A stretch of DNA of 64,000 bases, taken from assembly GCF_040938485.1 (NCBI RefSeq), contig NW_027271439.1:806001-870000 (forward strand), in the 5' to 3' direction. The position numbers and the translations under genes were made by a program. This DNA is from Diadema antillarum (taxonomy: Eukaryota). A model generated the notes under the pieces. The model worked only from the letters and a program-made list of their open reading frames with translations, ran no database searches and was not told the DNA's origin. Below are positions 1 to 64,000 of this stretch, piece after piece (the first letter of the stretch is position 1; every line of letters begins with the position of its first letter).

Positions 1-248
1 CAACCTTTGAGATCAAATGAGTCAAAACATTCATTCAAATCATAGAGATTTTGGTTACAAAAAAAAATCACATAGTGTGCATGTATATATTTTTCAAAGT
101 AGAAAGCATTACTTGAGCCATATCACAATAAAGCAACAAGAAGAATTTTGAGTGCCCATTGGACATTATGATTGATCATAACCTTGACTTAGATTTTCTC
201 ACCATTGGCATTATTTGTCTGGTATACCTCATCATAGGCGCCGGAAGT

Positions 249-279
<31 letters not shown>

Positions 280-320
280 GGGGGGTGGCCGCTCCCCCCA
301 ATCCAAAAAGTGGGGGGGGC

Positions 321-453
321 NNNNNNNNNNNNNNNNNNNNNNNNNNNNNNNNNNNNNNNNNNNNNNNNNNNNNNNNNNNNNNNNNNNNNNNNNNNNNNNN
401 NNNNNNNNNNNNNNNNNNNNNNNNNNNNNNNNNNNNNNNNNNNNNNNNNNNNN
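321..453. other. Assembly gap (N run) flanked by low-complexity poly-G
   Basis: N run preceded by a long G tract; ORFs spanning it are artefacts. Confidence 0.99.
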
Positions 454-849
454 TACAAATAGGGAAATTTATTAGCTAACACTAGCAATTCTAACTCATA
501 AATGTTTAGACATTCATTTTTCGTTGCGTGTGAGCAGATTATCTCAACCGCATTCAACGGTAATCATTGCAGTTTTTAGAGGCCTTTGGCTATGGAAAAT
601 CGTGTAAATATCAAAATGTTAGCTTTAAGCACTGGCGGATTTAGAGGCGGGCACAACTGGCCCATGCCAACCCTCCTTTTGAAGCAAGTTTTTTAAAATT
701 CTTCTTTGTTTTGTAATTTTTATACGTGTGCCCCCCCCCCCCTTGAGAAAAAAAAATTTCCATACGTCCCACTTCCACCACTAGTTGTTACTAACGTGAC
801 ACCTGACGTAGGTAGCGCTCCCGGAAAATAGTTTTAACCCCCGCCCGCA

Positions 850-1830
850 CCGCCCCCCCCCCCCTCTTAATTTCCAAAGCAAAAAAAATATAGCTACAAA
901 CGGCAGTTTTTGGACTGTAAAATGTCAAAATTTTCAAGCTTGCTCGCATTTAATCGCTATGCCATTGTAAAAGAGAATGTTACTGCCAGTAATTGCCAGC
1001 AGTTGCGCCTGGGCTGCCCCCCTCCCCCTTAATTTCCAAAGCAAAAAAAAAATATATATATAGCTACAAATGGCAGTTTGGGGACTGTAAAATGTCAACA
1101 TTTTCAAGCTCGCTCACTTTGCTCGCTCGCATTTAATCGGTATGCCATTCTCCTAACATTGCTGCCAGTAATTGCCAGCAGTTGAGCCCGGTGCGCCTCC
1201 CCCTTAATTTCCAAAACGAAAGATATAGCTACAAACGGCAGTTTTTGGACTGTAGAATGTCAAAATTTTTAGGCTCGCTCGCTTCGCTTGCTCGCATTTA
1301 ATCGTTATGCCATTCTCCTAATGTTGCTGCCAGTAATTGCCAGCAGTTGAGCCCGGTGCGTCTCCCCCTTAATTTCCAAAGCGAAAAACATATCTACAAA
1401 CGGCAGTTTTGGGACTGTAGAATGTCAAAATTTTCAAGCTCGCTCGCTTCGCTCGCTCGCATTGAATCGTTATGCCATTCTCGTAATGTTGCTGCCAGCA
1501 ATTGCCAGCAGTTGAGCCCGGTGCGTCTCCCCCTTAATTTCCAAAGCGAAAAACATATCTACAAACGGCAGTTTGGGGACTGTAGAATGTCAAAATTTTC
1601 AAGCTCGCTCGCTTCGCTCGCTCGCATTGAATCGTTATGCCATTCTCGTAATGTTGCTGCCAGTAATTGCCTGCAGTTGCGCCCGGTGCGCCCCCCTCAA
1701 TTTCCAAAGCGAAAGATTAAGCTACAAACGGCAGTTTGGGGACTGTAAAATGTCAAAATTTTCAAGCTCGCTCGCTCCGCTCGCTCGCATTTTATCGTTA
1801 TGCAATCCTCCTGATGTTGCTGACAGTAAT
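850..1830. repeat. Tandem array of ~165-bp units (about 6 copies)
   Basis: The anchor CAGCAGTTG recurs at 997, 1176, 1341 and 1506, with a variant at 1671 (spacings 179,165,165,165). Each unit carries a GCTCGCTTCGCTCGC tract. Confidence 0.93.
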
Positions 1831-2033
1831 TTGTCGTTTCACACCGTCATTCCATAATCCATGTAAGGAAAACTTACAATGTTGCTCAATGACTGCGTTG
1901 TTGAATGTATCACATTCCGTAATGTATTGTAGTCCCATTAAGTTTGCAGACTGACATCGCACGCACACACGCACAAGCATACACACCCTCAAAATCACTT
2001 TTCCACAAGGTGCCCCCCCCCCAATGTGTCGAC

Positions 2034-2171
2034 NNNNNNNNNNNNNNNNNNNNNNNNNNNNNNNNNNNNNNNNNNNNNNNNNNNNNNNNNNNNNNNNNNN
2101 NNNNNNNNNNNNNNNNNNNNNNNNNNNNNNNNNNNNNNNNNNNNNNNNNNNNNNNNNNNNNNNNNNNNNNN
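2034..2171. other. Assembly gap (N run)
   Basis: N run. Confidence 0.99.
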
Positions 2172-2392
2172 TGGTCTTTCGTGAGCCCCCTCCAATATTT
2201 GCCCCCCCAATCCAAAACTGCTTCCGGCACGCCTGCACCTCATGCTTTCTCTATCCATGCATTTTGATTCAATAATTCCTTGATTCAATAATTCCAGTCC
2301 TCACAAATTTTTCTTGGGGTTTCCTTTGAAATGTAACAACATCAAAAAAAAAATGTACATAATATGTTTTGTTTTGTTTTTTTCCCCAAAAG

Positions 2393-5300
2393 GAAAAGGA
2401 GCTAAAGTTGGCCGATTGCCAGGAGTAACCAGGGCTCTTATGAACAGAATTCTGGTGAGTTGAAAGATACCTCTTAGGAAGGAATGTTTGAGAGTGGATG
2501 ATAATCAATTACCCTTACACTTGTTAGGAGTTTGCTACATAGATGAAGTGATGATGCATTTTCATTTAAATCAATTCGCATATTTGTTTGCAATACAGAT
2601 GATTCCCATTATCAGTCAGTCCTCGGGACCGACATCTTTTTGTTTTATTATACCCCGCCAAACGAAGTTTGAAGGGGGTATATAGGAATCAGCGGACGGT
2701 CGGGCGGTCGGTCGGACGGTCGGGCGGTCGGTCGGGCGGTCGGGCGGTCGGTCGGGCGGTCGGGCGGTCGGGCGGTCAGTCCGTTGCAAATCTTGCGTCG
2801 CGAACTACTTCCTCTGTTTTCAACCGATTCCCATAAAACTTGGCACAGATGTGTGCCTTGGGTTGTAGATGTGCAAGACGTATTTTTTGACAGTACCCAA
2901 AAGTACGTTGCCATGGTAACGGCATATTATGGGCAAAAATGGGTACAAATCTTGCGTCGCGAACTCCTCCCACAGTTTTTGATCAATTTTTATGAAATTA
3001 GGTACAGATGTTCATCTGAATATGTTAATGTGCAAGACACATATTTCCGCAGTGGCAAAAAGTGCGTTGCCATGGTAACGGCATGTTATTGGTAAAATAT
3101 AGGGCAAAATGCTTCATGGCAAAACTGCTTCATCAGTGTTCTTCCAATTCTCATGGAATCCATATTGAATGTTTGTCTTAGGATATAGGTCAGCATGACA
3201 CATTTCTTGACAGTGACAAAAAGTATGTTGCCATGGTAACAGCTCACATATTATGAGCCAAAATGATGGAAAATTTTGTGTTGCAAACTACTTCCTCAGT
3301 TTTTGCCCAATTTCCATGAAACTTGGTACAGATGTGTGCCTTTGGTTGTAGATGTGCAAGACGCATTTTTCGACAGTACCCGAAAGTACGTTGCCATGGT
3401 AACGGCATATTAATGGCAGAAGATCAAGGAAAGATCTTGCGGATTTAACTACTTCCTCAGTTTTTTGACCAAAGCTTATGAAATGTGGCACACACCTTGA
3501 TCTTGGTGGGAAGATTTGGAAGACATATTTTTCGGACGTGTCGGAAGCTGCGTTGCCATGGTAACGGCATATAAATGGCAGAAGATCAAGGAAAGATCTT
3601 GCAGTTTGAACTACTTCCTCTGTATTCGACTGAAGCTCATGAAATGTGGCACACACATTGGTCTTGGTGGGAAGATGTGCAAGACATATTTTTTGGACAT
3701 GTCGGAAGCTGCGTTGCCATGGTAACGGCATATTAATGGTGGAAGATCAAGGAAAGATCTTGTGGATTGAACTACTTCCTCAGTTTTTGACAAAAGCTTA
3801 TGAAATGTGGCACACACAATAGTCTTGGTGGGAAGATGTGCAAGACATACTTTTCGGACGTGTCGGAAGCTGCGTTGCCATGGTAACGGCATTTAAATGG
3901 CAGAAGATCAAGGAAAGCTCATTCCTTGGGTAAGACTGTCGTCACGGGGCGGGGGTATTAATCACCTTAAGTGATATTTCTAGTTTTATTGAAATTTCAT
4001 TATAACCAAACAAAGTATGTACATATACAGGTATAAACAATAATTTGGGTTCTTGAATATTTACTATGTCTAAGTAGGGCTTTGTTATTTAATAACTGTG
4101 TTAGTTGTAACAGGAGTGCACTGTATCTGCATATTGACACAGAACCTCATATTTTGTTCTTACAGTGGAGTAACAGTGTATCACACACACACTTGAGGTA
4201 CTTGACAGATACGATGTTAAAGAAGTGATCTGCAGAAGCATAAGGACGTATGTTTTTCTGTGGTTTTCATTGTGAGTTGTAAGTGGGGATGGTTTTACAA
4301 AATAATGTTCATGATAATTGTAAATTTGTGTCGTTGATTTCTTTTAAGTGTTCTCTGGGAGTGAATTTTCCATATAAAATACATTCTTCTATCCTTACAA
4401 TAATATGTTCGCTGCTTTTCTTGACCACAAATGCAGGTGAGCGAACAACCCAGAGTGTGGCTCCTAGATACACCTGGTATAACTACACCTTACATACCCA
4501 ATGTGGAGGTTGGCATGAAACTAGCAATGATGGGTGAGAATTTGAACAAGTTTCTGATATAATGTATTTTTAGCCGTGTTGGAAATTTGGCAAGATTAAC
4601 TTCTATACTTGCATTGAAATGAGGGTGAAATGGGACAAACGTAGCAAGAATGTTCTTACTGTTTCAATTAGGGAGTGCACAGATCATGCTGCAATTCTAT
4701 GAATGCAGCTGGTATTCAATTCAATCTTTATTTCCGATTCAATATATGATATACAAAAATACATGTGAATATGAGCAAATTGTACAAAAAGTGAGTTTAA
4801 AAACAATGGAAATGACAACAAAACAAGGCGAGATTATGATAAAGACAAAAGAATAAAAAACCACATCGGGAAAACAGATATCACAGGTACATAAAGAACA
4901 GAAACTCATGTGAACATTGTGTGTTTGGTTGATCGGAAAATGGTATGCGGGTAGAAAGCCAGAATAGGCTTGTTATGTTGCACATACTACACGTTATAAT
5001 CATTAAAAAATTACTTTAAAAAACAAATATAGTTTAAAAAAATGATAAGATTGGTAAAAAATAAGTATTGTCATATTCTCAAAGGAGAATCTGCCACTTT
5101 ACTTTAAATAGAGTGCCATGATCATTTTAAGTTGTGTATTATTATCCAGCACCAAGCTAGATTTGGCACTTGGTTACTACTGTAGTAATGAGGCAATGAA
5201 CAGGGTAGTTGACTCTGGGTCTACAACATATAATGGTCTGCTAACAGGAAGTCATGAAAGACAAGATTACATGGTGGATTCTTGGATGAAGTCAGTGGCA

Positions 5301-8300
5301 AAACCCAGTCATTCAACTGAGGAATCAGATAAGCATCTGTCATAAAATGATCATTATTATAGATGAAAGCTCACATGTAGTTTGTTTTCTCAATCAACAG
5401 ACATCATCTTCCATCCCTGTACGATTTTTGCATTGGTGCTTTGTCTCCAGATAAATGCAAAGTAAAACAATTTTTTAATGGGTATGTGATTTTTGTCATT
5501 TTCTGCAGTACTTTATAATATCTGTGATATCTAGCAGGTATAGTGCTTCATATCAAACTCTTGCTTTCACAAAAATGTCAGTACATTATGCTCTAGTCAC
5601 CACACTTCTGTTTGATGCAGCCAACATGCAGACTATGCAGCCTGTTGACTTGAGGCAGATAAAGTTAGGGCCAGTCTAGTTTGCAGGCACAAACCCTTGT
5701 TGGTCATAAAGGAGTCTATGCCAATACTATTATGCACTGGCACTGTCCCATATAGGCCCTGTACTGTAGCCTCTCCCAACGAGAGAGAGGCTGCAGTGCC
5801 AGCGGTGGGAAGCATTATGTTGGAGCGATGCTCAGCCGAAGATATGAAATATGTTTTAGGATTAGGGTTAGATTTTACTCAGTTTATTACCCTAGGACAG
5901 TGAGAACAATGTTACCCTAACTCTAACCCTAATCCTAAAACATTTGATATCCTCGGCTGAGCATTGCTGCAGCACATGCTACCCCAGTGGTGCATGTATT
6001 AATTAGTCTTGGCACGGACTCCTATTCAACAAACAAGAGTTTGTGCCTGCAAAGTAGGCTAGTCTGTTGTTGCAGACTCAAATGACTTGGTCAACAATGA
6101 TTTAGATTACTAGTATGGGGGTTCGGGAGTTACAAACCAATATTGATCATTACTTCTTCATGCAGGAACGTTACAGGACCATATGGTTGGTATGGACATG
6201 ATTGCTGACTACATCCTCTTCACATTAAACAGCATGCAAAAGTTTGAGTAAGTTTCTGAATTTTCAGAGATTTTTTTTCCCGTTAATTCCTTATATCGTT
6301 AGGTAAACATTATGAAAACAAGCAAACCAAAATCATTGCATGATGCTGTATACGCCATTTATTTTGTGGGGTTTTTATCTTGCCAAATTTTTTAGTCGCA
6401 TGCTACTCTTCAGGGATCGAAATTGGCAATGGTCCGCTGGCCATTGGCCACCCAAAATCACGTCGGACTAGCTAAAAATCATAAAATTCTGAAGTAACTA
6501 GTCCGTCTGGCTAGCCAAAATATTGCTTCAGTGTCAAAATTGATTCTAAGTAGTCCGCCTGGCTAGTAAAAAAAAAAGTTAAATGCGACCCCTGCTCTTA
6601 AATTTAACAACACACAAAAATATTAACTCTGATCCTGCATAAATGCAACCTGTACTCTGTATCCCTACATTTCTCTATTCATTACTGTACTCCATGATCA
6701 TGAATTTAACCCTAGCAAAATTATCAGAAAGTCCCGATGTGCAGAAAATTCAACTCATTAATTAATTATTATAGCATATACAGTAATTAATAAAGAAATG
6801 TCATACTTAATTTCTTTTTAACCCGTTGAAGACGAGTATACTCGGGGGCAGGTGTCTTTGGGAAATGAGTGTTGTAGCGAAATCAAACCATCCTCAACGG
6901 GTTTAATGTGCAAGCATGTATGTGATATCATTCAATTTTGCTGTTCTTGTCAAGAAAACTGATTGATGTTTTCTGAAGTTGTTATTTCAATAGAAACTGA
7001 TGTATGTGTCACTTCAAATGTATTTTGAAAATAACAAAATGTGAAATATTTGATATAATATTTAGCACAGTGGTGTTTTCCTTTGCAAAATCATATCCAA
7101 ATATGAGAATGTATTACTGACAGTATCTATATAAAGACCTCGTGAGTAAGATTCACACCAAAATGGTTCTACAAGTGGACAGTGTCACAAACTGTAAAGT
7201 ATAATGTGGATATCTTGAATGAAATATGAAAATGTGGTCATTTTTTTTCCAGAGGGGAGGAATAGATGATGGGAATATCTATATCACAGTTGATGAATCC
7301 ATGCAGAAAAAGCTCAGTAGTGATAGTAGAGTGCCCTGGAGTTCACTGCTATCATGTGTCCCTCTCTCCCTCTCCAGCTATGTAGATGTTTACAGCCTTT
7401 CAGAGCCTTGTGATAGCATCGATAGTGTGCTCAGAGATGTGGCAATAAAGTTTGGAAAGACAAGGAAGCTGCGGACATATGAGGGTATGTATTACTGTAA
7501 GTTGGGAGTGCAAGTGAATGTATCTGTGCACAAGTTTCTCAGTTTTCCTTTCTTTAACCTTTAACCTTGTATTGTTTTATCCTAAAAATATATGATACTG
7601 TATGGTCTAGGGTAATGCTAAAAAGGTTATGGATATCAGTATGTGTGATAAGCCTGCCATTACAGGGGCAACAAAATGGGGGGGCTCATCCTTTTTTTGG
7701 CTCATCAAAAAAAGAAGGACGGGGGGAATCACAACACCAATTTATTTCCAAAGGTTTCATCCTTAGATTCTTCCTGTTTTTCAGCCCCCACCCTAAAAAA
7801 TGTTCTGCAGCCTTTGCATTATATGCATACAATACCTCATGACAAATGCTCTTTAACACGCAGAACTTCACACACAGCATCCTAACATACAATGCAAAAT
7901 ATATTGCTTTCACAGGAGACTTAATGATACAGAAATTAAAAAAATTAACCCATTGAGGACCAGCTGATTTTGCTAAAACATGTATTTCCCATAGACACAG
8001 GCTCAAGTATACTTGGGACTAGTCTTCAATGAGTTAAAAAAATGAAATATGATGATCCAGAGAAAGAGGAATTGCAATTTTAGTAATAATATTCTTCATC
8101 AGACTCATTGTGTATGTGCATATCGAGTGCCTCTTTCTGGTAAAATCATAAAGTGCATTAGATAGTTGCTGAGGGGATTGTGATTTGATAGATAATAACT
8201 AAGTTCTTTACAACTGAAAAGCACCCAATTTTATCCTTTTTTTTTTCGTACAGGATCAAGGACAGAGGTTCTGAACCTTGAGGCAGCAGCAGCCATCTTT

Positions 8301-8348
8301 GTGCGTGATTTCAGGAATGGTGCGCTTGGGAGAATATCGCTGGATTGA
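2393..8348 (+). CDS. MTG1: Mitochondrial ribosome-associated GTPase 1, 3' part (five exons; upstream exons not found in the window)
   Basis: Exons 2393-2454 (GKGAKVGRLPGVTRALMNRIL), 4437-4533 (VSEQPRVWLLDTPGITTPYIPNVEVGMKLAMMG), 6166-6247 (TLQDHMVGMDMIADYILFTLNSMQKF), 7378-7484 (YVDVYSLSEPCDSIDSVLRDVAIKFGKTRKLRTYE) and 8254-8348 (GSRTEVLNLEAAAAIFVRDFRNGALGRISLD*). All introns are GT-AG with compatible phases (0,1,2,1). The peptide tracks the C-terminal half of RbgA/MTG1 GTPases: G2 PGITR, G3 DTPG, terminal AA..F...FR.G.LG...LD. Confidence 0.95.
2645..3985 (+). mobile_element. Non-autonomous Helentron-type element (HINE / DINE-1-like) with internal ~161-bp tandem repeats, in an MTG1 intron
   Basis: 5' TTATTATACCCCGCC with stem ATACCCC(2650)...GGGGTAT(2675); (GGTC/GGGC)n microsatellite 2696-2780; ~161-bp core repeats (ACTACTTCCTC at 3287, 3448, 3610, 3771); 3' subterminal IR GGCGGGGGTATTA (3948-3960); hairpin ATCAC-CTTAA-GTGAT (3961-3975); T-rich flanks. 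Confidence 0.8.
5630..6090. mobile_element. Degenerate foldback/MITE-like inverted repeat with TTAGGG-like motifs
   Basis: The outer arms (TTTGCAGGCACAAAC...GGAGTC..TGCCAA at ~5681-5725 and its reverse complement at ~6006-6053) pair with each other. The inner arms (GCTCAGCCGA..TTTTAGGATTAGGGTTAG ~5830-5870 and CTAACCCTAATCCTAAAA..TCGGCTGAGC ~5923-5962) also pair. Confidence 0.65.
6411..6594. mobile_element. MITE with CAGGG...CCCTG termini and a 5-bp flanking direct repeat
   Basis: CAGGGATCG...CGACCCCTG termini; CTCTT on both sides (6406-6410 and 6595-6599). Confidence 0.65.
6818..6906. mobile_element. ~90-bp piggyBac-like MITE, copy 1
   Basis: TTAA-CCC...GGG-(T)TTAA; reverse orientation of the copies at 7945, 24139 and 30175. 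Confidence 0.7.
7945..8037. mobile_element. ~90-bp piggyBac-like MITE, copy 2
   Basis: TTAA-CCC...GAG-TTAA; shares the core GATTTTGCTA..ACA.G.ATTTC..ATAGACAC...AGTAT.CTTGGGACT. Confidence 0.7.
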
Positions 8349-8544
8349 AACGTGGGATCAGAAAACATGAACTATAGTCTCTCAGTGACTCAACACACTT
8401 TGAGATGTCTCTGGAAACATTTAAAACAAGTGGCCTTTGCTTTTCTTGCTACTAAGAGGAGACATTTTCCGGCTTTACGTGGCATGAATTGAACTGTCAA
8501 ATAGAGAAGAGAGAGGAACATGCAGGACAGTAAAGTGGATGGAC

Positions 8545-8862
8545 AAAGGGCTCTAAAACTTAACACCAGCTTTTCCACATCCACCATTTTTTTCCCACTA
8601 TTTGAATAATTTTTGATAACATCACACCTTCTTCCTTTTTCTGCCTGACTTTGCCATAAAAATCTAAAAAACATCATATTCAACCTTTTCATAATCATTA
8701 CTGGAGCTGAATCGAACATAAGCAAATGTACTATTTGACTAACTACCAAATTTTTCAATACTATCACTCTCCCAAAGAAAGTCAAACTTCTTTTCCTCCA
8801 GTTGTCTAGGAGGCATTGCATTTTTTCCAGCTTATTTTCCCAGTTTGCTTTATATGTGATCT
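8545..8862 (-). mobile_element. Tx1/L1-clade non-LTR retrotransposon fragment (region C-terminal to RT)
   Basis: Translation NWENKLEKMQCLLDNWRKRSLTFFGRVIVLKNLVVSQIVHL...FFRFLW...GKKMVDVEK matches the W..R.L+..GR...+K and F.W motifs of L1/Tx1 ORF2. Confidence 0.8.
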
Positions 8863-11800
8863 TCTCACTCTCCGAATTGACCTCACCATTCTCTCCCACA
8901 CCCCGCCCATGTGACTTGCCGTTGGGGTGTTTAAAGTCCAGTTTATTCCTTGATCAAGAAGGTAGTTGTTCACCTTGGACTGGTTGAGGGACTCCAAGCT
9001 CTCTCGCAACTATTTTTCTGCGCCCCTAAAATTTGTCCCATTGTCACTCACTATCTTCTCGGGCTTGCTTCTCCTAGCAATGAATCGTTTCAAAGCGTTG
9101 ACGAAAGAATCCATTTCGAGCAAGTGAGCGACTTCAACATGAACTGCTCTGCTGTTCATGCAGGTGAACAAACAGCCATACCTCTTTACTGTGCCATGGC
9201 CTTGTTTTTACCAGAATTGGTCTGAAATAGTCGACTCCTACATATGTGAAGGAAGGCTTGGCTGGTGTAAGTCTGTGCAACGGAAGCTCTGCCATCATCT
9301 GTTTCATTCTCGGTGCATTCCTCCTCTCGCACCTGAAACATTTTCCTACAACCTTCCTCACTGCAACTCCTCTCATCACGCAATACCTGGTTTTCAGGGG
9401 AGACCACGTCATTTCTGCTCCAGAGTGTCCTTCCAGATGATGGTACAGTGTGAAATGAGCCTCGTAACGTGATGTTCATGAGGCAAGATGACGGGATGTT
9501 TCTCATCGATGTCAAAAGGAGCATTGCTGAGCCTGCCACCTATTCAGACGATTTTGTCTACTATGATTGGATTCAGCTTTTTCAAAGCACAGCCTTTCAG
9601 ATCCTTGCCATCAAGATAATCACCAAACACACCTCTTTGCACGATTTTGATGATGTCTTTCTCAGCTAGCATCAGCTCTTCTGCTGGCAATGAAGACTTC
9701 AACTTTCCATTCTGTTTACCCTTTGCCTTGGCGAGAAACCACCTCTTGTAGCAGAGAAGCCATGCCACGACTCCCTTCAACCCTTCAATTTATTCCATGA
9801 AAAATATCTACTGAAGAGATCTTGCAAGTTACCTCTCAGTGAAGTAGCATACACATGGATTTCTTTCTTCACTTCTGGGTCACTTCGTGCAAGCTTTAGC
9901 ACTTCTTGAGGTGTAGGCCAGAATTTCTATTCCTTCATGAGGAAATCCGGTCCGGTGATCCATCGTTGATTGTTGAGAAGCTCTGATGCTTTCAGACCTC
10001 AAGATCCGTCATCTGCTGGATTTGATTTGGTGTCAGCATGTCTCCATTGTTCAGGTTCTGTGGATTTGAGCAACTCTGTTTGTGACGAATGTCTTGAACC
10101 ATCTGCATTTACTTTGTATGTACTGAAGCACCACTGTAGAATCGGTCCAGAACACGGTCTCATCGATATTGACTCCCACCTCACGTTTGATGCATTGGTC
10201 TATAGTCACTGCAAGGACAGCAGCCATCAGTTGCAGTCTTGGAATTGAAACCACCTTCATGGGTGCTAATCTAGCCCTCCGTAAGACAAACGCACAATGT
10301 ACTTCACCTGATCTGTCTGTCAGGCTCAAGTAGGACACAGCTGCATATCCAAGTTCAGATGCATCACAGAAGTGGTAGAGTTGAGCGGATTCAAGTTCTT
10401 GGAATCCCTCCTGCTTCAGACACCTACTTATCTGGATCTTGGTCAGCAAAGGCAAATCACTCAGCCACTCTTGCCACTGTTTTCCTTCTTCCGGTGAAAT
10501 CTTTGCATCCCAAGTCGAATCCTATCTGCATAGGTTCTGTAGGAGTACCTTAGCTGGTAGCACGAATGGGGCGAGGAAACCCGATGGGTCATAGAGGGAG
10601 CTTGCAACAGACAAAATCCTGCATCTTGTTGCCGGCTTCTCCTTTACCTGGACCATGAACTTGAAAGAATCTGTTTCCATGTTCCACATGATGCCAAGGG
10701 TTTGTTGAACTGGTAAATCCTCTTTAGATCTAGGTTCAGCGCTGACTCAACCCTTTCCGACTCAGGAATGGACGTCTCAAGGACGTCTCGATCATTGCAG
10801 AGCCATTTTGTGAGTCTGAAACCTCCTTGTGCTTGAAGATGCCTCAGATCTTCCACTAGACTCATTGCATCATCTCGGCACTTCACTGACTTTAAACAGT
10901 CGTCAACGTAAAAGTTGTTCAGGACTCAACCCTTTCCGACTCAGGAATGGACGTCTCAAGGACGTCTCGATCATTGCAGAGCCATTTTGTGAGTCTGAAA
11001 CCTCCTTGTGCTTGAAGATGCCTCAGATCTTCCACTAGACTCATTGCATCATCTCGGCACTTCATTGACTTTAAACAGTCGTCAACGTAAAAGTTGTTCA
11101 GGACTCTATCAATGACTTCTTTGTTGAACTGTCCCCGAGCATCCTCGTGCAAACCCTGCACAACTTGGCGAAGAAGTCGCACCAAAAAGATGTACTGTCA
11201 TGCGATATTCTGTAGGCTCCTTGGATAGGTCACCATCCCTCTACCACAGGAGTCTCATCGCATCTCTGTCTTTGACTGAAACCTTGAATTGGTGGAACAG
11301 CCCTTGCACGTCTGCAACAAAGGCAACTCGTTCCTGCCTGAATCTTGTAAGTACTCCAGTCAAGTTGTTGGTTAGATCAGGCCCTTGTAGTAGTTGATCG
11401 TTGAGAGCTGTGCCATGACAGCGAGCAGCGCAATCAAAGACTACTCTCACCTTCACCGGTTTGTGTGGATGCATGACTGCATGGCATGGGAGGTACCACT
11501 TCAACTCCTTAGGTTCCTTTGATTTCTTTTCTCCATCGTCTGAACTCTTGGATTGGTGATCAGACTCGTCTTTCACCTCTCCAGCTTCCATGTGAGGTAC
11601 ATGTAGTTCAAGATGACTTCTGCCAGATAGGGATTGGACGGCATCTCAGGTGGCCAATATCACCATGGTAGGCTGACTTCATGATGATTACCAACCTTCC
11701 TTGCTGTATTTTCCATCATCTTCAATGCCCGCTGGTCCTTGATTGACATGCCCGTCCTCTCCTCCTGCAGATAGCCTCCAAAAGCCAGCTCCCAAAACTT

Positions 11801-14362
11801 TCAGTTGGCTGTGGAGAGGATCTTCTTCGTCTCTTACAAGTTGACACTAACTGATGAGGATTCTGCTCTTTGATGACGTATGACGTTGGTCCTAACAGAC
11901 TCCATCCCAATGTTGTGCACACAGCATATGTCTCCTTAGGATTGCCCCTACATTGGTCTAACACCCAGAAAGCTTCTGGGGTGTCTCCTCCAATCAGAAG
12001 CTGTACATCTTCCTCATGAATGCAGGGTAGTGTGATCCCCTTCAAGTGTGGCTATCCTGCCAAGTCTGCCTGTGTAGGAATGCAAGAGTGTGAGATATTC
12101 ATCTCCTTGACAGTCCAAACCTTCAGAAGATTGATGTTCTCTCTGTCTGTGATGTTGCTCACCATCAGCCCAACTTCCAAGCCCTTCTGGTTTAATAGAC
12201 TGTTACTGACAGTGGTCAACTGGAAGTCTTTTGGAGCTCCTTGTATGCCTACGGTAGCTGCTTCACCTGTCACTTCGTCTGTCACTTCGTCTGTCACTGC
12301 AGAGAGACACGTCACTCCCTTCATCCAGTAATCCCCACGCTAAGATTACTTGGCCATTTGCTGCAACATTTACAGGAACAACATGGAGGCAGACCTTTCT
12401 CCTTGATGAAGATGTGCTGAGACATTGACCTCCTTCTGTCTTGGATGTCGTAGGATCACTGGTTGCAGTCACCCTGCTGGTCCCAGTAGAAGGTGTAGGC
12501 GTGGAGGAATCATTTTGTCTTTCTTCCTTCTTTCCGCTTTGTGGAGGGTGAAGCAGTGTGTGATGTTTCTTGTGGCGACCGGCTTTTTCACACTGCGGTT
12601 TTGTTAAACATCCAACAGCAAAGTGAGAAGGTTGAAGACAGTTATCACACAGATGTAGTTGCCTGGTCAGTTTTATGCGCTCAGAAAAGGGTCTTTCCTT
12701 AAATTTCTGGCATCTCTGGAGTCCATGCTGCTGGTTACAGCAAGGACATTTTACACTCTGTGGGTGTGCATTGGTAGACTCACCCTTCATACTTGCTTGA
12801 GTGGTGAAAGTCATCCGTTGAGGTTCCTTCTTTGGCCCACTTCCGACAGCTGTCTTTAATGACTTCCTTATGGTCTGTCCAAACATGTTGCTCGCAAGCT
12901 TTGCAGACTGCTCATCGAACTCAGTCATGCTCTCGAAGCTTGGGCAGACCCCGTTGCTCATCATCCTGTGTGCCTGCTTGGCCCACTCAGATTGTAGGTG
13001 CATTGGTAGGAGGTCTTGGATCTGGAGAAGATTGTCAGAGCTATTCATATCGGCTGAAAATCCCATTTGGCAGAGGACCATTTGACATCGCCGCATGTCC
13101 CTTGCCAAGACCCACAGTCTCACTCCATCTTTCGGCTTCACCTGTGGTCGATTCAAAACCTGCCGTATATGGGAATGAGAAACAGCATATGGTTGGCCAA
13201 ACTGCTCATCCAAAATCTCTCTGGCCTTACACTAACCTTCCCTTGCACCCAACAAAACACAATTCTCAATGTTTTGTCTTGCCTTACCAGTACAGTATCG
13301 TATCAGGTATGTTAGTCTCATACGATCAGCACATGCCTTGTCTCCTACGAATACATCAAAATTGTTCATAAAACTCCAATACTCCACTGGATTACCACTG
13401 AATGTCACCAGCTCTGGTTTTGGCATATTCATTGCCAAATTGAAGGCCTGAAACATATGAGACATATTATTATCAAGAGTAGCAGCATCATTTTCACATT
13501 TATAATCTCTACTTGAAAAAACGGGGGTATGTGGGTTGAACTCTTTCTTTACTGTTGGGGAGGATTCAAGATTTCTAGTCTCTACTTGAACATCCTGATT
13601 TTGCACATCAAGTTCTTTAAGAGGCTCACCTGAATGAAGTTCTTCATTTACTACCTCTTCTGCCCACAACTTTTCTTCTACACTTCTGTATTTGCGAACT
13701 CATCCTCGATCTCCATCCTAGCCAACTCTTGACCTAACTGAAACTGTTCCAATTTCATCCTTTGTGATCTTTCAAATTGCTCTTTCGTGAGTTTGGCCAG
13801 TTCCTTTTTCACTTTAACCTCCCTCAGCCTTGTAGACAATGAACTCGCACTGCTCCTTCGAGATGACCGGCTGCTAGTCGTGGTCGCAGACCTCACAGAA
13901 GCGTTGTCGTCATGTCGAACCGATTCAGCGCCATGCCTCTCTCCAGCCTCCTTCCAGTCCTTCAGTCTGCCACGAAACTCCTCTAAGTTCTCCTTGCTCT
14001 ATTCAAATTTCTCTAATGCAGCTTCTGCATCAGCACCAACTAGCTTGCTATAATATTCTCTGAATCTGCCTTCATACAGCTGGAATACACTTTCAAGACG
14101 AGTGTACTTCTTCAAAACTGCATCTCTGTTATCAAACGTCGCCATAAGAACCTTGAGTTTCTTGTACATTCTAGTAATGCTACCCAGGTAGCCTTGACAG
14201 GACTGTCACAATGATCTAATCTCATCTTGAGCTGGTTGAGAGATTTCAGATTCATGCTCATTGCTCTCCTTTGTGAAACCATCCATATAGTTTCAAGGGA
14301 GCGACTTGAGTTTGAGTGTGAACTTAAAAATCTAGCCTTGTCCAGAGGACCTTTACTACAAT
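8863..14362 (-). mobile_element. Decayed BEL/Pao LTR retrotransposon 1 (gag, protease, RT, RNase H, integrase; 3'-truncated)
   Basis: Fragmented ORFs: gag from ATG 14286 (FSGNPVEYWSF, LTYLIRYCTGKAR); Cys/His knuckles (CPCCNQQHGLQRC, CDNCLQPSHFAVGC); protease LLDEGSDVSLC; RT ([38 protein letters not shown]); RNase H (LYHFCDASELGYAAV, IPRLQLMAA, FWTDSTVVL); integrase (CFRCER, MAELPLHR, GVDYF, SHMGGVWERMVRS). Many stops and frameshifts. Confidence 0.93.
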
Positions 14363-14620
14363 TGTAGATTTAACGTTGCAAATGCACTGTCCATACACGC
14401 ACAGTCAGAATCTGAATCGTAACACTTGTTATAGACACAGTCCTTTACGTTCCACTGGCTATTAAAGTGACTTTATTCAGTTATCTGGCTCATGCAGCTC
14501 ACAACAGCATAATGTCATCTGTGTGATGTGATGTGTATACAGTAGAGTGATGTGTAACATGAAGTGAAGTGGTTCACAACTGTTATGTATCCTGGTCAAT
14601 AAATATAACTCTCCTCATTA
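14363..14620 (-). repeat. Candidate 5' LTR of BEL/Pao element 1 (boundaries approximate)
   Basis: Lies just upstream of gag; minus-strand AATAAA at ~14472-14477; ACA end at 14363 followed by ATTGTAGTAAAGG. No second LTR is available for confirmation. Confidence 0.35.
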
Positions 14621-14925
14621 CTCTTAGAAGACACTGCTTGTCCTTAAAGCTTCCAAACTCACTCTGCTATATAAACAAAGAGTATGCACTCTCTTGGGGT
14701 GAGGGTGCTCTATGCAAATTAGCTTGGGTGTTCTATGCAAATTAGGGTACTGAACAGAGCATGCATCATTTTGGGGTTTTGGGATTGTTGCAATATTTTG
14801 GGGGTGCCACTGTCTACCTATTGAGGGATAGTGTTGTCAATAGTATACTTCTTATGCCGCTACACACTGTATCAACTATAAAACAGAGCATGTATTCTTA
14901 GACTTTCCCTACTTTTTTGCTAGTT

Positions 14926-16310
14926 GTGCCTGCTTGTACGAGATCAGGTTAATGATAAATCACTCAGACTCGGGTTTCTACGGGAGTGTCATAATTTAAT
15001 CTTGTCTTCTTTTATCGCAACTCACTCCAATCCACTCCACTCCACTCCACTCCACTCCGTGAAAACTGTAACAGAGAATGATATAAACAAAGGCATATAA
15101 TTAATACATGTGTTAACATACTGGCATAAATGAATGACTCATTTCATGTGTATGCATAGAAAGATAAAGAACTGTTTGTACCAATAAATGCATCTTATAA
15201 GTTAACACTCAGTATCTGACTCTTTACTTGTGTGTCTTGTTTGCATTTATCTGACTCGAACCTCAACTCTATCTATATTGCTTTCATAATTTCTTACAAC
15301 ATTTCTATTATAACCGTTCTTTCAGTCTGAGACTTCACATATAATTAAAACACATTCAACTTTAATTTCTGTCCTAAGTTGATACGCAACTCTGTGTTTA
15401 AAGACAACTCTAAAATACTCAGAAAGTCACCATGGCAACGTTCTGATATTGATAAACCTTCAAAAAATTTTCTCAAATTTAGTTAGAATAATTTCAGTGC
15501 TGTTTTACTTGGCAGCCTTAACATGTACATTACAGAAATTTAGGTGTAGTGTAAGAACACGATTATGCAACAAGCACTTGCAGTTTTGGTTGGTAAAATT
15601 TAGATAGTTGAAAAGCCTTTAATTGGAGAACACGTTTGTGCACGTATGAAAGTTAAATGTCAAATGAATCAGGCTCAAGGTCAAGCCAAAGTCACACACA
15701 GCTGTTTGTTCAGATTGTACATGTTAAGGCTGCCAAGTAAAACAGCACTGAAATTATTCTAACAAAATTTGAGAAGAATTTATGAAGGTTTATCAATATC
15801 AGAACGTTGCCATGGTGACTTTCTGAGTATTTTAGAGTTGTCTTTAAACACAGAGTTGCGTATCAACTTAGGACAGAAATTAAAGTTGAATGTGTTTTAA
15901 TTATATGCGAAGTCTCAGATTGAAAGAACTGTTATAATAGAAATGTTATAAGAAATTATGAAAACAATATAGATAGAGTTGAGGTTTGAGTTAGATAAAT
16001 GCAAACAAGACACACAAGTAAAGAGTCAGATACTGAGTGTTAACTTATAAGATGCATTTATTGGTACCGGTACAAACAGTTCTTTATCTTTCTATGCATA
16101 CACATGAAATGAGTCATTCATTTATGCCAGTATGTTAACACATGTATTAATTATATGCCTTTGTTTATATCATTCTCTGTTACAGTTTTCACGGAGTGGA
16201 GTGGATAGGAGTGAGTTGCGATAAAAGAAGACAAGATTAAATTATGACACTCCTGTAGAAACCTGAGTCTGAGTGATTTATCATTAAGCTGATCTCGTAC
16301 AAGCAGGCAC
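14926..16310. mobile_element. Foldback element: ~605-bp inverted arms around a 185-bp spacer
   Basis: The left arm 14926-15530 is the reverse complement of the right arm 15716-16310, with a few substitutions, a 6-bp GGTACC indel and different (CCACT)n lengths. Termini GTGCC...GGCAC; AGTT on both flanks (14922-14925, 16311-16314). Confidence 0.9.
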
Positions 16311-16314
16311 AGTT

Positions 16315-16733
16315 GGCGACCCTGTCAAACGATGGGCTCAGACGAACCACGAGAAGGTGAAGGACTTTCTGATGAGAGAGGGATGTGACTTTATCAACTT
16401 CAACGTGCCTTCCGCCAGTCATATGGGAAGCAGTTGGGAGCGGCAGATCCGCTCAATACGACAAGCTCTTGATGGGTTGATGCATCAGGCTGCCATCAGC
16501 TTGATGATGAGAGTCTACGGACGTTTATGTGTGAAGCTGCCGCTATAGTAAATGGGAGACCATCGACAGTCGATAACCTGTATGATCCTGGGTATCCTGA
16601 ACCGATTACGCCAAATCATCTGTTGACAATGAAAACAAGGGTTCTTCTACCCCCGCCTGGACATTTCGTTCGAGAGGACTTGTATTCCAGAAAGCGCTGG
16701 AGAAGGGTTCAGCACCTGTTAAATGAGTTCTGT
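16315..16733 (+). mobile_element. BEL/Pao element 2, integrase C-terminal/DUF5641-like fragment
   Basis: FNVPSASHMGSSWERQIRSIR, CEAAAIVNGRP, PITPNHLLTMK, KRWRRVQHLLNEF. Confidence 0.88.
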
Positions 16734-18050
16734 GGTGCTTGTTGAGAGACTCATCCTTATACTGGGCACTGCAGTCAAATACTACCCTCAGTTTATTCGG
16801 TTGTTGTACACCATGGTGGGGGATGTACCATCTAGACTTCTCATAGAGTGTAGGATTTGGAATGAACTCAGCATAGTCATTGGCAATAAGAGAATCAATG
16901 ACCTTCGTATACTCAGCATGGTATACGACATCTCTGGAAAACTTCCTTCTCAGACTCTCTAGTCTCTTTTCAGCCTGGAGCTGATTGTTGGGCAATTCCA
17001 GATCATCCATCTTGGATAGTAATGGCATTTCATATTGACCTGTCTCTGTGACGTGAATGCCTTCTCCCATAACCTTCAAGAACTTCTTGTCATTTTGTGA
17101 GTATGGCTTTTCATGACTGTCTGGGAGAAAGTCTGCTTCCATGACCTTAATTACCCTTGAGGGGATAATTTCTTCCTTCACAGTCACTCTCTCAGAGAAA
17201 AGGACTCCTTTCCTTTCCGTTCTTAGGTTGACAGGAACTTCGCTGACCATCAAACGGTGACTGATGCCAAAACGGTCTTCACTTCTCCTTTCATAGTCAC
17301 GTTGCACAGTACCTACTATGCTCCATCCAAGGTCTGTCTTGATGCCATATGGACCATCATCATGTGGGCTTGGAATGACATCATGAGGCATCAAAGCTGT
17401 AGCACAATCGTACCCAATCAAGAGTCCAATTTTGCAATCTTGCATCGGAAGAAGATACTGACTAAGCTTATGAAGATGGGGTATGGATTCAGCCATTTCA
17501 CAAGTAGGTATGTGTCCTCTGTTCGCAGGCATGATGTCTCTTGTATAAGTGGGTGGTAGACTTATCCTCTTCTCACCATCATGTGCTCTTACAAAGAGAC
17601 CATCTATACGCTCACTTGGGATCCGTTCATCTCTGCTCGACATTGTAGAAAAACGAAGATTCACATCTACTCCTCGCAATCCCAAGTCATTCTTTGTAGA
17701 CTCCAGTATGAATGTGGTGTCGGATTGGGTATCTAAGAGAGCATAGATCAACCTTTCCTCTGTCGAACTTCTCCTTCGTAAGTCTCAGTTTGTCATCTCT
17801 AAGACTGCTAAGCGAGACAGCAGGATCACAAGCAATGGTCGATTCTTCGTCTATGAACTTGGAAAAGACGTGAAAGGGCGGGAATCTACCTTGATCCTTC
17901 CTCCAGCTCACGACACATCTTGCCCATCTGTTGATCAACCATTCAGGCAACTTGGTTGCATATCAATTACAACAAATCTCTCTCTGCGTTTTCTCAAAGT
18001 AACTTGCCAGTATGCCTGTGCTTCGTGCAACTGGCTCCTTTGACCAGATT
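16734..18050 (-). mobile_element. BEL/Pao element 2, gag-protease-RT N-terminal fragment
   Basis: KLPEWLINRW (gag), YALLDTQSDTTFI (protease), IGLLIGYDC..AL.P, GPYGIKTDLGWSIVG, WYIPHHGV..PNKLRVVFDCSA (RT N-terminus). Confidence 0.9.
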
Positions 18051-18149
18051 CCTTAAACTATTTTCTCTTCACTGTCTTTGATTTGAAAAAGTAAGTACAT
18101 TGTACTAGATACCCCTAAAAATTACCACAGAAAAGTACTGATCTGAATA

Positions 18150-18336
18150 CAGTGCACTCCCATTATGACGAACATGGTTATAACGAAATTCCGGTTACAA
18201 CAAAGTAAAGATTCAGGCCGCAACATTATCCACTCTATATATTTTTATTATTTATTTGTTCAGTTATAACGAAATTTCGATATAACGGAAAAAAAACTGC
18301 CGGTCCCGAGAACTTCATTATAATGGGAGTCCACTG
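18150..18336. mobile_element. Tc1/mariner (pogo/Tigger-like) MITE
   Basis: TA-CAGTGCACTCCCATTAT...ATAATGGGAGTCCACTG-TA; same family as 25812-26003. Confidence 0.8.
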
Positions 18337-20464
18337 TACTAAGGAAATTGGTGTGAGAAATTGTCAAGTGTAAACGTGGGAATATGTTGTTAGCACTGTA
18401 GTAACTGAATTCCCAGTCATTGCGAACTTGAGCACATGCCTAAATGTAAAAAAAGGAAATGGAATATTTACTTTTGAATAGCAATAGAATTTGCATGTAA
18501 TGTTTATGAAACGTGGAATAGTCGTCCATTGTATCAATGCATTGTATCAATGCTAACACCTGTAGGAGAAAGTTCACTCTCTACAACTTGTCCGTCTTTC
18601 TGTATGAGCCAGGGTAGGATAATATTGTTTTGATGTGCATGTTTGCTGTAGGTGAATGTGATTGAATGAGGGCAGTATTTTCCTTCAGATCAATGATAAG
18701 AGTTTAACCTTGTGTAATGTTCACGAGTCTATCTGGCCCAGTTCTATTTCAAATTAATGCAAATCTATAGTAAAGAGCTTCTGCATGTGCTTGTAGTCAT
18801 CGTCTTTGGTTACAGTTACAGTTTACTGGTTCATTTGTGTTATAGCTGATTGCAAATGGGGAAAAAGAAATGGCGAGAATGATGAAAGCATGTCTTGCTG
18901 CAATTATTTTCCAGCAGCAGTGTACTTTTTATATCATGGGATGCAAGATTCACCATTTTGCAGCCACAATCTTGCTACACCATTTTCTTTGATTGGGTGA
19001 ATACAAGTCTGTAAAAGAACTTTGAGAATTGCAAGAGACGCTTTTTACAGCATATCAGCTTGTACACTATACTCATGATGGCCGATCTGGCTACACCAAG
19101 ATTCATTATGTCATCATTGATCATAAGTTTTCCCAATTTTTTTTTTCTCCTTTTTGTTTCCTGTGCTATGGTTGAAGGAAAACTCAAAATACAATGTGTT
19201 TGTGATGTTTCTCATCACTGGGAAGATCAGGTGTGACTGTAAATCCTGTGTGTGTATATTGAAGTCCGTGCAGTATGTGGATTTATTTATACGGTGTGCA
19301 TGTATGTGTATTCTGCAATCATTGGGGCAACACTGATTTGGGCATTGGAGATTGAAGATGGCTTCATTGAATTGCTGTAATATGAAATACGAATTCAGTA
19401 CCAGGTACTAAGTAATAATTATCTCTTGCCATAAGTTGGCAGAGGCAATAACAAATCAAAGCACACAAAATGAAATGATTAAATCAAGGCCCTCTTGCAT
19501 AAGGAATTACAATTGACTGCAACTCTCGAAATCAAAAGTCTTCTGAATCTCACAAAACGTCATGTGTAGTTAAAATTTGTTGCATGAATTACTTACATTA
19601 CTTGCCATCGATGGCAAGTTACCACTGATAATTAGGTACAATATGTGTTGGAATCAATAGCAACTTACAACAGGGCCCTGATGTGATTGGACAAAGAAGC
19701 AGGACAAGGAAATATTGACCGTTTTACACACGTAATGTTCACTTCATTGCACGTGCACATGAAAACTTTATTCAAAGAGTGGTACATATTTCATGTTGTT
19801 CAATAATCAATCACAGTTCGAATTCATCAGAAATACAGTACAACATATAGGGGTTTTGAATTAAATATAGCATCATGCATGTAAGGATGCAAAATTCCAT
19901 AGATTAGGTTTTATGTGACACATAGTATTGAACACAGAAGAAGTGTAGGAGACAGACTGTCATTCATTATGAAGTACAGTTGTACAACAATCCAATATAG
20001 AATTGATATAACTTTGCTTCTAATTTACTGTTTAACAAGCAACCTTCCTTGATGGTAGCTACTTTGTCCAGAGCAAATGGGTGTAAGCACATTTCATGCT
20101 GGAGAATACTGTCAAAAGAGGAATATTTGCATGTATTTTAATTTCACAAATTTTGTGAGAGCCAAGATTTGCAAAATTAAAATGCACATGAAAGTTTTCC
20201 TCTACACTACATGCGTTGAATGCCAATGACAATCGCAAAAATTTCATGCCATGAAAAAGGCCCTTGGCTCCAATTCATGAAAATTTCCCGCCTTGAAAAT
20301 ACAACTGTATCTTGCTCGACTGTATGGGTTTAAGGAACTTTTTGGCACAACCACTAACAGAGATGTAATAAGTTAGCTGTGACACACTAATACAGGGGAA
20401 CGTATCCAATGTCCACATATTTCATGGCACACACAATCTGGGCTCCATGTCACACTAGACTTAA

Positions 20465-20698
20465 GGGCCCGGTCCCACTGGCATTTAGGAAGATTTGTGT
20501 ATGAATTGCGCACAAAATTGATTTATATTCGCAAAAAATCTGCAATATTTGTGATATATGCTTGTATGAGTTGGCTGTTTTTTCGTTGCCAGGATTTTTG
20601 AGCTGCACAAATTTTTGGTTGCGGATGTTTAGCGAACACAAACCAATTTTGTGCACAATTCATATGCAAATCTTCCTTAACGCCAGTGGGACTGGCCC
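20465..20698. mobile_element. MITE with GGGCC..GTCCCACTGG termini (PIF/Harbinger-like)
   Basis: GGGCCCGGTCCCACTGG...CCAGTGGGACTGGCCC; an inverted partial relative lies at ~27935-28125. Confidence 0.6.
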
Positions 20699-21000
20699 AT
20701 AAGGAGTGAACATCAAAATATGCTGCAACAGAAACAAGTAGAATGCGAATGACTATAGGGTTGTCCTGATCTTTACACATTAATCTCCATTTCTCTCTCC
20801 CTAGCCATATTGCATTTGAGGTAAGACACGATTTGAAGCACCATCCTCTCGTATTTGCATTGATTTTATGTGGCCACTCAGAAGGCTTTAAACACTTACA
20901 ACCAAGCTACACGTACCACAGGACCAATGGCTTTAAAGTCCAATCCTCAGAATTATAGAATGAGGATGACAAATTAAGGGGCACATCAGATGCTACCAGT

Positions 21001-21065
21001 GGACATGAACCAGCGACCTCACAATTCAGTGTTCACGGTTCTATCCACTGAGCCACCAATGCCTC
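21001..21065 (-). mobile_element. tRNA-related SINE remnant
   Basis: The minus strand reads TGGTGGCTCAGTGG (A-box-like) ... GGTTCATGTCC (B-box-like); degenerate, and I could not fold a complete cloverleaf. Confidence 0.45.
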
Positions 21066-22733
21066 CTCTCTAGAGCACAAAATGCACAATAAAAATCAGC
21101 ATAGGGCATTTCACTTGAATCACAAATTGCCATGGGACCACAGTGTTTACCTCCTATCCCACCTAGTCTGTCGTCTTTATCTTTTGACTCCTGTTTTCCA
21201 GTACTGTGTGCAATGTGGCAGTCTGCCAAAACAACACTACAGAGTATACATCATGCATCTTGTGTCCACAAACAACCACTGCATTGGCAGCTACACTACA
21301 TACCATTTGGTATAACAATAAATTATAAATTTTCATTTGGTACACTGTATTTTGTTAACAAGTTCTCCCAATATCCATACTAATTCTGGGTTTGAGTATC
21401 ACTAATATAAGAAAATTTGCATACTAATAGATCTTCATGTGATGCATGTAATACATTGTATTTGATATATTTCCATAATTTCAACCTTTAAACAAGTATT
21501 AAAACACATGGAAAATGTATCACAATGAATGTTTCCCAAATCAGAAATCAATCAAAAAAACAATTATGTGAATCATTTCTGTATATAAAAATGCATTTTT
21601 TCCCACTAGCAACAAAAACTTTGTTGTTTTCATGTTTTGTACTGTTTATATTTCTTATGTTTTACTGTTTTCTACTTAATCATGAAATTTACAGTTTTCA
21701 AACTTTATTCAGTTTCTATCTGAAACAAAATGAAGCACAAAGCAAGCGCAACATCATTTCTTTTCTTTTTTTGTGTGTGTGCAAGATTCATACAGATATG
21801 CAAGCCACTGTGGACTGGCAGTGTGTAATTGTACACGATACGTGTATATGTAGTAATGAGCAATAGACCAGTTCGTAATTCCACTTTGCACATGAGCAGA
21901 AAAAGGTCATTTGTACCAACAGGCATTTTGGTTTGTAAATTCCCCAAGATAAGCATCTGTGATGCGATGATTATTCATGTGATCCTTATCTAAATGGTGC
22001 TTCAATGACAGTACATTCACCTGACAGCAAGAATGGTATTTCACAGTATAAAAGGAAATAGGCTGTTATTGCATTCAATACAAAACAATAAAATGGATGC
22101 CTGCTAAATTGTCAACTGATGGAGTATTCTGACCACCTGCTCTCAACGCAAGCTCATTCTTTGTTTGAACATGAATTCCATAAATTGCTATGTCGGGCAA
22201 GCTTATGCATTATGCCGCTTTGAAAATGAGTGAAGTGTCTAACCAACTGAGAAAAAAAGGAAGGTCATTTGTACCAATGTGTACATGAGCTAATTACAAA
22301 CTGGCTTATTCTAATGACATGCTCATACTAATTGACATGTAACACCCCACAGATATATCTGATATGGGCAAATATGGCATCAACATTTGCGCAAGTCTTC
22401 AGGGGGAAAAAGTCATAATATAAAGACACAAAGCAAGAATCCCAAATTCTCAGCGGTTGCAATGCGGTCACAGAAAATATGGAGGGGGCCTCCCAGGCAT
22501 GATGAGCAATCGACCAGTCGGATAGCTACATTCTTTTTAGGTGATGTATAAAAGCAGATATCAGCACAAGAACAGGTTTGGTTTACACCATGTATAAATG
22601 TGTAAAACCAGTGTTAAAAAATTCTAATTTACACTAGTCCCCCACACCTACATTTCTATAAGCGTCCTTTGTGCAACAAGTTTTTGTGATTTTCTGTTCA
22701 GTTGGTAACTAAAATCAATCACAAAATCAAATA

Positions 22734-22941
22734 CAGTCAACCTTGCTTAAGTCAACCTTGCTTAAGTCAACCTTGCTTAAGTCAACCTTGCATAAGTTGA
22801 ATAATCACCTAAAAGTTGAACATCTCTTTATGTCCTCTTCTCTTTATATTCTATTGATTTTTATCCCTCATAGGTAAAATTTTCTCTCAGTCGAAGCTAT
22901 TTCTTCAGTCCAAATAGATTAGACTTGGGAAAGGTTGACTG
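22734..22941. mobile_element. pogo/Tigger-like MITE with a 15-bp tandem repeat at its left end
   Basis: TA-CAGTCAACCTT...AAGGTTGACTG-TA; (GTCAACCTTGCTTAA) about 4 times at 22736-22795. Confidence 0.75.
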
Positions 22942-22999
22942 TACGTAGGAATTTGTTTGATGAACCACCCAGATCATTGTCTAATTAAATATAATATAA

Positions 23000-23382
23000 A
23001 GTTTTGGTACCTCAAAAGTTTCCCCGAGTTTCCTTGTCTTAGTTTGTGTTTCAGGTTAAAATACCTTTCATATAACTAACACTGTGAGACTTACTCGCCC
23101 CAAAGTGCTCTCGTGTCTTAGTAATCATGCAATAATGGTTTCGTACCAGAGCAGAGCGGGCTCTAAGAAATTCGAACGAGCTGTTAGTTTGACTCGACGC
23201 GGTACCGCGACAATCAATATACACGTATTGTACGAAATCATTATTGCATGATTACTAAGACATGAGAGCACTTTGGGGGGAGTAAGTCTCACAGTGTTAG
23301 TTATATGAAAGGTCCTTTAAACTGAAATGAAACACAAACTAAGACAAGGAAACTCAGGGAAACTTTTGAGGTACCAAAACTT
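23000..23382. mobile_element. MITE with ~145-bp terminal inverted repeats
   Basis: AGTTTTGGTACCTCAAAAGTTTCC...TTTCGTAC mirrored by GTACGAAA...GGAAACTTTTGAGGTACCAAAACT; flanks TAAA/TTAA. Confidence 0.8.
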
Positions 23383-23762
23383 AAATTATCTTTAATCTAC
23401 AGTTTGTAACTCTCCAGCATGCAGTGACACAGCAATTTCTGAAATTAGATAAATCCATAATGCATACATAATTGTCAATTGAAAGAAAATGGTTGTAACA
23501 TTCTACATCACTATTAGTGAGGTTAGAGGTCAGATGAGATAACACACCTTGGGGAGAGTTGTGATTAAAAGGTTTGGACATACACAAACATACAAGAAGA
23601 CTGGCTGCACCCTTGTTTTCTATTGTCAGATACCGAGAACATACTAGTACCACACCAGCATAGCAAGCATATGCCAATTATTCATAGCCCCCCACGAAAA
23701 CTGTCCCCATTTGTGTCTGTTCCTATAATCTAACTTTTTTGGAGAGTGTCATCCTCCTTTAA

Positions 23763-24138
23763 AGGGATGGCACAGTTCCACTTGAGATGGAGATTGAGGT
23801 TTCCAGCTTTTTTTAATGATATTTTTTGAGATAATGAGAAACCTCTTACAAAATATGAAAGAGCATATAAGAGGAATTTAAAGTTTATTTGTTTTGAAAT
23901 GGCTGAGTTATCCAAAACAAAGCTATCCTAATAAAAAGTGGGGCCCACCTTTTATTGGGATAGCTTTGTTTTACTTTGTTTTTGCATATCTCAGCCATTT
24001 CAAAACCAATTTTCATGAAATAAACTTTGAAATCCTCTTAGAATTGTATGCTTCTTAACATTTCATAAGGTGGTTTCTAACTACCTTGCAAAAAGTTTAA
24101 AGCTGAATTCTCGCCTCAACCAACACTATATCATTCCT
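23763..24138. mobile_element. Kolobok-like MITE (TTAA-AGG...CCT-TTAA)
   Basis: TTAA at 23759-23762 and 24139-24142; internal inverted repeats; a related copy lies at ~33900-34330. Confidence 0.7.
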
Positions 24139-24231
24139 TTAACCCGTTAAGGATAGACTGATTTTGCTATGACACGCATTTCCCATAGACACCTGCCCGA
24201 GTATTCTTGGGACTCGTCTTCGACAGGTTAA
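24139..24231. mobile_element. ~90-bp piggyBac-like MITE, copy 3, sharing its left TTAA with the preceding MITE
   Basis: TTAA-CCC...AGG-TTAA. Confidence 0.7.
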
Positions 24232-24851
24232 ACTAAGGTATAAATCAAGAGTGGTAGAGGAACTTCTGTATACAAAACTTCTCACTCTCCAGAGTCCTTG
24301 TTCTAAGGACTAGACCACATCAACTGACCATACTAATGCCCATTGTGTATGAGGTCAGTTTCTACTAATTAATATCACCACAGCTGTCATTCTTCTTGGA
24401 TTTAAGAAATCATGTATTTCCACACATTACGTTGGACAGTTGATTTTCTCATTTCACCTTTAACAAATGTGCAGAAATTTACATTAACAGCACATCATCC
24501 ATGGTGAACTAAAATTCATATATGTTGGCATGACATTAGATGTCATCAATGAAACTTAACTCTGGTTCACAGAAACCAGTCTTATAGTCACTGTATTCTA
24601 TGTCTGCTAATAGACCTACCATCCTCATCTGCTACAAGATTGTTTTTTCCACAGAAGAGTTGGTAATGTGAGTAAAATCTCATTTGAAATTCCACTTGTG
24701 GCACACCCTGCTTTCCATAGAATCACTATCTCCGACTGTTCTCCATTCAATGCTGAAAGGTATTTCAGGCATCATCTCCTGCAGAGTACTCCACCAAAAG
24801 AGGGAAACCTAACATCACACTGAGGATGGAAGTAAGGCCAGTCAGTTCACA

Positions 24852-27800
24852 CTAGGATGGCCCTTGCTCTGTAGTGAAAACTGTCCTGGGCCTAGCTACC
24901 ACTAGATTAGATGAGAACTCTAGGACCTTGTTCGTTCCTCTCACTTCGTGTTCTAGAAGAGGCAGCTTCGTGATGTGGAAATCCTCATATAAGTCTTCAA
25001 TCTGGGAAACAGAAAGATAAGATACAATAAACATAAACTAACCCAGAATATGGCTTCATAATTCAATCTTTAACCTACTGTCTGAAATGTACCAGTATTA
25101 AAGCAGAATGTATAGAGCAAATGTGTCTAAGATATAGATGTAATAATAGATTCAATACGTAAATCATCAGCATTTATTCCTTCTTTTATTTGCGATACAA
25201 GGATTCGTCTGCCATGCTCTAATACGAAGAATCAATCTAGTCTGAATGCAGAATACACAATTCATGCATCTGTGCAAATCTTTTGCTAGACCATTTGATA
25301 TACAGCAGGGTTTTTTTATTCTGGCATCTGCAAATATCAAGAGCTGTTATCATCATAAATCTTAGCTTGAAAAAAAAAAATCTTTTGTAACCTTCAAAAA
25401 AAGCATTGTCAACTTTGAGATAAAGACAGAAGTGGTACTAGATAATTCACATTATTGAGGCAGTATTGCATTCTATCTTGCTGCTTTTGGTGCCAATGTG
25501 ATAAGAGAAGTTTTCTTGTGGATGTGATGCTGAACTGGAAATTAATGAGTCTGCTTTTATCAGAGCTAATATTTCTAAAGAAGTTTGCTCAGTGTTCGCT
25601 CACTGCACTGCACTAAATGACCAGCATCTTGTTAGCCTCCTGTTATTTTGGTCTTTACTCTACACACATAAAGTATCAATTTACTTTCACAAAGCTTTCA
25701 TTCTTTGCAAATTCCCCAGTCAACTGAAATACATGTATTTGAAATTAACAACTCCCCCAAACTGTTTCCCCTCACGCAAATGAAAACAATCATACTGTCT
25801 GCAAGGTATTATAGTGGACTCCCGTTATTACAAAGTCCTCGGGACTGGCAGTTTTCTTTTGATATATCAAAATTTTGTTACAACTGATCAAAAAAAAACA
25901 TAAACAACAACAACATACAATGGATAATGTTGCAGTCTGAATTTTTACTTTGTTGTAACCAGAGTTTTGTTATAACCATGTTTGTTATAACGGGAGTGCA
26001 CTGTACAAAATCACCAAACTTCCTCTTGAAAAGGAACATTACGTATTTCTCAGTCTGTGTCACTGTGATCCTCCACTTCACGTCAAATCATGCTCATGAA
26101 ATAATATACGAATAATTTATGAGTTGTGAGTGCATAGGGCACGAATATCGCACGAGGCGCGAGATGAGCCACTGGTCTATTCAACAAGGCGCGTAGCGCC
26201 GCGTTGAATAGACCAGTGGCGAATCTCGCGCCGAGTGCGGTATTACGTGCCCCAATGCACGAACAAAATCATAAATTATTCGTTTTATACAACACCTTGT
26301 CCACAATCACAGTACTAAATTAGTGACCGCCAACTCAGGAAGGCCCAAAAATAAATGTAACAATCAGGCAGAGAATTGTAAACCACCCTGTGTACTGCTT
26401 TCAAACACTCGTCATGATTCGACCACACAGTCACAGGAATCACAAACTCCGCAGGGTCTATACCCATTATACGCTTACGTTAGATCGAGTTAGGCCTGAC
26501 TGTTAGGCCGATCTGAGATGTCGGTAGATCTAGTAGTAGGCCTAGGTCTAGACTTTGTCTATTTCCGAAAATGATTTTGTATAAAAACACAGAAAAGTCA
26601 TCAAATTACGGTTTCTCAACTTGAAATGAAGTCTAGATTTTGGGATCACTGTGGTCCACGTAGCAGATCAGAGTCAAAAGTAAAAACACAGCAGTAGGTG
26701 TAGGGTCGCGATACATGCAACTAGCTAGGTAAAGTAGCTGCGCGTACACGTTAACGTTGCAACATGCAGTACTCCGCCGCGCCTGGTATGTGAGACTTAC
26801 CGGCAGCGCATCAGCGCAGCCGGCCATCACGTACAATGTACACAATGTAGTTTGCTGGAGCTTTGCTACGGGTGGGTGTGAGCCACAGAACTCAGCTCTG
26901 TGAGCGGCCATGCATTAGTAGCCCCCCGCGAAGCCGTGCTATAGTACCTTCGAGCCATGCAATAGGCCCATGCCAGGGGCCTATTGTATGGCTGTCACTC
27001 TCAATGAGTTTGATAGGTATTTTCTATTGAATGTCATGTGACATGTTCTTGGCCAATCACAATTCGACATCATTCTGAGGTGTTGTATAAATGGTGTATA
27101 ATTTATTAGGGTATACAAGATGAACTCACACTAGTGCATGTAGTCCATTGGAGAAATATCGAAGTAGTTCATACAATGTATAATGTGATAGCTGGTGTGT
27201 GTGTGTGTGTTAAGTATGTTCCAGCATGACAATGTGTAGATGTCCCATGTGACAGTACACTATGCTGCAAAACCAGGAGCATTCGTGGCATTCAAATTGC
27301 TGACCATGAAAAAAAAAATTGAACAAGTATACTATATGGACTGAATTGTGTAGACAAAAACTTTTGTATGCATTTTACTTCAGTGAATCATAGCTCCTCT
27401 CGAAATTTGTGATGGTTTCATGCACACAAACATATCTGGGTTGACAGTAAATTCCACCATGTATGTTGCCATCCTTCAAACTCTGATAGATGCTCCTACC
27501 TGTTCCAGGTACTTCTTCTGAAGCTTGTATCTTGCCTGGCACATCCTGCACTGCACGGAGCTCCGCCCCTCATCAGCAAAGACCAGCTGGTTGACGATGA
27601 TGTTATGGCTATCGATACCATATTTGGCTAATTCCTGGACCAGTCTCTCGGTTTCATACAGCGACAGGAACTCGGCTATACAGACACAGACAAAGGTAGT
27701 TTGTTCCTGGTGGGGCAAATGTGCAGTGAAAATAAAAACAATGTCAAAAACAAACCATTCTTTAGTTCTCATTCTTCTAAAAAAAAAACTAACAAGCAAT

Positions 27801-30800
27801 ATTTGATAAATTAGTAGATCACATTATTTCATTTATCTTAATCATAAAATCTAATCTAATTATACCATCTCAAAGCAGTCAATGTACGGCACCCAGGTCC
27901 CAGTCTCTGCGTATGAATAGCCCGCAAAGTTGGTTTACATTAGCTAAACATCCGCAACCAAAATTTTGTGCAGCTCAAAAATCCTGGCAACAGAAAAATG
28001 TGCCTCTGCCGAAAAATTAGGACATGTGCGGATGTCGACCGGCTCATACAAGCATGTTTCACAAATTATTATATTGCGAATGTATGGCAAATATACATCA
28101 ATTCTGGGGCAAATTCATATCTTGACTCAAACTGTCATTCAGCTTAAGAGGAGTTACTCTCCCAGGTGAGTTGTTGCCTGGTAGAAGAATGGCAAAATTC
28201 TGTATCAAAGAAGGGCTACATCAGCCTCCTTTTTTCTCTCCAAATCTTGCCAATGTAATTACTTTATTTTATAAAGATATTATACAGAAACAGCATAATG
28301 GATAAATATATGTTTAGGCTGTGTGACAAGGGTCAAACAAAGCGCTTAACATCATTTCAAATTGCTTTGTCGTGTTATTTGTAATACACTACCACTGTAT
28401 GGGAGACAAAAATATATAAATACACTGTATGAAAATACTGTTTCATGGCACCATAATATGATTCTTTGCTTGAATTGATCATAACAGTAAAAGAAATATT
28501 CATCACTTGTTTCTGATGATTTCAAGCAACTATTCTGGGGCTAGAAGAGACAGGCCATACTCACCGGGTCTTTGAAAGCCTCGTTAACACTCCTGATAAC
28601 TGGAACAGTATCCTCAAGTTTGGATAGCATGTCAGTGGCATTGAACTCACCCATACCAAGCAGACCACCAATCTGCACAACATTGAACAAATATGAACGA
28701 AAAAGATGTAACATGATGAACTGGCCTAGGGATAAGCTGATATTGTTCAAAATGAAATTAATTACCGGGGGCAATTAATTAATTACTGGAAGAGGTAATC
28801 CATGTGATTTGTAGAAGCCACAATGTATTTTCTTAGAATGAATAAAATAAATGGAAAGAAAAAAGGTCAAAATTTTGATGGTTGAGAACTTCTACGTTTG
28901 ACTCTTTATTTCAATATAAAAACCATGTGCATCTCATCTATTTGTGCTAATTTTTTCCCCTTCCTCTCCAATTAATTTTGTCAACATTGATTTACCTTTG
29001 AGACAGCAAGCTTTCATCTTTTAAGAGAATTTCTTAAAATATTACTGAATTGTCAAAACATAGTTTTATGTTGCTTTGCAGGACACTAGGACCTTTGATG
29101 CCATGGTCAAATAATCTATTCACTATAATATCTTTGCTGTCTATACTATGTAATAATCTATTCACTTTATTTTTGCTGTATATGTATAGTCAGTGTACCT
29201 CACAACTTTCTCAAGTTACCATGGTAACAGATGAAAGATGAGATAGATGGAATGATGTGCTAGGATGAAGGAATGGTGCTCTACTCACTCACCTGCTGAA
29301 TGAATGGGTTAAACTGAGCCTTGAGTTTGAGCAGCTTGCTGAGTCCCTTCTCAGCCAGAGAGGGAAATGACAAGAGTCTTAAGGTGTGTCCAGTGGGGGC
29401 TGTGTCAAAGACTACCACTGAGAAGTTCATGTTCTTCACCAATCTGGGAGGAATGCAAGATGGTTAGCAGGTGAGCTCTGAATGCAAGCATGCAAAAATA
29501 TCCACCAGTACCTTTCAGCATCACCTACCAGCAATTACTTAGACTTTACTCATAACCATGTTTTATTGCTTGCACTTCCTATTCAAATGCAAAATATGGT
29601 TTTCTTCATCGATTGTTCAGATTAAATTTGCTGTGAATGTGAATGGAGATTCCTAAGTTCTAGTTTAAATTTGATATTATGTAATTACAAATTAATAAAC
29701 TAAATCATTGCAATTTGGTACCTGATCAGACAAATATATTGTGCCTAATACTAAGTTATTGTTTCTAAAGAAAAATACATTGTGCATTTGTGTTGGAAGC
29801 CAAATATATTTGTCCTTTACAGTTGGTAAATATGCAATTTACAGAATATTTTATGCAACATGACCACCACAGGAAAAAACAAACAAAACACACACACGAT
29901 AAAACAAAACAAAATCTGTTTCACAAGTTCTGAACAGTGATAGAGACAAGAACTTTCTAGTCTAGTATTACAGAATATTTGCTTAAAATGAGTATATGTA
30001 CTCTGAAACACACCAGAGTTGGGATTATGAATCAAAATAAAAACATTTATTTCTTAGATAATCCATTCTGTAAATAAGAGTCTTGTACGCATTAGTACAG
30101 TACATACTGTAATTCTGTATGTTTGTTTGTCAGATAGAAATGAAGTTTTGCAACTTTTTTTTTCTTATTGGTAATTAACCTGCTTAAGGTGGGTTGATTT
30201 TGCTACAACACGCATTTCAAATAGACACTTGCCCAAGTATACTTGGGACTCATCCTCAGTGGGTTAAAAATACACTAAGACATACCACAATCTGTGCTAT
30301 GTTTCTCATTTTGTGCACACTGTTATCAAGAGGTCTTCATAACCAATGGTGATTGCTTACCACAGGATGGACAAGCACAATCAATGATGGAAAAAATATT
30401 TTGATGTCTCAACTCACTTCATGACTTCAGCAAAACTGACAGCTTCATCAATTCCTGGAAAGGCCCCGAGTAGCTCCTGCATGACATGTTTTCCCACAGA
30501 CAGAGGATCTACAGAAGGTATGAATGCCAGAAGAGGACTCGGTTAGTTTGATTCTCATGAATTTGAGAGTCATATTCAACAAACATTATCTTCATTACAA
30601 CTTTTTACAGTATGAATGCTTGCATATACAGTGTATATCTCAAATATGATGTAGTGATAGTCACCTGAAAAGCAACTGAAGCAACAGCATGATATCTGAT
30701 AAAATGAATCAAGTACTAGATTAAACTGAATTATGTTTCAAACTAAATCACAAACTACTTTTTAATGCCTCCATTCCCTTGTTATGTTTCGCTCACATTT

Positions 30801-33624
30801 TCACATAATACAAATGTAAGAGTTGAGCACAGAATATAAGTTAAATTGACACCATCAAGTAAACATCAGCTAAAGAAGTTTTGATTGCTGAACTCATGGC
30901 CACACTGTGGTACAAATTTTAGATGATATAAACTTTGCACAATTATTCTTTATTTCTTTTCTTTTTTTGTAAGGCCTCTGCCTTAATACAAATGTCATGC
31001 AAGCCACATACAGAATAAGACTGTTGAAAATATGTTTACAGTAATATATGATGAAAGGACCAAACATACTATCTTCGTCAAAGTAGTCATCAGGGAGGTC
31101 GCCTATTCCCAGGTTTGGGTCAATCTCCATGGCAAAGAGGTTCTGGAAACCAGTGACCCTGGTAGGGACCTTGGAGAACTTCTGGTCAAAGGCATCTGAG
31201 ATGTTGTGGGCGGGGTCTGTAGAAATGATGAGGACAGTCTCCCTGTGTTTGGAGAGTTGGACCGCCAAGCTGCAGCTAAAAAAATGTCAAGTACAGGGAG
31301 CATGGTTCACACTGTGATCTTTGAGAAACTCCATGTCATATGAAAGAAAACACTATCCTTTCAACACTTAAACACCTGAAAAGTTGTTCTTTGGAATAGA
31401 TAGCGTGTCTGATTAGTGTAGACTTGGTATACCCAGATTATTGTTTGAATACTCCAAAAGTTAACCAAAGTAGCAAAATCTGTACAAAGTGTATTTTCAG
31501 ATTCTTCTTCTGGTTAAGTATGCCTCTTTCAATAAGCTGAAGATTCTTGCAGACTGTGTTATTTACATTATAATACAGTTATTTACAGATATTTACAAGC
31601 ACATATGCCCTAGCAAATATGAAGAACAAAGACTAGCCACTGTGATGTGATCAACCATTAGTCAGTTTCGGAATGCTCCCACAGATGGCCCTGTAACAAT
31701 TTCCGAGGACAGGGAATTTCAGTGCCGGTACTTAACTGTTCTCATAGACCACCATAACCAACAATCCAAATGTCATTGATACTTTACCCCTTTGCTTATA
31801 AAATCAAATTTTTGACACAAATAAAACATTCAGAGTTGTAATTGATTATCATTTACATCAATCTGTTACAAGATCATGGAACTTGTTTTGATTTTTACCA
31901 TGACTACCACATTATTTGAAACTCCCACAAGGACAATGCTTACAGTCAAAACATCATTACAATAGTATACATGTATCTACATTTTGTTTCCTTATGCAGG
32001 GCTGCACATCAACCCATTTTTTTCTGCTGGTCCGACCTGTTTGTCGGACCAGTAGGTTTGTCGGACCAGTAGGTACCCAGTTTTTCCATATTTCCATATT
32101 TTACTGGTCTATTGCTGAAAAAGTTACTAGTCTCAGATACTCCAACTCTCCCGCTTTCGACGGGAGATCTCCTGCCGAAAGCCCATTTTTGCAAAATCTC
32201 CCGTTCTCCCGTTTGAGATTCAATTTCTCCCGCCCTAGCTCTGTGTCTCCCGCTTGAAATTATTTCTTACTTAGTGTCAACGTAAGTTGAAAAATAAGCC
32301 TTAGATAGCACGAGAGAGCATCTAGAACCCTAGAACTTCGCGCTTCCCGCACAATCAAGTTAGAGTCTCCCGTTCACTAGGGGTTTCAGGCGGGAGAATC
32401 TCCAGATCAGAAGGTTCTTGGGGTTGGAGTGTCTGTAGTCTGACAGTGATTTTTACTGGTCAGGGACCTTAGACCAGTGCCAGTGTGCAGCCTTGCCTTG
32501 TAACATTACTTCTCTCTGCCTGCATTCAAACATCACTCGTGTGAAGCAAGAATTACAAATACAGCAAATTTTGTTGCAAGTCCCTGATTTACACAAGGGA
32601 TGGTTTACACAACTAAATGAGTGTGTATTAGAATTATGGTTAGGTTTTTGTGGTTAGCGAATGTAAGCACAGACCTTATACTTACATGAGGAAGATGATG
32701 AAGTTTGTTTTATCTGTCACATTGTCAGGTCAAATTTGTTTATTGCCACAGTTTAAGTAAACATGTTTTATTCAGTGAAATAAATGAATTGATATGAATG
32801 AATGAAAATGTATTTTTCAGTGGAGGATTTTATATCAAACTCTTTCCAATGCAAGAAAGTTATGTACAGTACAACATGTAGTAACTTCAAAATTAATTTA
32901 AGAAATCCTGTGGTAAAGAACTCCTTCCTTAAGTTTTAGGCATACTGTCTACAAAAGATGAAGAAGCTAGCTGTGAGTGACCTGTGTGATAACGATACAC
33001 AGCCCTGTTGCGTAGTGTTGGATAGTGTTAGCTTGTGATGTGGTTAGTGTCACTGCTATAAATAACCCCGGCGCAGGGCCGTACTACTACCACAGTAGGC
33101 CTATAGATGCTCCGATGTCGTTATAGGAAGAGGTTCTAAAAAGCCTTTCTTGCTTTGCCGTTACTTCCATTCCATTCATACCACCACATCTGCCGTCTGT
33201 CTCATACTATCAGCAGTGTTATACATAGGCCTAACTGCGACCAGTACCAGCAGCCCCAACGTACAACGTACACGGAGCGGCGGGTCTCCGGGGCTAACAT
33301 AGGCCCTACATCTACATCTACATGGTAAACAAGACCCACTGCATGCATGGCATGGGTGTATGGCACAGTCCCACACTACAGTGCAGCAATGCAGCTGCTG
33401 TCGCGTGCATCAGCATAAACCGGTCGACTGACATCAACATGGGTGTACTGGTTACTGCCAGCTTACATTCGACAAATCATGTAAATTATCTTGTACCTGC
33501 ATGTCGTCTTCCCAACTCCTCCTTTTCCACCAACGAAAACCCATTTCAGAGATTTCTGCTCGATGATATTGCGGATCGAAGGCTCAAGTGGCTCAAAGTC
33601 GTCATCAACCATGGAAGTCGCCAT
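24852..33624 (-). CDS. ASNA1: ATPase ASNA1/GET3/TRC40 (tail-anchored protein targeting), 7 exons, 346 aa
   Basis: Exons 33624-33497 ([42 protein letters not shown]), 31275-31070 (SLAVQL...[18 protein letters not shown]), 30508-30418 ([13 protein letters not shown]), 29443-29293 ([19 protein letters not shown]), 28672-28565, 27706-27500 ([24 protein letters not shown]...CRMCQAR) and 25001-24852 ([22 protein letters not shown]...). Total 1041 nt, all GT-AG and in phase. The P-loop, switch I/II, A-loop and CxxC motifs are intact. Confidence 0.97.
25812..26003. mobile_element. pogo/Tigger-like MITE (family of 18150-18336)
   Basis: TA-TAGTGGACTCCCGTTAT...ATAACGGGAGTGCACTG-TA. Confidence 0.75.
26105..27095. 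mobile_element. Unclassified palindrome-rich interspersed element in the last ASNA1 intron
   Basis: ~180-bp imperfect hairpin at 26106-26284; IR pair TTTATACAACACCT (26284) / AGGTGTTGTATAAA (27078); 40-bp hairpin at 26953-26992; CpG-rich relative to the flanks. Confidence 0.6.
30175..30267. mobile_element. ~90-bp piggyBac-like MITE, copy 4
   Basis: TTAA-CCT...GGG-TTAA; same core as copies 1-3. Confidence 0.7.
31997..32495. mobile_element. MITE (CAGGGCTGCACA...TGTGCAGCCTTG) containing a nested MITE at 32134-32435
   Basis: Inner element CAGATACTCCAAC...GTTGGAGTGTCTG is flanked by a TAGTCT direct repeat (32128-32133, 32436-32441). Confidence 0.7.
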
Positions 33625-35209
33625 ATTGGTTTATTACTCAGCTCAGCAGTACATATACAGTACGTACATATGTACATACGTACATGACCAAAGACCAATC
33701 AATGAGGGTCACGTGATGAATGCAAAAAACAATAACAATAACAACAACACAAGAAAACAAAATATCGTGACGTGTACGTGTACACATGAGCGTAGAACTT
33801 GTTTTTGTTGTTATTTTGTTTGCCCTGCATAACGTCGGTTTGTTTTGTTGTCTAAGAAAGTACATGTATATAAATAAACATCTACATAATTCTTCATTGT
33901 CTACATAATTCTTTGGTTGAGATGGGGCTTCAGGTTCCAATGTTATTTCTTATGATTTTTGTTCTTTTTAGATAATGAGAAACCTCTTATGAAAATGTGA
34001 AAGAGCATGAAATTCTATGAGGAATTCGAAGTTTACTTGATGAAAATTGGTTTTGAAATGGCTGCGATATTCAAAATAAAGCGACCCTAGTAAAAGGTGG
34101 GACCCTCTTTTTATTACGCTCGCTTTGTTTTACTTTCTTTTTTGATATCTCAGCCATTTCAAAGCTGATTTTCAAAACATAAAGTTTGAATTTCTCTAAG
34201 AATTTTATTGTATGCTATTTATCATTTGATAAAATTGTTTCTCGAGTATCTCGTAAGAAAGAATCCACACCTCAACCAAAACTATGTCATCCCTGATGTT
34301 TTACGATCTGGACTACGCATGAATAAGGGTAGAGTTACTGAACAGACACTCTCAAGTCTAAGTATAGTACTTTGTTTTAAAAAAAAAAAAACGTGTCCTC
34401 GATATATTGACTGGTTGAAAAATTTTCTCGTGATTATTTGTATTTTCAACTATTTCAGAATGTTGGCATGTTTGACAAACGTGCGAGGTACTAGGCGAGC
34501 TCGCCTAGTACCTCCTTGGTTTGACACTCGATGGTATACTATTTAATTGGACCATGACTCGGACATCGCTTTTAGTGACGATTTTTTTTTTCTTCAAATA
34601 ATACGTACTATTTGATTGTAAAATAATGCCACAAAGCAAGTGCAACAACGCGCTGCTTCGTTCGGTGACTTTCTGAAAAACAATATGTCACCATGGAGGT
34701 ATTGTTCTAATAGTAGTTCCATGTTCATAATGTGCACATTATAGAAATCGCCACAGTAGACCAAATTAAGTATATCGGAATATGGCCAGCTAACCTCAAT
34801 AGGAGCAGGGAGGTGTGAGAGAGACTCACACCTCCCTGATAGGAGCCTATAGCGGTTCTGCGATGTAAGGATGAAGAACTTGACGGAATTCGGAAGTCGG
34901 GACCTATACGATTGAAAGTTAGTTCAGTAATTTCAACCCTCAAAATCCATGTTGATCAATGTCAGGATGCTATATAATACTCTATAATGTCTCGTTGAGA
35001 AAATCAATCGCTTTCGTGGCTTTTGGCGACAATTTAGGTGTCTAATCGACTACTGTACACGGGCTTTAAGTTATACCCACATCTCACTGTATATGCCACA
35101 GTTCCCTTGAAGTGCTCAAATTTATTTGATATCTATACATTCTTGTTCCCTTATTTTGGCGATACACTGATTACTGCCAGGATGCAAAGAATACCTGCAT
35201 GATCGACCT

Positions 35210-35211
<2 letters not shown>

Positions 35212-35292
<81 letters not shown>
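35212..35292. repeat. (CA)n(TA)n microsatellite
   Basis: Direct reading. Confidence 0.98.
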
Positions 35293-35294
<2 letters not shown>

Positions 35295-35311
35295 TTCACA
35301 ACAGTAGGTCA

Positions 35312-35466
35312 ATATAAAAACTCCGTTAGAGACGTAAATTTGACGAATTTTCGCCCATAGGGCTTTGTCAAGTCAATACATTTAATCATTTAATCATTTA
35401 AATGTATTGACTTGACAAAGCCCTATGGGCGAAAATTCGTCAAAGTTACGTCCACGGAGTTGTTAT
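35312..35466. repeat. Near-perfect palindrome (54-bp arms, 14-bp spacer), probably a small MITE
   Basis: 35331-35384 is the reverse complement of 35399-35452 with one mismatch; outer AACTCCGT/ACGGAGTT extension. Confidence 0.85.
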
Positions 35467-35520
35467 ACTGTTTTGAATCTATACTTTCTTAGGACTCCGA
35501 GCAGAAACTAATTGCTGTTA

Positions 35521-35522
<2 letters not shown>

Positions 35523-35563
<41 letters not shown>

Positions 35564-35622
35564 CATGTTTTCACTATCCCATTTGTTTCTGGTCATCGGT
35601 TTTCCCTTTATTTATTTCATAC

Positions 35623-35672
<50 letters not shown>

Positions 35673-35700
35673 CATATATACATATATATATTATATATAA
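35523..35700. repeat. Interrupted (TA)n microsatellites
   Basis: Direct reading. Confidence 0.95.
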
Positions 35701-36096
35701 TTATTATCTTGAGTTGGAGACTTAGGCATATATAATTATTGTGTTTCTTTTTGCATTGCTGCAAATCCCATGGCATGTTTAAGGCCACGTGAGCAGAGTC
35801 TGAGAGGCCCGATAATAATTAACACTGAGCAAGAGAATTAATTGTGATAATACGATGGCGGCAGGTGTGAATATTCTCAAACTGTCCCGTGACTATACAC
35901 ACAAAAATTATCTCTGCCGCTCTCGTGGACTTGTACAATTAATGATAAACAGACATGCCGAAGTGCAGGCCATTGTACCGCGCTCGAGGTGACACGATAT
36001 GAGTCTCTTCAGGTTGCTGCTGCTTTTAGTCCCCTCCTCCTCCAGTCCTGCGTCAACTTCTTTCTTTTTCCGCCTTCTCCCAGCCATCCTCTCCTT

Positions 36097-36212
36097 TTCC
36101 TCCTCCTCCTCCTCCTCCTCCTCCTCCTCCTCCTCTTCCTCCTCCTTCTCATCATCATCATGATCATCAACCACCATCATCACCATCATCATCATCATCA
36201 CCACCATCATCA
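36097..36212. repeat. (CCT)n and (CAT/CAC)n trinucleotide microsatellite
   Basis: Direct reading; it generates the poly-L/H and poly-E/M pseudo-ORFs. Confidence 0.95.
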
Positions 36213-37507
36213 GTCTAATTCTTCCTCATCTTCTCTTCCCTTTCTGCTTCTTCTGCTACTATACTCGAACTTTCTGCTTCTCGTCTGCATCTTTCTCATG
36301 TATTTTATTTCATTTTATTAGAGCTGTTCTGCTGGCGGTCCTATGGAAGTCCATTTCTTCTTGTTTTATTTTAATGGTTCAAAATTATGGTGACGGTAAT
36401 GATGAAAGTGACGATGATGAATATGATAGTGATATCTACAAAACTATTTACGTCAGTTTTAATCACAGTTTAATATTGGTCAGTTTAGTCACAGTCAAAG
36501 CGGAGGATCGCTACGACTTGGATTTTAGTTGTGATGAACACGATGAAGCAGCACTTTTTATACAATCTATTATATTTTGATAACATGGCTGTGACTGACA
36601 GATTACGTAATATATGGCTTGCCTTAAAGTGACTGTGATATCAAATTCAACCGCTTTTATCAATAGAACGCATGAATATGTGTGTATTATTGTGTCTCTA
36701 CTTTGTTCCATAAGTTCTTTTATATAAGGTATAATTTATTTGACAAAAACACGAACAAAAAGAATTCACACCCTCATCACATACACGACTCAAGTGCTTC
36801 ATTGAATACATCGCAGTGATATTAGTCCTCTTTTTTATTTCCTATACAAGTCAGACATGTGCAACTAATTGGGGGAAACCGACGGACACATTACGTATAA
36901 AAAAGTGACGAAACAACGAAATGTATGCAGGTACCGTACGTGTGTAAACCTATAGCTGTTGAGGTCTCTATTGTCGCGTCATGAACATTTCTTCATCAAG
37001 CATAAGGCTCCTGTATGTGTTTCTTCTAATAGGTATCTTGCAACGTATGGACTATGTGTGCGCATAACACTCAAACACATCCTAAGCACACATGTACACG
37101 CACATATACTCACACAATGTAATTATGAACATAAGCTGAATCTAGAGCTTTCAGAATGAGCATATAGATTTCTGGCATTGAAAGAAACAAAGAGTTGCAC
37201 GATGGGGCACAATAAGACGCCAAACAGAGAAGCGCGTTTTAATGGTTTACGTTTATTTGACATTGTACTCCCAAACAAATCGTTTTGCTGTGTGAATATT
37301 TACCGTGATCATGTGGTGGTACAGGAAAACAAGACAAGAAACATTTACTTTAAAAAAAAACCAGATTGGAAATGTGCCAGTCAAGTCAGCAAATAACAAT
37401 TCCAAAATATCGTATATTTCATTAAAATGTTGAAAATGGCTTCTAAGATTTTATGTTTGGTGGACTGGAGTCTTCTCCATCTCTGTTATGTATACTTCAT
37501 ACACCAG

Positions 37508-37668
37508 GGCCCCATTTCATAAAGAGTTTATTTGATGACAACTCTTTGCTGGAATGACTATATTGTCATGGTAACGACAAGAATACAGCTTCCTGATTGG
37601 CTGTTTGCTGTGGAAAGTTGTCATTCCAGCAAGAGTTGTCACCCTAACATCTTTTATGAAATGGGGCC
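37508..37668. mobile_element. PIF/Harbinger-like MITE with CAG target-site duplication
   Basis: CAG-GGCCCCATTTCATAAA...TTTATGAAATGGGGCC-CAG. Confidence 0.75.
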
Positions 37669-37940
37669 CAGCTGTCATAATTATGTTTTGAAGTATAAAC
37701 ATCACTCAATCATTTCACCCCATAGAAATTACATATCTACATACGTAACCTTCACATTTTGAAGTTTTATTCTCAGAATAAAGAGGGCAGGAAAAAAAAA
37801 CGCACTAACGGTTCCTTTACCAGTTGTTTACCACGTAATGAGGCGCACCTTACATGCATCACACACCCCTAGAATGACTGAAAATTAATTGTACACTACA
37901 CTATCAATTCTAGCTCGTATCCGATTCGGTGGTCGATCTC

Positions 37941-39847
37941 CTACGGCTCGTAGGTGAGGACATGAACGCTCCCGTCGGAGTAGCACGGAATGACCACCTC
38001 AACGTTGCCATCGCCGTCGAGATCATGAACGGTTGGCGCACCCACGGTTCCATCCGTAGCCTCGAATATGGACCTCTTCGTGTAGCTCCAGTTGTTGGTG
38101 TCGGAGTCGTTCTCCGATTCGAACACGTAGATGTTGCTGTCGTCGTCACCGGTTAGCATTATCAGGGGCTTGTTCCTGAACAAAACACCATTTGAAGCAA
38201 AGTAGATTAGCATCTAACAACACCAGAAATGATTATTTTACAAAATGATAATAAAAAGGATGATAAGAAAGCATTCCTTTCTCCCTTCACTTTTCTCCTC
38301 TCTCTTTCTTCCTCATTACTACCGTTATCAGTGGTTACAAAAGTTTGACTTTGGTATATAATCTTGAAAATACCATGACATGAATATCTCCCATCATGTG
38401 CATCTCTGACTTAAGTATTTCTTTAATTGGACTAATGATCGGAAAGTTATTGTCAGAAAAGATTCCATGGTTATGGACGTTAAAATGCGACGGCAACACA
38501 ACAGCAACACAACAGAAGACAGAAGTAAACACAAGGATACAACAACCGGCAGATTAAAATGTGTACAGAAACAGTTGCGTAGCAACCTGAGGAAATTAGG
38601 CTTACTTGAAAAGAGACAAAGCGAGACCAAAGCGATGATAACCTCGTGATATTGGGAAATAGTAGCGATGAGTTAATGGGAAATGTATCGATTAGGGACT
38701 TTCAAAGGGTTTCCAATGGATATAATTCTGCTTAGACGTCACATTTCTATGACAAAATTTGCTCTCAGCCCATGAGATGCAAGAGTTTCAGTAGCTAATA
38801 ACAACTATCTGAACTTGTTATTGATAACGACTTTCATGAAACGGGTCCTGAAGGCCTCTCCAAGACTGACCTGTACGTCCCGTCTGGCTGGAAGGTGAAA
38901 GTGGTTCCGGGTGAACCCATACCCTCAGTCACGACCAGACCAGGGGGCTTGAAACCTTCAGCGATCAGGTGTCGAGTCCACGTGCCAGTCGCCCAGTTAT
39001 CGGGGATTTCAAACACGACCAGTTGACCATTTGATTTACTGTGGAAATGAAGTATTTTATATTACAAGGAGTAGAGAGGACACTGAACGGATGTGTTCAA
39101 TATACATAGTGAGAGGAAATTCTGCGGGGAATGTTGATTTAAAGGCAACAATTGTATATAAGATCAATTAAATAATTACACAAAAATGGCTAAACATGAA
39201 AGGAATTAGATGGAATAACGGTATATCACGTTTCTGTATGTTAGTGCACATTTTAGTTTTTACAGGAATTTTAAAGTAAAAGATGAATTGGTATCGTGAT
39301 TGCGACTTTGTATATACGTTAAACTCCACAACACCCTCTTCCTGATATATTTGATATGATTTGCTTCGTATTCCCGACTGTTGCCTTTATTTCAAAGTAT
39401 ATACTATCCTACATTGTAGCTATAGATCAGATTATTTTTATTTCATTCTTGTTTAAAAGCGATCATTCTAAACACCTGTTGATGGAGACTAGGAGGTCCT
39501 TTCTGCCGTCTCCGTTGATATCAACGTACTGAAATACAGGAAATGATAACGAACAATAAACAAGGGTCATAATTTGATTACTAGTATACGCAACAATGGA
39601 ACATGATCATAATACTATATACTTCAAACAAAGGCATAAGTACAAGACACTTTCAACCCGTTCATACGAACTTTTCTGACGGCAATTTATCTTTGCATTC
39701 AACGTCAGCGATGGTATTAGAATTGATATAATTTTGTATACATTGAATACAGATGTGGGTGACTCATTATTTCTATACAAATATATTAGAAGCTGGTATA
39801 CTACTGTATACAAGTCTCAAAATGATCACATAATATACAAATAACAT

Positions 39848-39884
<37 letters not shown>

Positions 39885-40231
39885 CACACACACATACACA
39901 CACACAAAGGAAAATGTTTGAAAACCAAGAAGTAATCTATCATTAGAACAAGAATGTAGGCCCCATATTTATTCCGACCCATGTAATCACCATGACAATC
40001 TACATCATCCTAAACTTAAACTGAAACTATCTATGTATTAAGTTCAATGTCAGAGGAGAATTTTGGTTTACCTCACAGTCGAAATATCGATTATCGGCAA
40101 TCGCCTCAATAGTACGGTGGTTCAAGTTCTTGAAATTTGGCTGATCTGCAAAAAATGAAAAAAAAAATCGATTGTTTTGTTGTTATCAAGAAAAAAATAA
40201 ATCCTGTGCAAATGCACTGATATTCGATAAG

Positions 40232-40264
<33 letters not shown>

Positions 40265-43200
40265 GTATTTTCCCTGGCTTTCTAATACTGAATTTTGTCA
40301 TCAAAGTTTATGTCGATAAGTCAAACACTGTAATGTATATAGACGTAATGATGTAACGATATTACAGAAAAATGATTGCGAAGATAAACGCTTTACTTTC
40401 TCGCACTGATTGTTTCAAAAATGAATTCTGATGATTTCTGCCACCGGTATCAACATCATCATCATTGTCACCATCAGATGAATATTGAAAGAGATATTTT
40501 AAACTATCTGATTGATTAGATAAACGAATAATTATTTAATCAGCAATCAATATATTAAATTTGTCGCAATTTAAACAGTACAGTACAACCGAAAAAATAC
40601 CCTAATAGTACTTTAAAACACGATAGCAAGATGGAGAATTCTTTAGAGCAAAAATTCGTCAATATACCTACCGTCGTCGGACCAGGAGGCGACCAGTTTC
40701 TCGGCAAAGTACTGCGTGCTGAAGATGGCCGTACGAGTGACCCACGGCGACATCGGTATCTCCTCGTAACGGAAAAGGGCATCGGGACCCTCGAAGAGCG
40801 TGTCAACATCCCATGTGGTGGAGATGGGATTCATCCGTGGCTGACTGAAGTACACCATCTCTGCCAATGTCGTTGAGGCGGATGCTAAAGATTCAGGAAA
40901 GGAGGGAGTGGGCGGGGGATGATAACGGGATGGTAATCATGGGTTCCTGTTATTACTGCATGTCACTGAGAAACAGGTGGGTGTAATGAATTATATTTGT
41001 AGCCTCATTCTGAACATTATCTTATCAAGAGCAATAACGATGTCGATGGAAAAGTGAACAAATTGGAAAGATTAAGGTTGCTTAAAGTTATAAAGGGGGA
41101 AGTAAAATCTGAACTCATAAGCAATGATGAGACTTATACATCGACTCAGTATCATCAGGGTTCTTGTGGCGGTAAACAGCCACGCTTTCAACGACCAACG
41201 AATCAGTTTTAATGCTCCATTAAGTGATGATTAAATCACTTTCCATTAACATAAGAATATTGCTAAATAGCGGTGTTACTAACAACCGTTGAGTACACAG
41301 AAATGCCGCAAGTCGTTCGCAAAGTTTTGTCATGTATGTAAAATGCAATATCTATATCGGATTGCCCTTGTCTACATCGGTCCTATAACTATGTTAAAAC
41401 CACGAACTCTTTTTGTTTTCAATACAGTATTTCTCCACCGGACTTTCCCTGCATTTTCCCCGAGTTCATAACGAAGGATATTACCCACATGTATCGGCTC
41501 TGGCGGTGAGCATGTCTTTTCGTCCGTCACCATCGACATCGACGAAGTAGACACGATGATACCACCAGTGCTCCGTGACAGACCCAGTGGTCAGGTCGTG
41601 GTAGGGAGCCGGGTGGGCTGTGTGGAGAAAGCAACAACTGGAGTGGTCATCTTCACTTGCAAACACTCTCTTCTCCTGTCGAACAAGATTCACTCACAAA
41701 TGAAATTTACTGCATTTCTTAAAAAGTGATGATTATACTTCATCATGTACAAGCTGATACATGTACATGATACACAATGTGGACAGGTTAATTCTGTGCT
41801 ACATGCTGATGTTTGATGAATAAGCTGTAGAGCTGAAATTGAAGTCAAATGACTCGCAATATCATCAACATGACCAAGGAATATCACATATAACAGATCG
41901 TATGTCATTTTCATTGTATTTTTGTGATGCGTTATACTTGGTGATTGAATATCATATCTAAAAGGCGAAGCTGCATGTCGTCATAAACCGTATTGAACTG
42001 TTGAATATGAACATACACACACACCATATCTCTCTACTTTCTCAGACACAAATATGTAATACTCTATAATATCATATTTGAGTGAACATGGTTGTCACAT
42101 TGCCAGACCCATTCTTTTTAGGTTTCTGTTTAACATCATATTTGTAAAGAGAAATTGTCTAAGTTGTCAAAAGATATTACAATTCGAAAGTGACACCCCT
42201 CTGGTTCAACGCAGGCTCTAAACAATCAGATTTCATAGACATTTATAGATCATTCACAATTTGAATGAACACATACAATGGTTTTTCGTTCGCCGCTGTT
42301 CAGTTCACTGTATGACTATACCCATGTGGCTTCGTTTGTCTGGGTTGATTTCATTTCTGTCTTTTTTGCTCTAATGAGAGTACATGTACTGTACTAAATT
42401 TTTCAGATATGATATGAAATGCAAAATCATAATATTGGAATGTCTTTTCAAAGGCATTAATATATTGTTTACTCCTGCCTGTCATAAAGTTTGAATGGTG
42501 CTCCAAATCAAATAACACCCCCCCCCCAAAAAAAATAGTTTATACATTATAATTAATAGTAAGTTCAAACACATACAAACATGAATACAATTTATGTATA
42601 GAAAAAATGCACTGTCGAGTCCAGACAACATATTTTTTCTACTTCTCATTTACTCTTAGCTATAAGTTTATAGTTGTACAGACCCTGCTGGAAAGAACAC
42701 AGTGTCACACAGTGTGAGAAACACAGTGTGAAGACAATGTGAACACATTACAGTGTGAAATCCCTTCACACTGTTAAATTGGAGCGTTTTAACAGTGTGA
42801 ACACATTGTGAATCATTAATTCACAGTGTGACACAGAACATTAACATGTGAGCTCTCTGTGAAAACCTAAGCACAGTGTGAAATCATCTCTAAACTGTTA
42901 AATTCGAGCGTTTTTACATAGACGACTGTGTGACCACACTGTGACCACACTGTGGGACACTGTGTTCTTTCCAGTAGGAAATAGATTGAACAGAAAATGA
43001 CACTCACACGAACTGTCTGCTTCAATCACACCAATACTTCCTGCTGTTTTGCCGGGGACCAAAAATCCGTTGGCCACCCACCAATACCGATCGGTGCCGA
43101 ATACATCTTCTGTATAATGAGAAAGGGAAAGCAAGGTGGTTTCGACAAGTCCGTTCCCCCTAAAATAAGGTCAATAGTATAGTTCAGAGTGGGATTGAAA

Positions 43201-43945
43201 GAAAAGCAACTAACCAGGAAAGAAGAACTTGAGGCAGAAAGACGTATTGTTAGTATAGTCCTTTGTGGTTAAGGGAATTTTTTATGAATATGAAAACTCC
43301 TTAGTGAGTACGGAACGAAAAACGTGGGCATGTCTCAATACAAATCATTACAATCATGACAATAGTGACATCAGCTGTCTCTAATATTTGGTCATGTAGA
43401 GGAAATACAAATCACACAAACAAGCAAAATCTATCTTTCTTTCATCAAAATAAAAAGCAACAATTCCTCTCGCGATCTCTGTTGGTCAGCTCGTCACATC
43501 TAAGGTCATGATTGATTATTTCGCATATCATTTTTGCACTCCACTCCGTTTCTGTCTATTTTTCTCCTTTTCTTTTAATACTTCCTCCTCTCTCCCTACA
43601 TGATGAGATGTTGATAAAGTCGTCCATACCTGGAACAGGTTCCACTTCGTTAGGCCACAGAAGACCATCAGCCAAGGTCTGTCGGGCTGAGTTCAGGTTA
43701 CTACGGCCCAGCTTGCTGCCGATGTCCCTGATCACGTACACTTCGTCCGTAGACAAGGGGTTGGCATTGAAGGTGCTCACGGTCAGGTCCAGCTGGTCAG
43801 GATTGTTGGGATTCTCGTGGATGGCCGAGAAGGCTGCATCATCCGCGTCGAATGAGGTTATTTCAACGTAACTATCTCCCCGGGCCGCCCCGTTGAGGGC
43901 AAGCAAGACGAGGCCCTGCGCAACAAGAAGTAAGATTCTCTCCAT
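37941..43945 (-). CDS. Secreted FG-GAP/VCBS-like (DxDGDG) repeat protein, paralog A; 8 exons, 429 aa; predicted beta-propeller
   Basis: Exons 43945-43630, 43109-43008, 41617-41489, 40884-40672, 40145-40072, 39528-39476, 39038-38871 and 38175-37941 (1290 nt, GT-AG, phases 1,1,1,1,0,2,2). Signal-peptide-like MERILLLVAQGLVLLALNGAARG; motifs DVDGDGRKD, DINGDGRKD, DLDGDGNVE; colinear with paralog B. Confidence 0.9.
39853..39905. repeat. (CA)n microsatellite
   Basis: Direct reading; a (GT)n tract also lies at ~40235-40262. Confidence 0.95.
42683..42978. mobile_element. MITE with CCCTGCTGGAAAGAACACAGTG termini and internal CACAGTGTG repeats
   Basis: CCCTGCTGGAAAGAACACAGTGTC...GACACTGTGTTCTTTCCAGTAGG; ends 30 bp from the exon-2 donor of paralog A. 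Confidence 0.7.
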
Positions 43946-45373
43946 TTTGAGTCGGGAGATGTGTCGAAGACGGTATCTCGGTGAAAATGAGAGGAGTTGT
44001 TATCTGTATCGAGTATAGATATCACAGACACAGGAAAATATGTGTCGTTCTTCGCCAGAAGGGCGTGTTCCCAAGCAAAGCTTGTCGGTCGTCATCAGTA
44101 GAAGACTGGATGCACGTAATACATGGTGCTGTACAGAAAGTAACTACAAAGGTCATTAATTTACCACGAGTCTGCCACCTGAAAACTTGCTGTCTATACA
44201 AAGTGATTCTCCCTCTTGATTCAAGATGATTCGTCTATCATCATCAAACGGAGCGTAAACCGTAATACACCCATACATACACGTACCTATGACACACCCC
44301 ACACACATTCATTTTCTAACATTGATTTTTACATTTTGAAGTCCGCCTGTATAGTTCAATGAAATTTCGTCAGATTTATCAAGATTGGCGCCAGTGAGTA
44401 CCAGAGTGACTAACCTCATTGGTTGATAAACAGGCACAGAAAAATATGAAGAGGATGCAGGTATGAATGAAAGCATTATGCATTATCATTTATACGATAG
44501 GAAAAGACAACAAAAATTCAGATCAAATGATATCAAATCAACCCAAGTATAGGGGCATGAGCATTGCAAGCGAATGTGAAATAATTGCATTCTAGGTCTT
44601 CTATACTTGTGCTCACAGCCGGAGCACGAATTTTAGGCAAGGTTCACACAATATTGTATTTTTGTTTTTTCTAACGACTATAAACCAATAAATCAGCGTA
44701 CCATTTGCAAATTACTGCATGTTCCCCTAACCCTCCTTCCCCTCAAAAAAGCCCATAACAACAAACAACCAAAAAACGAACTTACTAAACAAAACACTAA
44801 ATGAATTGATTTTTCAACCACTTAAAGACATCTTGGCAATTTCTGCAACAGAATTTGCGTATATAGTGGAGAAATACATGTACATAATGGAGGGAAAGTC
44901 TCACAATCCTCATTCACCTTTGGATGTTTGGACAACATTGAATTCTCTCATGTCCCAATGTTAACATGTAAGAGAGAGAGAGAGAGGGGGGGGGGGGGGG
45001 ATAACTTTTACCAAAGGCTTAATACGGCGGCCTTACAGAGAGCAAAAAGTGGCAATGGACACATTAACTTCCAGCCCCCTCATTCGTTTTAACTAGGGTG
45101 TGGGATTTAAAACCAACTCTGGGAATGAGGTGGATGCTTTGTCTGAGAAATATGCTTCATCTCCGACGGCGTTTAAATTCTTAGATCATAATACAGCAGT
45201 CTTTTTCATGATTCTCACCTGCCGTTACATATAATAGTATGACTCCAGTGTTTTCAAAAATTGCTCTCACGTGCTTGTAAATGAGATGTCGGTAAACAAC
45301 GGATGTTGAGTAATTTCTTTCCATAATCGTAAGCGGATTACTGGCTAATGCTCTTAATGTCAGCCATGAGATG

Positions 45374-45383
45374 TATATATAAA
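45374..45383 (+). promoter_or_regulatory. Candidate TATA box of paralog B
   Basis: TATATATAAA about 120 bp upstream of ATG 45501, with an Inr-like TCATATAC ~25-30 bp downstream. Confidence 0.5.
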
Positions 45384-45500
45384 GCCCTCAGCACTTGCCT
45401 GAATCATATACTTTTGGCCCTTGACACCAGCAACTCAAGTTGACCACATCTGCAATATAAGAAGAGGGCAAATAATTGAAATACATAAATTTCTGTAAAA

Positions 45501-48500
45501 ATGATTCGTTGGTTGGTATTATTAGTCTTTTATCCAGCCGCCATGGCTTGGACGGTGCGGAATCTCGGGCACATTGACATCCCTTTCGCTGCCTTCACCT
45601 CCGTTCTTCCCGACCCCAACACGGGAGTGGACACCGTCTCCATCAGCACATTCAACCCCGTGCCAGGCACCAAGGATAACATCTACATCGTGCGCGACGT
45701 TGGGCGACAACTCGCCGACAACGGTGCGAACGCCCTGGTGACCGAGGTCCTCGCGGACGGCATGGTGTGGCCAAACGAGGTCGAAGAGATTCCCGGTAAA
45801 TCTTAATCAATTTTGGTGATAATTATTATAACAATGACAATTGTGATTTTCTTTACCAATTAAGAGTAGCCTCTTCAGTGTTAAAGGTCCAGTTTACCTT
45901 TGGGAGCAGTGATTTTAGAAATGTTCAAGATATCACATTTGATGCATGATGTGTAAGTCTGTTTTATCACAAAACATCCTACCATATAAAATTTTCGCAA
46001 TAAAGCCTAAAATATAAGGAGATATCATTATTTTTCTCAATAAACCGTAATTGTAGACGGTTTAGTCTGGAAGCATTCTTATTATAACTATTGTTCACAT
46101 TTTGTGTATTTAACAATACTTAACATCGATTATACGGATTCAAATTTTTACATTGGTTGTTTCTATCTCTAACTCACATTTTAGAACTATTTTAAAGCAC
46201 TAATGCTGGGGTTTTGTTTCATCTGCAAATGGTAAATTATGCCTTTAAGCAAAGTTGTTCTCCCAATGGGCCCAATAAATAAAAATGATATATATGTATA
46301 TATATATATATATATCACCCCAGCATTACAAGGTAACACGTTTTGTTCAAGAGGGACATTAGACATCTAAGCACAGTGCGTGGTTCGAACTCCAAACAGC
46401 AGACTGGAAGTATAGCGCCTTATCCACTGTACCACAGTGTAGTAGCCTTTTATGTTGAAGGGGAAATGCGTCTTAAAAGCGACAGTCTGAATACAGCAGT
46501 ACTTGTATTTAATTTTGGATAAATTTCAAGGAAACCTGAATGGGAGTATCCCCATATATTCCAAACTAAGCTTTGATTTACAAAAGGCGAAGCTGCAGAA
46601 TGAAGTACCCCACCCCGACTGAGACGGGTGGTCTAAACTTTAAAACTGATGAAAATGCCTACGGGTAACACTGGTAACATCAATGAAAAGTTCCCGACAA
46701 CAAGAAACTTAAGAAAGTTTCAATGATAGTAAATTGACACAGACACGTAAATACAACCCTGCTCGCCCCAGCGTTATTTCTCTAATATTTAGCTTGTCAA
46801 ACAACAACGACAACATGATGTTGTAGAAAATGTGTTTTTTTTTTTAATGCCTTCACTCAAGGAATATTTACTTCACCTAAGCAATGTATTCAAGAACATG
46901 AATTTTTGCTTACACAATGTCATGTCACAGCAACCCCGTAGCGAAATGCTACATTGGAGAAAATTCATGTGTCAAAATAGTAGGCTTTCTTTAACAACTA
47001 CGCACCTGCTTCAAACAATGGTAAAAGTTACAGACAAAAATTGCCTTAACTCTGTTTAGAGCACGGTACAGCAGCAAGTACTGGTCCTGTCAGGATAAAG
47101 TATTTAATGCTAGGACAAAATGGTGTCAAATATTTTTTTTTCAAGAATAGTTATCAGACAAGTTTATATGCTTCTGCGTATATTTTACATTTTTGTGAAT
47201 TTTTGATGTTATTGTCTTTTCTTTACAAAATTACTTCAGATTCAAAACACTGTATCGGGCCTGCACTTCGATTTGAACCATTATTTAAGTGAGAGAAGTG
47301 TGCATTATAAGTATAGAAAAAGCTATGTAGGTTATTCCTAAGTCTGCGGTATCTTAGCCTTTTCAAAACCAATTTTTCATCTAGTGAACTTCGAATTTCT
47401 CTTAGAAATTAATACCTGTTCTCTAAATGATATTTCATCAGTGGTTTCTTATTTCACAAACAGTTAAAATCTGAATTTCCACTCTCGTGATTAACTATGC
47501 ACGCGACTGATATGCCAATGTATGGTATTATGCAAGTTAATGACGTGTATATACTGTGACATCCAAGAACAATACTTATGATCAATGTCTTCAGGTATAT
47601 AGCCCCATCCATCATCAATAGAATATGGTGCCGGATACATGGCGATGTGTAATCTAATCACAAGGCCAAATTAAAATAATGCACTGTACCAGGCAAGGAA
47701 TTATCCTCGGACTAATATTTGAGAAAATTTACACCTGTCCGTTCCAATTGTCTTATCTTGTCAATTGATAAATTCAGTCTTATCGGATATAACAAACACA
47801 ACTCACATGTGGTGACACTGGGATACTGGTACACAATAATGTAGGCGTGTCGACACATCATGTCGTTTTATCGTACGAGATACAGCGACTCCGCAAAGAC
47901 CCTCTTGAGCCAGTAACCAATGGTTTGAAGCGGGATGCAATTGTGGGATTTGCGCATGTCTGTTTCTCTCGTACTCGAATCACCCGAGTTTGATGAAGTT
48001 TTAATTGGTAGCTGATTAAGGTGACCGTGTAAGTGATGGGGGGGGGGGGCAGAAGAAAAAATAGAAAGAAGGGAAGAGGGACAGAAGGAGGGAGAAAGGG
48101 AGTGATGAAGGAATACTGATGGATATGTTATTCGGCGGGAGCAAGGCACACACGAGTTTACACTCAGGGATCTGTAATCGCATTAATGTATTTTGCTGTA
48201 CCATGTTTTTGACCTTTTGCAACACGTGATTCCACTAGATATGAAAAGCACATTATTTGTAGGATATGAAAACATAATCATACTTAGCTGTCTGAAATGC
48301 TAATCATAATCAACTTTATAAAAGAGCAATGAAATAAACTCTTGCTTTTCAGAACAATTTCACTCAAACAACTCTTTAATACAAAGACATAGAACAGACT
48401 AGAGGAATAGCTCTTATAGGTGAGCCTTCAATCTTTACATGAATCATATTACTCTACCTTATTCTTTCGAGGCATAAACTGGATGGCATCCAGAACTCAC

Positions 48501-51500
48501 GTACCCCTAGCCTTAGACTCTCTTAATGGACGTAAATTCCTTTTTCACTCAGACGACGTGTTTGGTCGCCATGGTCTGTGGTGGGTTGCCAATGGGTTCC
48601 TGGTCCCGACCAAAACGGACGGCAACATCGAGATCATCGAAGCAGGGAATGACACTTCCAGTGAGTATACACAGTCAAGATAAACACTATTTACTTTAAA
48701 CGTTCGCCATCAACCTGCAGTCAGTTTCTGGAAGAATCTGATGCGGTATTCAAAGTCGTATGTTTGGGGTTCTCTCTTCCCCCGGCAGGCTTCACGTCTT
48801 TCCACATTACCCCTCCCCACACACTAGCGTAATAATTATAACGCCATTTTGAGTTTATTCCCATTTTTACTGATGTACCGAAAAGGAGATCACCAAATTG
48901 GTAACGTTTTTATTGGCACCGTCCCGTAGTGCACTGGGATGTTTGAATCTTAATACTCTTTTTACGTTAATTGCGCTAATAGAACTGTCAGGTATAATAC
49001 ATTTGTAATGACTAAAATCAATACATTCGCTCACATGTAGTCATCCTTTTGTCTGAAATTTTCACAAAGTCGCACCGGCCACCACCTATGACATCACTAC
49101 TCGAGTCCTCGACAGATCCAAATGGTTCTACCATCGAGTTTACTTCGTCGACATGGACAAAGACGGCCTCAAGGACGCCCTCACGTGTCGTGCATACGTA
49201 CCAGTAGGTAAGTTAATATGCGACCGGAGAGTTCTCGAAAATGACATTTTTAATTATTACTATGTATTGAGCAATGATGCACACTTTTCTGCATCAAGTT
49301 AGAATAGCAGTCAAAGTGTAACGGGTATTTGAGGACCCAAATTTGTGAGGTGCAATATTTTGATTATATTTTGTAAGTTACATAAATATATATCATTATC
49401 AAAGCAGAAACTTGTAATCCAGTCCCAATGTAGATTCGCCATGATTTATGCAGATTTGATTACCACATTAAGAATAAACACACTTTAGTAATATCTGCCT
49501 CTGATATGAGATGATTATTCATTGACGCAGTTTAAAGGAAAGTGTATGAAATGAAAATTCAATATCCCTATGCTGCTGGATTATAACTCTTTGTTTGCCA
49601 TGTAATGGAGTAAACAATTTACCCCTGTGATTTGAGAAAAGATTCCACACAATGACCATACGCTGAAGGATAGTACGTCCTGTAATGTGGCTATTTAATG
49701 GTTAGGTAGACTAAGCGGTCTTGTAACTGCGATAGATATACCTTCCCGACATTTGCGATTCGTTATATTCGTTATGAAATATATCACAGATTATCATTAT
49801 TTTTCATGCCTATTATTCGAAAGTTGTCTTAATAAGCCTTTAGTCTTCTCAATTATAACGATTTTTTTCTCATCTTGAGTAATAATATTTCATTACAAAC
49901 ATATAGGTCTATATTGTATCAATCTAGCAAATCAATAATGAATCATAACGCCAAAGAGAGGAGCGGCGCATATGACACCTGTCCCTTCAGGACCTGCTAA
50001 TGACTCTTTTTGAATGTTTTTAAGTGCTGACTGGCACAGGAAATGACACAGCGTACCTCTACACACTGGCCAATAGTCCTGTGACTGTGTGTGCCTATAT
50101 TTCTGCTCGAGGCCTGTCGTGATGTTCTGTCAATGGATCTCTTACTGAAGTATGAAAAATGCATTGATATATCACTGAATCTATATTATTGAATTAACGT
50201 CGATATCTTTCTTTCTTTCCACCTAAAGTGGGAGAGGTACAGGCTGAGATGGTCTGGTTCAAGCATCCACCAGTCGGCAACCCGCTCGCCCTGCCCTGGA
50301 AGGAGAACGTCATGTTCACAGGTCCCGATGCCTTCTTCCGCTACGAAGAGCTGCCACTGCCACGCTCTATCGGCCAGAAGCGGTATGCCATCTTCAGCAC
50401 ACAGTACTTCTCAGAACAGATCGTTGTGTCATGGACAGAAGGTATGTCACTTGAAAGATGGGTTTATATTATCATGATCATAGTTGCTTTATCAGAAATT
50501 CGTCACGTCAAATGCGTGCAATCTCGATGCATTGGGCAGTATTTTTGGGGTGGTATTATGACTATAGTTATTGGGATGGTATTATAATAAAGTTAAAAAA
50601 TAATCTAATATAAATAATAACAGTATAATACATTTGTATGTCATAAAACAATACAATATAGTATGTAACATTATATTATACCATGCAAGTAAATTATATG
50701 TAAAATGATGTATAGCATGGTATAATATAAAATGCATCGTTCATAATAATCATTGACACCACACACAACTGCAACCTTCTATGCATGTAATCTCATCCCG
50801 TTCTTGACTATTCTTCAAGGACTCTCCCCTGATTGGTCTAAAATAAAGCACAGGATTATTGACTACGTTCCTGAGGAAAGGTTCTTTGAATGTGAGGTAA
50901 GAGGAAACAATCTAAGGCTGCGTTTATCTAAAAATTTTCTGAGGCAGAATCACGATCCTAAACGCATTTGAGGCATTTTCAGGGGTTAGATAAACGCAAC
51001 CGTGGTTTCAAACGCGTTTAGGAACGCCGTTTTGAAACGCCTCTCAAAGGGCGTTTTGAAACGCGTTTGAGACCACGATCGCTGTTCTGTGAGTAGATAA
51101 ACGCAATGCCGTTTTGAAACGCGTTTATATCTCAAGGTCAAATCCCAGCTGTTTCCGGTTGTGCTCTCTGCCCATTATTTGTGTGTGACTGATGAGGCAG
51201 GTTTGGTGGTATGAAGTTGACCTTTACTTCCCGGGTCAGACGCCGCAAAGCAGCTGCGCAGTGACACCACTGGAATCGCGATTGTAATGGTTAGATAAAC
51301 GCGGCTCCTCGAGAATCGCGTTTCAAACCACGTTTACAAACACCGTTGCAAACGCGTTTGGAAACGTGATTCTCTCTCTCAAGTTAGATAAACGCAGCCT
51401 TAGACGCATGTAATACTGAGTACCGGCTATGAAATTAATTAGCTAAGTAATAAGTTATTTAAACTAAAACAATACGTATAAATATCTAACAGGTCAGGCA

Positions 51501-53428
51501 AGTGTTAAATTCTAAAACATTTGAACAGTTTGAGTCGGATATGAATCGAATTAATACACGATATCATTAATTGTGATTAGTGTCATTCATATAACTTGAA
51601 TAAACAAATGTACTGATGCGTTCAAACTGATTGCTGTTCCTGTGTAGATCAAACCTCGTAATTTGGTTAATCTTTCTCATGATTAGCCAGTCGCAATGTA
51701 AGGCAAGCCTCGCGTAAACATTCAAGTCATTATTGTATTTTGTCTTTTGAAATCAATATTTCAGATTGTGGATTTAAACGGAGACGGACGCCTAGATATT
51801 CTGGTAACAGCGAATAGGTAAGCATAATTATAATAAACTTTTAACTTTCTAGATAACTACTTATAGTGTGATAAGAATGATTAAAGTACTGCTCTATTCC
51901 GCAATACCTGTTCATTACTTAAACAATATCAGTTACTACTTTTGAAACTGTTTAGAAACAAAGCAATATCGCACACACCATTACTTTTCCCGCTTATAAG
52001 TAAGGCCCAGCAAGCTTATAATCACATTTGAATTAAAAAAAAATCATGCCCAAGCTTATATTCTTTGAATTAAAAAACAGTATGTCAAGCACAACTATCG
52101 GCCATTTCTTTTAAAACTGATTCGTGGGACAGAACAAGTGTTGTGATTTTGTGCAAATTGATAAATGAAACAAAACGTCTAGAATGAGAAGAAAGAGTAT
52201 TTAACGACGTACTTTAGAAGCTTATCTTATAAATACATGTTTTTCTATCAATCAGTGAAACAAATGGTAAACTGCTTGCTTATGAAATCCCTGACGACTG
52301 GGAAACCGGGATCTGGGTGCGTCACGTGATTGCCGAGGGTTTCAAGCCTAACAGTCCAATCACGTTCGAGGGAATGGGTGCACCGGGAGTGGCTTTTACT
52401 ATCAACCCTGACAACAACAGGAACAGGTATGAATTGAGATCACGACAGTAGACACGCGTGTGCTATTATGAGGGTGTGTGCCGTGTTTTGTAAATTTTGA
52501 TAGAGTGCACTTTAAGGTGAATTCTGGCAAACGCAATTGTTACTTCATATTGAACCTTTATTCAAAATGAAGCCAGTCTGTCGGTTCGTCTTCTCCTGCG
52601 TGTATTACTTTGCATAGGCCTACGTCTATTTATTGCATTTATTACGCGCAGAATATGTTTTTCGTTTCATAACATCCATGGATAGTTTAATCCAGAAAGA
52701 CGGTTGAAAATAATGGTAGTAAAGGTCCGAATATTGTTTAACAACAAAATAACTGTCTAACAGAATACCAGTACAACTTTTGTATTCTAAATTCCTTCAT
52801 TATGACACACAGTTAAACTGAATTTCGAAAAGCGAATTTCAGCTCGCGCTAAAAATCATTTTGAATCTAGGCTTAAACTGATTGATCGATAGGTTAAAAA
52901 AGTGTGTATACATGTATGTCATAGATAGATGATGCCATTTCATTGAGACTACCTTGCCCATCCAGAGGATGAATATCTTTGAACTATGATTGCATGCACG
53001 AGAGATTGTGCATGAAATAGCTGACATGCAAACACTGATGATGGAAAGAAAATTTCGGCAAGGCATTGTCAGATTGTGTACGTGATCTCGTCAAGTTGTA
53101 GGCCTACTTCTAAATAGCGCGAACCCATGACTGTATGTTTTTGGTGACTCTCTGCTATCAACATTCTTAACATATTGAATCATTTGACTTCAGACGGAAG
53201 CCTATGATCACCATGGCTGGGGATGACGACAGTAATCTGTACATCTTCGAGGCCCTCAATGATGACGATCCAACGGATTGGCAGTACGCCAAGACATCAA
53301 TATTCGAAGCCGAACACGGCACCGTTGGCTCCCCTTCCGTGCGTGACGTCACAGGAGATGGTCAGGCGGAATTTTTCGTCCCAGCTTACACAGATGGACA
53401 ACTACATGTCTTGACCTTTGAACCTTAA
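45501..53428 (+). CDS. Secreted FG-GAP/VCBS-like (DxDGDG) repeat protein, paralog B; 8 exons, 429 aa; predicted beta-propeller
   Basis: Exons 45501-45795, 48553-48660, 49070-49207, 50229-50441, 50820-50896, 51765-51817, 52256-52426 and 53194-53428 (1290 nt, GT-AG, phases 1,1,1,1,0,2,2). Signal-peptide-like MIRWLVLLVFYPAAMA; motifs DMDKDGLKD, DLNGDGRLD, DVTGDGQAE. Confidence 0.9.
45885..46244. mobile_element. Kolobok-like MITE
   Basis: TTAA-AGGTCCAGTTTACC...GGTAAATTATGCCT-TTAA. Confidence 0.7.
50915..51400. mobile_element. TA-flanked MITE with AGGCTGCGTT termini
   Basis: TA-AGGCTGCGTTTATCTA...TAGATAAACGCAGCCT-TA; internal TAGATAAACGC and AAACGCGTTT repeats; begins 19 bp after the exon-5 donor of paralog B. 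Confidence 0.8.
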
Positions 53429-54041
53429 AGTTATACCTTATGCTCTGACTCATCGTATTGTGTTACTTGATATTCTCTTCGTGGAGCTCAAATTGATTAC
53501 TCAGGATAAAGATATGAGATTTGATAAGTTCATTCCATTATTAGCTTGTTTATGGGTTCATATGGATCATTTGAGCACAGCGGTCAAAAACACATTCTAT
53601 CCTTTTTTGTATTCACTATTGTTGTTGTTATTTTTCATCACTAAAATTTAATTGAAAGTATTACAATCATTGTAATTACAAGATGAATTCATATTTAATC
53701 GACAAAGTGTCCAAGAAATGTTTTTCGTAAAGAATCTTTATGAAGTAAAGATGCCTACAAACGCCATCATTCTATTGATTTCACAGTCATTCTTAAATGC
53801 ATCTACTAAAAGTGGTTTCATGACATTTGCTCCTGCGATAATTGCTGCCATGAAACATCTGCACGCTAAGCCAAACATAAAGTCTACCCACAAATATAAC
53901 CGTGGGTAATCCTGGAATCCTCACATTAACTACACCTAAAACCCTCACAACCCTAACCCTAGATTCCTTGGAGAAAATAAGACGAGAGTAAATGTCGTGT
54001 CACATTAAAAAGTATCTAATCATGTTAATCAGGCTACTCTA

Positions 54042-54490
54042 AGGCTGCGTTCACATAGAAGTATACTATTCGGGTATTCGGGCTCGTTTTTCGAGGGCAC
54101 GCGAATAGCTTGAATCGAACGATAGGATTTCCTCACACCGGTTCGCATAGGAGGGCACTATTCGAAAGTACCGAATAGCTGCGAAAAGTATAGCAAAGTG
54201 GGAATCGAGCTTGTTCGATTTTCTTGCAGCGTATACCGTCTCTCGTTTATGAAATAAAGACACTTTTGGTCTGGATTTGCCCTTTAGCAAAAATAAGCAT
54301 GTAGACTGACATTCTGATGCAGTTTAGAAATTGTTAATAAGATTTGCTGGGATGTAGGAGGAAGAAATCTTCACTGCATGGGATGGTGAGTTGACGGTGC
54401 GTGTGATGGTGTACTCGGTGCCCGCATACCGAATAGCGAATAGCGGATAGCGAATACCGAATACCGAATACTTCTATGTGAACGCAGCCT
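54042..54490. mobile_element. TA-flanked MITE with AGGCTGCGTT termini (second family)
   Basis: TA-AGGCTGCGTTCACATAGAAGTAT...ATACTTCTATGTGAACGCAGCCT-TA; subterminal CGAATA repeats. Confidence 0.8.
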
Positions 54491-54719
54491 TATGAACGAG
54501 TAATACGTCAATCTGTAATAAAGAGTGACCGAGAATATATAGTAGCGACCAACTTTCCTTTGCGTTGTTTATTTGGTGTTAAACTCTCTATTATGCATGG
54601 TATGTGTCTAAACTGCAAACCTTCCAAAGAAACACGATACACACGGAGAGTGTACATTCAGCCAAAAAGGGAGGATGAGAAGAGATCAGGAGTGAAGAAG
54701 AAATAAAGAAAGAAGGAGA

Positions 54720-54744
54720 AAGAAAGAATGAAAAAGAGGAAAAA

Positions 54745-54775
<31 letters not shown>
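54720..54775. repeat. (GAAA)n microsatellite
   Basis: Direct reading. Confidence 0.9.
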
Positions 54776-55258
54776 GTTGCGTTTGTCAGCATCGCCCTCG
54801 CATTTTAAACTTCACTTGATGTACACGGCTAATCTGCATTTGAATGTGAAGATGTGAGAGGTTCAGCTGTTCGTAAAAAGCACAGAGTTGTTCCTATTGA
54901 TGTGTGGGGTTGTTGTCTGTCAGTTGGTATGTCAGGCATTCGTTTCAAAGGGGTGTAAACACTGTATCCTCTTTAGTTCATTGTGCTGAAATTTTTTTAG
55001 GTGTCAACAACTGCAATTCGACTTCATTATGTCAGGGAATGTGTAAATAAAAGGTTCTTCTCGGGGTCCACACGTTAGGCCGCTGTGCTTGCCAATTCTA
55101 CTTCAAGTACACGTATTTAATGTGTGGATGATGATTTATCGTTGAGTTTCGTTACGTTTAACACTTCCATGCTCCCTCTGGGTCCAGCCGTGAAAGGGCA
55201 TTTCGCTCATGGTTTTCTGTGATTTCAATCTTTGGTTTTTGTTACTACTTGACAACAA

Positions 55259-57564
55259 ATGTCTGCCGACGAGAGCCAAGCGAACACCACGGACCTGTCT
55301 GATGTCGTTCAACCAATAATTGCAAACATTTTACGTAATACAACAAAAAGTGAACAGACTACTCTTCCCAACTTGTCAGATGTCATGCCAATCTCTACAC
55401 TAAATTCTGCTGTTACAAACGACAACGACCCCGACGCAGGATCGAGATCGAGTAACACTACAAGAAGAGGTGATGATACCGTGGCTGTTACCAAAACCGG
55501 CCCAATCGACGGAGACATCAACATCGCTCACGTTTGGGCGTTGTGGGGTGTCGTCATCGCAGCAGGTCTTCTGGTTGTCGTCATCGTTCTCATCATGACG
55601 TGCCGGTGCGTCATCTACGTCCAGAAATCGAAGAACGAGACGAAAAAGCCTCGAAGAAGGCTGCCAAGAATCAGTAGAAAATCGCCCAAGTTGCAGTTAA
55701 GGTCTACCGGAGTAATGGCCGACCACAGGGAAGCGAGGAAAGACTTTTTCCACAGCCTGGAACGAGGGAACGCCCAGGCCCGGCGACAGGAGGCGACACA
55801 GAGGTGGTTGCGTAGCAACCTGGCCACGTCGCTTCAGTACATGGAAGGATCGGGCAGCGGTGGTCAGCCGGCTTCCTACACGGAGCAGGAATGCATCCCT
55901 ATGTACGAAACCTCCTTTCGACATGGAGAGTTAGACCGTATTCCAAAAAACAAAGAAACCAGAAAAGAATATTCGTTTACGCGCACACCTCTAAACCAAA
56001 ATGGACAACGGATAGAACGCCCGATTATTCACCATCAACAAAGCGACAACGTCAACGGTTTCGTTCGCGTCATCCCAATGGCATGTAACTTGATCCGTGA
56101 TCAAAACGCGAATATTTCGTTTTCGCCGACGACTCGTGTACAACCACAACATCAGCCGACGCGTCCTCGCTGGCACACGACCGTTCGTCCCGTCACCTTC
56201 TCCCATCTCGTCCATCCAGGAACACGCGCCGTCTTCTCCGAGCCGCCAAGATACGCAGCCAGTCGACTACCAATGCGCCGGCACCATCGGCCGACAGGAG
56301 GCGATACCGGAGCACGGGGATTTCGCCCACCTGCAAGTACCGGAAAGCGATGGCGACCTACGAAACAAACGCTGCCAAAGTTCAATTTGGCCGGTGAGGT
56401 CATTCTTACGTCATCGGAACCAAGTTTGGTAGGAGTTCCAAGGACTGGGCATAACATCTCACCAAGGTGGGACGACTGGAGTTATGAAAACACGGTGTTT
56501 GAGGTAGGAGAACAATTTCGTATAAGCAAGGTTGATGACGATGTTGTTGGTGGCGATTTTGTCAACTTTCGTGATAATTAATTACAAAGATTAACGACCA
56601 TCATAATCTAATATTTGTTTTCTTGATCATCTGTGTTATCATTATCTACTGTTATAATACTAATATCACTTTAAAGTTCACAGGGAAGAGTAACATTTCC
56701 AAATACTGATCGAAGAAAAGTACAGCAATTCAAATGTAGCTGTAGTAAAGATGTGTCGTTTATGATTAGTCACGTGATTGCTTGCACTCCATACAACGAG
56801 CATTAAAACAGGGGACTTTTGCATTTACTTACGGCAAGGTAAAATAGATCGACGAATTATTCTCGGAAGATGCATTTATTGTAGTTGTTGATGTGAAGGG
56901 CATGAACACAAGCTAGAAAACATCTAAATCATTACATAAGATTAGCAAATGAAACGCGCCTTAGTTAAAATCAGAGCACCTAAAAAAGAAGCAGGGGCGG
57001 ATACAGAAATTCCGTAAAGGGGGCGCACGCCCCTATTTTTTATTATTTCTTTTGTTTTAACAAAAAGATAAAGAGGGGCGCAAGCCCGGTGCGCCACCCC
57101 CCCCCCCCCCCCCCCCTCCCGGATTCGCCACTGTAGAAGAGATAGCTTGAACATAGTATCAGAACAGTATAAGAAAAAAGAGAAAAATACCCGCGGTTTG
57201 TGGTAACACAGCCTAACATGATTCACTAGCGTATTTTGTCTGACTGAAAGGTAAAATATGGAAATAACAGTGTGTTTTGCTCTTCATCCTGCTCCAGCCA
57301 AACACACCAAGGCTCATGGTGCCCACAAACTCACCCGAGACTGATCAATCGTCATCCCGCTCGCTGGACAGCCTCAACGGAGTGAGTGCCGGCGCCAGTC
57401 AATGTAACGTGTCGTCAGATGGTAGTCTAACCGTTACCGTGGGAACCAGCAAACGAACGTCCTACGAGTGGGATTTTTATGACCCGACCTATCAGAGTAG
57501 ACCCGTCAGGTTCATGAACGGGGCATACGTGCCAGTTATTGGCAGCACACAGTACTGGGTCTAA
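55259..57564 (+). CDS. Orphan single-pass membrane protein; either a 440-aa single ORF (55259-56581) or a 503-aa spliced form (55259-56503 + 57298-57564) ending TQYWV
   Basis: 1.3-kb GC-elevated ORF with an S/T-rich N-terminus carrying N-x-T/S sites, a hydrophobic segment WALWGVVIAAGLLVVVIVLIM, juxtamembrane CRC and a basic stretch. An in-phase donor GAG|GTAGGA (56503) and a polypyrimidine-CAG acceptor (57297) join it to an 88-aa terminal exon. Confidence 0.75.
56992..57133. mobile_element. Short MITE (CAGGGGCGGAT...ATTCGCCACTG) in the putative intron of the membrane protein gene
   Basis: Inverted termini and a poly-C tract. Confidence 0.65.
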
Positions 57565-58992
57565 AAATCTCTCACTATTAATGGAGTGTTCACAGAAGTT
57601 GTAATTGTGTAGTGTAACAAAAAGACACCAAAAAATATCCACACAAATATTTCAGTTAGTCTGTACGACGAACTTTTCCCCGAGTGACATAGAAGTCATT
57701 TCTTATCAGGAAAAACCTGTTTTCCAGAATAAAGTGTAATGCTGTACAAGCTATGTTTATGAAACATTGACTTGTGATTCATCGTGTGTAGTAGTGACTA
57801 CATGGTATCGAAAGTGTCATATATATCTAAAAGTGTACATATATTATCTTAAATAACGTCCCTTTCAAGGAAACTTGGTGGTATGTATCTATGTCATCGT
57901 TGTGCCACATGAACATTCACGTTAAGACAGCGTTGTATATTTGAGAATCTCCCTTGTGAAAACCGTCATATGAAATATCCCTACATAGGAACTTTGTAAA
58001 GAAAAATGAACAGCACTCGACAAATTGAACGCCAAACTATTCTGCTTCTTTATATCGAGGAAACTGGAATTCTTCAGTCACTGTCAGTCTCTGTTTTATA
58101 GTTGATCTTTGAAGGCCGCTTTGTTTTTGTTTTGAATTTTTTTTTTATAATCGCTTGCAAAGTAGAGGAGTTTCATTTCTTACATTTAAAAAAAAAAAAA
58201 CGTACTAAGATCATTATACTGATGACGTCTTAATGTTTACATATTGACGTTTTGCGTTTTGCAAGTCAAATGAGGCAAATTAAAGTGAATTTATAGTGGA
58301 TATGGACTCTTTCCGGAGGTCTCTAAATAAAAAGGAAAGTTCCTTCCAGAATGTCTTTACAACAATGTTAGCAATATTCGTATCACTGAATGCTGTTGCT
58401 TTCATTATGATCATTATCAACGTTATCATTTTATTACTATCTATATCATCGTCACTGTCAGTACAATGATTGGATCGAGGTAGAACGCGAACTAGGCGTT
58501 ATATATAGTAAAAGAAGTCAAGATATCTACAATGTCGTTCGTTCACTGCTATTGAAACTCCGTAAACTTATCGACCTCATATTTTGTTGGGTTTTTTGTC
58601 CTAATGTTTATCAGGCTTCATTAAAATACGAACTGAAGTCACGCAAGAGGGCAATCGTTACAAAGACCACCTTTCCGTTTTATATGAACTGTAGCGTTTA
58701 TCATTTTCCGCTAAAGCTAGTGAATAATCGTTACAAGTATACAATTTTCTGTTTTATGTGAACTGTAGCGCTCAGCATTTTTTTGTTAAGTCACGTAATC
58801 GAATAATCATTATACATACCATTTTTCTGATTTATTTGAAGTGTCAACAGTGCGATGCATTGACTATGGTTGTCATTAAAATGACACTTGCGCAAAAAGC
58901 AAAGTTTGACTGCCCTACCGTCTTTATTGCCTACAAATCTAAGTTACCACATTGAACTGATCCTGTTAGATCCTACTACACTGTACAATTAA

Positions 58993-59630
58993 AGGGGACC
59001 TCTGGATGATTTTCAGATTTTTACATTTGAACAACTATAAATTAGTTAAACTGAGTAACAGAGTTTCAGAATTTATAGTGATTGGGATGAGGAATGAGAA
59101 TGTTTTCAAAATCTATAACAAATTGCAATGAACAAGGATGATGACATAGCAGCCTCACCATAAGAATGTATGAGTTGGGGCTCAAGGAAGCAGAACAAAA
59201 GAAGAAGGCATGCATAGATTTTTCACAGGTGAACTTGTTGAGCAAGCGGTATTGTAATGGAATTACACTGCTACATTTCTGCAATATATGAGGCTCTGGG
59301 GGGCATTTCATCAACGAGTTCGTCGGAGTTTTCACCGACAAATTTGCTATCAGCCAATCAGACAAAGGATTTCATTAGCTTTTAACAGTTGTCAGTGTAA
59401 ATCCTTGCGTCTGATTGGCTGATAGCAAATTTGTCGGTGAAAACTCCGACGAACTCGTTGATGAAACGCCCCCCAGTGTCATCAACACTGTTCAGTGTGA
59501 TTTGTTTAAGATTTTCAATTTATTGGTTTCTCTGCTCAAGGACCGCAATAAATTCCACGAATCTATACATGGAGCTGTTGATTTATGTACTACATGATGC
59601 GAAATTATGAAAATCGTCCGGAATGCCCCT
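58993..59630. mobile_element. Kolobok-like MITE with a nested palindromic MITE (59296-59475)
   Basis: TTAA-AGGGG...CCCCT-TTAA; inner CTGGGGGGCATTTCATCAACGAGTTCGTCGGAG...CTCCGACGAACTCGTTGATGAAACGCCCCCAG with ~70-bp arms. Confidence 0.75.
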
Positions 59631-59854
59631 TTAATGTAGTATCACTGCTACGCTAACTATAAACCAATGGTGTAAAAAAGTGACCTCTTACAGTACTAGG
59701 ACATGTCCGGCCGTCTCCATCATGTGTGATTGTGCAAGTGTCGATATTGTGACGTCATGAACGTAGTCCTCTCGTGTTGTGGATGGCTGGGTGATTTCAT
59801 GATTGTGTTTGTTTAGCTACACGTTTACTCATAACGGCTACCAAGGCTACATTT

Positions 59855-60000
59855 NNNNNNNNNNNNNNNNNNNNNNNNNNNNNNNNNNNNNNNNNNNNNN
59901 NNNNNNNNNNNNNNNNNNNNNNNNNNNNNNNNNNNNNNNNNNNNNNNNNNNNNNNNNNNNNNNNNNNNNNNNNNNNNNNNNNNNNNNNNNNNNNNNNNNN
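59855..60000. other. Assembly gap (N run)
   Basis: N run. Confidence 0.99.
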
Positions 60001-60582
60001 GGCTGAATATATGAATGATTTGGTTCAAAGGTAGGAAAGAAAAAGCATCTCCCATAGGAGTGTGTAGTAAAGTTATCAATAAATAAAAATAGATAACTCC
60101 TATTGAAATATGAACTGGAAATGGTCTCAACATATCACTTCTCAGGGAATTGCAATGTTAAAGATGAAGTTACTTATTTATTTTTCTACCTCCACGATAC
60201 TCAATTATCTGGCCATGTTGTAAGTGTACCGTAATTGTATATTATGTTATTTTTGTGTCTACAATGTATGTATTTCGTGATGTACATGTATGTTATAGTA
60301 TGTGTAGGGCCTCTGAGAATAACAGTGTTTAGCCACTGACAGAGCTACCCTACTGAAACAAAACAAATAAATAAATAAAATAAATAAATAAAATTCAGAT
60401 TCTTTCCTCCAAATTCAGAATTGTTGGGAGGTCTGTTTCTATTTTTCTATCTGTTTGTCTGTCTCTCTGTCTGTCTGTCTATCTACCTACCCGTCTATCA
60501 ATCTACTGTATAAATACACATAGGACCTACAATGGCTGTACATACATACATGTACACACAGACACAGACATAAAGCCAGACA

Positions 60583-60585
<3 letters not shown>

Positions 60586-60637
<52 letters not shown>
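60586..60637. repeat. (CA)n microsatellite
   Basis: Direct reading. Confidence 0.97.
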
Positions 60638-60639
<2 letters not shown>

Positions 60640-62381
60640 TATACATGCACACAGATATCCTCAACATACAAGCATAACTTCTCAGCATTTCTTAGTGCAA
60701 ATATTAAGGGCATTAGTGCTTTGACAGAATAAGTTCTCACTCATATAGACTTTATTCATATAAATGTGCCTCCAAACATAAGGCACTATACACTGACTAA
60801 ACAATGGACATGTGTACAATAAAAACAACTGACTATTACAGTCTATAAACATTTACAGTACTTAGAGTGCACCATAATCTCTGCATTCTTCTGGTACTTA
60901 CAAAATATTTGTGACACAAGTCATGATTACGGAGAAAATGGTGCAAGACTAACATTTGAAAACAGAACTACACCTCAACAGCTACAGTATCTCTGAAGAC
61001 TGCCACAATTCCTCTGCTAGGGATTGTGGACATTGTATATAAGGCTATGGGGTTTTCTGTGCCAATCAGCACTCAAGCATACAAAGGACTCAACTGAAAG
61101 ATCGGTCTGCATCTGGTCGTCAGGGATACGTTCTACGGAGACTGCGTCTGGCTTCAGAGAATGATAACGTCAAAAAAAATAAAAGACTCCTCCGGACAGA
61201 TGGATCCTTCTGTCTAACAAAGGACTAACTCACATGACATATCCCAGAATTGATTTGGATAATAATTTCAAGGGATTTTTCATGTGGTTGAAAAAAAAAA
61301 TAGTGAACTCACAAAATGTCTATTTGCATTGCTACACATTTATACACAACTCTTCCTCAAAGCCATCACATGGGGGCGTGTCATCCAACATTGTTAGCAC
61401 ATCGTTCAGCAACATTGCATAGTGAATTAATGTTCAAGTTGAGCCCAAATGCTTTGCCCAGAATCACACTTACTTTTGAGGTTGACTTGTCTGAGGAGAA
61501 TTGAATACCATCAATAGGTATAGCAATACAACTAATCTCTTAAAACACTTAACATCACTATGGCACAAATAAGACATTATAACTAATTAAAGAAACAAAG
61601 AGACAAAATTAATGAGCTCCTGCTACGTTGTCACAAGCTATTATTCCTACAGAAGTGAATGGTTTGATTTATGACCACCATGGACACAACCATGTAACTA
61701 CAAGCATACACACTATTTCAATGCATTTTGTAAATTGAGGTCACATTCCCTACGACCTTTGCCCTTTAGCCCCTAGAGGTTACTTGTGATGTCGCTAACA
61801 AAAAGGAAGCTGCAATTGTCATACTATGGTACATGGGAGTTTATTGCATTGGAGCTAAATTTGTAAAGTATACATCTATGTGTATTGCAACAGGATGGAA
61901 AACACAGGTTCTGGTACATGCTGCAAGATCTTACTCTATGTCTACACTGAGACAAAATTTCCTTTATTGGTCTCAAATTTAGCGATCACTAAAATCTACC
62001 TTAATTTTAGTGAAATGTACACTACATTTACAAAAGGAAAATTGAATTTGTCATATTTCAAAGATAATTCTTTTTGCAGCTGCAGTCATAAACTATTTCA
62101 AATTTTTCCTTTGATTTCTTCACTTTGACTGTCCCTGAGTTTGGATATGCATAATTAGTCTCAAAGGTCATGGGTCAAGGTTAAAAAGAGGAGTTATCAA
62201 GCAACCTGCATGCTAAGATAGATGATAAGATAAAGGATAGGTATAACTGCCTTTTGTCATCACTACATTCTGTGATGACCTTTTCACTCACTTCTCTTCT
62301 TTCAACTGAAGGGACCACCCTCTTCCAGACATCAGGTGAAATGACTTTTTAAAATGAACATATCCAAAACTCTTTAAACTA

Positions 62382-62590
62382 CTATAAAAGTGGAAATTTT
62401 CGCGGTGTTGAAATTTTCACGCATTTCGCGCAACCAGAAACTAGCGCGAAAATAAAAGCATGCGAATATTTCTGCTTGCCATATTGTCCTGTGCGTGATG
62501 TCTTGATTCCGCGGAATTAAAAACACGTGAAACTCTTCTTACCCGGCCAAGTGGGAAAAATTAGTCGCGCGAAAATATTCACTTTTGCAG
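62382..62590. mobile_element. TA-flanked MITE (CT.TAAAAGTG...CACTTTTGCAG)
   Basis: TA-CTATAAAAGTGGAAATTTTCGCG...CGCGAAAATATTCACTTTTGCAG-TA. Confidence 0.65.
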
Positions 62591-63878
62591 TAGTCTCTGA
62601 GAAGAGAATTCATATACCAGCATGAAGTCACTCAATAATGAAATGCCAAGTGCAAGGACAGTGCATTTTGACTGTAATCATAATCTTTTCCCATGACACA
62701 GCTCTTCCTAGACTAATTAGCATTAAGACATACAATATGATAAATAGTGGTTGACACAAATAAACTTTTATTGCTCATCGTTTGAAAAGGAACCCACCCT
62801 TCTCTATCAAAATGAACTGTATTCTTCAGAAACATTAAGAATTCTCCAGCTGCTGGAAAACACATCTTCACACAGCCTCTCTCCCGACAGTTACGGGTAG
62901 GGGTTCTAAAGAAAAGAATAAGTTGCATCCACTGGCCATTACCATGTATGGCAGGTCATATTTTGCAATGGTATTACTTTTAGAGTTGACTGATATTTGT
63001 GAAGTTTGCAACACATCAGAATGTCGCCTCACATATTGCAACATATATCTTTGCACTGCATATGTGATATGTCATCATGAAAGCCATATAATGTCAGGAA
63101 ACTACTTTTTTTTTTTTTTTTTTTTTAAGGTTTAGACAAATGTGAATTTGTTAGATGATAAGCTTTGAATTGATGTATTAATTTGCCCTACTTCATTTCA
63201 AGGAAAATAGTTTGAAAAGAATTGAAACTTAGAAACTGTAATGGTTACATTGCTAAAGTCAGCTTTATGTGAATTTTTCTTCATTTTTTTGATCTCCGAC
63301 TTTATATGGGTAACATATGATGATGCACCACGCATCAAGGGAAAAGACAGCCTTTGCTTCTTGACAAAGGATGATATCTTTTCCTAATTCCATGGTTATG
63401 GTTCTCAATTGCTAAGTTAACCACGTAAAAAAATTCCTCAGCAGTCCAGATTCACAAAATATATGGCATATACCATACAATGTAGCTAAGAAGTATCAGA
63501 TGTGTATGTTACTCACTAAAGTGCACTCTTCCTAACCTGTCATTGAGTTGAATTTCACGTTTACTTTTCACAACAGAAAACTATTTCATGTTTAACTCTC
63601 ACTTCCTTTCTAAAAATTATAAAAAGAAATGCTGCATTGTTGAGGACAGGCCTTGATACGGAATGGAGAAGCTCATTATGACATTTTATGACAAGAATCC
63701 TTCATCAAATCATGAAGTGTTCTTTGGTCTCCAGAGTGTAGACTTTGGTTGGTGTGGCTGCTGAGTTTGTTCTGGATATTTCTCTATTTTCTCCTTTGCC
63801 CTTCATACATAGAGATCTAATGCAGCTACAGACATTGCCTGACATGAAACCATCAAAGAGGGCACCAGACAACTTTAT

Positions 63879-64000
63879 TTATTCCTTCTTGCCTGATGGG
63901 TTGGCTCCTGCTAGCCTGCCTGCTTCAATGGAGTCAAAGGTCGGAAGACCAGCTGGCATGGCCAGGATACCGTGCTCGTCAGTCATGATGCGTTCCGCAT
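63879..64000 (-). CDS. Probable terminal coding exon of an unidentified gene continuing beyond the window
   Basis: Minus-strand frame AERIMTDEHGILAMPAGLPTFDSIEAGRLAGANPSGKKE* with coding-like GC content. The stop at 63881-63879 is followed by AT-rich UTR-like sequence with an overlapping AATAAA. Confidence 0.6.
   Translation of the reverse strand, partial: AERIMTDEHGILAMPAGLPTFDSIEAGRLAGANPSGKKE

What the first reader, a model, noticed from the sequence alone, without database searches (positions are those of the whole stretch)
37941..53428. Head-to-head pair of uncharacterised secreted calcium-blade beta-propeller genes
Seen: two divergently transcribed genes with 8 exons each, the same intron positions and phases (1,1,1,1,0,2,2), and the same CDS length (1290 nt, 429 aa) despite compensating exon-length differences. 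Each has a signal peptide, no TM segment and three DxDGDG-like motifs. Long conserved blocks include LADG..WPNEVE, WWVANGFLVP.KT.G, YHRVYFVD, GPDA.FRYEE.P, AIFSTQYF, EIPD.W.TG.W.RH.IAEGFKP, GDDDSN.Y and HVLT.EP*. Established: DxDxDG loops in FG-GAP/VCBS blades bind Ca2+ in integrin alpha propellers and in free propeller lectins such as fungal PVL. Inference: an old inverted duplication retained under selection, encoding stand-alone secreted propellers with aromatic-rich conserved patches (possible glycan-binding, innate-immune or matrix/biomineralisation proteins), perhaps acting as a co-expressed pair. I cannot name a characterised ortholog.
Basis: partly seen in the sequence, partly recalled or inferred. 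Interest (0 to 1): 0.7.

Follow-up and report, generated by a model that had tools for sequence, protein, structure and literature searches.

The report
Paired secreted seven-blade propeller genes
Two neighbouring, oppositely oriented sea-urchin (Diadema antillarum) genes encode old, well-conserved secreted seven-bladed calcium-loop beta-propeller proteins of a family that many marine animals keep, jawed vertebrates seem to lack, and nobody appears to have studied.

Summary
Window 37941-43945 (-) and 45501-53428 (+) carry two divergent 8-exon genes. Both have intron phases 1,1,1,1,0,2,2 and 1290-nt CDSs, and the proteins are 50% identical. Each has an N-terminal signal-like segment, no other hydrophobic segment and three DxDxDG-type loops.

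My models match the RefSeq proteins of Diadema setosum in length. RefSeq models for this genome (D. antillarum) differ by 14 N-terminal residues in B and by 2 residues at one donor in A.

Models of the D. setosum orthologues, used as stand-ins, are confident seven-bladed propellers (pLDDT 92). The nearest solved structure is the aldos-2-ulose dehydratase propeller (Z about 30, 12% identity). Pfam gives only FG-GAP/FG-GAP_3.

Both genes are under strong purifying selection (dN/dS 0.10 and 0.045 against D. setosum). The A/B split predates the Diadema-Lytechinus-Strongylocentrotus divergence, and the head-to-head layout is kept in all three genera. Introns are shared with amphioxus, lamprey and a bivalve, so the family is old and vertically inherited in bilaterians.

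I found no characterised member and no paper, and function is inferred only. No RNA run was listed, so expression is untested.

The scan met this family before on another piece of the same genome. This is an unstudied subfamily of a known superfamily.

The parts
37941..43945 (-). Gene A, 8 exons, 429 codons: 43945-43630, 43109-43008, 41617-41489, 40884-40672, 40145-40072, 39528-39476, 39038-38871, 38175-37941 (stop included)
   Evidence: The model is the same length as D. setosum XP_072172998.1 (P0029) with 12 substitutions. RefSeq XP_071500272.1 of this genome lacks Y351-R352 because it uses another donor.
45501..53428 (+). Gene B, 8 exons, 429 codons: 45501-45795, 48553-48660, 49070-49207, 50229-50441, 50820-50896, 51765-51817, 52256-52426, 53194-53428 (stop included)
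   Evidence: The model is the same length as D. setosum XP_072173367.1 (P0001) with 5 substitutions. RefSeq XP_071500255.1 of this genome starts at Met15, window 45543.
43946..45500 (.). 1555-bp ATG-to-ATG spacer between the divergent genes; a candidate shared (bidirectional) promoter region
   Evidence: About 80% identical with indels to the 1942-bp spacer of D. setosum. No detectable similarity to the L. pictus spacer. Promoter activity was not tested.
43870..43945 (-). Signal-peptide-like N-terminus of A (about 23-25 residues)
   Evidence: 19-residue Kyte-Doolittle window of 1.8 at residues 3-22. Modelled as a lone N-terminal helix in the orthologue P0029. Signal-like N-termini occur across the family. 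The cleavage site was not predicted with a dedicated tool.
45501..45551 (+). Signal-peptide-like N-terminus of B (about 17 residues)
   Evidence: It depends on use of the upstream ATG at 45501.
41519..41536 (-). A, Ca-loop 1 (DVDGDG, residues 166-171), exon 3
   Evidence: Motif position; coordinates computed from the exon model. It lies between two strands of the third blade in the orthologue model.
39499..39516 (-). A, Ca-loop 2 (DINGDG, residues 281-286), exon 6
   Evidence: Best FG-GAP Pfam stretch in the family.
38003..38020 (-). A, Ca-loop 3 (DLDGDG, residues 403-408), exon 8
53348..53365 (+). B, Ca-loop 3 (DVTGDG, residues 403-408), exon 8. B loops 1 (DMDKDG, residues 162-167) and 2 (DLNGDG, residues 280-285) lie in exons 3 and 6.

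Best explanation
Shown: these are two intact paralogous genes of Diadema antillarum, each encoding a roughly 410-residue mature protein that is a single seven-bladed FG-GAP/VCBS beta-propeller behind a signal-like N-terminus. Three blades carry DxDxDG hairpin loops of the calcium-binding type. The pair arose by an inverted duplication before the living euechinoid lineages split. It has been kept head-to-head and under strong purifying selection. The family itself is old in bilaterians, as shown by shared introns.

Inferred: calcium in the three hairpin loops stiffens one face of the propeller, as it does in integrin alpha subunits. The opposite face carries blade-specific, family-wide conserved polar residues. 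In gene B numbering these are the WPN motif at 90-92, K119, Y155-H156, R175, the GPD motif at 212-214, P338-G339 and G361-D362. I read these as one asymmetric pocket that binds, and possibly converts, one defined small extracellular ligand, most plausibly a sugar or sugar derivative.

A and B keep 47 and 50 of the 50 most conserved family positions. I therefore take them as two isoforms with the same core chemistry that differ in specificity or in place and time of expression, not as one working copy plus a decaying one.
For: - Gene models and paralogy.
- Fold: P0001 model pLDDT 92.4, pTM 0.90; P0029 model 92.3, 0.89; 28 strands, which is 7 blades of 4.
- Structural neighbours: aldos-2-ulose dehydratase propeller Z 29.8-30.3 with 375 residues aligned, about 3 Z units above generic seven-blade propellers; Foldseek E 1.7e-10.
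- Pfam: FG-GAP_3 at 43-45 bits and FG-GAP at 28-35 bits, both above cut-off.
- Secretion signal seen across the family, with few and unconserved cysteines.
- Selection: dN/dS 0.09-0.11 (A) and 0.04-0.05 (B) at dS 0.12-0.15. The B orthologue in Lytechinus is 80% identical.
- Single-site argument: conserved motifs are blade-specific. Only two of 21 blade pairs score above the highest shuffled control. Only three loci exist per genome.
- Conserved positions kept in both copies.
- Age and layout.
- Shared introns with amphioxus, lamprey and Dreissena.
Against: - No ligand, metal or activity was tested.
- The top/bottom face assignment comes from strand order and the integrin convention, not from coordinates, which the tools do not return. 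Conservation is not concentrated on one face (15 top-loop versus 17 bottom-loop positions at 85% or more).
- The structural lead of the dehydratase over unrelated WD40-type propellers is small, and sequence identity is 12%.
- There is no match to Pfam AUDH_beta_propeller even at E 10.
- No RNA run was listed, so expression of either copy in this species is unconfirmed.
- The RefSeq model of B on this contig lacks the signal peptide.
Confidence: 0.5

Rival explanations
1. They are protein-binding modules. The propeller serves as an extracellular docking platform for another protein, as integrin alpha heads, the LGI1 EPTP domain and ITFG2 do. A and B may work as a heteromer made from a shared bidirectional promoter.
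For: LGI1 EPTP, ITFG2 and integrin alpha propellers are the next structural matches (Z 26-27.6; Foldseek). The head-to-head layout has been kept in three genera across a long span of urchin evolution. Both copies are retained under selection.
Against: The holothurian and sea-star genes examined have no adjacent paralogue. Amphioxus, lamprey and Dreissena showed no paralogue in the flanks fetched, so the family works without a partner copy next to it. No non-coding conservation was detected in the spacer beyond the genus. No complex prediction could be run.
Confidence: 0.25
2. They are multivalent calcium-dependent lectins or pattern-recognition proteins of innate immunity, like fungal PVL or tachylectins.
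For: The proteins are secreted FG-GAP/VCBS propellers with DxDxDG loops, and the superfamily includes PVL and tachylectin (PMC8023676). The family is found mainly in marine invertebrates.
Against: The blades are not repeats of one another, and the conserved motifs occur once per protein. That argues against several equivalent sugar sites. There are only three loci in the genome, with very slow protein evolution, unlike the fast-evolving, expanded families typical of immune recognition (general knowledge, not tested here). PVL is not among the 50 best structural matches.
Confidence: 0.15
3. One of the two copies is a decaying or silent duplicate.
For: A has accumulated 12 substitutions against D. 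setosum, versus 5 in B. A has changed 3 of the 50 most conserved family positions. No expression data were available.
Against: Both reading frames and all splice sites are intact. dN/dS for A is about 0.1. A orthologues are intact in D. setosum, Lytechinus and Strongylocentrotus. The three changes are conservative (W to Y, D to N, F to I).
Confidence: 0.03

Closest known systems
N-terminal beta-propeller of aldos-2-ulose dehydratase/isomerase (Phanerochaete chrysosporium, PDB 4A7K/4A7Y/4A7Z)
   Same: It is a seven-bladed VCBS-type propeller of nearly the same size (chain residues 15-434). It is the best structural match: Z 29.8-30.3, 375 residues aligned, rmsd 3.6.
   Different: Sequence identity is 12%, and there is no match to Pfam AUDH_beta_propeller PF22301. 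The fungal enzyme also has cupin and lectin-like domains that are absent here, and by my recollection it is not a secreted animal protein. Conservation of its catalytic metal site could not be tested.
Integrin alpha-subunit head propeller (FG-GAP repeats)
   Same: It is a seven-bladed propeller with DxDxDG calcium hairpins. The only sequence matches to solved structures run through these loops (integrin alpha-IIb, E 8e-5).
   Different: Here there are no thigh or calf domains, no TM segment and no evidence of a beta-subunit partner. Only three blades carry calcium loops. The protein is 429 aa and soluble.
Fungal PVL lectin / tachylectin-type propeller lectins
   Same: They are stand-alone secreted propellers of the same VCBS supercluster (PMC8023676) and carry a calcium loop motif.
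   Different: Those lectins have near-identical blades with a sugar site per blade (recalled from the literature). Here the blades are barely similar and the motifs are blade-specific. PVL is not among the top structural matches.
Stand-alone bacterial FG-GAP/VCBS propellers of 400-430 aa (Planctomycetota, Bdellovibrionota, Actinomycetota and others)
   Same: They share the size and predicted fold (TM 0.72-0.75; feature score 0.92-0.98). One metagenomic relative (P0044, 29% identity over 95% of the length) lies on a contig with bacterial-type gene content.
   Different: They are also uncharacterised. Many carry PF22301, which the animal family does not. Scanning the genome collection with profile A5, built from the microbial-type relatives (P0044 first), found only partial matches of 23-33% identity through the loop region.
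ITFG2 (KICSTOR subunit)
   Same: It is a single FG-GAP propeller of similar length and a good structural match (Z 26).
   Different: ITFG2 is cytosolic and has no signal peptide. Pfam Itfg2 scores only 13-15 bits against a cut-off of 27.

Membership tests
FG-GAP / VCBS beta-propeller superfamily (Pfam PF01839, PF13517) | Profile score above the Pfam gathering cut-off | tested here: met
   P0001: FG-GAP_3 43.3 bits (cut-off 26.9) and FG-GAP 34.8 bits (22.1). P0029: 44.9 and 27.6 bits. Single window exons fall just below the cut-off.
FG-GAP / VCBS beta-propeller superfamily (Pfam PF01839, PF13517) | DxDxDG-type calcium loop in a beta-hairpin of the blade | tested here: met
   Three loops per protein, each between consecutive strands of blades 3, 5 and 7 in the models. 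Metal binding itself was not tested.
FG-GAP / VCBS beta-propeller superfamily (Pfam PF01839, PF13517) | Seven-bladed propeller fold | tested here: met
   Predicted models have 28 strands, pLDDT 92 and pTM 0.9. All top structural matches are seven-bladed propellers.
AUDH_beta_propeller (Pfam PF22301) | Match to the family profile | tested here: not met
   No match for P0001, P0029 or P0044 even at E up to 10.
AUDH_beta_propeller (Pfam PF22301) | Catalytic metal site of the dehydratase propeller conserved | not testable with these tools
   No residue-level structural alignment or coordinates are returned, and the paper describing the structure is not held.
Integrin alpha subunit | Propeller followed by thigh/calf domains and a TM anchor | tested here: not met
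   The protein ends with the propeller at residue 429, and there is no hydrophobic segment after the signal peptide.
PVL / tachylectin-type multivalent propeller lectins | Blades are close sequence repeats with equivalent binding sites | tested here: not met
   Blade-to-blade local scores are 17-41, against shuffled controls of 21 +/- 5 with a maximum of 36. The conserved motifs occur once per protein.
PliI lysozyme inhibitor (Pfam PF16743) | Full-length match to the 123-position profile | tested here: not met
   P0029 sums to 35.9 bits (cut-off 27), but over three stretches, the best of which covers only profile positions 59-88 and overlies a DxDxDG loop. P0001 scores 13.5 bits. I read this as motif overlap, not a PliI domain.
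ITFG2 (Pfam PF15907) | Profile score above cut-off; cytosolic protein | tested here: not met
   13-15 bits against a cut-off of 27. A signal-like N-terminus is present.

The most novel reading that the evidence does not exclude
The family is an unrecognised ancient bilaterian extracellular enzyme (or high-specificity sugar-derivative binder) built on an AUDH-like propeller. It is kept by marine deposit, filter and algal feeders and by lampreys, and lost in jawed vertebrates. In echinoids it is duplicated into a head-to-head pair whose two products act together from one bidirectional control region.
Probability: 0.12. Interest if true: 0.65.

Novelty: new member of a known kind. Interest (0 to 1): 0.35.

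Why it matters
It defines a clean, small and strongly conserved family of secreted propellers with no known function. The family has 1-3 genes per genome in the echinoderm genomes examined, and members were also found in hemichordates, amphioxus, tunicates, lampreys and bivalves. It was not seen in jawed vertebrates in these searches.

A functional assay on one member would annotate all of them. The conserved divergent pair in sea urchins offers a natural test of whether gene order is kept for shared regulation.

As it stands, this is a correct annotation of two ordinary-looking genes of unknown function, not a new kind of system.

Tried and rejected
- RNA evidence: the look-up of sequencing runs listed no run for window 42950-48700, so read laying could not be used and expression stays untested.
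- Papers: searches for the locus and protein identifiers of the urchin, sea-cucumber, sea-star, Ciona and lamprey genes, and for VCBS with bivalve, echinoderm or sea urchin, found nothing relevant. One broad query returned only unrelated papers. The dehydratase structure paper is not held, and a search for its zinc site found only a cupin paper.
- Bacterial genomes: an 11-sequence profile was too diverse to scan with. The 5-sequence profile hit only generic calcium-loop segments in bacterial and archaeal MAGs, so the organism behind the bacterial-type relative P0044 was not identified.
- Distribution: a second profile search of the large protein collection added no new named taxa. Absence from arthropods, nematodes, cnidarians and jawed vertebrates is only 'not seen'.
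- Spacer: no conservation beyond the genus.
- Paralogue dN/dS: synonymous sites between A and B are saturated.
- HGT into urchins was considered and rejected, because introns are shared across phyla.
- PliI membership was rejected as motif overlap.
- Joined spliced proteins of the window were not handed to any search or folding tool. Exons were searched by reference. The D. setosum orthologues P0001 and P0029 (98.8% and 97.2% identical) stood in for B and A. Joined CDSs were used only inside scripts, for identity, dN/dS and the tree.
Full report
**What is there**

Comparing all stop-free frames of the two strands in 37500-54000 gave eight colinear pairs of similar peptides. Choosing GT-AG sites that keep the frames gave two complete models.

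- Gene A, minus strand: 43945-43630, 43109-43008, 41617-41489, 40884-40672, 40145-40072, 39528-39476, 39038-38871, 38175-37941.
- Gene B, plus strand: 45501-45795, 48553-48660, 49070-49207, 50229-50441, 50820-50896, 51765-51817, 52256-52426, 53194-53428.

The start codons are 1555 bp apart and point away from each other.

The proteins are 49.9% identical over 421 aligned positions. Each has a hydrophobic N-terminus and no later hydrophobic segment.

**Whose genome, and independent gene models**

A profile of exon 4 searched against 1.84 billion representative proteins returned only 25 hits. The best, P0001, is a 429-aa 'uncharacterized protein' of Diadema setosum.

P0001 and its paralogue P0029 are the same length as my B and A and differ by 5 and 12 residues, without gaps. 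Translating the D. setosum locus (L013) with my exon boundaries reproduces both RefSeq proteins exactly.

Cluster members on contigs of 884,933 and 2,434,914 bp are named Diadema antillarum. The second length equals that of contig C111 of the window's genome, so the window is D. antillarum.

RefSeq models for this contig differ slightly from mine.
- B starts at Met15, which removes the signal peptide.
- A lacks Y351-R352 through a donor 6 nt upstream.

Signal-like N-termini are found across the family, so I keep the upstream ATG. Only RNA data can settle these two points.

**Copies in the genome**

Exon 8 finds six places: the window pair, a colinear copy on C111, and a third paralogue on C32 and C348.
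- The C111 copy is 92-98% identical to the window, with indels. I read it as the other haplotype.
- The third gene (C32:522431-536418, minus strand) is intact and has one extra intron.

**Fold**

I did not hand the joined window proteins to any tool. Exons were searched by reference, and the D. setosum orthologues stood in for the whole proteins.

Single exons score just under the Pfam cut-offs for FG-GAP_3. The full-length proteins pass for FG-GAP_3 and FG-GAP, and nothing else convincing appears.

AlphaFold2 with a 34-sequence family alignment gave confident models.
- P0001: pLDDT 92.4, pTM 0.90.
- P0029: pLDDT 92.3, pTM 0.89.

Each model has 28 strands, which is seven four-stranded blades, with the N-terminal strand closing the last blade.

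The best solved match is the N-terminal propeller of fungal aldos-2-ulose dehydratase: Foldseek E 1.7e-10, Z 29.8-30.3, 375 residues aligned, 12% identity. This is about three Z units above LGI1 EPTP, integrin alpha, ITFG2 and generic WD40-type propellers.

By sequence, the only solved relatives are integrin alpha-IIb and CRTAC1, and only through the calcium loops. The family does not match Pfam AUDH_beta_propeller even at E 10.

P0029's above-cut-off PliI score comes from several partial stretches. The best covers only profile positions 59-88, over a calcium loop. I do not take it as membership.

**Selection and age**

Against D. setosum:

| Gene | dN | dS | dN/dS |
|---|---|---|---|
| A | 0.012-0.013 | 0.12-0.14 | 0.09-0.11 |
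| B | 0.006 | 0.13-0.15 | 0.04-0.05 |

Between A and B, synonymous sites are saturated. The B orthologue of Lytechinus pictus is 80% identical.

In a maximum-likelihood tree of 35 family members (the joined window proteins were used inside the script only):
- A groups with D. setosum A, S. purpuratus LOC100889205 and L. pictus LOC129271434 (100/100).
- B groups with D. setosum B and L. pictus LOC129271437 (100/99).
- Holothurian genes join each clade only weakly (84/77 and 88/78).
- The third paralogue groups with L. pictus LOC129271964.
- All echinoderm genes form one clade (98/99).

The duplication is therefore at least as old as the split between diadematoid and camarodont urchins.

The head-to-head layout is present in D. 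setosum, L. pictus and S. purpuratus. It is absent around the Apostichopus and Patiria genes I examined. The spacer shows no similarity beyond the genus.

**Range and origin of the family**

Named members come from echinoids, holothurians, a sea star, two hemichordates, amphioxus, tunicates, a lamprey and bivalves. An Atlas cluster of 173 mostly molluscan proteins matches with TM 0.88. There are also protist transcriptomes (Euglena mutabilis, a colponemid) and unnamed metagenome or Logan contigs.

One full-length relative (P0044, 29% identity) lies on a contig with bacterial-type gene content. More distant bacterial VCBS proteins follow.

No member carries a functional name, and I saw none from jawed vertebrates, arthropods, nematodes or cnidarians. 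That is 'not seen', not proof of absence.

Exact splice mapping shows shared introns.
- The urchin genes share their first and last introns, in position and phase, with the bivalve Dreissena. A third intron probably matches too.
- The amphioxus gene matches the urchin introns exactly at four or five positions, and the lamprey gene at three or four plus two near matches.

The family was therefore already an intron-bearing gene in early bilaterians. Recent transfer into urchins is excluded.

**How it most likely works**

Shown:
- a secretion-type N-terminus;
- one propeller and no other domain;
- three calcium-type hairpins in blades 3, 5 and 7;
- strong constraint on both copies.

Inferred:
- Family-wide conserved residues are blade-specific: WPN at the start of blade 2, K119, Y155-H156, R175, GPD before blade 4, PG before blade 6 and GD after strand 6B.
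- The blades are barely similar to one another.
- The family stays at one to three genes per genome.

This pattern fits one asymmetric site with a conserved job better than a multivalent immune lectin. With the dehydratase propeller as nearest structure, I favour a single pocket that binds, and perhaps converts, a sugar-like ligand. I put this at about 0.5, with binding and catalysis roughly equally likely within it.

The rivals are a protein-docking role, possibly as an A-B pair (0.25), a PVL-like lectin (0.15) and decay of one copy (0.03).

B keeps all 50 and A keeps 47 of the 50 most conserved positions, and A's changes are conservative.

The face assignment rests on strand order, not coordinates. 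Conservation is not limited to one face, so this step is weak.

**Not done**

No RNA run was listed. No complex prediction is available. The dehydratase active-site comparison needs coordinates.

**Verdict**

The observation and the core interpretation are right. The genes are already in RefSeq as uncharacterised proteins, and the scan has met the family on another piece of this genome. This is an unstudied subfamily of a known superfamily, of moderate interest.

Noticed in passing
G000:C111:1905000-1930000 (L008, L009) versus window 35794-56605: A second, colinear copy of the whole A-B locus, 92-98% identical with indels and with near-identical exons. It is most likely the alternative haplotype left uncollapsed in the assembly, and it has its own RefSeq models (431 and 439 aa).
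   Followed up: partly
G000:C32:522431-536418 (minus; L010, L011), also C348:315759-315983: A third intact paralogue (RefSeq 440 aa, 43% identical to B). It has an extra intron splitting the exon that corresponds to exon 4, and is orthologous to L. pictus LOC129271964.
   Followed up: partly
window 45501-45543 and 38871-38877: RefSeq models for this contig start gene B at the second Met, losing the signal peptide, and use a donor 6 nt upstream in gene A. The D. setosum RefSeq models agree with the longer forms.
   Followed up: partly
window 30897-31286 (-): An exon of an ArsA/GET3-type ATPase (Pfam ArsA_ATPase, E 4e-22). The same gene lies downstream of gene A in D. setosum (L013).
   Followed up: partly
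window about 8400-17800 (-): Long open frames, including a Pao/BEL retrotransposon peptidase (10054-10521, E 1.3e-29), in the G+C-richer stretch. This is probably an LTR retrotransposon insertion.
   Followed up: no
window 55253-56578 (+): A 442-aa stop-free frame just downstream of gene B, in a G+C-richer stretch, with no Pfam match.
   Followed up: no
window about 39800-40300: (CA)n/(TG)n microsatellite runs in the gene A introns on either side of exon 5, seen as CVCV.. and THTH.. frames in the ORF list.
   Followed up: no
L049 (Branchiostoma belcheri, P0017): The amphioxus RefSeq protein has an odd hydrophobic stretch in place of the second calcium loop, and a shifted fifth intron. This looks like a local mis-prediction.
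   Followed up: no
P0044 contig: A 413-aa full-length relative (29% identity) sits among bacterial-type genes (holB-like, thymidylate kinase, PSP1, Peptidase_M15). Some 'protist' members of that clade may therefore be bacterial sequences in transcriptomes.
   Followed up: partly
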